Origin: an uncultured Candidatus Rokubacteria bacterium
GTDB lineage: Bacteria; Methylomirabilota; Methylomirabilia; Rokubacteriales; DASRDR01
Length of the DNA: 64,000 nt
NCBI GenBank assembly: GCA_963826115.1
Contig: CAWGVS010000006.1
Location: forward strand, 32,001-96,000
Direction: 5' to 3'
A model generated the notes under the pieces. It searched no databases. It was not told the DNA's origin and was given only the letters and a program-made list of their open reading frames with translations. Positions 1 to 64,000 of this stretch are shown here, piece by piece. The position numbers were made by a program, and so were the translations under genes. The first letter of the stretch is position 1. Each line of letters begins with the position of its first letter.

Positions 1-827
1 CGGAGCGCCCATTCCGTGTAGGCGGCGCGGGCGCGCCGGGCGACCGCGGGCCCGACGTCCGGTCCGAGGTACCCTTGCCCCCGCTCCACGCTCCACGCGA
101 TCTCGCGCAGGTTCCGCCCTGACCGGAGCAGCCGACCGGTCGCCGACCCCGGATGAATCCGGCAGCAGGCCAGTCGATCCGGCTCGTACCAGATCGGCGT
201 GCTCGCGGCGATTCGCTGCCACATGTCCCAGTCGAGACAGTAGCGGAGCTCCGCGTCGAAGCCGCCGAGGCGTTCGTACACGCTTCGCCGGACGATGATC
301 CCGGCGCAGGCGAACTTCAGCTGGACAAAAACGTGCTCGACCCAGTCGTCGAGTAGGCCGGATCGCCCCGACACCTGGGCCCCCCGGGGCAGTGGGTGGC
401 CGGCCGGGTCCACGTAGCTCGGCTGGACGAAGGCGGCGCCCGCGTCGGGATGCGCGGCCAGACCAGTCTCTACCCGGGCGTAGAAGCCGGCGCGCACGAA
501 GTCGTCCTGGTGGAGGATGTGCACCAGGTGGCCGCGCGCCAGCTCGAGGCACCGGTTCCAGTTCCTGGCGATCCCGAGGCGGCGCGGGTTGCGCTCGAGC
601 GTGACTGCCCCCGCCATCCCGCCGCGAAGACAAGCCGAGCCGTCGAAGCCTGGCGAGGCGTCGTCGACGATCGTTACTTGAAACCGCTCGAGGGCGTGCG
701 CCTGCGCCAGGACGCTGTCGAGCGCCTCCGTCAGGAAGGTGGGATCCGGCCGCCACGTCGGGATCATGACCGACCAGAGCGGGCGGTCGGGATACGGAGG
801 AAGAGGGGGCACCGGGGGAATGCTCAT
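1..827 (-). CDS. GT2 family glycosyltransferase (3' end runs off the window)
   Basis: Not in the ORF track because no stop falls in the window. Manual translation from ATG 827 gives MSIPPVPPLPPYPDRPLWSVMIPTWRPDPTFLTEALDSVLAQ...VTIVDDASP, a typical GT2 N-terminus. Confidence 0.85.
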   Translation of the reverse strand, partial: MSIPPVPPLPPYPDRPLWSVMIPTWRPDPTFLTEALDSVLAQAHALERFQVTIVDDASPGFDGSACLRGGMAGAVTLERNPRRLGIARNWNRCLELARGHLVHILHQDDFVRAGFYARVETGLAAHPDAGAAFVQPSYVDPAGHPLPRGAQVSGRSGLLDDWVEHVFVQLKFACAGIIVRRSVYERLGGFDAELRYCLDWDMWQRIAASTPIWYEPDRLACCRIHPGSATGRLLRSGRNLREIAWSVERGQGYLGPDVGPAVARRARAAYTEWAL

Positions 828-905
828 CCGGAAGCCGATTGACCTGAACCATAGCACGGCCCGCCCTGGGGCCTGCAAAGCGCCGTGCTAGGATCATTGC
901 CGACC

Positions 906-1688
906 ATGGGGCACGAATCCCGCGCGCCGCTCGTCTCAGTGATTCTTCCGACCTACAATCGTGCGGCGTTGATCGGGTCTGCGATCCGGAGCGTGCTGGA
1001 CCAGACCTTCGTCGACCTCGAGCTCTGGGTGATCGACGACGGGTCGACCGACGACACCCACGCGGTCGTGCACGCCATCGCGGACGAGCGGCTCCGCTAC
1101 AGCCGTCTGGACAGGAACCGGGGCCAGGCGGCCGCCCGCAACGAGGGGTTGCGGCGGGCCCGCGGCGAATATCTCGCCTTCCAGGACTCCGACGATCGCT
1201 GGGCGCCGGAAAAGCTCGAGCGCTCGATGGGGATCATGGGCGGCGCCCGGCCCGAGATCGGCGCCGTCTACTGCGACATGATGCGGGTGTGGCGCGATGG
1301 CCGCGTCACCTACCACCGCTCGCCGACACTCAAGCGTGGACGCTGGATCGATCCGGAGACCGGCTGGTACCAGGTCCATCTTCTGGGTATCCAGGCGACG
1401 TTGATCCGGCGCCGGTGCCTCGACGCGGTGGGCCACTTCGACGAGGAGCTCCGCCACTTCGAGGACATGGAGCTGTTCATGCGGCTCTCCCGGGTCTACG
1501 ATCTCGTGCATCTCCGGGAGCCGCTGGTGGACTACGTCCAAACCGCGGGAGTGTCCGAGGACATGGCGGGAAAGTGGCGGGCGAGATGGCGCATCCTCCG
1601 CCGGCACGGGCCGGCCATCCTCCGGGAGTCCCCGTGCTTCCTGGTCCTGGAGAGCCGTCGGATCCTGCGGCAGCGCTTCGGGCGGTGA
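906..1688 (+). CDS. GT2 family glycosyltransferase
   Basis: VSVILPTYNR, VIDDGSTD, AARNEG, FQDSDD and FDEEL..FED motifs. ATG 906 preferred over GTG 885. Confidence 0.93.
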   Translation: MGHESRAPLVSVILPTYNRAALIGSAIRSVLDQTFVDLELWVIDDGSTDDTHAVVHAIADERLRYSRLDRNRGQAAARNEGLRRARGEYLAFQDSDDRWAPEKLERSMGIMGGARPEIGAVYCDMMRVWRDGRVTYHRSPTLKRGRWIDPETGWYQVHLLGIQATLIRRRCLDAVGHFDEELRHFEDMELFMRLSRVYDLVHLREPLVDYVQTAGVSEDMAGKWRARWRILRRHGPAILRESPCFLVLESRRILRQRFGR

Positions 1689-1746
1689 TCCCGGCTCGTC
1701 CCGCCCGCGGCCGGCACAACTCTGACGACCCCCTGGAGGGGAGCGC

Positions 1747-3828
1747 GTGAGGATCGCCTACGTCAACGCGCGCTACCGTCTCGACACACACGACGGCCCG
1801 AACGCGCATTCCCGTCAGTTCGTGGAGAACGCGGTGGCCCTCGGCCACGACGTCTGGATGGGGCCCGGCCAGGAGCATCCCCTCGCCCAGAGGCTGCCGC
1901 GAGCCCGGCTGGCCCGAGTCCGGGTCCTCCGGACGATGGATGTCGTGTACGTCCGGCTTGAGCACCGGCTGCCTGTTCCGTGTCGCTGGGCTGTGGGTCC
2001 GCGGCGCACCCTCCTCGGTGACCCCCTGATGGTCTGGGAGTTCAACACGGTTCCGGAGTTCGGCGTCTACGCCGACGAGACGCTTTCGCGGATCGCGCGG
2101 AACATCGAGGGCTTTCGGCGCTTCGGCCGGGGCTGTGATCTCGCCGTCTGCGTCTCGCCGCATCTCGCCGAGTACGTGCGCGGCCGACTCGGCATCGAGC
2201 GCACCCTGGTGGCCCCCAACGGATCCGACCCCGAGCTCTACCGGCCCGACGCGCCAATCGTCCGGCATCTTCGCGACGGGGACCCTCGGTCCTTCCACGT
2301 GCTGTGGATGGGCAGCGCCTACGTCCCCTGGCACGACTTCGACCTGCTGAAGGCCGCCGCAGAGATTATCTGGAACCGCGGAAACCCCCACCACATCGCC
2401 GTCCACCTCATCGGGAAGGACGTGCGGCTGATCGGGGAGCTGCCGCCCAACGTGCACTACCACGGGATGGAGGAATATCTGCGCCTGCCGGGATGGATGA
2501 GCGCGATGCATGTCGGTCTCTGCCTCTACCGTCCCGGGCCGGCCGACTACAGCTCCCCCCTGAAGCTGTTCGACTATCTGTCCAGCGGGCTGGCCGTGGT
2601 GGCGACCCGTCAACCTCAGACCGCGCAGATTCTCGGGGAGCTGGACACGCCTGACCTGCTGATCGCGCCGCAGGACGCAGAGGGCCTCGCCAACCGGCTG
2701 GAAGCGCTGGCGGGCGACCGCGAGCGGGTGCGGCAGATCGGTCGGCGCGCCCGAGAACTCCTCGTGAGCAAGTACACCTGGCGCGCGACGGTGACGGCCA
2801 CCCTCGCCGAGATTGAGCGGCTGGTGAGCGGCCGGGCCAGGCCAGCCCGCCGGCTCCGTGCTCCGCCGCGCTCGCCGTCGCGGCCTCATCAACCGTCCGC
2901 GACAGGGGCACTCAGCGACCCCAGCACCGGTCCGGTGCCGGTGAGCGTCTGCATCGCGACGTACCGGCGACCCGATTCGCTCGGGTGGCTGCTCGAGGGG
3001 CTCACCAAGCTCGGTTCCCGGACCCCTGGCTTCGAGGTCGTGGTCATCGACAACGACGCCGCCGGCTCGGCGGTGCCGGTGGCCGCGGCATTCGCCGACC
3101 GGCTGCCATTGCGGGTCGCCGTCGAGCCCCGACGGAGCGTCGCGCACGCACGGAACCTGGGCGTTACGCTGGCCCGCGGCGAGTTCGTCGCCTTCATCGA
3201 CGACGACGAGGTGCCGGATCCTCGATGGCTGGCGGAGCTTCACGCAGCGGTGTCGGCGACCGGCGCCGACGGCGGTTTCGGGCCGGTCGAGGTGCGCTTC
3301 GACGACGACGTTCCGCCCTGGATCCAGCGCTGCGCCTTCTTCGAGCGCTCCGTCCTCGCCACCGGCGCCACCGTGCCGTGGTGGCAGGCCCGCTCGGGCA
3401 ACGCACTGATCCGCCGCTCGTCGCTCGGGAATCGGGCCCAGCCGTTCGACCCGCGCTTCGGATTGACGGGCGGAGAGGACACCGATCTCTTCTATCGCAT
3501 GATACAGGGGGGGGCGCGCTTCATCGCGGTAGAGTCGGCGCGAGTGGTCGAGCGACGCTCCCGCCATCGGTCTTCAGGCTGGTGGATGCTGAGGCGAAGC
3601 TTCCGTCAGGGCGGCACGATCGTGGACGTGTCGCTGCGAAACGAGCGGGTTGCTACCCAACTACGCGCCTGGTCTCGGGCGGCTGTCAGGGTGGTGGCCG
3701 AAGGATGCCGGGCAGTCCGTCACTTCCGGACGAGAGATCGCTGGTTCGAGCACCTGCTGAACGCGACCCAGTCGCTGGGGATGCTGGCGGTCGTGTTCGG
3801 ACTGCGGTACCGCGAGTACGGAAGGTAG
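1747..3828 (+). CDS. GT4-GT2 fusion glycosyltransferase
   Basis: N-half is GT-B (VSP, PNG, SSPLKLFDYLSSGLAVV, YTW). C-half is ExoM-like GT2 (SVCIATYRR, VIDND, FIDDDE, GGED). GGAG RBS before the GTG. Confidence 0.9.
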   Translation: MRIAYVNARYRLDTHDGPNAHSRQFVENAVALGHDVWMGPGQEHPLAQRLPRARLARVRVLRTMDVVYVRLEHRLPVPCRWAVGPRRTLLGDPLMVWEFNTVPEFGVYADETLSRIARNIEGFRRFGRGCDLAVCVSPHLAEYVRGRLGIERTLVAPNGSDPELYRPDAPIVRHLRDGDPRSFHVLWMGSAYVPWHDFDLLKAAAEIIWNRGNPHHIAVHLIGKDVRLIGELPPNVHYHGMEEYLRLPGWMSAMHVGLCLYRPGPADYSSPLKLFDYLSSGLAVVATRQPQTAQILGELDTPDLLIAPQDAEGLANRLEALAGDRERVRQIGRRARELLVSKYTWRATVTATLAEIERLVSGRARPARRLRAPPRSPSRPHQPSATGALSDPSTGPVPVSVCIATYRRPDSLGWLLEGLTKLGSRTPGFEVVVIDNDAAGSAVPVAAAFADRLPLRVAVEPRRSVAHARNLGVTLARGEFVAFIDDDEVPDPRWLAELHAAVSATGADGGFGPVEVRFDDDVPPWIQRCAFFERSVLATGATVPWWQARSGNALIRRSSLGNRAQPFDPRFGLTGGEDTDLFYRMIQGGARFIAVESARVVERRSRHRSSGWWMLRRSFRQGGTIVDVSLRNERVATQLRAWSRAAVRVVAEGCRAVRHFRTRDRWFEHLLNATQSLGMLAVVFGLRYREYGR

Positions 3829-4199
3829 ACGCTCCAACGCATGTACTTGTCTCCCGCCACCAGCCTAGAGCGCCCAGCGGAACCGTATCGGGAACAGAGG
3901 CGGTTTGGCCGCCGATCTTTTCGCCGGCAAACGCGTATCTGCATGTCCACTCGACCGTGGCTGAGAGTGGCGAGATCCGGGGTCACCTGAAAACGTGCCT
4001 TCCGTTGTTGGTGTCCGACTACCGTTCCATACTATGGTGGCCGAAAATGAAATGCCGCGTCCGGGAGAGGGAGCCGGTTCCGCCTAACTCGACGAAGCGC
4101 GAAACGTCCCAGGAAATCCATATGCCGGTCGTCTTCGGCACAAGCGGCGGCACGCCGATTCGAGCCGGACGAAACCGCGATAAAGTGCCGGAGAAGACG

Positions 4200-5075
4200 A
4201 TGGCCCCGAGCCTGACACGCATTAGGAGCCAATGTGGTTCCATTTATCACCGGCAGCGCTCGCGGCGTCTGCTTAAGTCCCTCGAACACGACAGCGATCA
4301 CGTCGTACGCGCAGTCGCGCAGGCGCTCCAGGCTGTCCTCGATGACAATGTTCCGGCAGAAGAACGCGCCTGGATTGATCGCATCGAACGCCTGCGTGCA
4401 GAGATGAATGCCTCGACCGTTTCGATTTCGAATGTCGATTATGGAGCCCAGACTCCCGGCGATACACTTTCGGTTGACGAAATGGCCCGAGGGCAAGTTG
4501 TGACGCGCACTTTGGGGGAGGTGTGCCTCACCTCCAGCATGCCCTATCGCTGGGCGTTGTTGCTGCTCAAGCTCGTTCGCACGCTGCAGCCTTCGACGTG
4601 CCTGGAACTGGGGACCTGTGTCGGCATCTCGGCGGCATACCAGGCCGTTGCCCTGGAACTGAATCAACGGGGCCGGCTGATCACGCTCGACGGCGCCGCG
4701 CCCCTGGCGCACATCGCGCATCAGAATCTCGACTTATTGGGCCTCACTCAACGTCTGACCGTCAAGGTTGGGCGATTCAGTGACACGCTGGGCAGCGTCC
4801 TCCGCGAGCACAGCCCTGTGGACCTCGTCTTCATCGACGGCCATCATGACAGGCAGGCCACGCTCGATTACTTCGAGCAGATTTATCCGCATCTGTCGCC
4901 CAGTGCCGTTCTGCTGTGCGATGACATTCACTGGTCCCCCGGCATGCTGCAAGCGTGGCAAACTATCTCCGGCGATCGACGCCACATTCTGTCGATTGAT
5001 CTGCAACAGATCGGCATCTGCCGCGTGGGCGGCAAAGGGACGCCTCCTCGGGAAATGCGCATGCGTCTTGTGTGA
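4200..5075 (+). CDS. Class I SAM-dependent methyltransferase (Methyltransf_24-like)
   Basis: LELGTCVGISA, DLVFIDGHH and CDDIHWS motifs. Only the distal part of track ORF 2985..5075 is credible; ATG 4200 follows GGAGAAG. Visibly more AT-rich codon use than neighbours. Confidence 0.85.
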   Translation: MAPSLTRIRSQCGSIYHRQRSRRLLKSLEHDSDHVVRAVAQALQAVLDDNVPAEERAWIDRIERLRAEMNASTVSISNVDYGAQTPGDTLSVDEMARGQVVTRTLGEVCLTSSMPYRWALLLLKLVRTLQPSTCLELGTCVGISAAYQAVALELNQRGRLITLDGAAPLAHIAHQNLDLLGLTQRLTVKVGRFSDTLGSVLREHSPVDLVFIDGHHDRQATLDYFEQIYPHLSPSAVLLCDDIHWSPGMLQAWQTISGDRRHILSIDLQQIGICRVGGKGTPPREMRMRLV

Positions 5076-5132
5076 CGAGCGAGGACCCTGCCCGGGGCGG
5101 CCCCGAGCCCAAGGAATGTCGTTCCGGGGTCT

Positions 5133-5380
5133 TCGGCCACCGATTGGTCACCAAGGGAGGCGGACTAGGACGAATCTGGATGGTGTCCCCCCTGGCCGCT
5201 GCGTTCGGAAACGAGCGGAGTTACGTCCTGCGAGGTTCGCTCAGTAGCGCTCAGTCTCGCGTCCTCTTCCGTTCGTAATCGACAGGTCATCGGTTCAAGT
5301 CCGATCGTCGGCTCCAGAATTTCCAGCACTTCGACGACAGCGTTCCCATCGAGCGACGAAACTGTGCGAAAGTGTGCGAA
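5133..5380 (+). mobile_element. att-like junction 1: paired 11-bp arm motifs + tRNA-Thr(CGT) 3' half + downstream direct repeats
   Basis: TCGGCCACCGA/TTGGTCACCAA at 5133-5154. Core TTCGTAATCGACAGGTCATCGGTTCAAGTCCGATCGTCGGCTCCA at 5272-5316. ACTGTGCGAA/AGTGTGCGAA at 5361-5380. Confidence 0.8.
5272..5316 (+). pseudogene. 3' half of tRNA-Thr(CGT), anticodon loop to CCA; not an intact tRNA
   Basis: Anticodon loop TTCGTAA, variable loop AGGTC, T-arm ATCGG-TTCAAGT-CCGAT, acceptor 3' strand CGTCGGC-T-CCA. No complementary 5' GCCGAYG and no 5' anticodon-stem strand upstream. Confidence 0.85.
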
Positions 5381-5419
5381 TGCGCATTCGCCGCGCGTCG
5401 ACTGGAATGGCGAGGCGGG

Positions 5420-6265
5420 CTACTTGTCGCCGCAGACGACGATCGCGGATCCGTTGAAACGGGTCTTGCCACCGGCCGAGCTCTGAGCGGCCAGCCCGAG
5501 GACCACCTCCTTGATCTTGGCGCGCGTGGGCTCGTCCGCCTTGGCGATACCCGCCACCACCGGCGGGGCGATTTCGTTCATGAAGGTGAAGTACTCTTCG
5601 GGGCTGTTGAATTGGACCGGGACGCCGACCTCCTTTTCCGTCACGTTTCTCAGGCCGGCGTCGCGAAAGACCCCGGCCATGTAGCCGGCCGCGGCGCAAC
5701 GGAAGAGGCCCGGCGCGCCGGGAGGCGGCGCGGGCATCTCGACGTGTTTGGCGACCGTGCCCATGATGGTGGTCGCCCACGGATTCTTCTCTGGCGGACC
5801 CCACACGGCGGTGCAGACGCGGGCGCCGGGTTTGGCCACACGGGCGAGCTCGCGGGCTGCCCCCGAGACGTCGGGGAAGAACATGAAGGCGAAGCGGGCC
5901 GTGACCGCGTCGAACGTGTTGTCGGCGAAGGGTAGCGCGCCGGCGTCGCACTGGCGCGTCTCAACGTTGCGGAGACCACGGCGCGCGGCACTCTCCTTGG
6001 CGACGAGGAGCATCTTCTCGGCGAGGTCGGTCATCATGACCTTGCCTTGCGGGCAGCGAGAGGCCGCACTGAGCGCCGGCTCTCCGGTCCCCGACGCGAT
6101 GTCGAGGACGTAGGAGTCGGGCCGCAGGCGGGCACTGTCCAGAAGCTCCAGGCCGACGGGCGCGAGCCAGCCCAGCACGAGGTCGTCCCACTTCTTCCAG
6201 CCTGCTGAAAACTTGTCCCAGGTTGCCTGCTGTTGGTCCCGGATCTGCTCGGGGTGTGTTGCCAT
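5420..6265 (-). CDS. UbiE/Methyltransf_11-like SAM-dependent methyltransferase
   Basis: VLDIASGTGEP, DAGALPFADNTFDAV and ARVAKPGAR motifs. GGAGG RBS. Confidence 0.92.
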   Translation of the reverse strand: MATHPEQIRDQQQATWDKFSAGWKKWDDLVLGWLAPVGLELLDSARLRPDSYVLDIASGTGEPALSAASRCPQGKVMMTDLAEKMLLVAKESAARRGLRNVETRQCDAGALPFADNTFDAVTARFAFMFFPDVSGAARELARVAKPGARVCTAVWGPPEKNPWATTIMGTVAKHVEMPAPPPGAPGLFRCAAAGYMAGVFRDAGLRNVTEKEVGVPVQFNSPEEYFTFMNEIAPPVVAGIAKADEPTRAKIKEVVLGLAAQSSAGGKTRFNGSAIVVCGDK

Positions 6266-6325
6266 CGGTTCCTCCGCTGCCGTGTGTGACGTGACCGAAG
6301 CGGCTTGCTTGCACCAGGTGACCAG

Positions 6326-6355
6326 CTAGTAGCACTTTGCCGGCTGAACTGTCAA
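6326..6355 (-). promoter_or_regulatory. Putative sigma70 promoter of the methyltransferase
   Basis: Minus strand TTGACA-N18-TACTAG with TGn extension, about 60 bp before the ATG. Confidence 0.45.
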
Positions 6356-6467
6356 ACACTGGTTGCGTGGTTTGACCGGAGAGCGCCATTTTCGGGGAAA
6401 CGGGCCAACGGCCTCGTCTGACGGTAGCTGAGTAGTCTTCAGCTTCGCCCCATCCGCCCAGACTCTC

Positions 6468-6706
6468 TTGGCCACCAATCGGTCACCAAGAGAGGCGAAC
6501 TAGGAGGACCCTGCCGGATCTTCGCTCGCGGGCAAGCGCTCCAAAGCAGGCAGCCTTAGGTCGTCTGAGGTCGGCTCAGTAGTTCTCAGTTCGCCCGTGT
6601 TCTCAGTTCGGAATCGACAGGTCGTCGGTTCAAGTCCGATCGTCGGCTCCAGCGTTTCGATCATGTCCACGACGCCTTCCGCCCCAACCGCCCAATTGGT
6701 CACCAA
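6468..6706 (+). mobile_element. att-like junction 2 (arm pair + tRNA-Thr 3' half + downstream arm motif)
   Basis: TTGGCCACCAA/TCGGTCACCAA at 6468-6489. Core TTCGGAATCGACAGGTCGTCGGTTCAAGTCCGATCGTCGGCTCCA at 6607-6651. TTGGTCACCAA at 6696-6706. Confidence 0.8.
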
Positions 6707-6725
6707 GCGCTTTTGAACTCGCGTT

Positions 6726-6785
6726 GTCGAGCGCGTCCACCCAATGGGTGTCGGCCTGCGGGAGCCAGTGCGCGTACCACTGGAG
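6726..6785 (-). pseudogene. Remnant of a tyrosine-integrase C-terminus
   Basis: Translates as LQWYAHWLPQADTHWVDALD, resembling the catalytic-Tyr YxHW..(W)VD.LD tail of phage integrases. It points into the att-like site. No upstream R/HxxR/GH motifs in frame. Confidence 0.55.
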
Positions 6786-7019
6786 CGATCCGCGCCCGTC
6801 ACTGTCCCGGGCGGGACCCGTCGCCGGTGGGCGAGCTGCGCCATGGGAGTGACGTTGATGAGCCCGTCCTCGACGGTATCCGCGGGAATGCTTGTGGCGC
6901 CATCTTTCCGTGTCCCGCCGAGCACGCTTCTCGCGATGGGTGCACAGAAAGCAGGGCAGGGGGCTCCCAACGAACGCCTGCATGCGCCCGAACTATCGGA
7001 GAATCGCGGGGTTCCGCAA

Positions 7020-7061
7020 GGTGCACAGTCTACAGTGCAGGGTGCACAGTCTACAGTGCAG
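7020..7061. repeat. Perfect 21-bp tandem duplication with 7-bp sub-periodicity
   Basis: GGTGCACAGTCTACAGTGCAG x2. Confidence 0.95.
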
Positions 7062-7335
7062 CGTCCTCCAACTCGGCGATTCCCAACTGCTTTCGGCACG
7101 AGCCGTGGAGCTGCCATGGAGCAGACTGCCTTGCCTGGTGTGCACCGGTCGCGAGATAGGCGCGCGCAGTCCGAGCGTGTGTGGAAGCTCTTAAGCGCTC
7201 GTCACGGCAGGACGATCCCGTTCTCCCAGCTGGACGTCCGTTGTTGGCGCGAATCTCGCTAGGTGGCTCGTGTAACGCTCGCGATGGGATCGCCCTTACA
7301 CCGCCTGCCGGCGCGGCGGCGTACTAGATGAGCGT

Positions 7336-7734
7336 ATGGACGATGTGACAGGCGTGGAATATCGGCGTGTTGGGCTCGTATGGCTTCTCAGCGCATGGAC
7401 GGCTGCGGCCGGGTGCGCCATTCCGGTCCGGACCAACGGGGAAGAACGAGCGGGCCCGGCCGCCTTCGCCGTCTACGCGCTCTCGCGAGGCCGAGGCGTT
7501 CCCGAGGCGACCTCGCGCGCGTGGCACGCGGCGTGGACGTTGCTCGAGGATGCCCGGCGAGAGGGCAAGGTCGCGCAGCTCCAGCAAACCCGCATCGGTC
7601 TCGAGGGCGAGATCCGCCTGTGCGCCGAGTTCTCGGACGCGGCGCGCGCGCGGGAGCTCCTGGAACGCGTGCGGGAGATCGGGAAAGGGGTCGATTTGCT
7701 CAATGTGGTCGAGGAGCCATGTTCGAGGCAGTGA
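7336..7734 (+). CDS. Hypothetical putative lipoprotein
   Basis: Hydrophobic N-terminus ending AAAGC. Lies 27 bp upstream of the protease gene in the same orientation. Confidence 0.6.
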   Translation: MDDVTGVEYRRVGLVWLLSAWTAAAGCAIPVRTNGEERAGPAAFAVYALSRGRGVPEATSRAWHAAWTLLEDARREGKVAQLQQTRIGLEGEIRLCAEFSDAARARELLERVREIGKGVDLLNVVEEPCSRQ

Positions 7735-7761
7735 TATCCGGCCGCACAAAGGAGAACGGTC

Positions 7762-9108
7762 ATGCATAAGCGCGCTCGATCCACGTGGGTAGTGCTCGCG
7801 TGCGTCCTCGGTCTGACGGTGTTCGGCTGTCAGGCCATGCGGAGCGGCGGCTCCAAGATCCAGCCGGCCATGGGGACCGCCGTGCAGGCGACGCCCGAGG
7901 CGATCGAAGAGGCGCGCGCCGAGGTCTTGAGGAAAGACCGGGCCCAGCGCGCCGTGTGGGCGACCAAGACCTTCGAAGAGTTCGAGCGGTCCGTCTACAA
8001 GGAACCGTTTCCGGGGGGCAAGTACATAGTCAACGGCGACATCGCCATCTCGGATCGCAAGCAGCTCAAGGAGTTCTTCGAGACGAGCATCAAGCAGGAG
8101 CCGCCGCAAACCCAGCCGGGGCGGCTGATCGTCCAGCATTCGGGGGTCGACGCGGTCTGGAACAGCACCCAAAAGAAGCAGATCACGTACTGTGTGAGCA
8201 CGACCTTCGGCACTCGCCGCGCGAGCGTCGTGAGCGCCATGCAGGCGGCGACCGGCGCGTGGTCGCAGGTGGCCGACGTCGCCTACGTGTACGTCGCGTC
8301 CCAGGACACCACCTGCACCCCGAATAACGCGAACGTCGTGTTCGACGTCAACCCCGTCAACGTGAACGGCGAGTACCTCGCCCGAGCCTTCTTTCCCAAC
8401 GAGCCTCGGGCGGTGCGCAATGTGCTGATCGACGAGACGGCATTCCAGCTCGACCCGAGCGGCAAGCTGACGCTCGTCGGCATTCTTCGCCATGAACTCG
8501 GACACACCCTGGGCTGGCGGCACGAGCACACGCGCCCGGAGTCCGGCACCTGTTTCGAGGACAACGAGTGGCGGCCCCTGACGTCATACGACAGCTTTTC
8601 CGTCATGCACTATCCGCAGTGCAATGGCGCCGGGGACTGGTCGCTCACCCTCACCAACTTCGACAAGAATGGCGCCGCGTGCCTCTATGGGGCGGCGCCC
8701 GGGTTCGTGATGGATCCCAGCCTCGTGGTGAGTCCGGGGGCCTGTCAGGTCGCGGGCACGCCCACCACGCCGCCGGGGTGCGGACAGCAGCAAGTCAAGA
8801 CACTCAACGATCAGCGGGTGGCGAACGGCGAGGAGAAGTCGTACCCCGCCTTCACCGTCTCGCCCGGAAGCCGCTTCGAGGTCAAGATGATCGGCGACGG
8901 CACCGCGCCGGGCGATCCTGATCTGTACGTCCAGTTCGGCCAGGCCCCGACGCGTGTCGCGAACGGCTACGCGTGCCGGCCCTTCGTCAGCGGGCCATCG
9001 GAGGGTTGCGCGCTCGACGTCCCGGCAGGGAAGACGACCGCCTTTGTCATGGTGCACGGCTACACCGCGGGTGCCTACGATCTGACCGTCACCTACACCG
9101 GTCCCTAG
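7762..9108 (+). CDS. Secreted/lipoprotein metzincin metalloprotease (M10/M57-like) with C-terminal PPC domain
   Basis: Signal ending VFGC, YIVNGDI, HELGHTLGWRH zinc motif, SVMHY Met-turn, PPC motif GDPDLYV..G..PT..Y.CRP. AAGGAG RBS. Confidence 0.9.
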   Translation: MHKRARSTWVVLACVLGLTVFGCQAMRSGGSKIQPAMGTAVQATPEAIEEARAEVLRKDRAQRAVWATKTFEEFERSVYKEPFPGGKYIVNGDIAISDRKQLKEFFETSIKQEPPQTQPGRLIVQHSGVDAVWNSTQKKQITYCVSTTFGTRRASVVSAMQAATGAWSQVADVAYVYVASQDTTCTPNNANVVFDVNPVNVNGEYLARAFFPNEPRAVRNVLIDETAFQLDPSGKLTLVGILRHELGHTLGWRHEHTRPESGTCFEDNEWRPLTSYDSFSVMHYPQCNGAGDWSLTLTNFDKNGAACLYGAAPGFVMDPSLVVSPGACQVAGTPTTPPGCGQQQVKTLNDQRVANGEEKSYPAFTVSPGSRFEVKMIGDGTAPGDPDLYVQFGQAPTRVANGYACRPFVSGPSEGCALDVPAGKTTAFVMVHGYTAGAYDLTVTYTGP

Positions 9109-9158
9109 GCGCGTCGGCTCGGTGGCGCAACGGGCGTTCGGGAGGGAGTGACACTCGC

Positions 9159-10655
9159 ATGCCGATCCGTTTCCTCCCGAACGACCCGTTCGCGCTCGCG
9201 CTCGTTCCGCCACGAGAGCAGCCGCCTCGACCGGATCCAAATGTCCGGCAGGTCGGCTTCAGCTACACCGCGGCGATCCCGGAAGCGGTCTATCCGGTCG
9301 ACAGCGCCGAGTTTCGATTCTGGCAGTGTCGAGAAGCCGCCTTGGCCACGCTCGAGGCCTGGGCGGCGCTGGCGCCGCCGCTCCAGGCCTGGCAGAACGG
9401 CCAGCGGCTGCTTCCGCTGGTGCACGACGCCGGACGAGGGCTCAACGCCCACTACGACCGCGCGGCCGTGGCATTTTTCGGCTGGGAAACCGCCGCTCGG
9501 AGCACCTATCCGGCGGCCAGCACCGACGCGGTGGCGCACGAGGTCGGGCATGCGCTCCTCGACGCCGCCCGCCCCGAGCTGTGGGCGAGCGTGTATCCGG
9601 AGCCGGCCGCGTTTCACGAAGCCTTCGCGGATTGCATGGCCCTACTCGTGAGTCTCTTCGACGCGGGGCCGCGTCAGGCTCTGCTCCAGGGCGGTGGGCA
9701 TCTGCGAGTCGCGAACTTCCTCGAGACCCTGGCCGAGGACGTGGCCGAAGGCGTGCGACTCGAGAATCCCAATGACCCCCAGTCGCTGCCCCGCCGCGCC
9801 TTGAACACGCTCCAGTGGGAGATCCCGGTGACCCTGCCGCCGGCTGGCCTTCCCGCGGCTCTCACGTCGGAGCCGCACAGCTACAGCCGCATCTTCACCG
9901 GCTGCTTCTACGACGCCGTCTGCAACATCTTCGCGGGCCAGCCGGCTCAGGATGAACAGGGGCTTCTCGCGGCGGCGCAGACGGCGGGTCGGCTGCTGAT
10001 CGCCGGCGCTCAGGGCGCGCCTGAGGTCCCGCGTTTCTTCCAAGCCGTAGGCCGCGCCATGATGCTCGCCGACGAGACTGCGAGCGGGGGCGCCCATCAC
10101 GCGGCCATTCGCGACGCGTTCGCCGGTCACCAGATCGCGATCGGGAGCACGGTGATGCTGGCCCCGACGTCGGGGCTGGCCGGCCCCGCGCCCGCCGTGG
10201 ATGCGGCGACCGGGACGGCACGCCTTCCCGCCGTCGCCGTTCGCGATCTCCTGACGCGCATCGGCGCCCCGCGCGGCCGGCTGACCGTGACCGCCCACAA
10301 GGTCGGCGGCCAAGCCGTCGCCAAGGCCATCCATCGACGCGACATCGCCCTGGGGAAGCTCGATCGACGCCTCAAGGGAGTCGTCGTGCCCGCCGTCGAG
10401 TCTGTGCTCGTCGGTGCCAGCGCCGCACGAGCCGTCGTCTTGGGTCACCTGCCGAATGCGCACACGACCCTCGACGAGGTCCATCACTTCGTCGGAACGT
10501 TGCTGGAGCATGGCGCCATCGTCATGTCGACTGCCAAGCGCCCGAGGACACGGAAGACCGCGGCGCCCTACAGGGCACTCCTGCCGACTCACAGGCTCCA
10601 GACGCGCGGCAGCAAGAAGGTCCTCCAGCGCGTGCGTTTTTCGTGTGGCCCGTGA
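9159..10655 (+). CDS. Gluzincin metalloprotease (M4/M36-like)
   Basis: LNAHYDR, DAVAHEVGHALLD, AFHEAFAD and EPHSYS motifs. ATG 9159 follows GGAGG. No signal peptide visible. Confidence 0.85.
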   Translation: MPIRFLPNDPFALALVPPREQPPRPDPNVRQVGFSYTAAIPEAVYPVDSAEFRFWQCREAALATLEAWAALAPPLQAWQNGQRLLPLVHDAGRGLNAHYDRAAVAFFGWETAARSTYPAASTDAVAHEVGHALLDAARPELWASVYPEPAAFHEAFADCMALLVSLFDAGPRQALLQGGGHLRVANFLETLAEDVAEGVRLENPNDPQSLPRRALNTLQWEIPVTLPPAGLPAALTSEPHSYSRIFTGCFYDAVCNIFAGQPAQDEQGLLAAAQTAGRLLIAGAQGAPEVPRFFQAVGRAMMLADETASGGAHHAAIRDAFAGHQIAIGSTVMLAPTSGLAGPAPAVDAATGTARLPAVAVRDLLTRIGAPRGRLTVTAHKVGGQAVAKAIHRRDIALGKLDRRLKGVVVPAVESVLVGASAARAVVLGHLPNAHTTLDEVHHFVGTLLEHGAIVMSTAKRPRTRKTAAPYRALLPTHRLQTRGSKKVLQRVRFSCGP

Positions 10656-10795
10656 TCAGCCGACGGCATCCCGGGACCCGACCTAACCAGCGTGTTGTCG
10701 CGATGCGTGGCCCGCGCGCCGCCGAGACACGGCCCAGAAGGCGCCTTCGCTGAGCCAATCGACCGATCCCGTGGAGAGCCGAGGTACGCTCAGAA

Positions 10796-10900
10796 TCGGC
10801 GACCAATTGGCGCCGAGCTAGCCGAACTGCCCCGACCCGGGACGATCAGGGCCACCTGGCTCTTCGCTGAGATGTCGCTCGCTGACGTCGTCTGGGATCG
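10796..10900 (+). repeat. Degenerate upstream-arm remnant of the att-like repeat (no tRNA core)
   Basis: TCGGCGACCAATTGGCGCCGA..GCCGAACT matches the arm pair. GACGTCGTCTGGGATCG matches TACGTCGACTGAGATCG of copy 4. Confidence 0.5.
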
Positions 10901-10947
10901 CGCCGAAGCCCGACGCATTCGAGCACGCAATCAGCGGCCCCGTCAAT

Positions 10948-10977
10948 CCGAGACGCTACGGGCCGAGACGCTACGGG
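10948..10977. repeat. Perfect 15-bp tandem duplication
   Basis: CCGAGACGCTACGGG x2. Confidence 0.95.
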
Positions 10978-10984
10978 GACTTCA

Positions 10985-11872
10985 CTAGTGGTCGGCGGCA
11001 CGAGAGACGAGATCATGCCAGCTGCCGGAAGGCGTCCAGCCGAGTTCCCGGCGAGCGCGCTCATTGTCGTAGGGGCTGGCGCGTGGATTCTGACGGTAGA
11101 TCTCCGGTTTCCGGATCTCGGGAAGGGTGCCGTACACGTCGTGGAGATGATCGAGCGTCGGCCGTGGCTCGAACGTGTCGTCGGCTGTAATGAGGTAGGT
11201 GGCGAAGGCGGGGCCTGCCCGCTCGAGCGCCAGCCGGACCGCAAACGCGACGTCCCAAGGTGCGACGTACGAACGCAATAGCGGGATCGGCTCCGGGGGG
11301 TGAGCAGGATCGCCCGGAGACCCGAGACCATCCACCAGGCGTGCCACGATGTCCGGGAACATGATCCACGCGGGCCGAAGGCACGTGAAGGCCATCGGGC
11401 CGCGGCGGGCGAAGCTGTGCGCGATGTCTTCGCCGAGTTGCTTGCTGAGGCCGTAGGGCTGCGTGGGGCGGAGTGGGTGATCTTCGTCGATCGGGAGGTA
11501 CAAGGGCGGCCGGGTGGGGTTCGTGTGGTCGATCCCGAATGCCGAGACGCTGCTGCAGAGGACGACCCGCTGCACGCCATTCGACTGCGCTGCGTCGATC
11601 ACGTTCCAGGTGCCGCGGACGTTCGTCTCGAAGACGGTCGCCGGGGGGGCCGGGACCGACGCGTCAATCGCCGCCAGGTGAACGATCGCGTGCACACCCC
11701 GCAAGACGCGCTGGAGGTCCGGCAGATCGAGGATGTCGATGGGGAGGTCCGGCGCGATGTGGGTCTGGGCGAGGTCGAGAGTGGTCACGCGGTAGTGGGG
11801 CCGGAGCGCGGCGACGACGAACCGTCCGAGCCGCCCTGTCCCTCCGGTGACGAGCACGTGTTCGATCTGCAC
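10985..11872 (-). CDS. NAD-dependent epimerase/dehydratase (extended SDR)
   Basis: VLVTGGTGRLG, VHLAA, NVRGT and YGLSK motifs. GTG 11872 follows GGAG. Confidence 0.9.
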   Translation of the reverse strand: MQIEHVLVTGGTGRLGRFVVAALRPHYRVTTLDLAQTHIAPDLPIDILDLPDLQRVLRGVHAIVHLAAIDASVPAPPATVFETNVRGTWNVIDAAQSNGVQRVVLCSSVSAFGIDHTNPTRPPLYLPIDEDHPLRPTQPYGLSKQLGEDIAHSFARRGPMAFTCLRPAWIMFPDIVARLVDGLGSPGDPAHPPEPIPLLRSYVAPWDVAFAVRLALERAGPAFATYLITADDTFEPRPTLDHLHDVYGTLPEIRKPEIYRQNPRASPYDNERARRELGWTPSGSWHDLVSRAADH

Positions 11873-11997
11873 TGTGATCTCCGGCACGAGAGTATGTGGT
11901 GGGAGAACTCGGGCTCTCAATAACCAATGGCTCGAAGATATGGGCAGCGACAGCTTCGGGCAAGAGCATCGTCGATGGCAGTGGCGGGGGAGTTGTC

Positions 11998-12061
11998 TGT
12001 TCCATCACTTCCACGCCGCTCGTAGCACGCTCCGTTGAAGAGGCTACCCTTTGGCGACCAA
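11998..12061 (+). repeat. Degenerate downstream-arm remnant of the att-like repeat
   Basis: TTCCATCACTTCCACGCC matches the post-CCA TTCCAGCACTTCGACGAC of copy 1 at 15/18 positions. Followed by TTGGCGACCAA at 12051-12061. Confidence 0.5.
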
Positions 12062-12247
12062 CCTCTTGCGATTCCTACCGACCTCGTCCAGCCCCACCCC
12101 ACGACGGGCCGCTGCAGCGGACGAGCATGGCGGGCACGCCGAGCAGGTCCTGTGCTCAATCCTTGGGGCAATCCCGCGTCAATCGCGGACGCGTGGCCGG
12201 TCCGACTTGCCAACTTCGGCCAGCCAGCGCTCGATCGGGTCTCGACC

Positions 12248-13261
12248 TCAGCGCCCGCGTTGCATGGTCTTCTCCCAGAAGCGGATGGCGTCGGCCATCC
12301 ATCCTTGGGCACTCGTGCCTGTACCGAGCCCGAAGCCATGGCCGAGATTTACGAACTTGTGATACTCGACCAGCGTACCGGCCTTGCGAAGGGCCGCGAT
12401 CCGCCGCTCCATGCTCGACGCGGGCGCAATCACATCTTGGTCACCGACGACGACAAAGGTCGGAGGCTCATCGGACGAATAGTCTGAGTGAGCGGTGTAC
12501 GCCATCACGACGGCGGACGGTCTTGGAAGGTCGTCACCCCCAAACCCTAAAACACCCTGCGAAGCGATTGCAGCCGCCATCCTCGCGCCCGCCGAACTAC
12601 CCCACACCGAATAGTCCTTGGTGCTGACTCCGAGCGTACCTGCACTCCTGAAGATATAGGAGATGGCTGCCGCCATGTCCTCGGTGGCCGCCGCGCTGCC
12701 ATGGCCGGCCCGGTATTTCAGGACGAAGGCGTTGTATCCATTCCGGCTGATCTCCACTGCATGGGGGAAGCCTTCGTGGACGGAGCCCACGTAGGAGAAC
12801 CCGCCACCCGGGGCGACAACGGCAAACGGCGCTCCGGCCTTTCCGCGGAAGAAGAACAACCCCGTATGTTCTTTCGATGGCTCTGCCCGCTTCTGCGCCT
12901 CGGCGTAGAAATCAAAGAACATGGTCGTGCCCCTGTTCACATCGTCGATCATGTGATTCAAGGCACCCACCACGACGTCCGGACTCACATGGCTGTGATA
13001 CGGCAGCAGCGAGCCGATGTTGCTCAGCCGCGTGTCTTGATCATGGGCGCGATCGTCCCAGGGCAGTATCAACCGCCCATGACCTGCGAACGCCGGATGA
13101 TTCAGGACGTCCCGGATACGGCTGGCCACGCTCAGGTGGCCGTCGGTCACCATCTCACTCGCGACACCACGGGAGAGGACACCCTCGCTCTTTCCAGCCT
13201 CCGCAAGCGAAGCCATGGATAGCAGCGATAGCGCCCAGCCAGTGGTTCTGAGGAGATCCAT
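12248..13261 (-). CDS. Secreted alpha/beta hydrolase (esterase, BD-FAE-like)
   Basis: Signal peptide, PGGGF oxyanion motif, WGSSAG nucleophile, GDQD, GHGFG. Confidence 0.9.
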   Translation of the reverse strand: MDLLRTTGWALSLLSMASLAEAGKSEGVLSRGVASEMVTDGHLSVASRIRDVLNHPAFAGHGRLILPWDDRAHDQDTRLSNIGSLLPYHSHVSPDVVVGALNHMIDDVNRGTTMFFDFYAEAQKRAEPSKEHTGLFFFRGKAGAPFAVVAPGGGFSYVGSVHEGFPHAVEISRNGYNAFVLKYRAGHGSAAATEDMAAAISYIFRSAGTLGVSTKDYSVWGSSAGARMAAAIASQGVLGFGGDDLPRPSAVVMAYTAHSDYSSDEPPTFVVVGDQDVIAPASSMERRIAALRKAGTLVEYHKFVNLGHGFGLGTGTSAQGWMADAIRFWEKTMQRGR

Positions 13262-13570
13262 TCTCCTAATTGTGGACCCTTGTCCCGGCCGCCGCCAACG
13301 TGATGGCGGTGAACCTGCCTCGGTTGCTCGGTCGTGCGCGGCGGAACGCAGGCGATCCTCGCCACGGCCCTCGGGCTACGCCTCCCGGGGCGCCGGCCCG
13401 CCCTTTGACCGCCGCCGGAACCATAGCGCGGCTCCGCCGGGGCCGGTCAAAACGGCTGGAGCTCATGACCGCTTCCGCCTATACCGGACGAGGCGGGACT
13501 TGACTGATGTCCCCATCGAAGGCGGCGGGCCCGAGCGTCGCGAGGAGCCGTCGCACCGCGTGCGGGTCCG

Positions 13571-14674
13571 TCACCGCCCCCGGGATCCGGCGCGGGCCGC
13601 CGCGGCGCGCCGGCGGGAAGGGCGCGAGGCCTTGCCTGCGCGTCGTCCCCCAGCCGTAGCAAGTCTCTTCCGCGCCAGCGCGGCGCCCTCCGCCAGGGCT
13701 TTCAGCTTGGCGAGGGCGACCTCGCGCGCCATCGGCGCCATGCCGCAGTTGGTGCACGGGAACAGGTGCTTCGCCGGCACGTACTTCAGCGCCCGCCGGA
13801 TGGTCGCCGCGACCTCCTGCGGCGTTTCGACGTCGTCGGAGGCGACGTCGATCACCCCGACCAGCACGTCCTTGCCCTTGAGCAGTCCCAGCAGCTCGAC
13901 CGGCACCTTGGAGTGAATGCATTCCAGCGAGATCTGGTCGACCTTGCTCTTCGCCAGCGCCGGGAAGATCTCCTCGTACTGGCGCCATTCGCCGCCGAGG
14001 GTCTGTTTCCAGTCGAGGTTGGCCTTGATGCCGTAGCCGTAGCAGATGTGCACGACGGTCGTGCACTTGAGACCGGCGATCGCGCGGTGTACCGCGGCGA
14101 TGCCCCATTTCTTCACGTCTTCCATGTAGACGTTGAACGCCGGCTCGTCGAGCTGGATCACGTCGACGCCGTCCTTCTCCAGCGCGCGCGCCTCCTGGTT
14201 GAGCAGCTCGGCGAACGCCATCGCCAGCTTCACCTTGTCGCCGTAATGGCGATCGGCGATGGTGTCGACGATGGTCATCGGCCCCGGCATGGTGATCTTC
14301 ACCTTGTGCGTCGTGTTGCTGCGCAGCAGGGCGGCGTCCTTCTGGTGGACGCGCCCCTTCAGCCGCAGCGGCGCGACTACCACCGGCACCATGGCGTCGT
14401 AGCGGTTGTTGCGGATCCCCATCTTCACCTTGTGCTCGAAGTCGATGCCCTCGACGTACTCGAGGAAGCCGTGCACGAAGTGCTGCCGCGACTGCTCGCC
14501 GTCGGTGACGATGTCGATGCCGGCGACCTCCTGCTCCTTCAGCCAGAGCAGGGTGGCGTCGCGCTTGGCGCGCTCGAGCTCCTCGCCCGCGGTGCGCCAC
14601 GCCGGCCACAGCTTGTTGGTCTCGGCGAGCCAGCCGGGCTTCGGCAGACTTCCGGCGATGGTGGTTTCGAACAC
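13571..14674 (-). CDS. Cobalamin-independent core methionine synthase (MetE C-terminal domain only; MesD-like)
   Basis: AGSLPKP, TDGEQ.RQHF, QLDEPA, HICYGYG and CTNCGM zinc motifs. 367 aa, lacking the MetE N-terminal barrel. AGGAGG RBS. Confidence 0.9.
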   Translation of the reverse strand: MFETTIAGSLPKPGWLAETNKLWPAWRTAGEELERAKRDATLLWLKEQEVAGIDIVTDGEQSRQHFVHGFLEYVEGIDFEHKVKMGIRNNRYDAMVPVVVAPLRLKGRVHQKDAALLRSNTTHKVKITMPGPMTIVDTIADRHYGDKVKLAMAFAELLNQEARALEKDGVDVIQLDEPAFNVYMEDVKKWGIAAVHRAIAGLKCTTVVHICYGYGIKANLDWKQTLGGEWRQYEEIFPALAKSKVDQISLECIHSKVPVELLGLLKGKDVLVGVIDVASDDVETPQEVAATIRRALKYVPAKHLFPCTNCGMAPMAREVALAKLKALAEGAALARKRLATAGGRRAGKASRPSRRRAAAARAGSRGR

Positions 14675-14915
14675 GGTCGGTTTTCCTCCTGGCAGGATCC
14701 GACGGCCGAGCGGTACTGTGTCTCACTCTGGCGGCCGGCTTCGTCGCGCTGGCCTGCCTCGGGGCGCTGGAGTACAGCAACCGTCTCCGTCCGGAGCGGC
14801 GACGTCAGCGGACAGAATCCGCGTACGCGTCCTCTGCTTCGCACGGTCCCCGACTGGCTTGGTTCCCCGATCGTTGCCCGCGCCTTGCTGCTGGGAGTCG
14901 TCCCGGACGCTTCTT

Positions 14916-14954
14916 CGTCGGTGCGGGGCGCCGAGCTGACGCCCCGCACCGACG
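14916..14954. terminator. 15-bp perfect GC hairpin downstream of 14973..15392
   Basis: CGTCGGTGCGGGGCG-N9-CGCCCCGCACCGACG. No U-tract, so it may be a stabiliser rather than an intrinsic terminator. Confidence 0.5.
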
Positions 14955-14972
14955 CCCTTCCTGGGCTATGGG

Positions 14973-15392
14973 CTACTGGCTTGCGATGTTCCCGCAGAAA
15001 ACGTAGGTGTTGGCTTCCTGGGCCGACTTGTGGCCGTTGATGGCGAAGCCTTTCCGGAGATCGCCGATCTGCACGTCAATCACCGTCTCCGACTTGCCAT
15101 CGGTCAGCGTCGTGAGCCCGAAGGTCGGCTTGGGATCGATTTGCGCGCACGTCCCCTTGTGGACGTGCAGCGGCTGACCGACGCCCGCCGGCGCGCCCTT
15201 GATGTTGACGACGACCTTGGTCTTCGTCCCCGCCGCCTCCTCGCTGAGCACGGCGGTTCCCGACTCACCCGAGCTGTTCAGCGGCCCCAGCTGGACCGTG
15301 ATGGGCTCCGCCGCATTGGCCACTCCCGCTCCAACGAGTGCCAGGACGCCGACCGCTACCAGTGTCGAACCGAATGATCGAAGCATCGTCAC
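14973..15392 (-). CDS. Small secreted protein, CHRD/Cu-Zn-SOD-like
   Basis: Signal peptide ending ANA. SGESGTA, QPLHVHKGTC, INGHKS and CGNI motifs. GGAGG RBS. Confidence 0.75.
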   Translation of the reverse strand: MTMLRSFGSTLVAVGVLALVGAGVANAAEPITVQLGPLNSSGESGTAVLSEEAAGTKTKVVVNIKGAPAGVGQPLHVHKGTCAQIDPKPTFGLTTLTDGKSETVIDVQIGDLRKGFAINGHKSAQEANTYVFCGNIASQ

Positions 15393-15639
15393 CTCCTGTG
15401 TTGTTCGACGGGACTGTCATCCCACCGACACTGGCCATGATCCCCCAGCCGTATCGCGCCCGCAAGGCCCATGTCCCTGGCCGGCGCGTCGACACCGAGC
15501 GGAAGGAGGCGGGTTCTTCGGAGCCGTCGGCCACGGGATGGATGAGCTGCCCGGGCGGCACGTCGCGAAGCGCGGCGATCGCCGGGCGGCGCTGGAGCCG
15601 ATTCCCCGGGGCGTCCGCCCGCTATCGGCGGGCGCGATC

Positions 15640-15824
15640 TAGTCTCGGGGCGTTCCGTCGAAAGCGGGCGGGGTCATGTCGACTCAGGTCGGCTGAGTAA
15701 CGCTGGGGTTCGGCATCCTCATCCGTTCGCAATCGACGGGTCATCGGTTCAAGTGGGATCGTCGGCTCCAGTCTTTCGACCACGTCCACGACGCCTCGGC
15801 CGCTGCAGCCCGATTGGTCCCCGA
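15640..15824 (+). mobile_element. att-like junction 3
   Basis: Core TTCGCAATCGACGGGTCATCGGTTCAAGTGGGATCGTCGGCTCCA at 15726-15770. Upstream ~85 bp closely match copy 4. Downstream GTCCACGACGCCT...ATTGGTCCCCGA matches copy 2. Confidence 0.78.
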
Positions 15825-15990
15825 TCGTCAGGTACGGGCACGTCCCGCGGAGCACGAGTGGTTGACGGCCGTTCGCTCCTGGATGGCTGCGAGCCATGAG
15901 GGCTCCGACTGCCTTGGACGACCGCAGGCGCGGTGGGCGGCAGGCACGTATAATGACGCCGTAGCTGTTGACCCAGATGAGGAGAGCGCA

Positions 15991-16950
15991 ATGAAGCGGT
16001 GGATCGTGATGATTGCCCTGACCAGCCTGACGGTTCTTCCGGCCCTTTGGGGCAGCGATGCGTGGGCGCGAGCGGGCGGCGGAGGCTCGAGCGGGAGCCG
16101 TGGATCGCGCAGCTATTCGGCGCCTTCCTCGCCGAGGGTTGCGCCGACGAGCCCGGCCCGCCCGAGTCCGGCGCCCCCGGCGGGCTTCCAGCAATCGCCG
16201 CAGCGGTCCGGCTGGGGGGCCGGCATCGGCGGGATGCTCGGCGGCCTCGTTCTGGGCGGCCTCATCGGTAGCCTCCTCTTCGGCGGCGCGGGGCAGATGA
16301 GCGGCGGCATCGGTCTTCTCGAGATCATGCTTGTCGCGGGGCTCGCCTACTTCGCGTTCTCATTCTTCCGCCGGCGCCAGGCCCTCACCGCGGCACCCGC
16401 GGGGTACGCCGATCCGGGCGCGATGGGCGCGGCCTGGCACCCCGAGCCCACGTCGCGGTCCACCGCGGTCCTCGAGACCCCGGCTCCGACCGCGGCGACT
16501 GATCTCGCCCGCGGCGTCGCGCACATCCGCCAGATGGACCCGGGCTTCGATCCGGCGCGCTTCGGCGAGCCGGCATCGGACGTGTTCTTCCGCGTTCAGG
16601 CGGCATGGATGGCCCGCGACGTGGGGAGCGTGCGTGCCGCGCTCACCGAGGAGATGCACGCGACGATGCAGGCCCAGTGTCACCAGCTTCGGGCACAGCG
16701 TCGCGTGAACCGGCTCGAGAACATCGCGGTGCGCTCCGTGGATGTCACCGAGGCCTGGCAGGAAGGCGGCCAGGACTTCGTGACGGTCTGCTTCCTCGCG
16801 AGCCTGCTAGACTTCACGACGGACGAAAGCGGGACCCAGTTGCTCGAGGGCAGCCGCACCGAGCCCGTCAAGTTCGAGGAGTACTGGACCTTTGCGCGTC
16901 CGGTGGGGTCCGGTCCCTGGCGGCTGTCGGCGATCCAGCAGCCCAGCTGA
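15991..16950 (+). CDS. Tim44 domain-containing protein
   Basis: Signal + ARAGGGGSSGSRGSRSYS, Gly-rich TM, DPGFD, FFRVQAAW, NRLENIAVR and KFEEYWTF motifs. GAGGAG RBS; TATAAT at 15949-15954. Confidence 0.92.
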   Translation: MKRWIVMIALTSLTVLPALWGSDAWARAGGGGSSGSRGSRSYSAPSSPRVAPTSPARPSPAPPAGFQQSPQRSGWGAGIGGMLGGLVLGGLIGSLLFGGAGQMSGGIGLLEIMLVAGLAYFAFSFFRRRQALTAAPAGYADPGAMGAAWHPEPTSRSTAVLETPAPTAATDLARGVAHIRQMDPGFDPARFGEPASDVFFRVQAAWMARDVGSVRAALTEEMHATMQAQCHQLRAQRRVNRLENIAVRSVDVTEAWQEGGQDFVTVCFLASLLDFTTDESGTQLLEGSRTEPVKFEEYWTFARPVGSGPWRLSAIQQPS

Positions 16951-17034
16951 GGCGGAGCGACCGCTACCGCTCGATTGCCTTCGGGGCGTTGCTGCCAGTG
17001 CTCACCGTCAGGGGCTTTTCCTCCGATGGCCATT

Positions 17035-17214
17035 CTGGCGACCGAGAGGTCACCTAGCCGGACGAACCACGAGAACCTGGCGGGACCTTCGTCTCGGAGT
17101 ACTCCGTCGAAAACAGGCGCGGTTACGTCGACTGAGATCGGCTGAGTAACGCCGGGTTCGGTATCCGCATCCGTTCGTAGTCGACAGGTCATCGGTTCAG
17201 CCCGATCGTCGCCT
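17035..17214 (+). mobile_element. att-like junction 4 (degenerate, rightmost)
   Basis: CTGGCGACCGA/GAGGTCACCTA at 17035-17056. Core TTCGTAGTCGACAGGTCATCGGTTCAGCCCGATCGTCGCCTC starts at 17174. No downstream arm motif seen. Confidence 0.72.
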
Positions 17215-17429
17215 CGCCCAGGCGAGTCGACCCAGGACACTGGGATTCGCGACCGGAGGGGAGCGATCGGCGCGCTCCTCAGAAGGACGCGATACACGGG
17301 ACACTCACCGCCCTAGTCCCCTGGGTGACGGTCAGGCGCGCTTCCGGCTCGGGCCCAGGGGCACCGCTGCCACCGAGCAGGCTCCAGCGGGAGCATGGCG
17401 GCACAAGCCGCCCGGCGCCGGGCGCGCGG

Positions 17430-18701
17430 CTATGCCAGGGGAGTCGCGCTGGACACGGGGGTGGAACCAGTCTGGAGTCGCGTCGCGGCCCTCCGCGCCA
17501 CGAGCGTGTCCTTGACGAGACGCTCGATCTCGGGGATGCGAGTCGTCCAGTCGTTCTGCCGCGCGACGGCGAGACGCCGCGCCACGTCCTCGCTTGACGC
17601 CGGCCCCGCGGCCTCCCGGACCGCGGCGGCGAACGTCTCCTCGTCGCTGGCGACGCGCACCACGGATCCGTGGGCGGCATTGAGCCGTCGGATCTCGACC
17701 AGGTCGGTCGCCACCACCGGCAATCCCATCGCCAGGTACTCGTTGAGCTTGGCGGGATAGACGGCCGCGGTGTAATCGGTGAGACGGTAGGGCACCACCG
17801 CCACGTCGAACCCCTTGAGATACGTCGGCACCTGCACGTGCGGTTGTGGTCCCAGGAGCCGGACGTTCGGGCATTGTCGGAGCGTCGAGACGTCCGTCTC
17901 GATCGGGCCGACCAGGACGAAGCTCGCGTCCGGCAGGCGCCGCGCGATCCCCGCCAAGAGGACCTGGTCCACCTTGGAGTTCACGCTTCCCAGGTACCCG
18001 ACCCGGGGGTGGGGCAGGTCCCGGACCTCGGGCGGCGGGGAAGCGAGGGACAGCCGCTCGCGCTCGAACTGGCGATAGCCGACACCGAAGGGGAACAGGT
18101 GGACCCGATCCCGATACCGGAGCGCTCGCCGCGAGAGCCTCTCGCTCGTCACCAGCACGAGGTCGGCGCTCCGGAAGAGCTCCGCCTCGCTCTGGCCGAC
18201 GCGGCGAGCGCCGGGCGAGCTCGATGGAAGGTCGTCGACGCAGAAGTAGACCACGAGCTCGGGATCGATCTCGGCGATCGCGTCGCGGGTGAGGGGCGTC
18301 GGGAGAAACGTCCAGACGATCGGTCGGGAACCACCGGTGGCGCGTAACCAGCGCCGGATGGGGCGCATGAGGAGCGTCCGGTTGATCCGGCGGGCCACCG
18401 GCGAGTAAGGGAACGGCAGGATCAGGGGTGAGTAGATGGAGAGGTTCGCCCGCTCCGTGCGGAGCCCGCCCGCCCCGCGGCGCCAGTTCCGGAGGCGTCG
18501 GGCCAGCCGCGGCAGGTCTCGGAGCTCGGGAGTCCGGACCCCGGTGTTCTCGACGAACAGTACGCGGCTTCCCTCGGCCGCGAGGGTGGCCATGATCTCG
18601 TGGTGTCCCTGCCAGTTGAAGTCCCAGTCGATCGACGAGATGCACACGATGCGCTCGCCGGCGCGCGGATGTGCGTCGCCACGCGGGGCGTCGTCAGCCA
18701 T
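17430..18701 (-). CDS. GT4-like glycosyltransferase (TuaH-like)
   Basis: ISSIDWDFNWQ, VYFCVDD, GYLGS and YPAKLNEYLAMGLPVV motifs. ATG 18701; the upstream extension of the track ORF is not credible. Confidence 0.9.
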   Translation of the reverse strand: MADDAPRGDAHPRAGERIVCISSIDWDFNWQGHHEIMATLAAEGSRVLFVENTGVRTPELRDLPRLARRLRNWRRGAGGLRTERANLSIYSPLILPFPYSPVARRINRTLLMRPIRRWLRATGGSRPIVWTFLPTPLTRDAIAEIDPELVVYFCVDDLPSSSPGARRVGQSEAELFRSADLVLVTSERLSRRALRYRDRVHLFPFGVGYRQFERERLSLASPPPEVRDLPHPRVGYLGSVNSKVDQVLLAGIARRLPDASFVLVGPIETDVSTLRQCPNVRLLGPQPHVQVPTYLKGFDVAVVPYRLTDYTAAVYPAKLNEYLAMGLPVVATDLVEIRRLNAAHGSVVRVASDEETFAAAVREAAGPASSEDVARRLAVARQNDWTTRIPEIERLVKDTLVARRAATRLQTGSTPVSSATPLA

Positions 18702-19366
18702 TTGCCCGGCCTGGCTGGAGCGCCGCGAAGACCTCTGCGGCGGAGTCAGCCGTCTCGACGAACGTCCGATCGAGCTCCGTGAGCCGCATGTCGCCGTCAA
18801 TCCCTCGGAGCGCCGCCGCGGGGGGCCGCCGTCAGCGATCGCTCCGGTGAGATCGGGAAGAGCGCCGGGGCCGCGCGACCGCGCATCGCGCAACTCTACC
18901 ACGGCGCCATTTCGGCCGAGACGCGCTCGGCCTGCAGTGAGCTGGCCGAGCGCGGCCACTTGGTGTTCTCCGTCACTCGGGAGGAGGGTCGATCCTCGAT
19001 CGCGCATCCCGGCGTTCACCGCGTTACCTGCGAGCCCCGCCTTCGCTCGGGATCGCGACCGACGCTCGGCCCCGGCGAGGGGGGTGAAGGGCGTCCCCCA
19101 GGCGACTCGCTTCCTCTGGTGGCTCGCGCTTCTCGGGGCGGGCGAGACCGGCGGGGCGGGCCGCCGCCTGCCGCGCCGAAGGCTCGCTGATCCCTTCGAT
19201 CGGCGCGCCCGGCGAGTTCGGCAAGGAGGCTCTCGCGTCCACGGCGGCTCGTCGGATATCCTGGGCCGGCCTGTCAGGCTGGTCCTGCGCAGATCAGGGG
19301 AGAGACGATGCTGAGCGATCATGCCTTCGCCGCGCCGAGGGGCCGCCAGGTCTGAGCGGATCGAGC

Positions 19367-20965
19367 GTGACCCGCGACGATCCCGCCGACGTCCTCGTGA
19401 TCGGCGCCGGGGCGGCCGGCGCGGCCGTGGCCTGGATGCTCGCGCGCGCCGGCATCGGCGTCACGTGCCTCGAGCAGGGGGACTGGGTCGACCCGCGCGC
19501 CCTGCCGCACTGGGGAACCGACTGGGAGCTCCATCGCAACACCGACTGGAGCGCCGAGCCCAACGTGCGGCGGCTTCCCCAGGACTACCCGGTCAACGAC
19601 GCCGGGTCGCCGATCGCGCCGCTGATGTACAACGCGGTCGGGGGAAGCACGATTCACTGGAGCGCCCACTTCCCGCGCTTCCGTCCCTCGGACTTTCGCG
19701 TGCGGACTCTCGACGGGGTCGCGGACGACTGGCCGGTCGACTACGCCACGCTCGAGCCGTTCTTCGACCTGAACGATCGCATGATGGGCGTCGCGGGCGT
19801 CACCGGCGACCCCGCGTATCCCCCGAAGTCACCGCGGCAGACGCCGCCGGTCCCGCTGGACACGCTGGGCGGGACGATGGCCCGCGGGTTCGATCGACTC
19901 GGCTGGCACTGGTGGCCGTCGGACAGCGCCATCCTCACGCGCGAGTACGACGGCCGCCGGGCCTGTACCAACTGCGGGCCGTGCGACCTCGGCTGCCCGA
20001 CGGGCGCCAAGGCGAGCACCGATCTCACCTACTGGCCCAAGGCCCTGGCCGCCGGCGCGCGGTTGCTGACGCGGGCGCGGGTGCGGGAGATCACGCTCGA
20101 CCCGGACGGACGGGCTGCCGGCGCCCTCTACCACGACGCCGAGGGGCGTGTCCGCGAGCAGAAGGCGCGCGCGGTGGTCCTGGCCGCCAACGGGATCGGC
20201 ACGCCGCGGCTCCTGCTGAACTCGCGCTCGGCGCGGTTCCCGGACGGGCTGGCCAATCGCAGCGGACTCGTGGGCCGGAATCTCATGTTCCATCCCTATG
20301 CGATGGTGCGCGGCATCTTCGACCGGCCGCTCGGCGGATACCGGGGTCCCATCGGCTGCAGCCTCATCAGCCAGGAGTTCTACGAGACGGATCTCTCGCG
20401 CGGTTTCGTGCGCGGGTACTCGTTCCAGGTCGCCCGCGGACTCTCGCCGATCGCCTCGGCCCGCGGTGGGTTCATCGCGGACCGCGTGCCCTGGGGCCGC
20501 GCGCACCGCCAGGCCTACGACGCGCGCTTCGATCGCACGATCACGGTCGCGGTCATCGCCGAGGACCTGCCCGAGCCGGGGAACCGCGTGGACCTCGACC
20601 CCGCGCTCACCGACGGTCACGGGATCCCCGCGCCGCGCGTGTCGTACACGCTCAGCGAGAACAGCCGGCGCATGCTCGCGCACGGCGTCGCCCGGGCGAC
20701 CGAGGCCCTGGAAGCGGCCGGCGCCCGCGAGATCTCGGCCAATCCCCTCCTGCGCGCCGGCGGCTGGCACCTGATGGGCACGGCGCGCATGGGACGGGAT
20801 CCGGCGACCTCGGTGATCGACGCTCAGGGGCGCTGCCACGACGTGCCGAACCTCTACGTCGTGGACGGCAGCACGCTGGTGACCGGCGCCGCGGTGAACC
20901 CCACTTCGACGATCCAGGCGGTGGCGCTCTACATCGCCGACGGGATGATCCGGAGGCGCGCGTGA
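19367..20965 (+). CDS. GMC family oxidoreductase
   Basis: IGAGAAG, VGGST.HW, CTNCGPCDLGC, HLMGTARMG and NPT.TI motifs. Confidence 0.95.
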   Translation: MTRDDPADVLVIGAGAAGAAVAWMLARAGIGVTCLEQGDWVDPRALPHWGTDWELHRNTDWSAEPNVRRLPQDYPVNDAGSPIAPLMYNAVGGSTIHWSAHFPRFRPSDFRVRTLDGVADDWPVDYATLEPFFDLNDRMMGVAGVTGDPAYPPKSPRQTPPVPLDTLGGTMARGFDRLGWHWWPSDSAILTREYDGRRACTNCGPCDLGCPTGAKASTDLTYWPKALAAGARLLTRARVREITLDPDGRAAGALYHDAEGRVREQKARAVVLAANGIGTPRLLLNSRSARFPDGLANRSGLVGRNLMFHPYAMVRGIFDRPLGGYRGPIGCSLISQEFYETDLSRGFVRGYSFQVARGLSPIASARGGFIADRVPWGRAHRQAYDARFDRTITVAVIAEDLPEPGNRVDLDPALTDGHGIPAPRVSYTLSENSRRMLAHGVARATEALEAAGAREISANPLLRAGGWHLMGTARMGRDPATSVIDAQGRCHDVPNLYVVDGSTLVTGAAVNPTSTIQAVALYIADGMIRRRA

Positions 20966-21414
20966 CGGGATCGCAGCTGGCCGGGCAGCGCGACCTGCTG
21001 ATCGTGGTCCTGGACGCGCTGGTGCCGGAGGACGCGGGCTTCCCCGACGCCGGCGCGGTCGCGGTCGACCATCTCCTCGCCGTGGCGGCCGCGTCGGCGG
21101 ATCTGGACAGTCTGCTCTCCGGGGGGTTGCGGGCGGTGGAGCAGGCGAGCCGGGCCGCCGGCGCCACGGGTCTCGGGTCGCTGAGCGCCGACGGGCGCGA
21201 GGCGGTGCTTCGCCGCGTCGAGCAGTCGCACGCCGCCTTCTTCGAAGCGCTGGTCGGGCATGCGTACGACGGGTACTACAGTCACCCGACGGTCGTCGCG
21301 CGACTGGGGCTCGATCCGAGCCCGCTCCATCCCCGCGGTCACCGTGTCGAGACGGCGGACGCGCCCGACCTCGCCCGCGTCAGCGCGCGTGGCCCGATCT
21401 ATCGCCGCGCCTGA
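20962..21414 (+). CDS. Gluconate 2-dehydrogenase subunit 3-like partner protein
   Basis: GTGA overlap with the GMC stop. LDALVP...FPDAG and FFEAL...GYYSHP motifs. Confidence 0.8.
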   Translation: MTGSQLAGQRDLLIVVLDALVPEDAGFPDAGAVAVDHLLAVAAASADLDSLLSGGLRAVEQASRAAGATGLGSLSADGREAVLRRVEQSHAAFFEALVGHAYDGYYSHPTVVARLGLDPSPLHPRGHRVETADAPDLARVSARGPIYRRA

Positions 21415-21508
21415 GAGCAATGGGGGCGCGAGGCTCACGCGCCGGGACCGCGCGGTGCCCTGACGCGTTGACTGATCTGCATCCGATTGATACGCAAGGA
21501 ATGCCACC

Positions 21509-22288
21509 ATGCGTGCCCCGGAGATCGGGAAGGTCGCCACGGCGCAGGACGGAGCGCCTGCTCGGGCCGTGACTCGAGGCGATCGGTCGTCCGGAGTCCC
21601 GCCGGTCCGCCCGACGCTCAGGCGGCGGGCGACGGCCGAGGCGCTCGGCACCGGGCTCCTGGTCGCGGCGGTCGTGGGGTCCGGGATCATGGGGGAGCGC
21701 CTGGCTGGCGGTAACGCGGGCCTGGCCCTCCTGGCGAATACCGCCGCCACCGGCGCGGCCCTGGTGGCGTTGATCCTCGCGCTCGGCCCCGTGTCCGGCG
21801 CCCACTTCAACCCCGTCGTGACGCTGGGCGCGAGCGTGACCGGCGCGCTGACCCGGGGTGACGTCCCCGCCTACGTCGCGGCGCAGGTGCTCGGGGGCCT
21901 GCTCGGCGCGGCGATCGCCAACCTCATGTTCGAGGGCCCCATCTTCTCGCTCGCGCAGCACGCGCGGCACGGGCCGGCCCAGCTCCTGAGCGAGGTCGTC
22001 GCGACGTTCGGGCTGCTCCTCGTCATCGGTCTGGGCGTGCGGCACCGGCCGGCCGCCGTGCCGTTCGCGGTGGCGGCGTACATCACGGCAGCGTACTGGT
22101 TCACGGCGTCGACGTCCTTCGCCAACCCCGCGGTGACGCTGGCGCGCGCCCTCAGCGACTCGTTCGCGGGGATCCGGCCGCAGGACGTCCCGGGATTCGT
22201 CGCCGCGCAGTGCGTCGGCGGAGCGCTGGCGATCGGGGTCGTGCGCTGGCTCCTGACCCCCCCGGCCGGCAGCCCGGAGCCCGAGTGA
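21509..22288 (+). CDS. MIP/aquaporin family channel (ars-operon AqpS-like)
   Basis: SGAHFNPVVT and YWFTASTSFANPAVT motifs, GSGIMGERL. Coupled to arsC. Confidence 0.92.
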   Translation: MRAPEIGKVATAQDGAPARAVTRGDRSSGVPPVRPTLRRRATAEALGTGLLVAAVVGSGIMGERLAGGNAGLALLANTAATGAALVALILALGPVSGAHFNPVVTLGASVTGALTRGDVPAYVAAQVLGGLLGAAIANLMFEGPIFSLAQHARHGPAQLLSEVVATFGLLLVIGLGVRHRPAAVPFAVAAYITAAYWFTASTSFANPAVTLARALSDSFAGIRPQDVPGFVAAQCVGGALAIGVVRWLLTPPAGSPEPE

Positions 22289-23220
22289 TGCGCCGGCAGG
22301 TGCTGTTCCTGTGCACGCACAACTCCGCCCGGAGCCAGATGGCGGAGGGATGGCTGCGGCATCTGGCGGGGGACCGCTTCGAGGCGGCGAGCGCCGGCAC
22401 CGAGGCGACGCGCGTCCATCCGCTCGCGATCCAGGCCATGCGCGAGGTTGCGATCGACCTGGGCTCCCACTCCTCGAAGACCCTGGACGCCCTCCCGGAT
22501 CGCCCGTGGGACTTCGTGATCACCGTGTGCGATGCCGCCAACGAGCGGTGCCCGCTGTTCCCGGGACGCACCACGCGGCTTCACTGGAGCTTCGAAGACC
22601 CGTCTCGAGCGGCCGGGAGCGAGGCGGAGCGCCTCGCCACCTTCCGGCGCGTCCGCGACGAGATCCGCGCGCGGCTCGAGGGCTGGCTGGCCACCGCGCG
22701 TGATGCCGACGTGGCCCTGACCAGTCGCCTCGCGACCGGCGCCGACGCCGAGGCGATCGCGCGCATCTACAACGAGGGCATCGAGGAGCGCATCGCCACG
22801 TTCGAGACCGAGCCGCGCTCGGCGGCGCAGCTCGAGCGTCAGCTGGCGGAGAAGGGCGACCGCTATCCCACGGTCGTGGTGGAGCGGGAGGGCGAGGTCG
22901 TGGCCTGGGCGAGCGCCGGCCCCTACCGCGCGCGGGATGCCTACGCGGGGGTCGCGGAGCACTCGGTCTACACCGCGCGACGCGCCCGGGGCCTCGGCGC
23001 CGGACGGGTCGCCCTGGACGCGCTGATCCGCGCCTACGAGGCGCGGGGGTTCTGGAAGCTCGTGTCCCGGATCTTCCCCGAGAACCAGGCGAGCCTGGCC
23101 CTCCACGAGCGCGCGGGCTTCCGCGTCGTCGGCGTCTATCGCCGGCACGGCCGGCTCGAGGGTGCCTGGCGCGACTGCGTCATCGTGGAGCGGCTCCTCG
23201 GCCAGGCCGCGCGCGACTGA
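22288..23220 (+). CDS. arsC: Fusion: thioredoxin-type arsenate reductase ArsC + ArsN1-like GNAT acetyltransferase
   Basis: LFLCTHNSARSQMAE, TVCD..CP and HW.FEDP motifs. Then IYNEGIEERIATFETE, EHSVY, WKLVSRIFPEN.AS..LH, with no stop between the two domains. Confidence 0.9.
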   Translation: MRRQVLFLCTHNSARSQMAEGWLRHLAGDRFEAASAGTEATRVHPLAIQAMREVAIDLGSHSSKTLDALPDRPWDFVITVCDAANERCPLFPGRTTRLHWSFEDPSRAAGSEAERLATFRRVRDEIRARLEGWLATARDADVALTSRLATGADAEAIARIYNEGIEERIATFETEPRSAAQLERQLAEKGDRYPTVVVEREGEVVAWASAGPYRARDAYAGVAEHSVYTARRARGLGAGRVALDALIRAYEARGFWKLVSRIFPENQASLALHERAGFRVVGVYRRHGRLEGAWRDCVIVERLLGQAARD

Positions 23221-23301
23221 CGACTACGGCCCGGGCCCGGGCATGGCGCCGAGACGTGTGAAGGGAACGTGGCGTCGTGCTGGCGCGAGGCCCCCCACGC
23301 G

Positions 23302-24552
23302 ATGCCGCTGAAGCGCGGAGTGGTGGCGATGTGCGCCGCGCAGGCCTGCGCCCAGATCGGCGCGTTCGCCGTGGCGGCGCTCCTGCCGACGCTGATCGCC
23401 GCCTGGTCGCTGACCAACACCGAGGCGGGGTGGATCAGCGGCATCTACTACGCCGCGTACACGCTCGTCGTTCCGCTTCTCGCGTCCCTGACGGATCGCG
23501 TCGATCCCCGACGCGTCTACCTGGGCTCGGTTGCCGTGACCGCGATGGCCTTCTTCGGGTTCGCGTGGCTCGCCACCGGCTTCTGGTCGGCGCTGGCGTG
23601 CCGGGCGCTCATGGGCGCCGGATGGGCGGGAAGCTACATGCCGGGCCTCAAGGCCTTGAGCGACCTCGCGGAGGGCCCGCAGCAATCCCGCGCCGTGGCC
23701 GCGCACGCGGCGGCGGTGGGAGTGAGCGGCGCGCTCTCGTTCGGCGTGGCCGGAGCGGTGAACGCCGCGCTCGGTTGGCAGTGGGCGCTGATGCCGGGGG
23801 CCATCGGCGCGGCCGTGGCGTTCGTGCTGGTGCTGGCCGGCCTGCCGCCGCGGCCCGTCAGCCCGCCGACCGGCTCGCGCGGCGCCCTGCTCGACTTCCG
23901 CCCCGTCCTCCGGAACCGCTCCGCCCTGGCGTACTCGGTCGCCTACTGCGTCCATACGTGGGAGATGTCCGCCCTGCGCGGCTGGGTCGTCGCGTTCCTG
24001 ACGTTCGCGGCCGCTCGGGCTCCGGAGTCCTGGGTTCCGCTCGCCCCGGCCACCGTCGCCAGCGCGATGGGTCTGCTCGGCGTGTGGGCCAGCGTGTGGG
24101 GAAACGAGCTCGCCATGCGAGTTGGACGCCGCCGTTTCATCCTGGGCACCATGCTCGCCTCCGCTGCGCTGGCGGCCGGGATCGGCTTCAGCGCGGCCCT
24201 CCCGTACGCGGGCGCGGCCGCGCTGGTGTTCCTCTACGCGGTGCTGATCTGGTCCGATTCCTCGTCACTGACCGCGGGAAGCGCCGGCAGCGCCGAGCCA
24301 GGCCGACGCGGCGCGACGCTCGCCGTCCACTCGACGCTCGGGTACGCCGGCGGCTTCCTCGGGCCGCTGGCCCTCGGGGCGACGCTCGATCTGCTGGGCG
24401 GCGCGAGCGTGCGGGGGTGGGGGGTGGCCTTTGCCCACGTCACGATCGCGCTACTGCTGGGTGCGTTCCTGTTCGCGCGGCTCGGCCCCGCGGATCTGGC
24501 CGGTGATCGCTCGGCGCGTCCGGCCAAGGCAGGCGCTTCGGGTCGGTCCTGA
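23302..24552 (+). CDS. MFS transporter
   Basis: About 12 hydrophobic segments; LTDRVDPRR and YMPGLKALSD motifs. Start uncertain (23269 or 23302). Confidence 0.88.
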   Translation: MPLKRGVVAMCAAQACAQIGAFAVAALLPTLIAAWSLTNTEAGWISGIYYAAYTLVVPLLASLTDRVDPRRVYLGSVAVTAMAFFGFAWLATGFWSALACRALMGAGWAGSYMPGLKALSDLAEGPQQSRAVAAHAAAVGVSGALSFGVAGAVNAALGWQWALMPGAIGAAVAFVLVLAGLPPRPVSPPTGSRGALLDFRPVLRNRSALAYSVAYCVHTWEMSALRGWVVAFLTFAAARAPESWVPLAPATVASAMGLLGVWASVWGNELAMRVGRRRFILGTMLASAALAAGIGFSAALPYAGAAALVFLYAVLIWSDSSSLTAGSAGSAEPGRRGATLAVHSTLGYAGGFLGPLALGATLDLLGGASVRGWGVAFAHVTIALLLGAFLFARLGPADLAGDRSARPAKAGASGRS

Positions 24553-24619
24553 GGCGGGGCCGCTCCAGGGGCGGGGGTCGCGGGAGCGTGATCCCGATCC
24601 CGTCGAATCAGAATCGGGC

Positions 24620-24655
24620 TTGACATGAGTCCCAATGAGTCGTAATACTACGACT
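24620..24655 (+). promoter_or_regulatory. arsR promoter with overlapping palindromic operator
   Basis: TTGACA-N17-TAATAC. Palindrome AGTCGTA-ATAC-TACGACT at 24638-24655, directly before GTG 24657. Confidence 0.75.
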
Positions 24656-24656
24656 T

Positions 24657-25019
24657 GTGAACGCGCAAAGCCCCCTCCGTACCGCGCCGGGTGCCGCCGC
24701 GAGTCCCCCCTCGAGGGGGGGGGCTGTCGCATCCCGCGGCCTCGCGATCACGCCGGCCGACGAGGAGCTCGCCGGGTTCACCCGGGCGCTCGGCCATCCG
24801 ATCCGAGTGGCGATCATGCGGCACCTCCTCGAGCGGGGCGAGTCTGTCTGCACGGACCTGTCTGACGTCGTCCCGCTCGCCCACTCCACGACGATGCAGC
24901 ACCTCAAGGTGCTCAAGGAGGCCGGCCTGGTCTCCACCGGCCGGTGTGGCCGGAACGTCCTCTACTGCGTGAACCCCGAGGCGCTGCGGCAGCTCCGCGC
25001 CCTGGTGGGTCGCCTGTAG
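24657..25019 (+). CDS. arsR: ArsR/SmtB family regulator
   Basis: ALGHPIRVAI, PLAHST.MQHLKVLKEAGLV and YCVN motifs; arsenic-gene context. Confidence 0.9.
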   Translation: MNAQSPLRTAPGAAASPPSRGGAVASRGLAITPADEELAGFTRALGHPIRVAIMRHLLERGESVCTDLSDVVPLAHSTTMQHLKVLKEAGLVSTGRCGRNVLYCVNPEALRQLRALVGRL

Positions 25020-25077
25020 TTTTTTTGCCGTGAGAAGTCGTCAGACGCCGACACACGACTCAGAGGAGATACCGACG

Positions 25078-26571
25078 ATGTCGACTTCCTCGCTCCCGAT
25101 CGCGATCATCGGCGCGGGCCCCGTGGGACTGGCCGCAGCCGCCCACCTCCTCCGCCGCGGCGAGATGCCGATCGTCCTGGAGGCGGGCGTCCAGGTGGGC
25201 GCGGCGGTGCGACAGTGGGCGCACGTGCGGGTCTTCTCGCCCTGGCGCTACAACGTCGACCCCGTCGCCGCCGCGATGCTGGAGAAAGCGGGCTGGACGA
25301 CGCCCGACCCGGATCACCTGCCGACCGGGGGGGAGCTCGTCGCCGAGTATCTCGAGCCGCTCGCGGCGCTGCCCGAGATGGCCCCGTCGCTCCGGCTCGG
25401 CACGCGTGTCGTCAGCGTCAGCCGCGAGGGCTTCGACAAGCTCCGGACGGACGGCCGTGACGCGGCCCCGTTCGTGCTGCGTGTCCTCACGCCCGCCGGT
25501 GAGGAGGAGGAGATCCGAGCCCGGGCGGTCGTCGACGCCTCGGGCACCTACGGCGGCCCGAATCCCCTCGGGGCGGACGGGACTCCCGCCCGCGGAGAGG
25601 CCCGGATCCGGGACCGCGTCTTTTACGGCATCCCCGACGTGCTCGGGACGCATCGGCACCGCTACGCCGGCCGGCGCGTGGCGGTCGTGGGGAGCGGCCA
25701 CTCCGCGCTCAACACTCTCATCGACCTCGCGGCGCTGCGCGACGCGGCCCCCGGGACCGAGATCGTGTGGATCGTCCGGCGTCCGCCGGCGGCGCGCGTG
25801 TTCGGCGGCGGCGCGGCCGACGCCTTGCCCGCGCGGAGCGCGCTGGGGCAGCAGGCGCGCCGATTCCTGGATCGCGGCGCGGTGACGCTCGTTGTCGGGC
25901 GCATCGCGGCTGTTGCCCAAACCGCCCGCGGCGTCTCGATCCACGACGAGGCCGGCCGAAACCTGGCGGCGATCGACGAGGTGGTGGCCGTGACGGGCTT
26001 TCGACCGGACCTCGGCCCGCTCCGGGAGCTGCGCCTCGACCTCGACCCGATCATGGAAGCTCCGCGGGCGCTGGCCCCGCTGATCGACCCGAACGTCCAC
26101 AGCTGCGGGACGGTGCCGCCGCACGGCGTCGAGGAGCTCGCGCAGCCCGAGCCCGGCCTCTTCGTGGTCGGCATGAAGAGCTACGGGCGCGCGCCGACGT
26201 TCCTCATGCTGACCGGCTACGAGCAGGTCCGGTCGATCGCCTGCGCGCTGACCGGAGACTGGACCGGCGCGCGGCGCGTCGAGCTCACGTTGCCCCCGAC
26301 GGGGGTCTGCAGCGCGACCCCGAGCGACGCGCGCGTGGAGGACGCCGAGCCGGTGGTGTCCTGCTGTGGCGGCCCGGCGCCGGTGACGGTGAACGCCTGC
26401 TGCGCCGCGGACGCCGACGCCAAGGCGACCGGGCAGGAGGGCTGCGGCTGCGGGCCGGAGAGCTCGGCCGAGACCGGGCGGATGGGCGCGGCGGGGGAGG
26501 CGCCACGAAGGCCGTTGCTGAGCATCGTCGCGCCCCGACCGGACTCGCCCGCGAGCTCCTGCTGCAGCTAG
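25078..26571 (+). CDS. Flavin-dependent monooxygenase (ArsV-like) with Cys-rich tail
   Basis: IGAGPVG, DASGT, VGSGHSA, HSCGTV.PHG and GMKSYGRAPTFL motifs. Tail SCCGGP..ACC..GCGC..SCCS. GAGGAG RBS. Confidence 0.85.
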   Translation: MSTSSLPIAIIGAGPVGLAAAAHLLRRGEMPIVLEAGVQVGAAVRQWAHVRVFSPWRYNVDPVAAAMLEKAGWTTPDPDHLPTGGELVAEYLEPLAALPEMAPSLRLGTRVVSVSREGFDKLRTDGRDAAPFVLRVLTPAGEEEEIRARAVVDASGTYGGPNPLGADGTPARGEARIRDRVFYGIPDVLGTHRHRYAGRRVAVVGSGHSALNTLIDLAALRDAAPGTEIVWIVRRPPAARVFGGGAADALPARSALGQQARRFLDRGAVTLVVGRIAAVAQTARGVSIHDEAGRNLAAIDEVVAVTGFRPDLGPLRELRLDLDPIMEAPRALAPLIDPNVHSCGTVPPHGVEELAQPEPGLFVVGMKSYGRAPTFLMLTGYEQVRSIACALTGDWTGARRVELTLPPTGVCSATPSDARVEDAEPVVSCCGGPAPVTVNACCAADADAKATGQEGCGCGPESSAETGRMGAAGEAPRRPLLSIVAPRPDSPASSCCS

Positions 26572-26593
26572 GAGTGCCCGGGTCCCCGGCCTG

Positions 26594-27808
26594 ATGGGGC
26601 GGATCACCCCGGCGCGGTACGGCTGGGTGATCGTGGCGACGCTCTCCGTCACCGAGACGGTGACGTGGGGCATCGTCTACTACGGATTCCCCGTGTTCCT
26701 GCGGTCGATGGAGCAGGACCTCGGTGCCTCGCGCGTGGCCGTGACCGGCGCGTTCTCCGTCGGGCTCGGCGTGTCGGCCCTGGCGGCCCTGCCGGTCGGA
26801 CGCTGGATCGACCGCCACGGGTCCCGTGGTCTCATGACGGCGGGCTCCTGCCTGGCCACGGTCCTCACCTTCGCGTGGGCCCGGGTCCAGAGCCTGCCCG
26901 CGCTCTACGCCGTCTGGTTCGGCATGGGCGTGGCCATGGCGGCCACGCTCTACGAGCCGGCGTTCGCCACCATCGTGTCGTGGTTCTCGCGGCGACGGGA
27001 CCGGGCGCTCCTCACCGTGACGCTGGTGGCGGGGCTCGCGAGCACGATCTTCATGCCGATCGAGGCCTGGCTCCTCGTCCGGGTCGGCTGGCGGGATGCG
27101 CTCACGATCTTGACGGTCGTCCTCGGCGCGATCACGATCCCGCTCCACGCCGCGCTGCTCCGGCGGGCGCCCGCGAGCGACGCTCGGCCCGCGACGCCCG
27201 GCGTGCCGGTGCCGACGGTCCCGGGCATGACACTGGGCGCGGCCCGACGCACCACGGTCTTCTGGGTGCTGGGCGCCGCGTTCTTCGTGAGCAACTTCGC
27301 GACCGCGGCCCTCAGCACCCACCTGATCCCCTACCTCGTGGGCCGCGGCTACTCCCCGCCGCTCGCGGCCACGGCGATCGGCTGGATGGGCGCGATGCAG
27401 CTGCCCGGGCGGCTCCTGTTCGTGCCGATCTCGGCACGTCTCGGGGCGCGCGTGATGGTGGGGGCGGTGTTCGTCGCCCAGGCTCTGGGAATCGGCCAGC
27501 TCCCACTGCTCGGGCTGATCGGCACGCTTCTGCCGTTCATCTTTCTCCAGGGCGCGGCGAACGGTATGGCAACGCTCGCCCGGGCCACCTCGCTGGCGGA
27601 GTTCTTCGGCACGCGCCACTACGGGGCGATCGCGGGCGCCGTCGCGCTGGGTGCCAACGGCGCCCGGGCGATCGGCCCGGTCGGCGCCTCGCTGCTCTGG
27701 GTCGCGCTCGGCTCCTATCCCGCCGTGTTCTGGCTCCTGGCCGTCTCGCTGATCCTCGCGGGCGCGGCGCTGCTCGCTTTCGGGTCCCGGCCGCCCCAGC
27801 CCGAGTAG
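26594..27808 (+). CDS. MFS transporter (ArsK-like)
   Basis: WG.VYY.FPV, GRWIDRHG, AATLYEPAFA and LVAGLASTIF motifs; third gene of arsR-FMO-MFS. Confidence 0.85.
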   Translation: MGRITPARYGWVIVATLSVTETVTWGIVYYGFPVFLRSMEQDLGASRVAVTGAFSVGLGVSALAALPVGRWIDRHGSRGLMTAGSCLATVLTFAWARVQSLPALYAVWFGMGVAMAATLYEPAFATIVSWFSRRRDRALLTVTLVAGLASTIFMPIEAWLLVRVGWRDALTILTVVLGAITIPLHAALLRRAPASDARPATPGVPVPTVPGMTLGAARRTTVFWVLGAAFFVSNFATAALSTHLIPYLVGRGYSPPLAATAIGWMGAMQLPGRLLFVPISARLGARVMVGAVFVAQALGIGQLPLLGLIGTLLPFIFLQGAANGMATLARATSLAEFFGTRHYGAIAGAVALGANGARAIGPVGASLLWVALGSYPAVFWLLAVSLILAGAALLAFGSRPPQPE

Positions 27809-27929
27809 GGGTGCCCGTCGCCGGCGCCTCGCGGGGCCGGGGGTAGTGCGGGATCGGCCGCCAGGGGTACAGTCGTGAGCGGATCGCATCCCGTCCCCGG
27901 CCGCTCACCCGACGCTGCAGGAGAACGCC

Positions 27930-28754
27930 ATGTTCGTGCGCACCCTCGACGACCTGACCGCGGCCGGCATGGTGAAGGCGGTGGGCACGGGTACCCGCTC
28001 CGCGCGCTACCTCACGACGAAAGACGGCATGGGCTTCTCCTACAACGACAACCGGATCGCCGCCGGCAGCGAGATGACGCTCTGGTACAAGCACCACTGG
28101 GAGGCGAACTTCATACTCTCGGGCCGGGGCACGGTGACGGACCTGACGACCGGCCAGTCGTGGATGCTCGAGCGCGGCGTCCTCTACACCGTCGGGCCGA
28201 ACGACCGCCACCGGCTCGTGCTGACGGAGGACACCCACCTGGTCAGCGTGTTCTGCCCGCCGCTCAAGGGGGACGAGCGCCATGACCCGGACGGCGCGTA
28301 CCCGGCGAGCGGGGCATCGCCGCGGACGGACCGGCGGATGTTCGTGAAGCGCGCCGACGAGATGCGCACCGCGGGCCACGAGATGACCGTCGCGAACGGA
28401 CAGGCCCGCACGCTCCGCATGCTGACGAAGGCCGACGACGTCGGGTTCGGCTTCTCGGACGTGCACCTGGCGGCCGGCGCCGACACCACGCTCTGGTACA
28501 AGCACCACTGGGAGGCGAACCACATCATCGCCGGCCGAGGCCGGGTCACGGACCTGACGACCGGGCAGGCCTGGACGCTCGAGTCCGGCGTGAGCTACAA
28601 CGTGGGCCCGAAGGACCGGCACCAGCTGCGCGCCGACACCGAGCTCCACCTGGTCAGCGTGTTCTGCCCGCCGCTCGAGGGGCGGGAGCAGCACGACCGG
28701 GACGGCGCGCTCACGCCGAGCGGCCCCGTGCCGCCGGGGCCGGCCGGGCACTGA
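27930..28754 (+). CDS. ectC: Tandem two-domain ectoine synthase-like cupin
   Basis: Two repeats (second starts MFVKR at 28338), each with D.[MV]GF, WYKHHWEAN, Y.VGP.DRH and VFCPPL.G.E.HD..G. AGGAG RBS. Confidence 0.85.
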   Translation: MFVRTLDDLTAAGMVKAVGTGTRSARYLTTKDGMGFSYNDNRIAAGSEMTLWYKHHWEANFILSGRGTVTDLTTGQSWMLERGVLYTVGPNDRHRLVLTEDTHLVSVFCPPLKGDERHDPDGAYPASGASPRTDRRMFVKRADEMRTAGHEMTVANGQARTLRMLTKADDVGFGFSDVHLAAGADTTLWYKHHWEANHIIAGRGRVTDLTTGQAWTLESGVSYNVGPKDRHQLRADTELHLVSVFCPPLEGREQHDRDGALTPSGPVPPGPAGH

Positions 28755-28786
28755 GGGGTGGGCGCGCCGCGACGGCGGCGCGCGCG

Positions 28787-29215
28787 CTACTTCCGGTTCA
28801 GCGTCGCGGTCCGTGGGGCAGGGCAGCCCGCGAGGCCGACCTCGGTCACCTCGAGGGAGATCGCGTGCTGCTGTCCCTTCCACCGGACGATCTGCGGGGT
28901 GACTCGCGGGTCCTGGGTCCGCGTCTCGAGCACGATCTCGAAGCTCGTGACCTGGCCCGTCACGTCCCAGCTCGCGGTGCCCCACGGGTACGTGGTGGCG
29001 GCGAGGCCCATGATGCGCCCGCCCTCCTCGATCGTCACGTCGAAGTTGAACGGCACGCACGCGTCGATGTCGCCGCTGCTCCGGCCCGCGTAGTAGTCCC
29101 CGCGCCAGAGGCCGATGCAGCCCGTCAGGAGGAGGGCCGCGAACGGGACGACGACCGCTCGCCGCGCCGCCCGGATGCCACGCGTTGCTCGTCCAGTCCC
29201 TTCGTGTCGTCTCAA
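28787..29215 (-). CDS. Hypothetical lipoprotein
   Basis: Lipobox LLTGC followed by a beta-rich domain with two further Cys. Confidence 0.65.
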   Translation of the reverse strand: MRRHEGTGRATRGIRAARRAVVVPFAALLLTGCIGLWRGDYYAGRSSGDIDACVPFNFDVTIEEGGRIMGLAATTYPWGTASWDVTGQVTSFEIVLETRTQDPRVTPQIVRWKGQQHAISLEVTEVGLAGCPAPRTATLNRK

Positions 29216-29289
29216 GGGTCGCTCCTACTCATTGCCAGGACGGGACGCTTTGGCAGGTGCCCGTCCCCGCCCGGCGGCCGCCGGCCCCA

Positions 29290-30857
29290 TCATACACAGG
29301 CGACCCACGGGAGGCACGGCAGGGCCGGCTCGGGATAGACGCCGTCGATGCCCGGCTGTGGAACGACCCGATTGTACGAGGGCAGGATGGAGTAGGACGC
29401 CGGAGGCGCGACCTGCTTTCGCACCTCGAGCTGGCCGAACTGCGCGACGCTCGTGAACCCCTCGATCTCGGCCGTCGAGACTCGGCACACGATGTGGCTC
29501 GCGTACGCCCGCGGGCCAGGACGGCCATTCCGCCACATGGCGCTCTCGTGCTCGGGAAGGTAGAGGGGGACATCGCGACGCAGGTAGGAATAGCCTCCGG
29601 TGTGCCACCACTCGACGTCCTTCAGCAGCACGCCGGCCAGATCGGCCTGCCGATAGAGGAACAGGAAGGCGCGTATCTCGTCCTGCTGCGCGAAGAGTGG
29701 CTGGTTCGGGTAGAGCGCGCGCTCGAAGGGCAGGCGGTTCATGAACCCGACGAGCGAGATGAGGGCGAGCGCTCCCGCGACCGTCCACGGCAGCAGGGTC
29801 GGGCGCGGGCCGGCCATGCGCGCGGCGACGAGGGTCGTCACCCGGCCATCAGCACCAGGAGCACCGGGATCGCGGCCACGATGAACCGGTACTCCTTGTG
29901 CGGGATCATCGTGTGGACGCCCACGATCGCGAACAGCGTGACCATGAGAATCCAGAGACGCCGGGCGAAACCGAGGCTCGCGAGGGCGGCGAGTGGCAGG
30001 AGGCCCGCCGAGGCGACACCGAGCTTGAGTACGTGCCGATCCGCCGGAGACGTGCCGAACAGGGCCGAGGCGTCGCGGACGACGTTGAACTCGTAAGTGC
30101 TGTAGTGCGAGGCGAACCAGCTTCCCCAGCTCAGCTTGTCGACGTAGCCCGCCAGCAGGCCGACGCCGACGAGGGCGACGGCGCTCCGGACGAGCGCACG
30201 CCCGGACCATCTGCCGATCGCGAGCAGGGCCAGGAACCCCGCGGCCGGCAGGTACTGAACCCGGAGCGCGACCGCTAGGCCCACGCACAGGCCGAAGAGG
30301 ACTGGCCGGCGCCCTCGGCGCGGGTCGGTGACGCTCGCGAGTGCCGCTAGCAGGAAGTACGTCGAGAGCACCTCGGGCATCGGTCGGGGCGCGAAGTAGA
30401 CGAGCTCGTACCAGAAGCAGGCCAGTAGCGCCGCGAGCCGCCCGGCGCTCTCTGAGACGAGATTCCGGCCGATGCGATAGCAGGACACGATCAGCGAGAC
30501 TGAGAGCAGACAGAGAAGGGCCTTCACGAGGAACTGGGAGCTCGCGGGATCGTCCACGCCGACGAGCTTGCAGAGATGGAGCGGCGCCGCGAGGGCCAGC
30601 GGCCGCAGCCAGGATCGGGATCCGAAGCGGAACTCCCATGGAATGAGCCCGTAGCCGAACACGAACCGATGAGCCTGCTCGAGGTACTGGAACACCTCGT
30701 CGGAAAGGTGGATGTTCAGGGCGACGAACGAGAACGTCAGGCGCAACAGCAGACCGGCGAGGACCAGCGCGGGAAGGCCGCGCCAGAGGCGCACGTCCGG
30801 GGAGCCAGCCGGCGGTGCCGCCGCCGCTGCGCCGCCACCCCATCGAGTTCCGATCAC
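29290..30857 (-). pseudogene. Alg9/PIG-B-like GT-C mannosyltransferase split by a 1-bp frameshift
   Basis: DEVFQYLEQAHR, PWEF..G.RSW and PHKEYRFI motifs in 29838..30857. The TM and periplasmic continuation is in another frame from about 29841 (ATG GCC GG|GTG ACG). Could be a sequencing error. Confidence 0.75.
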
Positions 30858-31012
30858 GCGCCCCCCCCGAGCGAGACGGATACGCTCGGATCACCGGACC
30901 GCGATCCCCATCGATGGCTCCCATAGTAGCCCGAAGCGCCGGCGGAGCACCCCTGGGCCGAGTGCCGGGTCGCGTTTGGAAGGGCCCGGCCCCTCGCGCT
31001 AGACTGCTGGCC

Positions 31013-32137
31013 GTGCCGGGCGAATCTCCCTCTGGGCGCGTGCGGGTGTCGGTGGTCCTCCCGACCTACAACGAGGCGCCGAACCTCCCCGAGCTGGTCC
31101 CGAAGATCGTCGAGACCCTCCAGGGCATTAGGCACGAGGTGATTCTGGTGGACGACGACTCCCCCGACGGGACCTGGCGGGTGGCCGAGAAGCTAGGTGA
31201 TCGCTTCGCGGAGGTCCGGCTCGTCCGACGGATCGGCCGGCGGGGTCTGGCCTCGGCCGTCATCGAGGGTTTCCTGGCCGCCAAGGGTGCGGTGCTCGTC
31301 GCCGCGGACGCCGACGGTCAGCATGACTTCCGGCTCCTCACCGAGCTGCTCTCGGCCGTCGAGGGCGACGCCGCCGACCTGGCGGTCGCCTCACGCTACG
31401 TGCCGGGCGGCAGCGTCGGCGACTGGGACGAGCGGCGTCAGGCGCTGAGCCGATTCGCGACGCGGCTGGCGCAGCGCCTGTGCCGGGTGCCGGTGACCGA
31501 CCCCTTGAGCGGCTTCTTCGCGGTGAGCCGCTCGACGTTCACGGCCGCGCTTCCCCACCTCAACCCTGTCGGCTTCAAGATCCTGCTGGACCTGCTCGTG
31601 CATTTGCCGCCGGGCGCGCGTGTCTGCGAGGTCCCGCTGCGGTTCGGGTCTCGGCGTCACGGGACCAGCAAGCTGTCCCGGCTGGTCCAGCTCCAGTTCC
31701 TGGAGTTCATCTACGACGTCACCCTGGGTCGCCGCGTGCCGCTGACGCTGGTGAAGTACTGCGTCGTGGGGGCGCTCGGTGTCATCGTCAACACCCTCGC
31801 ATTTTTGGCGGTTTCCGCCATGCTCGGTCCGGTGGCGCAGGATACACTGCACGGATTCTCCATCGCGGTGATCGTGGCGACCGAGGCGGCGATCGTCTTC
31901 AATTTCATCCTGAACAACGCCTGGACGTTCTCGCTCGCCCGGCTGTCTGGGGCGCGCGTCGTCGCCGGATTCCTCCTCTACAACGCCGCGTGCGCGCTCG
32001 GCGCCCTGGCGAACGTCGCGGTCAGCGGGCTCCTGTTCTCCCGCGGCTGGCCCCGCGGGGCAGCCGTGGTCGCCGGGGCGCTGGTCGGAGCGGGCTGGAA
32101 CTACACCATGAGCCGCCTCGCCACGTGGAAGCAGTGA
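31013..32137 (+). CDS. Polyprenol-phosphate glycosyltransferase (DPM1-like GT2) fused to GtrA flippase
   Basis: VVLPTYNE, VDDDSPDGT, DADGQHD, DPLSGFF and GFKIL motifs. C-terminal 4-TM GtrA (KYCVVG, NF.LNN.WTF, WNY). Start uncertain. Confidence 0.9.
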   Translation: MPGESPSGRVRVSVVLPTYNEAPNLPELVPKIVETLQGIRHEVILVDDDSPDGTWRVAEKLGDRFAEVRLVRRIGRRGLASAVIEGFLAAKGAVLVAADADGQHDFRLLTELLSAVEGDAADLAVASRYVPGGSVGDWDERRQALSRFATRLAQRLCRVPVTDPLSGFFAVSRSTFTAALPHLNPVGFKILLDLLVHLPPGARVCEVPLRFGSRRHGTSKLSRLVQLQFLEFIYDVTLGRRVPLTLVKYCVVGALGVIVNTLAFLAVSAMLGPVAQDTLHGFSIAVIVATEAAIVFNFILNNAWTFSLARLSGARVVAGFLLYNAACALGALANVAVSGLLFSRGWPRGAAVVAGALVGAGWNYTMSRLATWKQ

Positions 32138-33699
32138 CGCGGGCCCGGGCGCCCGTCGGCCTGGCGGACGCCGCGGTCCTCGGCGCGGTGGCCCTGGCCG
32201 GTCTCGCCAACCTGCCGATTCCCTTCGACAATGATCAAAGCTTCTTCGCCACGGGGGCGCGACGCCTTCTCGAGGGCGGGGTGCTGTACCGGGACTTCTG
32301 GGACATCAAGCAGCCCGGAATCTTCTGGTTCTACGTGGTCGCCGCCCGGGCGGTTGGGCTCCGCGAGATCGCGATCCATGCGGTCGAGCTCGGCTACATG
32401 CTGGCCCTCGCCACCACGCTGCTCGTCGCGCTGCGCCGCCTGACCGGCTCGGCCCGGATCGCCCGGCTGGCCCCCGTCCTGACCGTCGGCGCGTACTACG
32501 CGGGCGTCGGGGCCAACCATCTGACCCAGGTCGAGGGGCTGGTCGGATTCCCGCTCTTTCTCAGCCTCTGGTGGGCCGTGCGCGCCGCCGACGCGGGGGA
32601 GGAGGCACCGGGGCGCCTGTTCCTCTCAGGCGTCGCCGGTGGCGCGACGCTCCTGTTCAAGCTCGTCTTTCTCCCGATTCCCCTGGCCATCTGGCTGGTC
32701 GCGCTCTGGGACACGGAGTTACCGGGCCGGGGTCGGGCCATGGCCCGTCTGGCGCGTCGCGGCGCGGTCGTCGGTCTCGGGGCCGCGGTGCCGCTGCTGG
32801 CGGGTGTCGGCGTGCTCTACCTGCAAGGCGCGCTGGGGGCCGCCGTCTGGACGTTCTTCATCTACACGGCCCAGCAAGCTCGCGCGACCTCGGGGATCGG
32901 GGTGCCCGACTCCCTGGTGGCCGGGCTCATGTGGTTCGGCGAGCGGTTCGCGCCGCTCATCGCGTTCGCGCTGGTCGGCGCCCACGCCACTCTCGGCCAG
33001 GGGGGGCGCCCGGGCCGCCGGGCAACGATCGACTTCACGCGCGGGCTCGTAGTCTGGATCGTCGTGGGAGCGGGCGTCATCGCCCTCCAGCGCAAGTGGT
33101 TTCCCTATCACCACCTGTTGCTGCTCGTCCCGCTGGGCATCCTGGCCGCGATCGGCGTGGACGCGGTCTGGCGGCGCGCCACCGCACGGATGGAGGACCC
33201 GGCGCCGCGCTGGCTGGCCGGCGGCGCTCTGGCCTTGCTCTTTCTCGGCCTGATCGGCGCGCTCGCCTACAAGGTGGTCCTCGTGCCCAACGGCCTCGGC
33301 TGGCGAGGCGCGGAGCGACAGGTCCACTACATGGGCCGGTTCAACGCGGAGTATCCCGTCGTGATGGCGGAGACCGCATTCCTTCGCGATCCCGCGAGCC
33401 AACCCGGGGCCATCTACATCGTCGGCAATCCCCTGGGTTACTACCTTGGGGGCCGGACGCAAGCGGCGGCGTTTGCCGGGTCCTGGGCCCAGGACTACGA
33501 TCGAGACATGTGGGCCCGCGTCGTCGACGACCTGACCCGGATCCGGCCTCCGTACATCCTCCTCGTCGACCAGTCGCGCCCCATCCTCGACGCGCGGGGA
33601 CAGGACGTCCTGCGGCTGCTTTCCGAGCGGTATCGGATCCTTCGTCGTGGCCCGGGCGAGACGTGGTACGAGCGCGCGCCGGGCGACGGGGGAGGGTAG
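32134..33699 (+). CDS. GT-C/ArnT-PMT-like membrane glycosyltransferase
   Basis: GTGA overlap. DQS.F, LYRDFWDIKQPG and FPYH motifs; many TMs plus a periplasmic tail. Confidence 0.8.
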   Translation: MTRARAPVGLADAAVLGAVALAGLANLPIPFDNDQSFFATGARRLLEGGVLYRDFWDIKQPGIFWFYVVAARAVGLREIAIHAVELGYMLALATTLLVALRRLTGSARIARLAPVLTVGAYYAGVGANHLTQVEGLVGFPLFLSLWWAVRAADAGEEAPGRLFLSGVAGGATLLFKLVFLPIPLAIWLVALWDTELPGRGRAMARLARRGAVVGLGAAVPLLAGVGVLYLQGALGAAVWTFFIYTAQQARATSGIGVPDSLVAGLMWFGERFAPLIAFALVGAHATLGQGGRPGRRATIDFTRGLVVWIVVGAGVIALQRKWFPYHHLLLLVPLGILAAIGVDAVWRRATARMEDPAPRWLAGGALALLFLGLIGALAYKVVLVPNGLGWRGAERQVHYMGRFNAEYPVVMAETAFLRDPASQPGAIYIVGNPLGYYLGGRTQAAAFAGSWAQDYDRDMWARVVDDLTRIRPPYILLVDQSRPILDARGQDVLRLLSERYRILRRGPGETWYERAPGDGGG

Positions 33700-33759
33700 C
33701 GTGGTCGGCCGCCCGTCCTCGAGGCGACCGGGCTCCCGGTCGCGGCCCGGAAGGCGGGC

Positions 33760-34545
33760 TTACTCGACGCCGGCCATCTCCACGCGCCAGACCGGCCCGT
33801 TCAGGAACATCGCGCCCTCGAACCGGACGAACGCCGGCAGATCGCCGAGCGCGATCCAGTAGCGAAGGTCGGGGGGACTCTTTCCGATCATCGAGGCGAC
33901 CACACCGGTGAGCCCCCCGATCTCCAGGTTCACGAGGAAGCGGGCGGCCTGCCGCGGGTTGCCGGCGAACACCACGCGGTCCTCGCCTTCCTGGCCGAGC
34001 TCCATCTTGAGGAGGCGCGGCTTCGGAAGGAACGCCACCATCTGGGCCGTCGTCCGCTCCCCGGCCGGAAGGTTCTTCAGGAGAAGGAGCGTCATGCCGT
34101 TCGCGAGATCGGCCGGCATGTCGAACTCCCCGCTCGACGTCTCCTCGGCGCCGCCGATCTTGTCGCGGGTCTTCGCCTGGTAGCGCCCGGTCTTCCGGTC
34201 GAATGACACCTCCGAGCCGGGGAACGACGGGCCGCGCTGCGTGAGGCGATAGGCCTCCAGCCGGAAGACCCCCCGCTGGGAGTACGTCGTGGTCTCGTCG
34301 TGCACCGAGCCGTCCTTGAACTGGAGGAGGAGGCGGCTGTCGACCTCGTCCCCGCGCGGTCGCTGCGTCAGCTCGCCGTGCCCGATGCGTTCTCCCTGGG
34401 GCGTGCGCACGGCCAGGAATCCTCGCGTCACTCCCTCGGTGAAGCGCACCTTCACCGGCGCGGCGTCGCTCGCCGTCGCGCAGAGCAGCGAGACCACGAC
34501 CAGCAGGGCGGAGAGACTCCAGCGTCCCGACATCGTCACGTCCAT
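33760..34545 (-). CDS. Hypothetical secreted beta-rich protein
   Basis: Signal peptide ending SDA, host-like codon use, GGAG RBS. Confidence 0.75.
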   Translation of the reverse strand: MDVTMSGRWSLSALLVVVSLLCATASDAAPVKVRFTEGVTRGFLAVRTPQGERIGHGELTQRPRGDEVDSRLLLQFKDGSVHDETTTYSQRGVFRLEAYRLTQRGPSFPGSEVSFDRKTGRYQAKTRDKIGGAEETSSGEFDMPADLANGMTLLLLKNLPAGERTTAQMVAFLPKPRLLKMELGQEGEDRVVFAGNPRQAARFLVNLEIGGLTGVVASMIGKSPPDLRYWIALGDLPAFVRFEGAMFLNGPVWRVEMAGVE

Positions 34546-34773
34546 CGTGCGGGAGAACGGAGGTCTTGTCGAGGGGTTGCGAGGGTGCCGCGCTCGCGCG
34601 GGACGACCGCCTCGTGACCCCGCGTCGGGGGCAGGAGACTCGAGTCCCGGCCAAGCGGGCTCGCCGGGCGCCGACCCGGGACCGCTTGATTCACCTGCCG
34701 ACTTCCCCGATCATCGCGGGGGGCGCGCAGCGTATCCCGCTTCACCCACGGACCCAGAGCGAACGGAGGCCCG

Positions 34774-35946
34774 ATGGAGACCGCGGATGTCGTCGTCATC
34801 GGCGGCGGCGTCATGGGGACCAGCATCGCCTTCCACCTGGCGCGTCGCCGCGCGGGCCGGATCGTGCTCATCGAGAAGGGGACGGTGTGCTCCGGCACGT
34901 CGGCAAAGTCCTCGGCCATCGTTCGCACCCACTACACGACGCGACCGACCGCGCAGATGGCCCTCCTGGCGCGCGGCGTCTTCGAACGCTGGGCCGACGA
35001 GATCGGCGGCGAGTGCGGCTTCGTGCGCACGGGCATGCTGTTCATCGGCCCGCCCGAGAGCCGCGAGCGCGTGGAGCGCACCCTCCGGATGAACCAGGAG
35101 GTGGGGATCGAGGCGAGCCTGATCGGGCCCGACGACGTGCGCCAGATCAGCCCGCACCTTCGCGTGCCCGAGGGATCGGCCGTGGTCTACGAGCCGCGCT
35201 CGGGCTACGGGAGCCCCCACGAGGTGGCGTCGAGCTTCGCCCGCCGCTTCACGGAGCTGGGGGGCGACCTCCGCCAGTCCACGCGGGTCACGGCCATCGA
35301 CACGCACGGGGGCCGGGTCCGCGGCGTGACCACGCCGAAGGGCGAGATCGCGGCCGCCCACGTGGTGATCGCGGCCGGGCCCTGGGCGGGGCCGGTCGGG
35401 CGGCTGGCAGGGCTCGACCTGCCCGTCACGCCGAGCCGCGAGTCGATCATCACGCTCCGGCCGACGTTCGACTGGAGCCCGACGCATCCGGTCACCGGCG
35501 ACCTCCTCAACGAGGTCTATCTCCGGCCCGAGACCGGCGGGCTCATCCTGGTGGGCAACACCAACGACACGATCCACCGGGGCGATCCCGACAGCTACGA
35601 GGACCGCCCCAGCGCCGAGCACACGACCGAGGTCCTCACCCGGCTGGCGCGCCTCATGCCGGGGGCCGCCACCGCGGCCATCACCGGCGGCTGGTCGGGC
35701 ATGTACGAGGTGAGCCCCGACTGGAACCCGATCATGGGCACCGCGCCCGAGGTGGCCGGGCTCCACTACGCCGTCGGCTTCTCGGGCCACGGCTTCAAGC
35801 TGTCCCCCATCGTGGGCAAGCTGATGGCGGAGCAGGTCCTCGACGGCCGCGCCCGGACCATCGACATCGCGCCGTACCGGCTCGAGCGGTTCCGCGAGGG
35901 CCAGGAGCTGCGCGTCGCGTACCAGGGCGCCGGCGTCATGGGGTAG
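34774..35946 (+). CDS. FAD-dependent oxidoreductase (DAO/sarcosine oxidase beta-like)
   Basis: VIGGGVMG, AAGPW, SPDWNPIMG and GFSGHGFK motifs. Confidence 0.93.
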   Translation: METADVVVIGGGVMGTSIAFHLARRRAGRIVLIEKGTVCSGTSAKSSAIVRTHYTTRPTAQMALLARGVFERWADEIGGECGFVRTGMLFIGPPESRERVERTLRMNQEVGIEASLIGPDDVRQISPHLRVPEGSAVVYEPRSGYGSPHEVASSFARRFTELGGDLRQSTRVTAIDTHGGRVRGVTTPKGEIAAAHVVIAAGPWAGPVGRLAGLDLPVTPSRESIITLRPTFDWSPTHPVTGDLLNEVYLRPETGGLILVGNTNDTIHRGDPDSYEDRPSAEHTTEVLTRLARLMPGAATAAITGGWSGMYEVSPDWNPIMGTAPEVAGLHYAVGFSGHGFKLSPIVGKLMAEQVLDGRARTIDIAPYRLERFREGQELRVAYQGAGVMG

Positions 35947-36000
35947 ACGGCCCCTTCCGGGGCGACCTTCCTTCGCGCGGAAAGGACGGGCGACGGCGAC

Positions 36001-36951
36001 ATGGACAAGACGTGGGTGCTGATCGAGCTGCTGCCGCAGCAGCTGATCAACGGACTGACGATCGGGTCGGTCTATGCCCTCATCGCCCTCGGCTACACGA
36101 TGGTCTACGGCGTCCTCCAGCTCATCAACTTCGCCCACGGCGACCTCTTCATGCTGGGGGCGATGGTCGCGGTGTTCGTGCTCGCCGGGATGGGGGTCAC
36201 CGAGGGGCTCTCGCTCGGTCTCGCGATCCCCCTGCTCGTGGCGGTCTTCCTCGTCTCGATGGCGGTCATCGCTGCCCTCGGCGTCACGATCGAACGGGTG
36301 GCCTATCGCCCGCTCCGGCACGCCTCGCGGCTCGCCCCGCTCATCAGCGCCCTGGGCGTATCGGTGTTCCTCGAGAACGCCACGATGAACGTCGTGGGCC
36401 CCGGTCCCCGGTTTTTTCCGGATTTCCTCCCGACGGCCGAGATCCACTTCCTCGGGGTCACGATCCAGGACAAGCAGATCCTCATCCTGGTCGTCGCCAC
36501 CGCGCTCATGGTGTGGCTCCACTACCTGGTCAACCACACGACGTTCGGGCTCACGGTGCGGGCGACCGCCGAGGACAAGGACGCCGCGAGCCTCATGGGC
36601 ATCGAGATCGATCGCGTCATCGCGCTGGTGTTCGTCCTCGGCCCGGCCCTGGGTGCCGCCGCCGGCGTCCTCTTCGCGATGTTCTACGGGGTCGTGCTGT
36701 GGAACGTCGGCTTCCTGGCCGGGATCAAGGCGTTCACCGCCGCCGTCCTCGGCGGGATCGGCAACATCCCGGGCGCCATGCTGGGCGGGCTCCTGCTCGG
36801 GCTGATCGAGACCTTCGGCGCGGGCTACCTCCCCATCCTGACGCACGACGTGATCGGCCCGGAGTACAAGGACATCTTCGCGTTCGTCATCCTGATCCTG
36901 GTCCTCATCTTCCGGCCGATGGGCATCCTGGGCGAGCGGGTCGCGCGATGA
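36001..36951 (+). CDS. livH: Branched-chain amino acid ABC permease
   Basis: NGLTIGSVYALIALGYTMVYG, INFAHG and KAFTAAVLGGIG motifs. Confidence 0.95.
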   Translation: MDKTWVLIELLPQQLINGLTIGSVYALIALGYTMVYGVLQLINFAHGDLFMLGAMVAVFVLAGMGVTEGLSLGLAIPLLVAVFLVSMAVIAALGVTIERVAYRPLRHASRLAPLISALGVSVFLENATMNVVGPGPRFFPDFLPTAEIHFLGVTIQDKQILILVVATALMVWLHYLVNHTTFGLTVRATAEDKDAASLMGIEIDRVIALVFVLGPALGAAAGVLFAMFYGVVLWNVGFLAGIKAFTAAVLGGIGNIPGAMLGGLLLGLIETFGAGYLPILTHDVIGPEYKDIFAFVILILVLIFRPMGILGERVAR

Positions 36952-36973
36952 GGGAGCGCGCGGAGCGGACGGC

Positions 36974-38953
36974 GTGAGCACCTTCAACCAGGCGGTCAGC
37001 GTCCCTCTGCAGGCGGTCGCGCGGTGGAGCCGGGCCCGGAAGATCGTCCTGCTGCTCGCGCTGGCGACCCTGCCGCTCTTCCTCGGGCACGTCATGGCCG
37101 CCATCGGCACCGTCCTGCCGCTGTCCTTCTTCCGGGCCGGAGATCGCTACCTGTTCCGCGTCCTCGACCAGGCCGGCATCTACGTGCTGCTCACCCTGGG
37201 CCTCAACATCGTGGTGGGTTACGCGGGGCTGCTCGACCTGGGATACGTCGCCTTCTACGCCATCGGCGCGTACTCGTATGCGCTCGTGGCCTCGCCGCAG
37301 CTCGGGCTCCACGTGCCGTTCTGGTTGATCTTGCCGGTGGCGCCCTTGCTCGCGGCCCTGTTCGGGGTCCTCCTCGGCGCGCCGACCTTGAGGCTGCGCG
37401 GGGACTACCTCGCGATCGTGACGCTCGGGTTCGGCGAGGTGATTCGCATTCTCCTCAACAACCTCGACCCCATCACGAACGGGCCCCGCGGGCTCATCAA
37501 CATCGACCCGGCGACGCTGGACGTGACCCACCTCGACCCCCGCTCCGTCGCCACGGCGAAGCTCCTGCTGTACCCGCCGTTACCCGACATGCTGCACTGG
37601 CTGCCGCTGACCCTGACGTCGCCGATCCAGTACTACTACCTGATCCTGATCCTGTGCGCGGGCGCCGTCTTCTTCTCGTACCGGCTGGAGGGTTCGCGGA
37701 TCGGGCGCGCGTGGGCGGCCATCCGCGAGGACGAGGACGCCGCCCAGACCATGGGCATCAACAAGACGACGACGAAGCTTCTGGCGTTCGCGATGGGCGC
37801 GAGCACCGCCGGGTTCTCCGGCGTGATCTTCTCGGGCCTCCAGGGGTTCGTGAGCCCGGAGAGCTTCATCCTGCTCGAGTCGATCACGATCCTGTCGATG
37901 GTGGTGCTGGGCGGCATGGGCAGCATTCCGGGCGTCGTGCTGGGCGCGATCATCCTCGTCGTGGTCCCGGAAGTGCTCCGGGAGTACGCGCAGTACCGGT
38001 TCACGATCTTCGGCCTCGGTCTGACCCTCATGATGCTCGTCCGGCCGGAGGGCCTGTGGCCGGTCCGGGTGCGCCCGTCGACCGCGCCGGACGTCGCGGA
38101 GCCCGAGCCGGCCGCGGCGGCGAGTCGGGAGGCGCCGCCGCGGGTGGAGATCCTGTCCGGCGCGATCTCCGAGACGGGGATGGCCGCGCGCGAGGGGTTC
38201 CTGGCCGTGGACGGCGTGAGCAAGAGCTTCGGCGGGCTGCGAGCGGTGAACAACGTGTCGTTCTCCGTCACACGGGGGCAGCTGGTCGCGGTCATCGGCC
38301 CGAACGGGGCCGGGAAGACGACGCTGTTCAACCTGATCACCGGGGTGTTCCCGGTCACGTCGGGCGTCATCCGCTTCGCCGGACAGCCCATCCAGGGGCT
38401 GCCCCCGCACGAGGTCACCGCCCTCGGCGTCGCCCGCACCTACCAGAACATCCGCCTGTTCCGGGGCATGTCGGTCCTCGACAACGTGATGGTCGGAACG
38501 CACTGTCGCACCGGCGCCGGCGTGCTCGACGCCATGGTTCACTCGAAGCGGGCCGGTCGGGAGGAGCGCGAGAGCCGGGCACGAGCCCGGGCGCTGCTCG
38601 ACTTCTTCGGGATCCGGAAGTACGAGGACCAGCTCGCGATGAACCTGCCCTACGGGGATCAGCGGCGGCTCGAGATCGCCCGGGCGCTCGCCACCAGGCC
38701 GGCGCTCCTGCTCCTCGACGAGCCGGCGGCGGGCATGAACCCCGCCGAGACGCTGGAGCTGATCGCGCTGATCCGCCGCATCCGCGAGCTGGGGATCACC
38801 GTCGTGCTCGTCGAGCACGACATGAAGGTGGTCATGCAGGTCTCGGAGAACATCGTCGTCCTCGACCATGGCGAGAGGATCGCCGAAGGCCCGCCGGCCC
38901 AGATCCAGCGCGATGCGCGGGTGATCGAGGCCTACCTCGGGAAGGCGAGTTGA
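36974..38953 (+). CDS. livM: Fused ABC permease/ATPase LivM-LivG
   Basis: GLNIVVGYAGLLDLG and LRLRGDYLAIVTLGFGE, then GPNGAGKTT, LPYGDQRRLE and LLLDEP in the same frame. Confidence 0.93.
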   Translation: MSTFNQAVSVPLQAVARWSRARKIVLLLALATLPLFLGHVMAAIGTVLPLSFFRAGDRYLFRVLDQAGIYVLLTLGLNIVVGYAGLLDLGYVAFYAIGAYSYALVASPQLGLHVPFWLILPVAPLLAALFGVLLGAPTLRLRGDYLAIVTLGFGEVIRILLNNLDPITNGPRGLINIDPATLDVTHLDPRSVATAKLLLYPPLPDMLHWLPLTLTSPIQYYYLILILCAGAVFFSYRLEGSRIGRAWAAIREDEDAAQTMGINKTTTKLLAFAMGASTAGFSGVIFSGLQGFVSPESFILLESITILSMVVLGGMGSIPGVVLGAIILVVVPEVLREYAQYRFTIFGLGLTLMMLVRPEGLWPVRVRPSTAPDVAEPEPAAAASREAPPRVEILSGAISETGMAAREGFLAVDGVSKSFGGLRAVNNVSFSVTRGQLVAVIGPNGAGKTTLFNLITGVFPVTSGVIRFAGQPIQGLPPHEVTALGVARTYQNIRLFRGMSVLDNVMVGTHCRTGAGVLDAMVHSKRAGREERESRARARALLDFFGIRKYEDQLAMNLPYGDQRRLEIARALATRPALLLLDEPAAGMNPAETLELIALIRRIRELGITVVLVEHDMKVVMQVSENIVVLDHGERIAEGPPAQIQRDARVIEAYLGKAS

Positions 38954-39702
38954 CGCCGCCGTCGACGGGCGGGAGCGCAGGGGGCGGCGGCCCCATCCTG
39001 GAGGCCCAGGACCTCGTCGCGGGCTACGGCCAGATCCGCGCGCTGAAGGGCATCTCGTTCCGGGTGGGCGAGGGCCAGGTCGTCGCTCTCATCGGGGCGA
39101 ACGGGGCGGGGAAGTCGACGACGCTCCGGGTGCTCTCCGGGCTCATCCGGGCCCAGGCGGGTCAGGTGCGTCTCAGAGGCGAGGATCTCGGCCGGGCCAC
39201 GCCGGCGGAGATCGTTCGGCGCGGGGTTGTCCACTGCCCGGAGGGGCGCCGCATCTTCACGCGGCTGTCCGTACTGGAGAACCTGCGCCTCGGGCACTAC
39301 ACGCGGCGCAAGACCGCCGACGAGGCCGCGGCGCTCGAGCGGGTGTTCACCCTCTTTCCGATCCTGCGAGAGCGGCAGAGCCAGTTCGGCGGGACGCTGT
39401 CGGGTGGTGAGCAGCAGATGCTGGCCATCGGGCGGGCCCTCATGACGGAGCCGAAGGTCCTGCTTCTCGATGAGCCCTCGCTCGGGCTGGCGCCGCTCCT
39501 GGTCCAGCAGATCTTCCGGACGATCCAGGAGATCAATCGCCAGGGGACCGTGGTGCTGCTGGTGGAGCAGAACGCGAACCTCGCCCTCCGGATGGCGGAT
39601 CGGGCCTACGTGCTAGAGGCCGGCCGGATCGTGCTCGAGGGCAGCGGCGCGGAGCTCCTCGCCAACGACGCCGTGCGGAGAGCCTATCTCGGCGAGGACT
39701 AG
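38950..39702 (+). CDS. livF: Branched-chain amino acid ABC ATPase
   Basis: TTGA overlap. GANGAGKST, LSGGEQQM, LLDEPSLGLAP and VEQN motifs. Confidence 0.93.
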   Translation: MTPPSTGGSAGGGGPILEAQDLVAGYGQIRALKGISFRVGEGQVVALIGANGAGKSTTLRVLSGLIRAQAGQVRLRGEDLGRATPAEIVRRGVVHCPEGRRIFTRLSVLENLRLGHYTRRKTADEAAALERVFTLFPILRERQSQFGGTLSGGEQQMLAIGRALMTEPKVLLLDEPSLGLAPLLVQQIFRTIQEINRQGTVVLLVEQNANLALRMADRAYVLEAGRIVLEGSGAELLANDAVRRAYLGED

Positions 39703-39833
39703 CGGCCGCCGCCCGATGCGAGTCCCGGAACGCCGTCGGCCCGCCGGAATGCTCGCGCAGGAGCACCCGGCGGGCCGAGTCGTGTCACTCGAGGGACGCG
39801 GTCAGCCGCGCGGGCGGCCGGCCGGGCGCCCGA

Positions 39834-41018
39834 TCACTCCTTCCACTGCTCGACGAGCTTGATTTCGCCCTTCTCCACCGTATAGATGTAGAGCGGGCCG
39901 TTGATGACGTCGCCGTTGTCGTCGAACTTGTACTCGGGGATCAACAGGCCCGGCACCGCCGACTTGTGCATGACGTCGATGATCTTGTTCTTGTCGGTGC
40001 TGCCGGCCTTCACGATCGCGTTGGCGACGATGTTGGCGAAGTCGTAGCCGTAGCTGTCGTAGTTGGCCGGGTCCTTGCCGTACTTCTTCTTGAACTTCTC
40101 GGAGAACTCCTTCACCTTCGGCGGGGCCTGTGGCCCGGTGTGAGGCGGCGCCTGGAAGGTGAAGTACACGGCCTCCGCATCCGACTTCTTGTCGACCGCG
40201 GCCCCAGCAGTCTTCACCATGCCGGCGTCGAAGTATCCGTCGCAGCCGACGATCGGCTTCTTGTATCCGAGCTGACGAGCCTGCTTGATCATCAGACCGA
40301 TGGAGGTGGGGAAGTTCGAGCAGTAGACGAGGGCGTCCGGATTCTCGGTCTTGACGATCTTGGTCAGCACCGCGGTGTAGTCGACGTCGTTGCGCTCGAC
40401 GCCGCCGGACGATGTAATCATGCCGCCGGCCTTCTCGATGGTGGCCTTGGCGACATCGGTTACGCCCTGGCCGAAGGCCTGCTTGTCGTTGAGGAGCGCG
40501 AACTTCTTCGCCTTGAACTTCCGCATGGCATACGCCACGCCGGCCTTGCCCTGGATGTTGTCGTTGGCGATCGGCCGGAACAGGTTCTTGAAGCCCTGCT
40601 GGGTGATCGTCGGGTTGGAGGACAGCGTCACCATCGGCAGGTTGACCTTGTTGATGATCGGCGCGCCGGCGATCGTCGTGCCCGAGCACACGTGCCCGAT
40701 GAACACGACGTTCTTGGCGTCGTCGGCGATCTTCGTGGCGACGGTGCCCGCCTGCTTCGGATCGCAGGCATCGTCCTCCGTGACGACCACGAACTTCCGG
40801 CCGCCGAGGACCCCGCCCTTGGCGTTCCACTCCTCGAAGGCGAGCTGGATGCCCTTGAGGTATCCTTGCCCGAACTGGGCGGCATCGCCCGTCAGGGGGC
40901 CCGCCCACGCGATCTGGATCGGGGCGGGCGCCTGCGCCGGAGCGGTCAGCGCCACGCCCAGCACGACGACGAGAGCCGCGAGACACCAGAAGACTCGCGA
41001 AGTGAGACACGCGCGCAT
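39834..41018 (-). CDS. livK: Branched-chain amino acid ABC substrate-binding protein
   Basis: Signal peptide; GPLTG, EDDACDPKQA and GHVCSG motifs. Confidence 0.92.
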   Translation of the reverse strand: MRACLTSRVFWCLAALVVVLGVALTAPAQAPAPIQIAWAGPLTGDAAQFGQGYLKGIQLAFEEWNAKGGVLGGRKFVVVTEDDACDPKQAGTVATKIADDAKNVVFIGHVCSGTTIAGAPIINKVNLPMVTLSSNPTITQQGFKNLFRPIANDNIQGKAGVAYAMRKFKAKKFALLNDKQAFGQGVTDVAKATIEKAGGMITSSGGVERNDVDYTAVLTKIVKTENPDALVYCSNFPTSIGLMIKQARQLGYKKPIVGCDGYFDAGMVKTAGAAVDKKSDAEAVYFTFQAPPHTGPQAPPKVKEFSEKFKKKYGKDPANYDSYGYDFANIVANAIVKAGSTDKNKIIDVMHKSAVPGLLIPEYKFDDNGDVINGPLYIYTVEKGEIKLVEQWKE

Positions 41019-41151
41019 GATCAGATCCCCCTTGGTTATGGGTGCGATGCGCGAAGCCCTACGCCGTGGTAGGCGCGTCCCAGGAGCTTGGCCTGGGTGG
41101 CTGGTGAGCGGATAGGCCTCCCTGACATGCCGCATGGGCCAGGTTGGCGGA

Positions 41152-41181
41152 ATTCTACGGCGGGCTTCCCGGCAGGGTCAA
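41152..41181 (-). promoter_or_regulatory. Putative sigma70 promoter of livK
   Basis: Minus strand TTGACC-N18-TAGAAT. Confidence 0.5.
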
Positions 41182-41236
41182 GCCGGGGGGCCGCCGGAGG
41201 CGTGACGGTCTTCACATGGACGATCGGAGGAGATCC

Positions 41237-42592
41237 GTGACCGAGGGACGCTACGAGGCCGTGGTCGTGGGCGGGGGCATCGCCGGGCTCACCGCGGGCT
41301 GGACCTTGCGGGACCGGAAGGTCCTCGTGCTCGAGGCGACTGGCCGGGTCGGCGGGCGGATGCGCTCGGAGCCCCGGGGCCCCTACTGGCTCAACCTGGG
41401 CGCCCACCTGTTCGGCGGTCCAGGCACGCTCATGGACCGACTCGTGACGGACACGGGCCTCGAGACGCGGCTCATCCCGGGGAACCGGATGGGGCTCGCG
41501 CTCCGGGGGCGAATCGTCGCCAGCGGCCGCCCGGAGACCTATCCGTTCCGCCTGCCGCTGTCCTGGGCCGCGCGGCTCTCCTTCATCCGCGCCGGCCTGC
41601 GCCTCCGGGCGGCGGCCCAGGAGCACGTGCGCGCCGCCCGGCTCCGCCCCGGGGAGACGCCCTCGGCCCGGCGGGCCCGCGTGCTCGCGCACCGGGACGA
41701 CCAGACCTTCGCCGACTACCTGGGTGAGATCCATCCGGACGTGGCGGCGATCTTCCGGGCGATCGCCGAGCGGGTGACCGGCGAGCCCGAGCAGATCTCG
41801 GCCGGCTGCGGCGCCGCGCTCTTCGCGATCGTATGGGGCGACGACAAGAGCGGCTCGGCCCGCAACCTGATCGGCGGGTCGGAGCTCCTGCCGCAGGCGC
41901 TCGCGCACCGGCTGGGCGACCGGGTCCGGACGGGCGCGACGGTCGAGGAGGTCTCCCTCCACGCCGACGGCGTGCGCGTCCGCTTCGTCCGGGACGGCGT
42001 CCCGGCCGAGATCTCGGCCGACTACGCGGTGGTGGCCACGCCCGCCTACGTCACCCGGCAAATCGTGCGGAACCTGCCGCCCGACACCGCGGAGGCCCTC
42101 GCCGCGATCCGGTACGGCCCGTTCATCTGCGGCGCCTTCCTGACCGAGGAAAGCGGGCCCATGCCGTGGGACCACATCTACGCGGTCGCCGTCGTGGACA
42201 AGTCGTTCAACATGCTCTTCAACCACGCGAACCCGCTCCGCGCCGAGGGCAAGCGCGAGCCGGGCGGCAGCCTCATGGTCTACGCGGGGGGCGATCGTGG
42301 GAGGCGGCTCCTCGCGCTCTCGAACGACGAGATCCGGGCGCTCTTCCTGAAGGACCTCCACGACGTCCTGCCGGAGACGCGGGGCATCATCCGGGAGGTC
42401 CTCATCCAGCGCTGGGAGCACGCGATCCCGTACGCGCCGCCGGGCCGCGCGCGGATCCAGGCCGCGCTCACCCGTCCGCTGGGCCGGATCTTCTTTGCCG
42501 GGGACTACCTCGAGTTTCCGGAGATGGAGGCGGCGGCGGCCACGGGGCTCGAGGCGGCCACCGAGGTGCGGCGGCGCCTCGGCGCGGTCTGA
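41237..42592 (+). CDS. Flavin amine oxidase / protoporphyrinogen oxidase-like protein
   Basis: VGGGIAG, LEA..RVGGR, NLGAH, RWEHAIP and FAGDY motifs. GGAGG RBS. Confidence 0.9.
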   Translation: MTEGRYEAVVVGGGIAGLTAGWTLRDRKVLVLEATGRVGGRMRSEPRGPYWLNLGAHLFGGPGTLMDRLVTDTGLETRLIPGNRMGLALRGRIVASGRPETYPFRLPLSWAARLSFIRAGLRLRAAAQEHVRAARLRPGETPSARRARVLAHRDDQTFADYLGEIHPDVAAIFRAIAERVTGEPEQISAGCGAALFAIVWGDDKSGSARNLIGGSELLPQALAHRLGDRVRTGATVEEVSLHADGVRVRFVRDGVPAEISADYAVVATPAYVTRQIVRNLPPDTAEALAAIRYGPFICGAFLTEESGPMPWDHIYAVAVVDKSFNMLFNHANPLRAEGKREPGGSLMVYAGGDRGRRLLALSNDEIRALFLKDLHDVLPETRGIIREVLIQRWEHAIPYAPPGRARIQAALTRPLGRIFFAGDYLEFPEMEAAAATGLEAATEVRRRLGAV

Positions 42593-42608
42593 CGCGCGCG
42601 GGGATCGC

Positions 42609-43019
42609 TCACGGCCGCGGCGCCGCCGGGCACGGGCCGCCGCCCTCCAGGTAGTCGAGGAGATCACGCCGGTCCTCGACCGCGGCCAGCGCCGCGATCC
42701 ACATGGCCGAGCCGGGGACGACCCCCTGCGGGTCGACGACGAACGCGTCGAGGGTGGCGCGCGTCCAGACGAGGCCGCGCTGGCCTGCCTCGATCATCGC
42801 CGGGGAGAAGACAAAGCCCGGCAGCGCGCCGGCCTGACGGCCGAGGACGCAGCGGAGGCTCGGACCCGGCAGACCCTCCTCGCCCGCCACCACGGAGTGG
42901 CACGCGTAGCAGCGCTGGAACACGCGCTCGCCGCGCGCGGGATCGGCCGCGGCCCGCGACGCTGGGGACAGGAGCAACGCGACGAGGAGGACGAACCCGC
43001 TCGCCGCGGCCGCGATCAC
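42609..43019 (-). CDS. Class I c-type cytochrome (c2-like)
   Basis: Signal peptide, CYACH, GPSL..V.GR.AG and VPGSAM motifs. Confidence 0.88.
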   Translation of the reverse strand: MIAAAASGFVLLVALLLSPASRAAADPARGERVFQRCYACHSVVAGEEGLPGPSLRCVLGRQAGALPGFVFSPAMIEAGQRGLVWTRATLDAFVVDPQGVVPGSAMWIAALAAVEDRRDLLDYLEGGGPCPAAPRP

Positions 43020-43984
43020 TTCCGGCGGAAGACGACCAATCGATCGGCGCCGGACTCCGCGACCCAGACCTCACCGGCTCGGCCGTACATCTGCCGGACG
43101 TTGGCCCCGCGCCGGTCGCTCGGGAACGCCGTGAAGCGCTCCGTCTCCGGGTCGAACATCACGACCGCGTTCGCGCTCCATTCGCTGAGCCACACCTTGT
43201 CCTGGTCGTCGACGTAGACCGAGTAGGTCTGGGGCCGGTCGCCCGGCAGCTTCCACGTTTTCCAGGTCCCGGTCCGGGGGTCGTAGCGGCTCACGTTCCC
43301 GGAGTTCCACTCGCTGACCCAGATCTGGCCCCGGGAGTCCGACCAGACGCGCCGCGCGCCCTGACTCTTGGTCGGCGGCTCGATGACCGTCGCCGCGCCG
43401 GTCTCGACGTCGACGCGCGCGATGTGGCTCCCGGCGAGCGAGGCGTAGTAGACGGCGCCGTCCGGCGTCGTCGTGATGCCGTAGGGCCCCCGGCCGCGCG
43501 GGGCGTCCCAGACCTGCATCGCGCCGCTCTTGGGGTCGAGCCGCCCGTAGATCCCGTTCTGGCCCGTGAACCAGATGCGGCCCTGCTTGTCGAACGTCGC
43601 CGTGTTGAGGTTGACGTAGCCGCGGCCCTCGGGCAGGGGCCACCGCGTCACCTCGCGCGTCTTGGGGTCGACGCGGACGATCGCGTTCGTCCCGCCTTCG
43701 GTGACCCACGGGGCGCCGTCGGGTCCGATGATCACGCCGTGAGGCGCCGCTCCGGCGCCGAGCGGGACGAGGTCGATCTTGCCGGAGGCGGGATCCAGGC
43801 GGCCCAGCGCGCCGTTCCGCTGGGCGGTGTACCAGACGATGCCGTCCGCGCCGACGGCGACGTCGTGCGGATACCCGCCGCCCTGCGGCAAGGCATAGGT
43901 CTGGCTCGCGATCTCGGCGTAGGCGGGCGGGAGGAACAGAACCACGGCGAGCAACGCGAAGAGCACCGGGCGCGCGAGACGCAT
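43016..43984 (-). CDS. Secreted Vgb-like beta-propeller (lyase family)
   Basis: Signal peptide; repeated PHDV/PHGV/PYGI...DG.VW blades. AAGGAGG RBS. Confidence 0.88.
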   Translation of the reverse strand: MRLARPVLFALLAVVLFLPPAYAEIASQTYALPQGGGYPHDVAVGADGIVWYTAQRNGALGRLDPASGKIDLVPLGAGAAPHGVIIGPDGAPWVTEGGTNAIVRVDPKTREVTRWPLPEGRGYVNLNTATFDKQGRIWFTGQNGIYGRLDPKSGAMQVWDAPRGRGPYGITTTPDGAVYYASLAGSHIARVDVETGAATVIEPPTKSQGARRVWSDSRGQIWVSEWNSGNVSRYDPRTGTWKTWKLPGDRPQTYSVYVDDQDKVWLSEWSANAVVMFDPETERFTAFPSDRRGANVRQMYGRAGEVWVAESGADRLVVFRRK

Positions 43985-44034
43985 GCGGACCTCCTTCACC
44001 GAGCGGCGACCGTCTTCAGGTTCACTATGCGCCG

Positions 44035-44469
44035 CTAGTGGCGGAGGCTCAAGAGGAGCACGCCGGCGCCCACGAGGGCGATGCCCGCCCACTCGCGCCC
44101 CCCGGGGCGCTCGCCGAGGGCGGCCACGGCGAACAGGGCGACCAGGACGACGCTCAGCTTGTCCACCGGCGCGACCTGCGACGCCGGGCCGATTTTCAGC
44201 GCGCGGAAGTAGCAGAGCCAGGACGCGCCGGTGGCCAGGGCGGAGAGCACCAGAAAGACGACCGACTTCGACGGCAGGACCCACGGACTCTGCCACTTGC
44301 CCGTGGCGTAGATGAGCGCGCCGAGCGTCAGCACGATGACGACGGTGCGGAGCAGCGTCGCGTAGTCGGAATCGATCCCCTCGAGCCCGATCTTGGCGAA
44401 GATCGCGGTCAGGGCGGCGAAGACGGCGGAGAGGAGGGCCCAGGGCAACCAGGTCGCGAGCGTCGGCAT
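44035..44469 (-). CDS. EamA family small transporter
   Basis: ALLSAVFAALTAIFAKIG and SWLCYFRALK.GPASQVAPVDKLS motifs. Confidence 0.92.
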   Translation of the reverse strand: MPTLATWLPWALLSAVFAALTAIFAKIGLEGIDSDYATLLRTVVIVLTLGALIYATGKWQSPWVLPSKSVVFLVLSALATGASWLCYFRALKIGPASQVAPVDKLSVVLVALFAVAALGERPGGREWAGIALVGAGVLLLSLRH

Positions 44470-44498
44470 GGCATCCACCTCGATTCGTCGCTCGCCCG

Positions 44499-45494
44499 TC
44501 AGGTGTCGGCGTCCTGGGCGACGAGGTCCGCCGCCGGCAGCGGCTCGCCGGCGAGCACGCGCTGGACGTTCCGGAAGGCGTGGCGGGCGACGTTGGCGAC
44601 GTTGTCGAAGACCGAGCCGGCGACGTGGGGGGCCAGCACGAGGCCCGGTGCCCGGCTGCGCAGGAGTGGATGGTCGGGCGGCGGCGGCTCCCCGCCGAAG
44701 ACGTCGATCCCCGCGCCGCCGAGCGCCCCCGACTCGAGCGCCTCGGCCAGCGCGACCTCGTCCACGACCTCGCCGCGCGCGGTGTTGATCACGATGGCGC
44801 CGGGCCGGAGCCGCGCGATGCGCTCCCGCGACAGCATCCCCCGCGTCGCGCGGGTGTAGGGCACGTGGAAGCTCACGATGTCGGCCTCCGCGAGGAGCGG
44901 GTCCAGCTCCTGGAACGCCACGTGGAGCGCCTGCTCCTCCGTCACCGTCGGCCGCCGGATGTCGAAGTAGCGGACCTCGACGTCGAACCCCACGAGCCGC
45001 TTGGCGACCTGGCGGCCGATGGCGCCCAGCCCGATCAAGCCGACGCGCCGCCCGCGCAGCGAGCGAGCGTCGAGGCGTGTGTCGTCGCGCGCCCGGTGCC
45101 AGTCGCCGCCGCGAAACTGCGTCTGCCGCTGGGGCAGCCGCCGCAGCACGGCCAGCATCAGGAGCAGCGTGAACTCGGCCACGGGCACCGCGTTGGCGCC
45201 CGCCGTGATGGCCACCGGGACGCCACGGGCCCGCGCGGCCGCCAGGTCGATCTTGTCCACGCCGATGCCCCACTTCTGGATGAGCCGGAGCCCCGGCGCG
45301 GCGTCCATCAGGCTCGCGGGCAGGGGCGTGATGCCGCCGACGAAGAAGGTAGCGTCGCGCGCCAGGGCGAGCCGGTCGGCGGGATCGGAGGACGTGGCCA
45401 GGCGGAGCTCCAGCGACGGCGGGCACTCGGCCGCGATGACCGCGCGCACCTCGGGGGCGTGGACGTCGAGAAAGACGACGACCGGCCGTGACAT
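44499..45494 (-). CDS. D-isomer-specific 2-hydroxyacid dehydrogenase
   Basis: GIGVDKID, NA.PVAE, GLGAIG, INTARG, DVF..EP and PHVAG motifs. Confidence 0.92.
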   Translation of the reverse strand: MSRPVVVFLDVHAPEVRAVIAAECPPSLELRLATSSDPADRLALARDATFFVGGITPLPASLMDAAPGLRLIQKWGIGVDKIDLAAARARGVPVAITAGANAVPVAEFTLLLMLAVLRRLPQRQTQFRGGDWHRARDDTRLDARSLRGRRVGLIGLGAIGRQVAKRLVGFDVEVRYFDIRRPTVTEEQALHVAFQELDPLLAEADIVSFHVPYTRATRGMLSRERIARLRPGAIVINTARGEVVDEVALAEALESGALGGAGIDVFGGEPPPPDHPLLRSRAPGLVLAPHVAGSVFDNVANVARHAFRNVQRVLAGEPLPAADLVAQDADT

Positions 45495-45498
45495 GGGG

Positions 45499-47181
45499 CT
45501 AGCCGTCCCGCCGGCGCGCCGCGGTCGCCGGCACGGGGAACTCGTCGGGGTCGATCGGGATCTCGACCACCGCGGGCTGATCGGCATCGAGCGCCGCGCG
45601 GACCGTGTCGGCGATCGCCTCCGGCCGGTCGACGTAGTAGCCGCGCGCGCCGAACAGCTCCGCGTAGCGATCGAACCGGGGGTTGGCGAGATCGGTGCCG
45701 ACATATCGGCCGCCGTAGAAGTGCCGCTGGTAGGCCTTCTCCGAGCCCCAGCAGTTGTTGTTCATCACCAGGGCGACGGCCGGGATGCGGTGCCGCACGG
45801 CGGTCTCGAGCTCCTGCGCGTTCATGAGGAAGCCGCCGTCCCCGTGGATGGCGAGCGCCGGGGCGTCGGGTCGCCCCAGCTTGGCCCCGAGCGCGGCCGG
45901 ATACGCGAAGCCGAGCCCGCCGAGGTCGAGCGGCGTGAGGAAGGTCCGCGGCCGCGTGAATCGAAGCCGGTCGTAGCCGTACGCCGGGGCGGCGCCCGCG
46001 TCGAGCGTGACGATGGTGTCGGGTGGGAGCGCCCGCCGGAGCTCGGCGTAGACTCGCTGGGGCTTCACGGGCCGGACGTCGAGGGCCGCCTCGGCGTCGA
46101 GTCGCGCCTCCCGCCGGGCCCGGAGCTCTCGCGCCTCGGCCTGCCAGGCGTCGGGGGCCGGCCGGGCCCGCGTCTCGCCGAGAAGCGCTAGGAGGGCGGC
46201 GAGCGTCTCGCGCGCGTCGGCCTGGATGCCGAGGGCGACCGGATACACGCGGCCGATGTCTCGCTCGTCCACGTCGACCTGCACGATCGCCGCGCCGGGC
46301 TGGATGTAACGCGCGTCGTAGAAGCTCGTGAACTGGCCCAGGCGCGAGCCCACGACCAGCAGGAGGTCGGCGCGCCGGCACGCCTGGGCCGCCTCCGGCG
46401 AGCCCGCGCGCCCGAGCGGCCCCACGTAGAGCGGGTGGTCGTTCGGGACGGCGTCGTTCCGGCCGTACGCCGTCACCGCCGGGACGCCGTAGGTCCGAGA
46501 GAGCCGCGCGAGGATCTCGCCGCCCATCGCCCACGTCACCCCGCCGCCGGCGACGAGGAGGGGTCGCTCGGCCTGCGCGAGAAGGCGCGCGGCCTCGCGG
46601 ACGGCCTCCGGGTGCGGCGGCACGGGGCGGGTCGGTCGATAGGCCTCCGGGGCGAGGGCGACCATCGACACGCTCTGGTCGTTCAGCACGTCCCGCGGGA
46701 TGTCGACGAACACGGGCCCCTTGCGCCCGGTCATGGCGGTACGAAATGCGAGGCGGAGCATGTCGGGAATCCGGCTCGCCTGCGTCACCTGGACGGACAG
46801 CTTCGTCACCGGACGGAACAGGCTGACGAGGTCGAGCTCCTGGAACGCGTCCCGGCCCTGCTGCCCGAGGGGGGAGCCCCCGGCGATCGCCACGACCGGC
46901 GAGTGCGCGACGTAGGCCCCTGCGATCCCGGTGAGGAGGTTCGTCGCGCCGGGACCGCTGGTCACGAGGCACGCGGCGAGCCCGCCCGTGACCCGCGCGA
47001 GCCCGTCGGCCATGAAGGCGCCGCCCTGCTCGTGGCGGACGTTCACGTACTCGACGCTCTTGTCGTCGTGGAGGACGTCGAGCACGTCGAGGAACGTCGA
47101 GCCGACGATCCCGAAGATGTGCCGCACGCCCTCGGCCTTCAAGAGCTCGATCACGGCCCGGCCGGCGCTCATCTCGGTCAC
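45499..47181 (-). CDS. ThDP-dependent enzyme, sulfoacetaldehyde acetyltransferase (Xsc)/acetolactate synthase-like
   Basis: FGIVGS, RHEQ, GPGATN and GDGG...NN motifs. NNCWGSEKAYQRHFY resembles the Xsc N..WGAEK..Q..FY segment. Confidence 0.88.
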   Translation of the reverse strand: MTEMSAGRAVIELLKAEGVRHIFGIVGSTFLDVLDVLHDDKSVEYVNVRHEQGGAFMADGLARVTGGLAACLVTSGPGATNLLTGIAGAYVAHSPVVAIAGGSPLGQQGRDAFQELDLVSLFRPVTKLSVQVTQASRIPDMLRLAFRTAMTGRKGPVFVDIPRDVLNDQSVSMVALAPEAYRPTRPVPPHPEAVREAARLLAQAERPLLVAGGGVTWAMGGEILARLSRTYGVPAVTAYGRNDAVPNDHPLYVGPLGRAGSPEAAQACRRADLLLVVGSRLGQFTSFYDARYIQPGAAIVQVDVDERDIGRVYPVALGIQADARETLAALLALLGETRARPAPDAWQAEARELRARREARLDAEAALDVRPVKPQRVYAELRRALPPDTIVTLDAGAAPAYGYDRLRFTRPRTFLTPLDLGGLGFAYPAALGAKLGRPDAPALAIHGDGGFLMNAQELETAVRHRIPAVALVMNNNCWGSEKAYQRHFYGGRYVGTDLANPRFDRYAELFGARGYYVDRPEAIADTVRAALDADQPAVVEIPIDPDEFPVPATAARRRDG

Positions 47182-47939
47182 GCGCCGGCTCCTCCGGGGG
47201 CGTCCAGGTCGAGGCCCTCGGGCCAGCGGTCGCGCGGCTCGTAGCCGAGCAGCGTCTTCGCCGGGCGGAGGTCGTAGCGAGGCATCCCGACCGGAAGACT
47301 GCAGACGTGCACGACCGTGAAGCGGGGCAGGCCTTCCGCCTCCACCGCGGCGGCGAAGCCGCGCCCGGCGTCCCCGGGACTGAGATAGCCGTCCTGTCCG
47401 TGGGCGCTTGCCGCGAGCTCGGCGGCGTGCGCGCGGTCGCGCGGCACCCAGCCCGGGCGGACGACCACCACGTTCACGCCGTGGGTGGCCGCGTAGACCT
47501 GGCCGGCCGCCTCGGTCAGGACCTTCGTGAGCGAATACCAGTTGCGAGGCGCAATGGGCGTGGCCGGGGTGATCGGGAGCGGGCCGTCGTGGCCGCGGTA
47601 GAGCTGGCCGCTGCTGATCAGGACCACCCGCTCGAGTCGGGCCTGGCGCGCCGCCTCGAGCATTCGGTAGAGCCCGACCACGTTGTTCGGGAGGAGCAGC
47701 GTCATGAAGTCGGCCTCGTCCGGCGTGGCGGCCAGGTGGACCGCCGTGTCCATGCCCTCGACCGCCCGCAGGAGGTCGTCCGGGCTCGCGACGTCGCCCA
47801 CGACGGCGTCCCGGAGGGCGGGCGAGGGGACGCGATCGAAGCCGCGCACGCGGTGGCCGCGGGCGAGCAACTCGGCGCTCACGGCCCGGCCGATCCGGCC
47901 GGCGGAGCCCGTCACCAGGACCGCGTGCGCGCGCGCCAT
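47178..47939 (-). CDS. NAD-dependent epimerase/dehydrogenase (uronate dehydrogenase-like SDR)
   Basis: VTGSAGRIG, VHLAA, YSLTK, LSP.D and LGYEP.D motifs. Confidence 0.85.
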   Translation of the reverse strand: MARAHAVLVTGSAGRIGRAVSAELLARGHRVRGFDRVPSPALRDAVVGDVASPDDLLRAVEGMDTAVHLAATPDEADFMTLLLPNNVVGLYRMLEAARQARLERVVLISSGQLYRGHDGPLPITPATPIAPRNWYSLTKVLTEAAGQVYAATHGVNVVVVRPGWVPRDRAHAAELAASAHGQDGYLSPGDAGRGFAAAVEAEGLPRFTVVHVCSLPVGMPRYDLRPAKTLLGYEPRDRWPEGLDLDAPGGAGA

Positions 47940-47940
47940 C

Positions 47941-48981
47941 CTAGGACGGCGCCGGTCCCGCGGGCGGCTCGACGAACGCGGACCCCATCGCGCCCGCGGG
48001 CACCGCGGGCGCCTCCCGGTCGAGGTAGCAGGCGACGACCCGGTGCGTCGCCGTGCGGAAGAGCGGGGGCGCGGCCGTTCGGCAGACCGGCATGGCCGAC
48101 GGGCAGCGGTCCTCGAAGAGGCACCCGCGGTCGTTGGTGTCGCCGCGCGCGGCTGTCCGCGGAGGCGCGCCGTCGGCCGTCCACGTCCGCTCCACGCCGG
48201 GAACGGGGATCGAGCCGACCAGGAGGCGGGTGTACGGGTGGCGAGGGTCCTTCACGACCAGCTCGACGTCGCCCGCCTCCACCACCGAGCCACGGTACAG
48301 CACGACGATGTTCTCCGCGACCTGGTAGGCGGTCGCCAGGTCGTGCGTGATGTAGACGACGGGGATCCGGAGGTCGAGCGTCATCTGCCGGAGCGCGCCC
48401 AGGATCGTCGCGCGGAGCGAGGCGTCCACCATCGAGACGGGCTCGTCCGCGAGGATGACGCGCGGCCGCAGGAGGAGCGCCCGCGCCACCATCACGCGCT
48501 GCCGCTGGCCCCCGGAGAGCTGGTGCGGGAAGCGGCCGAGGGTCTCGTCGGGGCGGAGCCCGACCGCCCGGAGCGCGTGCTCGATCAGGCTCCGGGCCTC
48601 GGCGCGGGAGGCCGCCAGGCCGAACTTCGCGACCGGCACCGTCAGGACGTGGTCCACCCGGTAGAAGGGGTTGTAGACCTCGTACGGGTCCTGGAAGACC
48701 GCCTGCACCTCGCGGCGGAAGGTCCGCCGCTCCGCGGCCGACATCGCGGTGAGGTCGCGCCCGCGGTAGGCGATGGACCCCGCCGTCGGCGTGAGGAGCC
48801 CGAGGAGGAGCCGGGCGAGCGTCGTCTTGCCGCTCCCGCTCTCACCGACCACCGCGGTGACGGACGGGCGCCCCTCGGCCAGCGCGAGCGAGAACTCGCG
48901 GAGCGCCACCGTGTGCCGCCGGTCGAGCAGTCCGCCGCCGAAGGCCTTGGTCACCGCGCGAGCCTCGAGGAGGGCCGCCAT
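47941..48981 (-). CDS. Oligopeptide/dipeptide-type ABC ATPase (OppF-like)
   Basis: GESGSGKTT, FQDP, LSGGQRQR, HPYT and GC.F..RC motifs. Confidence 0.93.
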   Translation of the reverse strand: MAALLEARAVTKAFGGGLLDRRHTVALREFSLALAEGRPSVTAVVGESGSGKTTLARLLLGLLTPTAGSIAYRGRDLTAMSAAERRTFRREVQAVFQDPYEVYNPFYRVDHVLTVPVAKFGLAASRAEARSLIEHALRAVGLRPDETLGRFPHQLSGGQRQRVMVARALLLRPRVILADEPVSMVDASLRATILGALRQMTLDLRIPVVYITHDLATAYQVAENIVVLYRGSVVEAGDVELVVKDPRHPYTRLLVGSIPVPGVERTWTADGAPPRTAARGDTNDRGCLFEDRCPSAMPVCRTAAPPLFRTATHRVVACYLDREAPAVPAGAMGSAFVEPPAGPAPS

Positions 48982-48985
48982 GCCG

Positions 48986-49942
48986 TTACGCCAGGTGGCA
49001 GGCCGCCCAGCCGTCGGGGCGCGCCTCGCGGAGCTCGGGGACCTCGTGCCGGCACCGGTCCACCGCGAGCGGGCAGCGGGGATGGAAGGCGCACCCGGCC
49101 GGGAGATCCCGGAGCGGCGGCGGGAGCCCCGGGATTCCCCGGAAGACGCCCTTCCGCTCGAGCGAGGGCAGGCTGGCGATGAGCATGCGCGTGTAGGGGT
49201 GGAGGGCCTCGGTGAAGACGTCGCGGACCGGGGAGAGCTCGACCAGCCGGCCCGCGTACATGACGCCCAGGCGGTCGACGAACTGGGCCATCAGCCCCAT
49301 GTCGTGGCCCACCAGGATGACGGAGGCGCCGAGCTCGGCCTGGGCCCGCCCGAGCGTGTCCATGACCTGCCGCTGGACGACGACGTCGAGCGCGCTCGTC
49401 GGCTCGTCGGCCACGAGGACGCGCGGGGAGAGGCTCACGGCGATCGCGATGCACGCCCGCTGCTTCATGCCGCCGGAGAGCTGGTGGGGGAACATGCCGG
49501 CGACCTCGGGATCGAGGCCCACGCGCGGGAGGAGGTCCCGGAGGCGCTCCGCGAGCGCGCGTCCGGTCAGCGGCGCGCCGTGGTCGCGGAGGGCGTCGGC
49601 AACCTGGTCGCGGATCCGGAGCACGGGGTTGAGGGAGTTCATCGATCCCTGCGGGACCAGCGCGATCCGCGCCAGCCGCTGACGCCGCATCTCCTCCTCC
49701 GGCAGCGTGAGGAGATCCCGGCCCTCGAGCCACACCGAGCCGGCCTCGATGTGGCCGGGCGGCTTGATCAGACGCAAGAGGGCCAGCGCCATCGTCGACT
49801 TGCCGGAGCCGGATTCCCCGGCGATGCCGAGTCGCTCGCCGGCCCGCAGGTTGAACGTCAGGCGGTCGGCCGCCCGCACCGCGCCCGCCGGGGTGTGGTA
49901 CCGCACCGTGAGGCCCTCGACGCGGAGCACGTCCGGGGTCAC
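48986..49942 (-). CDS. Oligopeptide/dipeptide-type ABC ATPase (OppD-like)
   Basis: GESGSGKST, LSGGMKQR, ADEPTSALD and GCAFHPRCP motifs. GTGA overlap. Confidence 0.93.
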   Translation of the reverse strand: MTPDVLRVEGLTVRYHTPAGAVRAADRLTFNLRAGERLGIAGESGSGKSTMALALLRLIKPPGHIEAGSVWLEGRDLLTLPEEEMRRQRLARIALVPQGSMNSLNPVLRIRDQVADALRDHGAPLTGRALAERLRDLLPRVGLDPEVAGMFPHQLSGGMKQRACIAIAVSLSPRVLVADEPTSALDVVVQRQVMDTLGRAQAELGASVILVGHDMGLMAQFVDRLGVMYAGRLVELSPVRDVFTEALHPYTRMLIASLPSLERKGVFRGIPGLPPPLRDLPAGCAFHPRCPLAVDRCRHEVPELREARPDGWAACHLA

Positions 49943-50835
49943 ACGGCCCTCCGGAGCCGGGGGTTGGCGACCTCGTCGAGGCCCACGGTGACGAAGAAGA
50001 GCCCCAGGAACACGACGAGGATCACGACGATCGGCGCGGCCCACCACCACCACCAGCCGTTGATGAGGGCCGCGTTGAAGTTGACCCAGTAGAGGGTCAT
50101 CCCGAGCGTCGGCGAGTCGATCGGCCCGAGGCCGAGGACCTCGAGGAACACCGAGGCGAGGATCGCGCTCGAGACCGCGTTGACGAGCGTCGCCCCCAGG
50201 TACGGCAGGAGGTTCGGCGCGAGCTCGCGGACGATGATCTCCGGGCCGCGCATGCCGGAGAGGCGCGCGACGTCGACGTAGCCGCGCTCGCGGAGACTCA
50301 GGGCCTGGGCCCGGATGGCGCGCGTCGGGCTGAGCCAGGCCAGCGACGCCACGACGATCGCCATCTGGTCGACGGTCAGCCCTTCCTTGATCGAGACGGC
50401 GATGATGATGAGCACCAGGAGCCCGGGCACCGTGAGGCCGACGTCCACGACGCCCCGGATGATCGCGTCCGTCGCGCCCCGGTAGTACGCCGCGGTGAAG
50501 CCGAGAATGGCGCCGAGGCCCACGCCGATCACGCCGGCGATGAAGCCGATGCGGAGCGTCAAGGGCGTGCCCGCGACCATCACCGCCAGGAGATCGCGTC
50601 CCTGGCGGTCCGTGCCGAGCGGGTACTGGCGGGACGGCGGCCGGAGGGTCGGGGCCGAGAGCGGCCGCGCCTTCGACGTGTCGACGACCAGGTGGCCCAC
50701 GCCCACGAAGGCGGTCAGGGCGCCCAGGAGGACGAGCCCGACGGCCAGCGCCACGTTGCGGCGCAGGTAACGACCGAGGGCGGGCGCGACGCCGGGCCAC
50801 GGAGCGGGCGCCGGCGGGACCGGGAGGTCGGCCAC
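49939..50835 (-). CDS. ABC permease (OppC-like)
   Basis: PLGTD.QGRD and the EAA loop YVDVARLSG. Confidence 0.92.
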   Translation of the reverse strand: MADLPVPPAPAPWPGVAPALGRYLRRNVALAVGLVLLGALTAFVGVGHLVVDTSKARPLSAPTLRPPSRQYPLGTDRQGRDLLAVMVAGTPLTLRIGFIAGVIGVGLGAILGFTAAYYRGATDAIIRGVVDVGLTVPGLLVLIIIAVSIKEGLTVDQMAIVVASLAWLSPTRAIRAQALSLRERGYVDVARLSGMRGPEIIVRELAPNLLPYLGATLVNAVSSAILASVFLEVLGLGPIDSPTLGMTLYWVNFNAALINGWWWWWAAPIVVILVVFLGLFFVTVGLDEVANPRLRRAV

Positions 50836-50842
50836 GGCGCGG

Positions 50843-51847
50843 CTACGCCTTCCGGTAGGTGATGCGCGGGTCGAGGAGCGGGTACACCGCGTCGAGGATG
50901 AGCGTCGCGAGTCCGAGCGCGACGATGACGATGAACACGATGCCTTGGATCAGGAAGTGGTCGTTCTCGCGAATGGCCTGGAACAGGACCGTGCCGATGC
51001 CGGGGTACCCGAAGATGACCTCGACGAGCACCGCCCCGGACACGATCTGGCCGAGCGCCAGCGCGAGCCCGGTGGCCTGCGGGAGGAGCGCGTTCCGGAG
51101 GCAGTAGTGGACGAAGATGGTGAGACTCCGGAGGCCCTTCGCCTCGGCGAACGTCACGTAGTCCTCGCCCTGGGTCGTCACCATCATGCCCCGCATCGAC
51201 AGGGCCCAGCCGCCCGTCGCCACCAGCACGATGGACAGGGCGGGCAGGACCGCGTGCTGGAGCACGTCGAGGACGAAGGGGACCGTCAGCGCCGGGAAGG
51301 CGCCGGCGCTGTAGCCGCCGAACATCGGCAGCACCGGGAAGCGGAACGCGAACACGTAGATCAGCATGAGACCGAGCAGGAAGAACGGGATCGCGTGGAG
51401 CGCCCAGAGGGGCGGCATCAGCCAGCGCATCCAGCGCGGGGCCCGGGGCCAGCCGAGGAGCGCGCCCAGGAACGTCCCGAGGGTGAAGGACACGAGCGTC
51501 GTGGTGCCGAGGAGCGCGACGGTCCAGGGGAGGGCCTCGGCGATCATGTCGTTCACGGTGCGGGGGTAGTTGGCGATCGAGTAGTTGAAGCGGAGCCGCG
51601 CGGCGTCCCGGAGGAAGCTCCCGTACTGCGCCCACAGCGGGCGATCGAGCCCGAACCGCTTGTCGTATTCCTTGACCATCTCGTCGATGCCGGCCTGCAC
51701 GTGGCCGCCGAGCTGCGCCTGCTGGAGGAGCTTCACCCGCACGGGGTCCTGGCCGGTGAGCCGGGGCAGGAAGAAGTTGAGGGTGGCGGCCAGCCACGCG
51801 ATCAGGAGGAACACGCCGACACGACGGAGGAGATAGCTAGCCGACAC
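50843..51847 (-). CDS. ABC permease (OppB-like)
   Basis: FGLDRPL..QY, DYVTFAEAKGL, RNALLP and EVIFGYPGIG motifs. Confidence 0.93.
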   Translation of the reverse strand: MSASYLLRRVGVFLLIAWLAATLNFFLPRLTGQDPVRVKLLQQAQLGGHVQAGIDEMVKEYDKRFGLDRPLWAQYGSFLRDAARLRFNYSIANYPRTVNDMIAEALPWTVALLGTTTLVSFTLGTFLGALLGWPRAPRWMRWLMPPLWALHAIPFFLLGLMLIYVFAFRFPVLPMFGGYSAGAFPALTVPFVLDVLQHAVLPALSIVLVATGGWALSMRGMMVTTQGEDYVTFAEAKGLRSLTIFVHYCLRNALLPQATGLALALGQIVSGAVLVEVIFGYPGIGTVLFQAIRENDHFLIQGIVFIVIVALGLATLILDAVYPLLDPRITYRKA

Positions 51848-51892
51848 GGGAGACGATCCTGGCGCGTCGCTGGCCGCGGCGCCCGTCGGAAG

Positions 51893-51931
51893 GGCGGCCG
51901 GGTCGCGCGGCGATCACGCGACCCGGCCGCC
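51893..51931 (-). terminator. 15-bp perfect hairpin between the SBP and permease genes (stabiliser/partial terminator)
   Basis: GGCGGCCGGGTCGCG-N9-CGCGACCCGGCCGCC, 14 bp after the SBP stop. Confidence 0.6.
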
Positions 51932-51945
51932 GGAGCGCGGGTGGC

Positions 51946-53763
51946 CTACTGCGTCGGCTGGAGATTCCAGAGCACCATCGCGTAGGTGAGGTGCCAGAAC
52001 GCGCCGTTGACGTACGGCGTCTCCGCCGTCGGCCAGTTCTGCCAGTACGTCGTGTTCATGGGGATCCGGTGGATGTTGTGGACGAGCGGGATGTCCGGGA
52101 GCTCGGGGAGCCAGATCTCCATCGCCTTGTGGAAGAGCTCCATCAGGCGCGCCTTGTTCCGCATGTCGGTGACGAACACGTCGTCGACGATCTTGTTGTA
52201 GGCCTCGTTCTTCCAGCGGGCGAAGTTGACGAGGTGCGCGCCGGGCACGGCGACGGTGCTGCTCTGGTAGAGGCGGAGGGTGTAGTAGGGGTCGTTGACC
52301 CCGCCGCCGTGGCCGTAGATCGCCCCCGTGAACTGGCCCTTCTGGAACCGGTCGTCGAAGTCCGGCGGCAGGTTCATGCTCGCGTCGACTCCCTGCCGCT
52401 TGAGGAGCTCCACCAGGACGGGCCCGATCGCCGGGCCGCTCGAGCCGAACCCGATGATGTCGAGCTTGAGCCGGTTGCCCTGAGCGTCGACCCACATCCC
52501 CTGGGCGTCCTTCTTCCAGCCCTTCTTGCCGAGGAGGGCCTCGCCCTTCTTCGGGTCGAACTCCAGCGTGTTGTGCTTGGCGAGGAGGTCCTTCACCCCG
52601 TCGATGTACGGCTTCAGCGCCGGGTACTCGGGGAGCGGCAGCGGGGACACCAGCGCGGCGCCGAGGTACCCGACGTCGACGATCTGCTGGCGGTCGATGA
52701 ACGAGCTGATGGCCCACCGCACGTCCTTGTCGTCGAACGGCGGCCGCTCGTTGTTCACGTAGAGCGAGATGGGCCACCAGTCCATGTAGCCGTACGGCGG
52801 CTTCTGCCCGGAGTGCGTGATGATCTTCGGGTTCTGCCGGAAGATCGTCTGGAACGTCGCGGGCTGCATGGATCCCGCGTAGTCGATCTGGTTGGAGATC
52901 AGCAGCTGGGCGTTCTGCTGCTCGGTCGCGTTGGGGAGCCAGATGTTGCGCTCCACCTTGGGCATCGGCGCCAGGCCCGCCTTGGCCGCCCACCACTCGT
53001 CGCGGCGGTCGATCACCTTCTGCTGGGGCGAGGAGAACGCCACCTGCCAGGGGCCCGTCGTCACCGGCTGGCCCTTGGCGACGTCGAAGTGCTTGAACGT
53101 CGTCCAGTCCTGGCCCTGGAAGATGTGCTTCGGCACGATGTAGACGCCGATGTCGTACTTGTAGGTCAGGAAGAAGAAGAACCGGGGCGCGGGGACCTTG
53201 AACTTGATCACGACCGTGTTGGCGTCGGTCGCGCGCGCCTCCTGCATGAACTGCTGGACGTCGACGCCCCAGCGGACCTTCGGGCCGAGGTCCCGCAGGC
53301 TGGTGAGCGTGTAGGCCACGTCCTCGGCCGAGAAGGGCGCGCCGTCGCTCCACTTGATCCCGGAGCGGGTCTTGATCGTCAGCTCCTTGAAGTCCGGGCT
53401 GTACCGGTAGCTCTCGGCGAGCCACAGGTACTCCTTGTCGGCGAAGGCGCTGTAGTAGGCCAGGGGCTCGTAGAGGATGCCCGGCCCGTTCTGGTGGTTC
53501 GACCCGATGGAGTACGGGTTCCACAGCTCGAAGTCGACCCACCGGCCCTCGCGGCTGCCGATCCAGACGAGGCTGAGCGTGCGGTTCCGGGCGACGGTCT
53601 TGAGCTGGGCCGAGGCCGGCCGGGCCGGGAGGACGGCCGCGGCGCCCACGGCGCCCGCCGCGAGGGCGCCCGTCTTGATGAGGTCCCGGCGGCTCAGCCC
53701 GCCCGCGCGCGCGGGCGTGACGCCGGTCCCGTTCAGGCCGTTCGAGGTCCCGTCGTGAGACAC
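51946..53763 (-). CDS. Family 5 ABC substrate-binding protein with Tat signal
   Basis: SRRDLIK Tat motif; YEPL, KWSDG.PFSAEDV.YT, TGPW and PFDD.DVR.A motifs. Confidence 0.93.
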   Translation of the reverse strand: MSHDGTSNGLNGTGVTPARAGGLSRRDLIKTGALAAGAVGAAAVLPARPASAQLKTVARNRTLSLVWIGSREGRWVDFELWNPYSIGSNHQNGPGILYEPLAYYSAFADKEYLWLAESYRYSPDFKELTIKTRSGIKWSDGAPFSAEDVAYTLTSLRDLGPKVRWGVDVQQFMQEARATDANTVVIKFKVPAPRFFFFLTYKYDIGVYIVPKHIFQGQDWTTFKHFDVAKGQPVTTGPWQVAFSSPQQKVIDRRDEWWAAKAGLAPMPKVERNIWLPNATEQQNAQLLISNQIDYAGSMQPATFQTIFRQNPKIITHSGQKPPYGYMDWWPISLYVNNERPPFDDKDVRWAISSFIDRQQIVDVGYLGAALVSPLPLPEYPALKPYIDGVKDLLAKHNTLEFDPKKGEALLGKKGWKKDAQGMWVDAQGNRLKLDIIGFGSSGPAIGPVLVELLKRQGVDASMNLPPDFDDRFQKGQFTGAIYGHGGGVNDPYYTLRLYQSSTVAVPGAHLVNFARWKNEAYNKIVDDVFVTDMRNKARLMELFHKAMEIWLPELPDIPLVHNIHRIPMNTTYWQNWPTAETPYVNGAFWHLTYAMVLWNLQPTQ

Positions 53764-53936
53764 CGTCGTCTCCTTTCGCCCCGGCCGGCGGGCGCCGGCC
53801 GAGTCTCGCGTGCGTTCGAGCCAGGGAACCCCTTGCGCCCGAGGTGAAGGAAGTATATGAAACCCATCACGAACCCGCGTGGTCTGTCAAGCGGACGCCC
53901 GCGCGCGGGAACGACACGGACCAGGGAGGACCGAGC

Positions 53937-54983
53937 GTGGCACGGTTCAAGGTGGTGACGCCCGAGGGAGTGAGCTTCGGCCCGCCAGGGGTGGGCTACG
54001 ACAGCGAGATGGAGGCGCTCGGGCCGATCGGCGCCGAGATCGTCGACATCCCGCCGGGGAGCGACGACGAGTTCATCGCGGCGGCCCGGGACGCCGACGC
54101 GCTCTACGTCAAGGTTCGGCGCATCAACAAGCGGATCATCGACGGGCTGGAGCGGTGCCGCGTGATCTCGCTCGGGATGGTCGGCGTGGACTCGGTCGAC
54201 GTCGCGGCGGCCACCGCGCGCGGCATCCCGGTCACCAACGTGCCCGACACGTTCATCGAGGAAGTCGCCGACCACGCGCTCATGCTGATCCTGGCCTCGT
54301 ACCGGCGCCTGACCCTCATGGACCGGTACGTGCGCGAGGGCCGCTGGGCCGAGGGCCGGCCGCACCTCTCGCTGTTCCCCCGGCTGTGGGGCCTGACCCT
54401 CGGGCTGATCGCCTTCGGCCACGTGGCCCGCGCGGTCGCGAAGCGGGCGCAGCCGTTCGGCCTGCGGATCCTCGCCTACGATCCGTACGTCGACGAGACG
54501 GTGATGACCCAGCACGACGTCGAGCCGGTGGGGCTCCACGACCTCCTGCGGCGCTCGGACATCGTCTCCATGCACGCGCCGGCGACGGCGGACGCCTTCC
54601 ATCTCCTGACCGAGGAGCACTTCAGGTTGATGAAGCGGGAGGCCCTGTTCGTCAACACGGGCCGCGGATCGACGGTCGACGAAGCCGCCCTGGTGAAGGC
54701 GCTGGAGGAGGGCTGGATCGCGGGCGCCGGGCTGGACGTGTTCGAGCAGGAGCCGGCGATCACGACCAACCCGCTGCTCCGGATGGAGAACGTCATCCTC
54801 ACGCCGCACGTCGCCTCGGCGTCGGCGCGCATGGATCCGGAGCGGCGCCGCCGCGTGGGCCGCGAGATCGCCCTCGTGCTGACCGGCCGCTGGCCGATGA
54901 GCTGCGTGAACCCGACGGTGCTGGAGAAGACGACGCTCAGGCGCTGGCAGCCGTACTCGATGGAGCGCGGCCCCGGCAACTGA
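53937..54983 (+). CDS. D-2-hydroxyacid dehydrogenase (CtBP-like)
   Basis: NVPD...EEVADH, FGHVAR, VNTGRG and TPHVAS motifs. GGAGG RBS. Confidence 0.92.
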   Translation: MARFKVVTPEGVSFGPPGVGYDSEMEALGPIGAEIVDIPPGSDDEFIAAARDADALYVKVRRINKRIIDGLERCRVISLGMVGVDSVDVAAATARGIPVTNVPDTFIEEVADHALMLILASYRRLTLMDRYVREGRWAEGRPHLSLFPRLWGLTLGLIAFGHVARAVAKRAQPFGLRILAYDPYVDETVMTQHDVEPVGLHDLLRRSDIVSMHAPATADAFHLLTEEHFRLMKREALFVNTGRGSTVDEAALVKALEEGWIAGAGLDVFEQEPAITTNPLLRMENVILTPHVASASARMDPERRRRVGREIALVLTGRWPMSCVNPTVLEKTTLRRWQPYSMERGPGN

Positions 54984-55023
54984 CCGGTTCGCGCGGCGGG
55001 GGGACTCGGGGGCGGCGCGCCCG

Positions 55024-55695
55024 TCAGGACGTCGTGGTGCCCGCCTCGCCCCCGAAGAGGCCGCTGTCGAGGGCGTAGCGGACGAGCTCGGCGCGGCTCT
55101 GGAGCCCGAGCTTCTCCACCAGGCGGGCCCGGTACGTCTCGACGGTCTTGACCGAGAGCCCGAGGTGGTCCGCGATCTGCTGGTTGGTGTAACCCTGGGC
55201 CACCAGCTCCAGGACCTCGCGCTCCCGCTGGCTCAGCGGGGTGGCCGGCGTGCCGCCGGTGGCGCCGCGCCGGCGGAGCCCGCTCTGCACCACGCTCGCC
55301 GCGAGCGCGGGGTCGAGCGCGGTCCGCCCGCGGTGCACGTCGCGAATGGCGGCCAGGAGCGCGGAGTCCGCCGCGCGCTTCACGACGTACCCCGAGGCCC
55401 CCGCGGCCAGCGCGGCGCGGAGATACGCCGGCATGTCGTGCATCGTGAGGACGAGCACGCGCGTGGCCGGCGCCGCCTCACGGATGCGCTCGATCGCCTT
55501 GATGCCGCTGGACCCGGGCATGCTGATGTCGACCAGCGCGACGTCGGGGCGGAGCGCGGAGGCCTTCCGCACGGCCTCGTCACCGTCGCTCGCCTCACCC
55601 ACCACCTCCAGGTCCCGCTGGCTGCTGATGAGCATGCGGAGCCCGGACCGGAGGACGGCGTGATCATCCGCGATGAGGATCCGGATCCTTGCCAT
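55024..55695 (-). CDS. NarL/LuxR family response regulator
   Basis: ADDH, DISMP and LTMH motifs; HTH LSQREREVL..GYTN..IA..L..SVKTVETY. Confidence 0.95.
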   Translation of the reverse strand: MARIRILIADDHAVLRSGLRMLISSQRDLEVVGEASDGDEAVRKASALRPDVALVDISMPGSSGIKAIERIREAAPATRVLVLTMHDMPAYLRAALAAGASGYVVKRAADSALLAAIRDVHRGRTALDPALAASVVQSGLRRRGATGGTPATPLSQREREVLELVAQGYTNQQIADHLGLSVKTVETYRARLVEKLGLQSRAELVRYALDSGLFGGEAGTTTS

Positions 55696-57685
55696 CAATG
55701 CCTCCAGAGACTGGCACCCGCACGTAGATCGTAGTGCCCTCGCCAGGAGTCGATTCGATCGTGACCGTTCCGTCGAGGAGCGCCGCGCGCTCCCGCATGC
55801 CGTGGAGTCCGAGCTGCGCCCGCGCGGCGGGCGTGCGCAGGGTGGCCTCGACGTCGAACCCGCAGCCGTCGTCGGACACGATGGCCTGGACCAGCTCCCG
55901 GCGCCGCTGGAGCACGACGTTCGCGGTCCGCGCGCCCGAGTGCTTCGCCGCGTTCGTCAGGGCTTCCTGGATGATGCGGTAGAGGGCGGCCTCGACGGTG
56001 GGCGGCACCCGCCCCGCCCCGAAGCCCACGGCGCTCACCTCGACGGCGATGCTCCGCATCTGTGCGTGGTCGAGCGCCAGCTGCTCGATGGCCGGCACCA
56101 GCCCGAGCTCGTCGAGCACGCCGGGCCGGAGCCCGCGGGCCAGCCGGCGGACCTCGTCGAGGGTCCGCGCGGTCACCCGCCGGAGGTCGGCGGCCTGGTC
56201 GTGCACCGCCTCGAGGGTCGGCGCCTCGGTGAGGGTGCGGAGACCGACCAGGAGCGAGGTGAGCGACTGCCCGGTCTCGTCATGGAGCTCGCGCGCCAGG
56301 CGCCGTTGCTCCTCCTCCTGAGCCGCCGTCACCTGCTCGAGGAGCCGCGCCCGCACCTCGGCGTGCCGGCGGCGCTCCGTCACATCGTGGGTCACGACGG
56401 AGTACCCCACGAAGCGCCCCTCGTTGCGGACCGCGGTGATCAGCCCCTCGGCCCAGAACCGGCTGCCGTCCTTGCGGATGCGCCAGCCCTCCTCGACCGC
56501 CCGCCCCTCCGACGCCGCGCGCTCGAGGGCGCGCGCCGGGCCGCCCTGCCGCGCCTCCTCCGGGAGGTAGAACGTCCCGACCGGCTGGCCGACGATCTCC
56601 TCCGCGGTGTAGCCCTGCAGGCGCTCGGCGCCGGCGTTCCAGCTCTCCACCCGTCCCGCGCGGTCCAGCATGTAGAAGGCGTAGTCGCGCACGCCGTCGA
56701 CCAGGAGTCGGAAGCGCCCCTCGGCGGTCTCCGCGTCGTGGCGCGCGCGCTGCTCGGCCTCGAAGAGCCGAGCCCGGCCGATGGCGGTGGCGATCCGGTC
56801 CGCGACGAGCTCGAGGAGCCGGGTGTCGTCCGGGGTGAAGCGCCGCGGCGACAGGCTGCCGACGTGGACGACGCCGATGCCGCGGCCGTCGAGGACGAGC
56901 GGGGTACCGAGGAGCGTGTGGAGGCCCTTGCCCCGGAGGATCGGGCTCACGACCTCCGCCTTGTTCACGTCCTCGATGACCATCGTGACGGCGCGGGCGG
57001 CGATGGTGCCGGCGATCCCGCGCCCGAACGGGATCCGCATGTCGAGCTTCACCTCTTCCTCGAGCCCGTGCGCCGCCTTCACCGCCAGCTCCGTCCCCTC
57101 GTCGTTGAGGAGGAGGATGACCACCGTGTCGGCGACCATCGCGTCGCGGACTCGCCCTAGGAGCTCGGGCAGGAGGTCGTCCAGGCGCAGGTGCGTGAGC
57201 GCGGTGTCCGTCACCCGCTGCACGGCCCGGATCTGGTGCGCCGCCGCCTCGAGCGCGAGCCGCGCGCCCTGCTCGCTGGCGGCGAGGGCCTGGGCGCGCG
57301 ACTCCGTACGGCGGAGCACGCCGCACACCGCGCAGATGACCAGCGCCTCGACCACGAAAACCCCGAGCCGCGTCACGACCGCGGTGTTGATCGAGCCGAT
57401 GTCGGCGCCCGAGCCGATCAGCGCCCGCACCCCGACGAGCGCGCCCACCGCGGTGGTGAGGAGGCCAGGTCCGAGCCCCCCGTACCACGCGCTCAGCATC
57501 ACCGCTCCGAGGTAGAGGGGGAAGTCCCCGCGATCCACGTACGGCTCGAGCGGATACGACAGGAGCCAGGCGGACGCCGAGGCCACCGCGGCCAGGAGGT
57601 ACTCCCGGACGGGCTGGCCGGCCGCGCGGGTGGGCGCGGCGGCGGGGGCGGCGCCTTCTAGCGGGGTACGTAGAGGTCCGGCCAC
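55664..57685 (-). CDS. Sensor histidine kinase (DUF4118-GAF-PAS-HisKA_3-HATPase)
   Basis: WYGGLGPG TM domain, GAF, PAS (WNAGAE), ARELHDE, QEALTN..KH, DDG.GF and GL.GMRER motifs. Start uncertain. Confidence 0.9.
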   Translation of the reverse strand: MAGPLRTPLEGAAPAAAPTRAAGQPVREYLLAAVASASAWLLSYPLEPYVDRGDFPLYLGAVMLSAWYGGLGPGLLTTAVGALVGVRALIGSGADIGSINTAVVTRLGVFVVEALVICAVCGVLRRTESRAQALAASEQGARLALEAAAHQIRAVQRVTDTALTHLRLDDLLPELLGRVRDAMVADTVVILLLNDEGTELAVKAAHGLEEEVKLDMRIPFGRGIAGTIAARAVTMVIEDVNKAEVVSPILRGKGLHTLLGTPLVLDGRGIGVVHVGSLSPRRFTPDDTRLLELVADRIATAIGRARLFEAEQRARHDAETAEGRFRLLVDGVRDYAFYMLDRAGRVESWNAGAERLQGYTAEEIVGQPVGTFYLPEEARQGGPARALERAASEGRAVEEGWRIRKDGSRFWAEGLITAVRNEGRFVGYSVVTHDVTERRRHAEVRARLLEQVTAAQEEEQRRLARELHDETGQSLTSLLVGLRTLTEAPTLEAVHDQAADLRRVTARTLDEVRRLARGLRPGVLDELGLVPAIEQLALDHAQMRSIAVEVSAVGFGAGRVPPTVEAALYRIIQEALTNAAKHSGARTANVVLQRRRELVQAIVSDDGCGFDVEATLRTPAARAQLGLHGMRERAALLDGTVTIESTPGEGTTIYVRVPVSGGIDGKDPDPHRG

Positions 57686-58740
57686 TGGTCGTTCCCGGGG
57701 TGATGGGTGAGCCGCACCGCCTCGCTCACCGGTCGCCCGATCGGCCACACGAAGATCTCGTAGTCGGCGCGGTCGTGCTCGTGTCCGCTCGCCGCCGCGC
57801 CCCAGGCGAGCCAGCGCCCGTCGTTGGAAACGCGCGGGAAGTACTCGTGGCTGTAGGTGCCGGGCAGGTCCATGAACGTGGTCCGCTCCCGGCCCGGTCC
57901 GCCGCTCACGATCCGGGTGCCGCCGTTCCCCTCGGCCTCCATCCACAGGAGCGCGTCCGACCCCGGCATCCAGGTGATCTGGCACGCCTGGCCCGGCGAC
58001 AGCCGGGTGACCGCCCGCGTGGCGAGGTCCACGACGGCCACGCCGCCGTACTGGCGGCTCCGCACGGTGACGGCGAGCCGCGTCCCGTCGGGGGAGAGCT
58101 CCGGCGTCTCCATCCCGCCCGCGATGCCCGCGGTCGTCGGTCCGTCGAGCAGGACGGATTCCCGTCCGGGACCGTCGCCGTCGAGCGTGAGCCGGATCAC
58201 CTGATCGCCCCGGAGGAAGATGATCGCGTCCCCCGTGGGAGCCCACTGCGGCGAGTACCCGTTCCGGGCGAGTAGCCGCTCGCCCGACCCGTCCACGCGC
58301 ATGACGTAGACGTCCCAAGCGGTGGGGTCACGGGGACTCACGTAGTCCCGCTGGCTCCGGGCGAAGAGGATCCGCCGCCCGTCCGGCGAGAACCGCGAGA
58401 AGAACTCGACCTGGGGGGTGTGCGTGAGCTGTCGCACGGTCCGCGTCCGGAGGTCGAGGAGGTACAGCTCGTGGTTGCCGGTGCGGTTGGACGACCACAC
58501 CAGGAGCCCGCCGAGCCGGTGGGAGAGCGTCTCGACCGCGGCCTGCTCGGGTGGGGTCAGCCCCGCCAGCCGGACCCGGCGCGGCACGCGGGGCGGGAAC
58601 ACGGTCGCCAGCAGCCGTTCCGGCAGGTTGGCGACCGTCGCCAGCGAGTGCGGCAAGTGGGGGCTGATCTGCGGCAGGGCGAAGAACAGGCCGACGAGCG
58701 CGGCGAGGCCGAGGCCAGCGAGGATCAGCCCACGGCGCAT
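57658..58740 (-). CDS. Membrane-anchored TolB/PD40-like beta-propeller
   Basis: N-terminal TM; SNRTGN.ELY, FSPDG, SPDG and SNDG repeats. Confidence 0.85.
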   Translation of the reverse strand: MRRGLILAGLGLAALVGLFFALPQISPHLPHSLATVANLPERLLATVFPPRVPRRVRLAGLTPPEQAAVETLSHRLGGLLVWSSNRTGNHELYLLDLRTRTVRQLTHTPQVEFFSRFSPDGRRILFARSQRDYVSPRDPTAWDVYVMRVDGSGERLLARNGYSPQWAPTGDAIIFLRGDQVIRLTLDGDGPGRESVLLDGPTTAGIAGGMETPELSPDGTRLAVTVRSRQYGGVAVVDLATRAVTRLSPGQACQITWMPGSDALLWMEAEGNGGTRIVSGGPGRERTTFMDLPGTYSHEYFPRVSNDGRWLAWGAAASGHEHDRADYEIFVWPIGRPVSEAVRLTHHPGNDQWPDLYVPR

Positions 58741-58826
58741 CCTCACGCCAGTATCGCACGAGCGCATCGGGGGATCGGCGGGCGGCCAGGTGACGGCGCG
58801 CGCCGGGGTCGGGGGCGACAGCGCGG

Positions 58827-59327
58827 TCAGATCGCGGGCCGTCGATAGTACCGGCCCAGCTTGCCTTCATCGGCGACCGCGACGGGCTGCCAGTCCACCC
58901 ACCGGGCGAGGTACTCCTCCACCGAGCCCGCGGCGGCCCAGCATCGATACTCGGCGTCCGCGATGACGGACTCGGCCAGGCACGCGTACTCCACGTAGCC
59001 GTCCGAGCGGGTGAGGTCGAGCTCCGCGAAATCCTCAGGCCGGAACGCTCGGACGTGCAGCACCGTCTCGCTCTCCGGTCCGAACCGGAACGCTTTCGCG
59101 ATGTGGGGGAACGCGCAGACGAAGCCGACGCCCTCGACGCCGGCCCGTTTCAGCCCCGCCAGGACCGCGTCCCGGTCGAGGCCCGTCCGGTCCCACTCGT
59201 ACCGCTCGGGCCGGGCCCGGCCGACGATGTCGATGTAGTAGACCTTGAACGCGTGCGGGCCGTGCTCGTAGACCGCGCGGCCGGCGGGGCGGGCGGCGTA
59301 GCTCTGGCACGCGTCGATCGGGTGCAC
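58827..59327 (-). CDS. Hypothetical protein
   Basis: Globular-looking sequence starting 3 bp after the metB stop, with host-like codon use. Confidence 0.7.
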   Translation of the reverse strand: MHPIDACQSYAARPAGRAVYEHGPHAFKVYYIDIVGRARPERYEWDRTGLDRDAVLAGLKRAGVEGVGFVCAFPHIAKAFRFGPESETVLHVRAFRPEDFAELDLTRSDGYVEYACLAESVIADAEYRCWAAAGSVEEYLARWVDWQPVAVADEGKLGRYYRRPAI

Positions 59328-59330
59328 GGC

Positions 59331-60584
59331 CTACACCCGGCCCAGGGCCTGGTCGAGGTCCGCGACGAGGTCGTCGCCGTCCTCGATCCCGACCGCGTAG
59401 CGCACCAGCGAGTCTCGGATCCCGATCCGGAGCCGCTCCTCGGTGGTGAGCTCGTAAAAGCTCATGAGGGCGGGCTGCTCGATCAGGCTCTCCACGCCGC
59501 CGAGCGACGGCGCGATCCGCGGGATGCGGCAGGCGTCCACCAGGCGAGACGCGGCGGCGAGGTCGCCCCGCACCTCGAACGAGACGACGCCGCCGAATCC
59601 CTTCATCTGGCGCCGCGCGAGGTCGTGCTCGGGGTGGCTCTTGAGCCCCGGGTAGTGCACACGCTCGACCTTCGGGTGCGCCTCGAGGAACTCGGCCACG
59701 CGCTGGGCGTTCTCGTTCTGGCGCGCCACCCGGAGCGCCAGGGTCTTGATGCCCCGGATGAGGAGGTAGGCGCCGAGCGGATCGGGCACCGCCCCGACCA
59801 CCGAGTGGAGGTCGCGGATCGCGCTCACCAGGCTCCGGCTGCCCAGCACGACGCCCGCCATCAGGTCGTTGTGCCCGCCGAGGTACTTGGTGGCGGAGTG
59901 GATGACCAGGTCGACGCCGAACTCGAGGGGCCGCTGGTTGATCGGCGTCGCGAAGGTGGAGTCGATGACCGTCTTCACGCGGTGGCGGCGGCCGATCTCG
60001 GTCAGGCGCTCGAGGTCGACGACCCGGTTGTAGGGGTTCGTCGGGGACTCGCTGAAGATCACGCGCGTCGCGCCCCGGATCGCCTCCTCCATGCGCTCGT
60101 AGTCGCCCGCGGGCACCGTGGTGACCTCGACCCCGTACCGGCGCAGGACCTGGTTGAGGAACTGGCGGGTGCGCCGGTAGGCATCGTCCGTCACGACCAC
60201 GTGGGCCCCCTTGGCGAGCATCGCGAAGAGGGTCGTGGTGATCGCCGCCATGCCGCTCGAGAAGAGGAGGCCCTCCTGGGCCCCCTCGAGGGCCGCCAGC
60301 TTTCGTTCCGCCACGCGCTGGGTCGGGTTGCCGTAGCGGCCGTACTCGTCGCGCTCGACGCGCCCCTCGAAGTGGTCCGCGATCTCCTGGCTGTCGCGGA
60401 ACGCATAGGTCGCCGTCTGGACGATGGGCGCCGTGAGCGCGCTGGCCAGCTTCTGGCGCGGCTCTCCGCCGTGGACGGCCTGGGTGCTGGGGCCCGGCTC
60501 GCGGGACGGCTCGCCGGCGGCCCGGGGCGGGGTCGCGGGGGCGGGCGGCGGGGCGGGGGTCCGGTGCTGTCGCGAGTTGGGCAA
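59331..60584 (-). CDS. metB: Cystathionine gamma-synthase family PLP enzyme
   Basis: YGRYGNPT, SGMAA, ESPTNP, HSATKYLGGH and SLGGVESL motifs; directly downstream of thrC. Confidence 0.85.
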   Translation of the reverse strand: MPNSRQHRTPAPPPAPATPPRAAGEPSREPGPSTQAVHGGEPRQKLASALTAPIVQTATYAFRDSQEIADHFEGRVERDEYGRYGNPTQRVAERKLAALEGAQEGLLFSSGMAAITTTLFAMLAKGAHVVVTDDAYRRTRQFLNQVLRRYGVEVTTVPAGDYERMEEAIRGATRVIFSESPTNPYNRVVDLERLTEIGRRHRVKTVIDSTFATPINQRPLEFGVDLVIHSATKYLGGHNDLMAGVVLGSRSLVSAIRDLHSVVGAVPDPLGAYLLIRGIKTLALRVARQNENAQRVAEFLEAHPKVERVHYPGLKSHPEHDLARRQMKGFGGVVSFEVRGDLAAASRLVDACRIPRIAPSLGGVESLIEQPALMSFYELTTEERLRIGIRDSLVRYAVGIEDGDDLVADLDQALGRV

Positions 60585-60585
60585 A

Positions 60586-61935
60586 TCAGGCCTCCATGAG
60601 CCGCATCTTGTCCGCGTGCCGGCGGATCGCGTCGTGCACGAGCCGGGGATCGGGCCCGATCTCCAGCGGCCGATTCGCGTACGTGGACGACAGGCCCGGG
60701 ATCAGTCCCATGTGGTACGCGGTCTTCTGCTCGGCGAACTTGAGCCCGTGCGCCGTGGAGATCACCACCACGCGCTCGTTGGAGCGTATGATCTTGCGCT
60801 CGACGAGCTTCCGGAGGACCGCCAGGGCGACGCCGGTGTGCGGGCAGTTGAACATCCCGGTGCGATCGGCGCGCGCCGCCTCGTCGGCGAGCTCGGACTC
60901 GGTGGCCTGCTCGACGACGCCGTTGAACTGCCGGAGGGCCTTGACGGCGCGCTTGTAGCTGACGGGGTTGCCGATCTGGATGGCGCTCGCGAGCGTCTTC
61001 TCCGCCTGCACCGGGTGGTAGGTCTCGAAGCCCCGGAGGTAGGCGAGGTAGAGGGGATTCGCGTTCTCGGCCTGCGCCACCGCGATGCGGGGGAGCTTCT
61101 GGATGAGCCCGAGCTCCTTCATCATGAGGAAACCCTTGCCGAGCGCGCTCGTGTTTCCGAGGTTCCCGCCCGGGATGACGACCCAGTCGGGGACCTCCCA
61201 GTCGAACTGCTGCACGAGCTCGATGGACACGGTCTTCTGCCCCTCGAGGCGGAGGCTGTTCATGGAGTTGGCGAGGTAGATCGTCCGCTCCTCGGTGATC
61301 TCCTGGACCAGCGCCATGCACCCGTCGAAATCGGTGTCCAGCGCGAGCACGAGCGCCCCGTTCGCCAGCGGCTGCACGAGCTGCGCGGGCGAGACCCTGT
61401 TGCGCGGGAGCAGGACCACGGCCGGAATCCCGGCGGCCGCGCAGTAGTTGGCGAGCGCGGCCGACGTGTCCCCGGTGGACGCGCAGGCGATGGCGGTGAT
61501 CGAGGCCCCCTCCTTCATCATCTGCTTGACCACCGACACGAGCACGGTCATCCCGAGGTCCTTGAAGGACCCGGTGTGGGAGTTGCCGCACTGCTTGACC
61601 CAGAGGTCGTCGACCCCGAGCATCTTCCCGTAGCGGTCTGCCCACAGGAGGTTCGTGCCACCCTCGTAGGTCGACACGATGCTCTCGTTGTCGATGAACG
61701 GGACGACCCACTCCTTCTTGCCCCACACCCCGGACCCGTAGGGGAACACGTTCCGGCGGTACCGGTCGTCGAAGAGCTGCATCCACGCGGCGGCCGACCG
61801 GCGGCGGAGGGGCTCCAGGTCGTGGACCACGTCGAGGAGGTCGTTGCACGTGGGGCAGCGATAGATGATCTCGAGGAGGCTGTAGCGGCCGGGGCAGCCG
61901 TTGACGCACTCGAACCAGGCGCTGTACTCGCTCAT
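60586..61935 (-). CDS. thrC: Threonine synthase
   Basis: [40 protein letters not shown] and TAHGLKF motifs. Confidence 0.95.
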
Positions 61936-62164
61936 GACACACACCCTCTCGAAGGTCGCAAAGCGCCCTATCGTCCCATGGGGGGGCAGGGTGGCTCAAC
62001 TGGAGCCGTGGCCCCCCGGGGTCCGCTCCGGCCGGTCCGTCACGGGGGCGGCGAGCGTTGCTCCTCGCCTAGGCCAGAGGGTACACTCCGTTACGAGGCG
62101 CTGGTGCCCGGGCGAGGCCCGAATAGGGCGAGGTTTCCCCGGGTCTAACCAGCGCGAGACGACG

Positions 62165-62722
62165 ATGAGCCTCTCTTGCTGGCTGACCCGACGCCGACTG
62201 GACGCCTACCAGGACGGGGAGCTGTCCCCCCGCCTCGGCCGCCGGGTCGAGGGTCATCTCGGGCGGTGCGAGGTCTGCGGCCGCGAGGGGGCGGCCCTCG
62301 CCCGACTCCGGACGGCGCTGGCGGCGTCCGCCGCGGCGGACCCGTCCGAGGGGGTCTGGACGGCGTTCTGGCCGCAGGTGCGGGCCCGGATCGCCACACC
62401 GGCTCCGGCGCCAGCCTGGGAGCGGGCGTGGGGGAGCGTGCGAACCCGGCCCCGGCTTGCGCTGGCGCCGGCCCTGGCCGCTGGCACCCTCGCCGTCCTG
62501 GCGGTGGTGGCGCCGTGGCAGCGGGCCCCCCAGCACGTCCCCGGGTCGGGCCCGGTCCCGGGCGGCGTCGAGGTGGCGGGCCTCCAGCCGGCCATCCTGG
62601 ACGAGGTCGTCATCCAGTCGATCGAGACCGACGACCCCGATGTCCCGGTCATGGTCTACGCGAGCCCGGAGTCGGACGTCACCGTGCTCTGGGTGTTCGG
62701 CCTGCCGAAGACCGATACCTAG
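62165..62722 (+). CDS. Zinc-finger (zf-HC2) anti-sigma factor
   Basis: C...L.AY.DGEL...V..HL..C..C followed by a TM segment. Confidence 0.85.
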   Translation: MSLSCWLTRRRLDAYQDGELSPRLGRRVEGHLGRCEVCGREGAALARLRTALAASAAADPSEGVWTAFWPQVRARIATPAPAPAWERAWGSVRTRPRLALAPALAAGTLAVLAVVAPWQRAPQHVPGSGPVPGGVEVAGLQPAILDEVVIQSIETDDPDVPVMVYASPESDVTVLWVFGLPKTDT

Positions 62723-62759
62723 CCGCGCCCGGAGGGCTGCCCGCCGGGGCGGGACCCGC

Positions 62760-63614
62760 TCAGCGCTTCCGGATCCTCGCCAGCTCTTCCTTCGCCTGGA
62801 CGGCCTCTTCCGTCGTCGGGAACTGATCCAGCACGAACTGTAGCCGGGCCTCCGCCAGCTGGAGCTGGCCGAGCTCGGCGAGGGCCAGCGCCTCCTTGAA
62901 GAGCGCGGCCGGTACGCGGTCGCCCCGCGGATACTGGATCACCACCCGACGGAACTCCTGGACGGCCTTCTCGAGCTCCTGGACCGCCCGGTCCGGCTCG
63001 TTCCGCGCCTGGTGCCCGCGCGCCAGGCTGAAGTGGGCCTCGCCGATCCAGTACTGGGCCTTCTCGGCGAGCGGCGTGTTGGGGTACTGGCGGACGTACT
63101 CCCGGAAGGCGGCGATCGCGAGATTGTAGTGTCCGCGCGTGAAGTCGATGTACGCGGTCTGGTAGAGATCGCTCGCCTGGGTGCCGGGCGGCGCCGGTCG
63201 CTGGGCCTGCGCCGAGGGGCCTGGCGGCGCGGACGGCGCGGGCGTGCTGCCCCCTGACGGCGGCCCCGCGGCATCCATCTGGAGCGCCAGCGTGTCGATG
63301 CGCCGGCGCAGCTCGTCCAGGCGACCCTGGAGCTGCCCCGTCTCGCGCCCGAGTTCGTCGAGGCGCGTGCCGAGCCGCGCCATGCCCCGCTGGACCTCGG
63401 TCAGGGTCTGGGTGGTCCGGCGGTCGGTGGCCTGGATCTCGGCGAGGAGGGCGGACCGGCTCCCCTGGACCTCCTGCTCGACCCGGGAGAGATCCGCGCG
63501 GAGCCGGTCAAAATCCTCGTGGAGGAGGGGGGAGGCTTCCGGGGCGCACCCTGCGAACAGAGTGAGCACCCCGGCGACGGCAGTCAGCCAGCCCCCCGGC
63601 CTCCACGACGTCAC
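62760..63614 (-). CDS. cpoB: Tol-Pal protein CpoB/YbgF
   Basis: Lipobox FAGC, coiled coil, TPRs (LY..AY..F..G.Y, AQYWIGE); follows pal. Confidence 0.9.
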   Translation of the reverse strand: MTSWRPGGWLTAVAGVLTLFAGCAPEASPLLHEDFDRLRADLSRVEQEVQGSRSALLAEIQATDRRTTQTLTEVQRGMARLGTRLDELGRETGQLQGRLDELRRRIDTLALQMDAAGPPSGGSTPAPSAPPGPSAQAQRPAPPGTQASDLYQTAYIDFTRGHYNLAIAAFREYVRQYPNTPLAEKAQYWIGEAHFSLARGHQARNEPDRAVQELEKAVQEFRRVVIQYPRGDRVPAALFKEALALAELGQLQLAEARLQFVLDQFPTTEEAVQAKEELARIRKR

Positions 63615-63622
63615 TCAGTGCG

Positions 63623-64000
63623 CTACTGCTTGACCAGGAAGTGGGCCCGGCGATTCTTGGCCCAGCACGGCTCGGCCTTCTCCGTGCAAGTCGGGCGCTC
63701 CTCGCCGTAGCTGATGACGGTGATCCGGCCCGCGTCGATGCCGACGGACACGAGATAGTCGCGGGTCGCCTTCGCCCGGCGCTCGCCGAGCGCGAGGTTG
63801 TACTCGTTCGTGCCGCGCTCGTCGGCGTGCCCCTCGATCAGGAGCAGGGCGCTCGTGTTGCTCTTGAGCCACTTGGCGTTCTCGTCGAGCGTGCCCTTGT
63901 CGCCAGCGCGGACGTCGTACCGGTCAAAGTCGAAGAACACGTCGCGGAGCGCGGCGCTCTCGACGAACTCCTTCGGCGACGGGAGCGACGGGATCGTCGT
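63623..64000 (-). CDS. pal: Peptidoglycan-associated lipoprotein (5' end outside the window)
   Basis: FFDFD, IEGHADERGTNEYNLALGERRA, SYGEE and NRR motifs. Confidence 0.95.
   Translation of the reverse strand, partial: TTIPSLPSPKEFVESAALRDVFFDFDRYDVRAGDKGTLDENAKWLKSNTSALLLIEGHADERGTNEYNLALGERRAKATRDYLVSVGIDAGRITVISYGEERPTCTEKAEPCWAKNRRAHFLVKQ

Follow-up and report, generated by a model that had tools for sequence, protein, structure and literature searches.

Tandem site-specific accretion leaving att-flanked, integrase-less units is an established concept (PMC5704250, PMC3146451). Such units, called CIMEs, were defined for the ICESt1-type islands of Streptococcus thermophilus; the review PMC5704250 describes them as bounded by att sites of integrative-element origin, devoid of integration and transfer genes, and lined up one after another at a target gene's 3' end, where new elements integrate beside old ones. 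In Dehalococcoides, many tandem islands are reported within 100 kb downstream of a single small-RNA gene, ssrA; they are bounded by a direct repeat of the 3' end of this gene and carry strain-specific cargo, and an integration module is found at attL in some islands and is absent from others, which, it was suggested, may be CIMEs (PMC3146451). The tycheposons of Prochlorococcus are described as tRNA-targeting elements with an integrase, an excisionase, a helicase-type replication module and cargo, whose successive integrations drive older ones into the island, such islands being strewn with partial tRNAs and pieces of integrases (bioRxiv 10.1101/2020.12.28.424599). The islands listed by Islander associate an intact tDNA with a co-oriented displaced 3' fragment and may have an att site centred on the anticodon, the anticodon loop being one of the two att sublocations tallied (2083 of 3919 islands); a tandem array is accepted there only if every member has its own integrase, and the 3919 islands include 125 tandems of at least two members and 4 of at least three (PMC4383910).

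The tRNA-Thr(CGT) locus of an uncultured Candidatus Rokubacteria bacterium resembles these systems in the traits just listed. Compared with the streptococcal CIMEs as reviewed, units are far more numerous here (6 at this tRNA, 13 at a second one) and include single-gene ones; no conjugation genes are seen, even in the integrase-bearing relative, and cis- or trans-mobilisation is putative. The Dehalococcoides islands, as reported, differ by a serine recombinase (DsiB, CcrB-like), a 20-bp tmRNA repeat and a crossover in the T-loop, against a tyrosine integrase, a 45-nt repeat plus trailer, an apparent anticodon-loop crossover, and long conserved arms with tandem sites here. The likeness to the published tycheposons is one of gene content and layout, and the host is here a soil lineage of 72% GC. 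Under the Islander rule of one integrase per member, the array would be filtered out.

The stretch analysed (the window, 64,000 nucleotides, positions 32,001 to 96,000 of contig C6) probably overlaps a tandem array of genomic islets anchored at a tRNA gene, of which it contains the distal two thirds. Six islets are recognisable, of 25.7, 5.6, 1.3, ~4.2, ~4.8 and 1.4 kb. The features are as follows, in window coordinates unless prefixed by C6; c0 to c4 are the tRNA-derived cores.

C6:31622-31666 (start at window -378): core c0, an additional junction (blastn census)
C6:31667-37271: islet 2 (5.6 kb), left boundary at junction c0, right part at window 1-5121
1-878 (-), 885-1688 (+), 1747-3828 (+): three glycosyltransferase genes of islet 2 (Pfam GT2/GT1/GT4)
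5122-5271 (+): P arm of c1, right end of islet 2 (HMM match C6:37132-37272, E 4.6e-26)
5272-5316 (+): core c1, displaced tRNA-Thr(CGT) 3' half (45/45 against tRNA positions 32-76)
5317-5393 (+): trailer and P' arm of islet 3, with tandem TGTGCGAA repeats
5420-6265 (-): class I SAM methyltransferase, sole cargo gene of islet 3, 1.29 kb (Pfam Methyltransf_25/11, E 2e-21)
6457-6606 (+): P arm of c2 (P-arm HMM, E 1.3e-30)
6607-6651 (+): core c2 (43/45 against tRNA-Thr(CGT), blastn census)
6652-6720 (+): trailer and P' arm of islet 4a, one TTGGTCACCAA at 6696-6706
6721-10794: cargo of islet 4a (Pfam)
7336-7734 (+): unknown ORF, islet 4a
7762-9108 (+): M10-type metallopeptidase, islet 4a (Pfam)
9642-10592 (-): unknown ORF, islet 4a
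10795-10900 (+): decayed junction, GGCTACCA-class P-arm remnant with eroded core (nhmmer, E 5.4e-13 genome-wide)
10985-15392 (-): cargo of islet 4b (Pfam and translation)
10985-11920 (-): NAD epimerase, islet 4b (Pfam)
12248-13261 (-): alpha/beta hydrolase, islet 4b (Pfam)
13571-14674 (-): MetE-like catalytic domain, islet 4b (Pfam)
14973-15392 (-): secreted 139-aa protein, islet 4b (translation)
15599-15725 (+): P arm of c3 (P-arm HMM positions 15-142, E 9e-19)
15726-15770 (+): core c3 (41/45 against tRNA-Thr(CGT), blastn census)
15771-15825 (+): trailer and degenerate P' site TTGGTCCCCGA at 15814-15824
15814-16950 (+): Tim44-like domain protein, sole cargo gene of islet 5, 1.40 kb (Pfam Tim44, E 4e-41)
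17035-17173 (+): P arm of c4 (P-arm HMM, E 4.8e-30)
17174-17211 (+): core c4, 3' end truncated (36/39 against tRNA-Thr(CGT), blastn census)
17215-31000: variable DNA right of c4, without recognisable junction (genus-wide DNA search, Pfam)
17430-19322 (-): GT1 gene, right of c4 (Pfam)
19367-20965 (+): GMC oxidoreductase gene, right of c4 (Pfam)

The only intact tRNA-Thr(CGT) gene occupies C6:5892-5967(+), on the left of the window at a distance of 26 kb, and has the orientation of the cores, as the preliminary description had predicted. Five extra 3' halves came out of the blastn census. All share the strand of the intact gene and lie no more than 43 kb downstream of it; none was detected elsewhere in the 6.24-Mb genome. 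The four co-oriented halves previously described start, as claimed, at 5272, 6607, 15726 and 17174 (spacings of 1335, 9119 and 1448 bp). They are not the only junctions: c0 begins 378 nt left of the window, and the decayed junction at 10795-10900 splits what had been taken as one 9.1-kb unit into islets 4a and 4b. Identity of the cores to the tRNA begins at position 32, inside the anticodon loop. The ~45-nt repeat, first regarded as the junction itself, is its core, the homology extending over ~260 nt.

The junctions have an attP-like layout: a P arm of ~150 nt with tandem 11-bp sites, the core, a trailer of ~20 nt and a P' arm. Tandem pairs start at 5133, 6468 and 17035, each exactly 139 nt ahead of its core; they read TCGGCCACCGA / TTGGTCACCAA at c1 (5133-5154), TTGGCCACCAA / TCGGTCACCAA at c2 (6468-6489) and, in degenerate form, CTGGCGACCGA / GAGGTCACCTA at c4 (17035-17056). 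A single 11-mer lies 44-45 nt past CCA at 6696 and, with two mismatches, at 15814. Both spacings had been correctly noted before. The distal part of the c3 P arm, tandem sites included, is lost or diverged, and c4 is not followed by the shared trailer. Exact TTGGTCACCAA occurs four times in the genome (0.28 expected), always at junctions of the Thr array; with at most one mismatch there are 18 matches genome-wide, 8 of them in C6:1-60000, where 7 are at junctions. An HMM of the P-arm family matched six times in the Thr array, once in an array at tRNA-Lys(CTT) and nowhere else in the genome. The junctions are hybrids, c1 having TGTGCGAA repeats in its P' arm versus GGYCACCAA repeats in its P arm, which agrees with the earlier proposal of attP-like hybrids carrying arm-type repeats. 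With growing distance from the tRNA, core identity goes through 100, 100, 95.6, 91.1 and 92.3%, and arm sites are degenerate at c3 and c4; this fits with distal units being older.

The Thr array has a GC content of 68.1% (67.6% in the right part of islet 2), lower than the 71.8% of the contig. About 1.3 kb without a confident gene follows the third glycosyltransferase gene of islet 2. Right of c4, a conserved syntenic flank begins only at ~31000-33760 in the genus-wide DNA search; in the congener G003 the GMC gene comes directly after the last junction. We compared the 33 called array proteins with the Thr arrays of four congeners (G003, G004, G013 and G014): a single one has a homolog inside them (62% identity), and two others have weak matches only (30-32%), past the last junction. 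Congeners share a conserved tRNA promoter region and distal flank. The cargo of the array is thus hypervariable and differs almost entirely between congeners, neither related between units nor syntenic in relatives, as had been supposed. Of the two outcomes that would have refuted the earlier proposal, a repeat dispersed over the genome and cargo syntenic in relatives, neither was observed. Individual pieces do have close counterparts. The methyltransferase gene is 92% identical to a gene of G008:C90 lying ~870 nt from a tRNA-Arg(TCT)-type 3' half. The block 6920-10653 of islet 4a has counterparts in G014:C10 (91% identity) and G003:C4 (77%), and no tRNA fragment was found within 4 kb around the G014 copy. 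The epimerase of islet 4b is 87% identical to a G002 gene 2.2 kb downstream of a Thr junction, and a Thr-array unit of G008:C95 matches the block 15922-17215, P arm and core included, at 90% identity. The methyltransferase and 4a homology blocks do not include att arms; that the arms lie outside several such blocks implies that some gene flux took other routes, which counts against a pure tandem accretion.

No integrase, serine recombinase or excisionase was detectable in the Thr array, and no replication gene in its six islets. A six-frame search of the genome for PF00589 gave 10 matches, none on C6. By tblastn against C6:1-60000, the genome's own 10 integrase frames found nothing (best E 0.17) and four integrase frames from congener Thr arrays had no match at E <= 0.05. 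The array is therefore integrase-free, as first noted. The counterpart is seen in G014, where an attL (C16:301680-301802) is 83% identical to core c1 and its P' arm (5272-5393) and is followed by an intact-looking tyrosine integrase of 399 aa, an HTH_17 protein and a DnaB_C helicase (int, xis, DnaB-like helicase). The c1 P' arm loses its homology no more than 3 nt away from the stop codon of that integrase, and in islet 3 the co-oriented methyltransferase gene occupies the position held by the integrase in G014. Integrase frames or pseudogenes stand at the same position, convergent with the core, in G004 and G013.

The same architecture is found in this genome at tRNA-Lys(CTT), with 13 co-oriented junctions built on that tRNA's own 3' half. 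This array is larger than the Thr array and holds one integrase stub. Intact tRNA included, the junction probe matched 15 times in the Lys region of G003 and 23 times in that of G008. Cassette 9 of the Lys array contains SDR, SnoaL and AraC genes and no integrase; it is 95-96% identical in G001 and G003, which are other species, against 82-87% for the syntenic flanks, and its edges fall exactly at CCA on the right and just past the core on the left. This integrase-free cassette has thus been exchanged between species.

Our best reading, held with moderate confidence, is tandem site-specific accretion at the tRNA gene, leaving CIME-like units. Circular elements of one family would bring a three-part attP: a P arm of ~150 nt, with tandem 11-bp GGYYACCAA sites from 139 nt ahead of the core and two more conserved boxes; a copy of tRNA-Thr(CGT) from anticodon loop to CCA, with ~20 nt of trailer; and a P' arm that also bears tandem sites and leads into a convergent tyrosine integrase gene. 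Their target would be the chromosomal tRNA gene, at whose anticodon loop they recombine repeatedly, each integration rebuilding the tRNA from the element's copy and displacing the old 3' half and earlier islets downstream. Each internal junction would then combine the P arm of the left islet, a core and the P' arm of the right islet. The recombination chemistry, the proteins presumed to bind the repeats and the order of events are deduced from this anatomy. The six islets are CIME-like, being att-bounded and without means to move alone. Three observations count against this reading. Integrase remnants are near-absent (none in the 6 Thr islets, one in the 13 Lys islets), cleaner than random decay predicts; P' arm sites are kept in all five places examined (the tRNA and c0-c3) though the adjoining integrase is gone; and behind 11 of the 13 Lys junctions comes the terminator-like trailer of the tRNA itself, with no integrase-type P' arm.

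The first of these points lends some weight to a second, doubtful explanation, an integron-like cassette system on the tRNA gene, in which the arrays are a living gene reservoir rather than debris. Units would be born without integrase, each joining cargo to a recombination module of ~200 nt, made up of P arm and tRNA 3' half, in the role of attC; rare int-xis-helicase members would insert, excise and shuffle them in trans, the tRNA having the role of attI. The replacement of the integrase by the methyltransferase gene next to the c1 P' arm, the arm-complete single-gene islets 3 and 5 (1.3-1.4 kb), the P arms conserved across units of unrelated cargo in at least four repeat-specificity classes, and the exchange of Lys cassette 9 all point this way; so does the Lys region of G003, with just two short C-terminal stubs and no PF00589 match at E <= 0.001. 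As in integrons, promiscuous and mostly small cargo units, each with its own recombination site, are gathered at one chromosomal site, with the recombinase outside the units. However, neither intI, attI nor Pc adjoins the Thr array, no folded attC-type site is present, and units often have their own regulators and occur in both orientations. Moreover, distal junctions decay as though unselected, integrase stubs and frameshifted integrases in relatives indicate that deletion decay occurs, and the apparent cassette reordering relative to G008 depends on a 9.1-Mb bin with 7% contamination; neither circles nor empty sites were seen. The search for a cognate integrase, suggested earlier, gave no helper module in this genome (no DnaB_C adjoins an integrase). 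The preliminary description is partly supported: its att junctions of tandem integrations at tRNA-Thr(CGT) stand, and its integron-like system, lacking a resident integrase, attI or folded attC-type site, is not supported as a new one and gives way to the known accretion of CIMEs.

The other explanations fare poorly. A family of structured small RNA genes, with a tRNA-like 3' domain and an upstream domain, placed by chance between operons, would account for ~200-nt units conserved across genomes of the genus, and some helix pairs do change on both sides among 11 copies. It is very improbable: Rfam gave no match, the consensus fold of these copies is weak (-13.4 kcal/mol, covariation term -0.3), few helices are predicted outside the T-arm and several of their pairs are broken in 2-4 copies, the anticodon stem lacks its 5' strand, and the conserved parts are short boxes and direct repeats, like protein-binding sites. 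We give a similarly slim chance to a route needing no site-specific recombinase, by homologous recombination or by segmental duplication of the tRNA 3' region; identical segments of 45-80 nt could support RecA-dependent circle insertion, but the conservation of the P arms, the constant distance of their tandem sites from the core, and congener integrase genes at the expected place and orientation, are left unexplained. A tRNA-derived dispersed repeat (MITE- or SINE-like) spread by transposition, unrelated to tRNA-gene integration, is suggested by the short unit (~200-260 nt) with a tRNA-like part and is scarcely credible, being ruled out by the genome-wide census, which shows co-oriented copies confined downstream of the cognate tRNA, without terminal inverted repeats or target duplications, and a pattern repeated by tRNA-Lys with its own 3' half.

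Returning to tandem accretion, without a cognate helper module in the genome the array is currently dormant or fossil; excision or rearrangement would occur only through the integrase of an incoming int-xis-helicase element. Mobilisation of units in trans is plausible: mobility is favoured by the clean absence of int and by one cassette having passed between species, while the decay gradient, the integrase stubs in relatives and the helper-free genome argue for fossils. The pattern itself is already known; what is unusual here is that the units are so many and so small, and have no insertion enzyme of their own.

The distribution of the tRNA-derived repeats was analyzed over the whole genome (G000; 6.24 Mb, 12 contigs, 72% GC). 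The preliminary description had placed four copies of a tRNA-Thr(CGT) 3' half at window positions 5272, 6607, 15726 and 17174, and these positions are exact. It had also predicted the intact gene to lie left of the window in the same orientation; ARAGORN, which finds no tRNA gene in the window, locates it there as a single copy at C6:5892-5967(+), 26 kb left of the window (C6 is contig CAWGVS010000006.1, the window being C6:32001-96000). When all 64 tRNA genes were used as blastn queries, five additional Thr 3' halves were obtained, at C6:31622, 37272, 38607, 47726 and 49174 (junctions c0 to c4, c0 being left of the window), and none elsewhere in the genome. All five share the + strand with the intact gene and lie at most 43 kb downstream of it, a confinement opposite to the genome-wide scatter that had been named as pointing to a dispersed repeat; that reading is ruled out by the genome-wide censuses of the repeat, the tRNA 3' half and the upstream arm. 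Identity to the tRNA begins at tRNA position 32 in all five copies, and falls with distance from the gene (100, 100, 95.6, 91.1 and 92.3%).

The 45-nt core is only a part of the repeat: alignment of the four copies shows about 260 nt in common, organized as follows.

Anatomy of the Thr junctions, from their alignment
Before the core, ~150 nt: upstream (P) arm
Core, 45 nt: tRNA-Thr(CGT) positions 32-76
After the core, ~20 nt: trailer, consensus GYYTTTCRAYCACNTCCACGAC
After the trailer, some 50 nt: downstream (P') arm

The upstream arms carry pairs of the motif GGYYACCAA. The start of the tandem pair precedes the core by 139 nt at c1, c2 and c4 and by 138 nt at c0, and the 11-mer TTGGTCACCAA has four copies genome-wide (0.28 expected), all of them at Thr junctions. 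By analogy with the layout of the lambda attP site (P1/P2, X1/X2 and P'1-3), it is probable that the arm domain of the integrase and/or the excisionase binds the tandem repeats. At window 10795-10900, a genome-wide search with an upstream-arm profile (E 5e-13) recovered one more junction, the sixth and a decayed one, where a P arm remnant of the GGCTACCA class with an eroded core is followed by two copies of a tandem 14-bp repeat, CGAGACGCTACGGG. The 9.1-kb unit previously described as single is therefore split in two (islets 4a and 4b, between c2 and c3). The profile also matched one arm on contig C12, fused to a tRNA-Lys fragment, and nothing in the genome beyond this copy and the Thr junctions.

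The downstream arms vary by junction: c1 has two TGTGCGAA repeats, sites of the GGTCACCAA type stand 44-45 nt past CCA at c0, c2 and c3, and the intact tRNA-Thr itself is followed by a GGCTACCA site. Such differing P' arms, combined with the GGYYACCAA-bearing P arms, are what serial integration predicts, each junction associating the P arm of its left islet with the P' arm of its right islet. Congeners (other genomes of the same family or genus) have Thr arrays of their own, and the att sites of their integrase-bearing islands show homology to both arms. The tRNA-Thr of congener G014 is followed by the same trailer and a TGTGCGGGA pair, then by a tyrosine integrase of 399 aa in convergent orientation (PF00589, E 1e-15), an HTH_17 protein, a DnaB_C helicase and cargo. 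Junction c1 aligns to this G014 attL from the core start to window 5393 with 83% identity, and the match stops no more than 3 nt from the stop codon of the G014 integrase, at a place where G000 has a methyltransferase gene in the same orientation. In G004, integrase frames (327 and 240 aa) follow two of the four junctions and a frameshifted remnant follows one; in G013, the junction at C19:28767 precedes an integrase pseudogene beside a GGCTACCA pair. This comparison with congeners is the decisive evidence that the junctions of G000 are hybrid att sites.

No counterpart of these mobility genes was identified in the Thr array of G000. None of the ten PF00589 matches of the genome (six-frame search) is on C6. 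In tblastn searches the ten corresponding frames reach at best E 0.17 against C6:1-60000, and four integrase frames from the congeners' Thr arrays give no match at E <= 0.05. The single serine recombinase match of the genome (PF00239) is on C5, outside the array, and none of its nine HTH_17 matches (PF12728) falls in the Thr array or in the sister array at tRNA-Lys(CTT). PF03796 has two matches, on C8 and on C12, the latter a full-length DnaB that is probably chromosomal; no DnaB_C adjoins an integrase anywhere in the genome. Genes outside the tool lists were called by a GC3-based ORF picker, which is a non-validated gene finder. The mobility-domain scan covered the 33 called ORFs minus two, of 60 and 64 aa, and no mobility domain was detected in 30 ORFs with Pfam nor in the Tim44 ORF of islet 5 (between c3 and c4). 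Ten ORFs of the array belong to no family in Pfam, NCBIfam or PHROGs, and the latter two gave nothing relevant to mobility for them. The nearest paralog of the congeners' Thr-array integrases is an intact 381-aa integrase at C2:35833-36975, 38% identical to that of G014; in its region (C2:35675-37300) an HTH_17 gene lies upstream and TGTGCG-like words occur past the stop codon. Since no tRNA core was found beside it, it is only a candidate trans-acting integrase.

The islet genes are of ordinary accessory metabolism and encode parts of a Zn/Mn-type ABC transporter, SPFH proteins and a P-type ATPase, together with glycosyltransferases, two methyltransferases, an epimerase, an esterase, an M10 peptidase, and one MetE-like, one Tim44-domain and one small secreted protein. 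When the 33 proteins called in the five islets were compared with the Thr arrays of G003, G004, G013 and G014, one had a homolog within an array, at 62% identity, and two had only weak matches (30-32%) beyond the last junction of those arrays. The Thr locus of G003 contains one 9-kb islet, and directly past its last junction is a GMC oxidoreductase gene whose G000 counterpart is at 19367-20965 (91% amino-acid identity). Synteny sets in only at about window 31000-33760, in a flank with 82-87% identity across eight congeners; therefore the ~14 kb past c4 are also variable, their junctions having been lost. Past the last junction that can be recognised, the DNA of window 17215 to about 31000 shows no synteny among congeners, and the hypervariable locus measures about 57 kb and not 43 kb. 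GC content is 68.1% in the array and 71.8% in the contig.

A DNA homology search in 20 genomes of the family showed where cargo recurs. The Tim44 unit, P arm and core included, is 90% identical in a Thr array of G008, and the epimerase 87% identical in the one of G002. In G008 the methyltransferase gene (92% identical) is separated by about 870 nt from a 3' half of the tRNA-Arg(TCT) type. G014 has the esterase (86% identical) at 2 kb from a fragment of tRNA-Glu, and also the 4a block (91% identical), which has no tRNA-derived fragment in its vicinity. Cargo therefore moves around between islands linked to tRNA genes, and its arms do not always accompany it. Two genes of islet 4b belong to wider families. 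The 139-aa secreted protein at 14973-15392(-), with a signal peptide and HVH and Cys motifs, is one of a multi-copy family (73-84% identity) present in many congeners, once more in G000 (C3:13402-13782) and twice on the G004 Thr-array contig, where C15:324071-324409 lies between the last two junctions. The MetE-like gene at 13571-14674(-) has a counterpart of about 69-72% identity in nearly every genome of the family and is a diverged, island-borne duplicate of a core-type gene; cross-mapping explains the peak of metagenome contig depth observed there.

A sister array is present on C12, outside the window.

C12:647501-647576, minus strand: intact tRNA-Lys(CTT)
C12:581387-647576, 66 kb: Lys array, 13 junctions, all minus strand, downstream of the intact gene
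C12:629149-629700: 184-aa integrase stub within the Lys array

Its units range from 1.0 to 12.5 kb and identity to the tRNA begins at positions 30-32. A core-plus-trailer probe has 15 matches in G003 and 23 in G008, the intact tRNA being counted in each. At least four classes of upstream arm can be distinguished, one of them akin to the Thr P arm; every class has a tandem pair of its own, always equally far from the core. After 11 of the 13 junctions the trailer is the hairpin-plus-T-run trailer of the intact tRNA; the two others have a different hairpin and a GCTACCA pair, one of them together with the integrase stub. The G003 Lys array gives no PF00589 match at E <= 0.001, and tblastn detects two short C-terminal integrase stubs only. 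Comparison with G008:C30 suggests a shuffling of cassettes, a reading set aside as unreliable because G008 is a 9.1-Mb bin with 7% contamination.

Smaller tRNA-linked structures were also noted. On C12, a tRNA-Arg(TCG) 3' half copy (648309-648353) ends a 3-kb insert between tRNA-Arg(TCG) and tRNA-Arg(CCG), which are 158 nt apart in G003. At tRNA-Ala(GGC) (C12:792231-794825) and tRNA-Arg(TCT) (C12:685028-691273) there are small islets, each with a displaced 3' half and, directly against the tRNA, a truncated integrase. What is called 'tRNA-Pyl(CTA)' at C12:686301 has the same 3' half as the Arg(TCT) fragment and is possibly a tRNA copy in decay. Contig C1 (108 kb, 70.5% GC), with a 420-aa integrase frame at its start, an integrase fragment at its end and tRNA-Met and tRNA-Glu 3' fragments at 70-80 kb, may be a separate integrative element or plasmid.

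Public sequencing runs matching the window are soil and plant metagenomes only, with at most 0.30 of sampled words each. Contigs from 4 of 23 listed runs on window 3000-19000 are short and of low depth; their seven listed joints have sides of 20-22 nt or fall within one gene, and none is at a core. One 247-nt contig (X3) matches 6592-6838 without differences, spanning core c2 into islet 4a, but its run may be the source sample. An exact 40-nt core pattern had no match in the viral contigs searched.

Several readings were weighed. That of a structured RNA is dismissed by the absence of Rfam matches and tRNA calls in the window and by a weak consensus fold. The integron-like system of the preliminary description is not supported in that form: an integron has intI, attI and Pc beside its first cassette, whereas the Thr array starts at a tRNA gene on a contig devoid of tyrosine recombinase, and attC sites fold, whereas the consensus fold of 11 junction modules supports the tRNA T-arm alone. 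A stronger rival is that the cassettes were born without integrase and mobilised in trans, which we consider possible but rather improbable; the data do not cleanly separate it from a fossil. Indirect evidence for it comes from Lys cassette 9, an integrase-free 2.7-kb unit (SDR, SnoaL-like and AraC regulator genes) that is 95.2% identical between G000 and G003 and 96% between G000 and G001, compared with 78-81% for the flanks of the Lys locus and 83% for the syntenic flank of the Thr locus in G003. Its homology ends exactly at CCA on the right and just past the core on the left, the only direct sign of an integrase-free unit having moved between species core-to-core. On the other side, no helper was found in the genome, so the array is dormant or fossil in G000.

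The reading that we favour, with reasonable though not high confidence, is accretion at the tRNA followed by loss of the mobility module. Elements of the tyrosine-integrase (int-xis-helicase) type would have integrated repeatedly and site-specifically at the anticodon loop of tRNA-Thr(CGT), the newest unit being nearest the tRNA. The units of G000 are CIME-like (CIME, cis-mobilizable element), with flanks of the attL/attR type of an integrative element and no integration or transfer genes of their own. In the parts of the literature consulted, the phenomenon matches tandem accretion with CIMEs (PMC5704250), the ssrA islands of Dehalococcoides (PMC3146451) and tycheposon-built islands (bioRxiv 10.1101/2020.12.28.424599). 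No tycheposon-type module (tRNA-specific tyrosine recombinase, excisionase and helicase/primase) was found at an att site in the window or the genome of G000, whereas G014 has integrase, HTH_17 and DnaB_C genes at the same tRNA. Compared with these systems as described there, the G000 arrays have more numerous and smaller units, almost no integrase remnants and a long conserved P arm with interchangeable repeat classes, and in the Lys array the P' arms are replaced by the tRNA's own trailer. The Thr array shares with Islander islands the intact tRNA, the same-orientation displaced 3' fragments downstream and a fragment boundary at a canonical sublocation, the anticodon loop, but lacks an integrase for each tandem island. 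Islander demands one, and of its 3919 islands no more than 4 tandems have three or more members (PMC4383910). Tools of this type, as described there, would miss arrays like those of G000, and integrase-free accretion may consequently be under-counted. A limited literature search, at the level of titles and beginnings of abstracts, gave nothing on mobile elements of Rokubacteria.

A broader proposal, tentative and less likely than not, is that in this soil lineage single tRNA genes (Thr-CGT and Lys-CTT) serve as docking sites for arrays of 5 to 15 or more integrase-free cassettes, often a single gene or small operon, each with a portable module of ~200 nt (a P arm with class-specific tandem repeats and the tRNA 3' half), and that rare int-xis-helicase members act in trans to insert and excise the cassettes and to pass them from species to species. 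If this were true, the arrays would correspond in function to an integron anchored on a tRNA, one in which several arm-site specificities coexist; they would offer a second and independent solution to cassette-wise gene sharing, and the arm repeats of the ~200-nt site could be used for pairing cassettes with integrases. If the accretion reading is true, these long-read-quality genomes of an uncultured soil phylum provide a clean and well-delimited case of a tRNA gene turned into a hypervariable locus of accessory genes.
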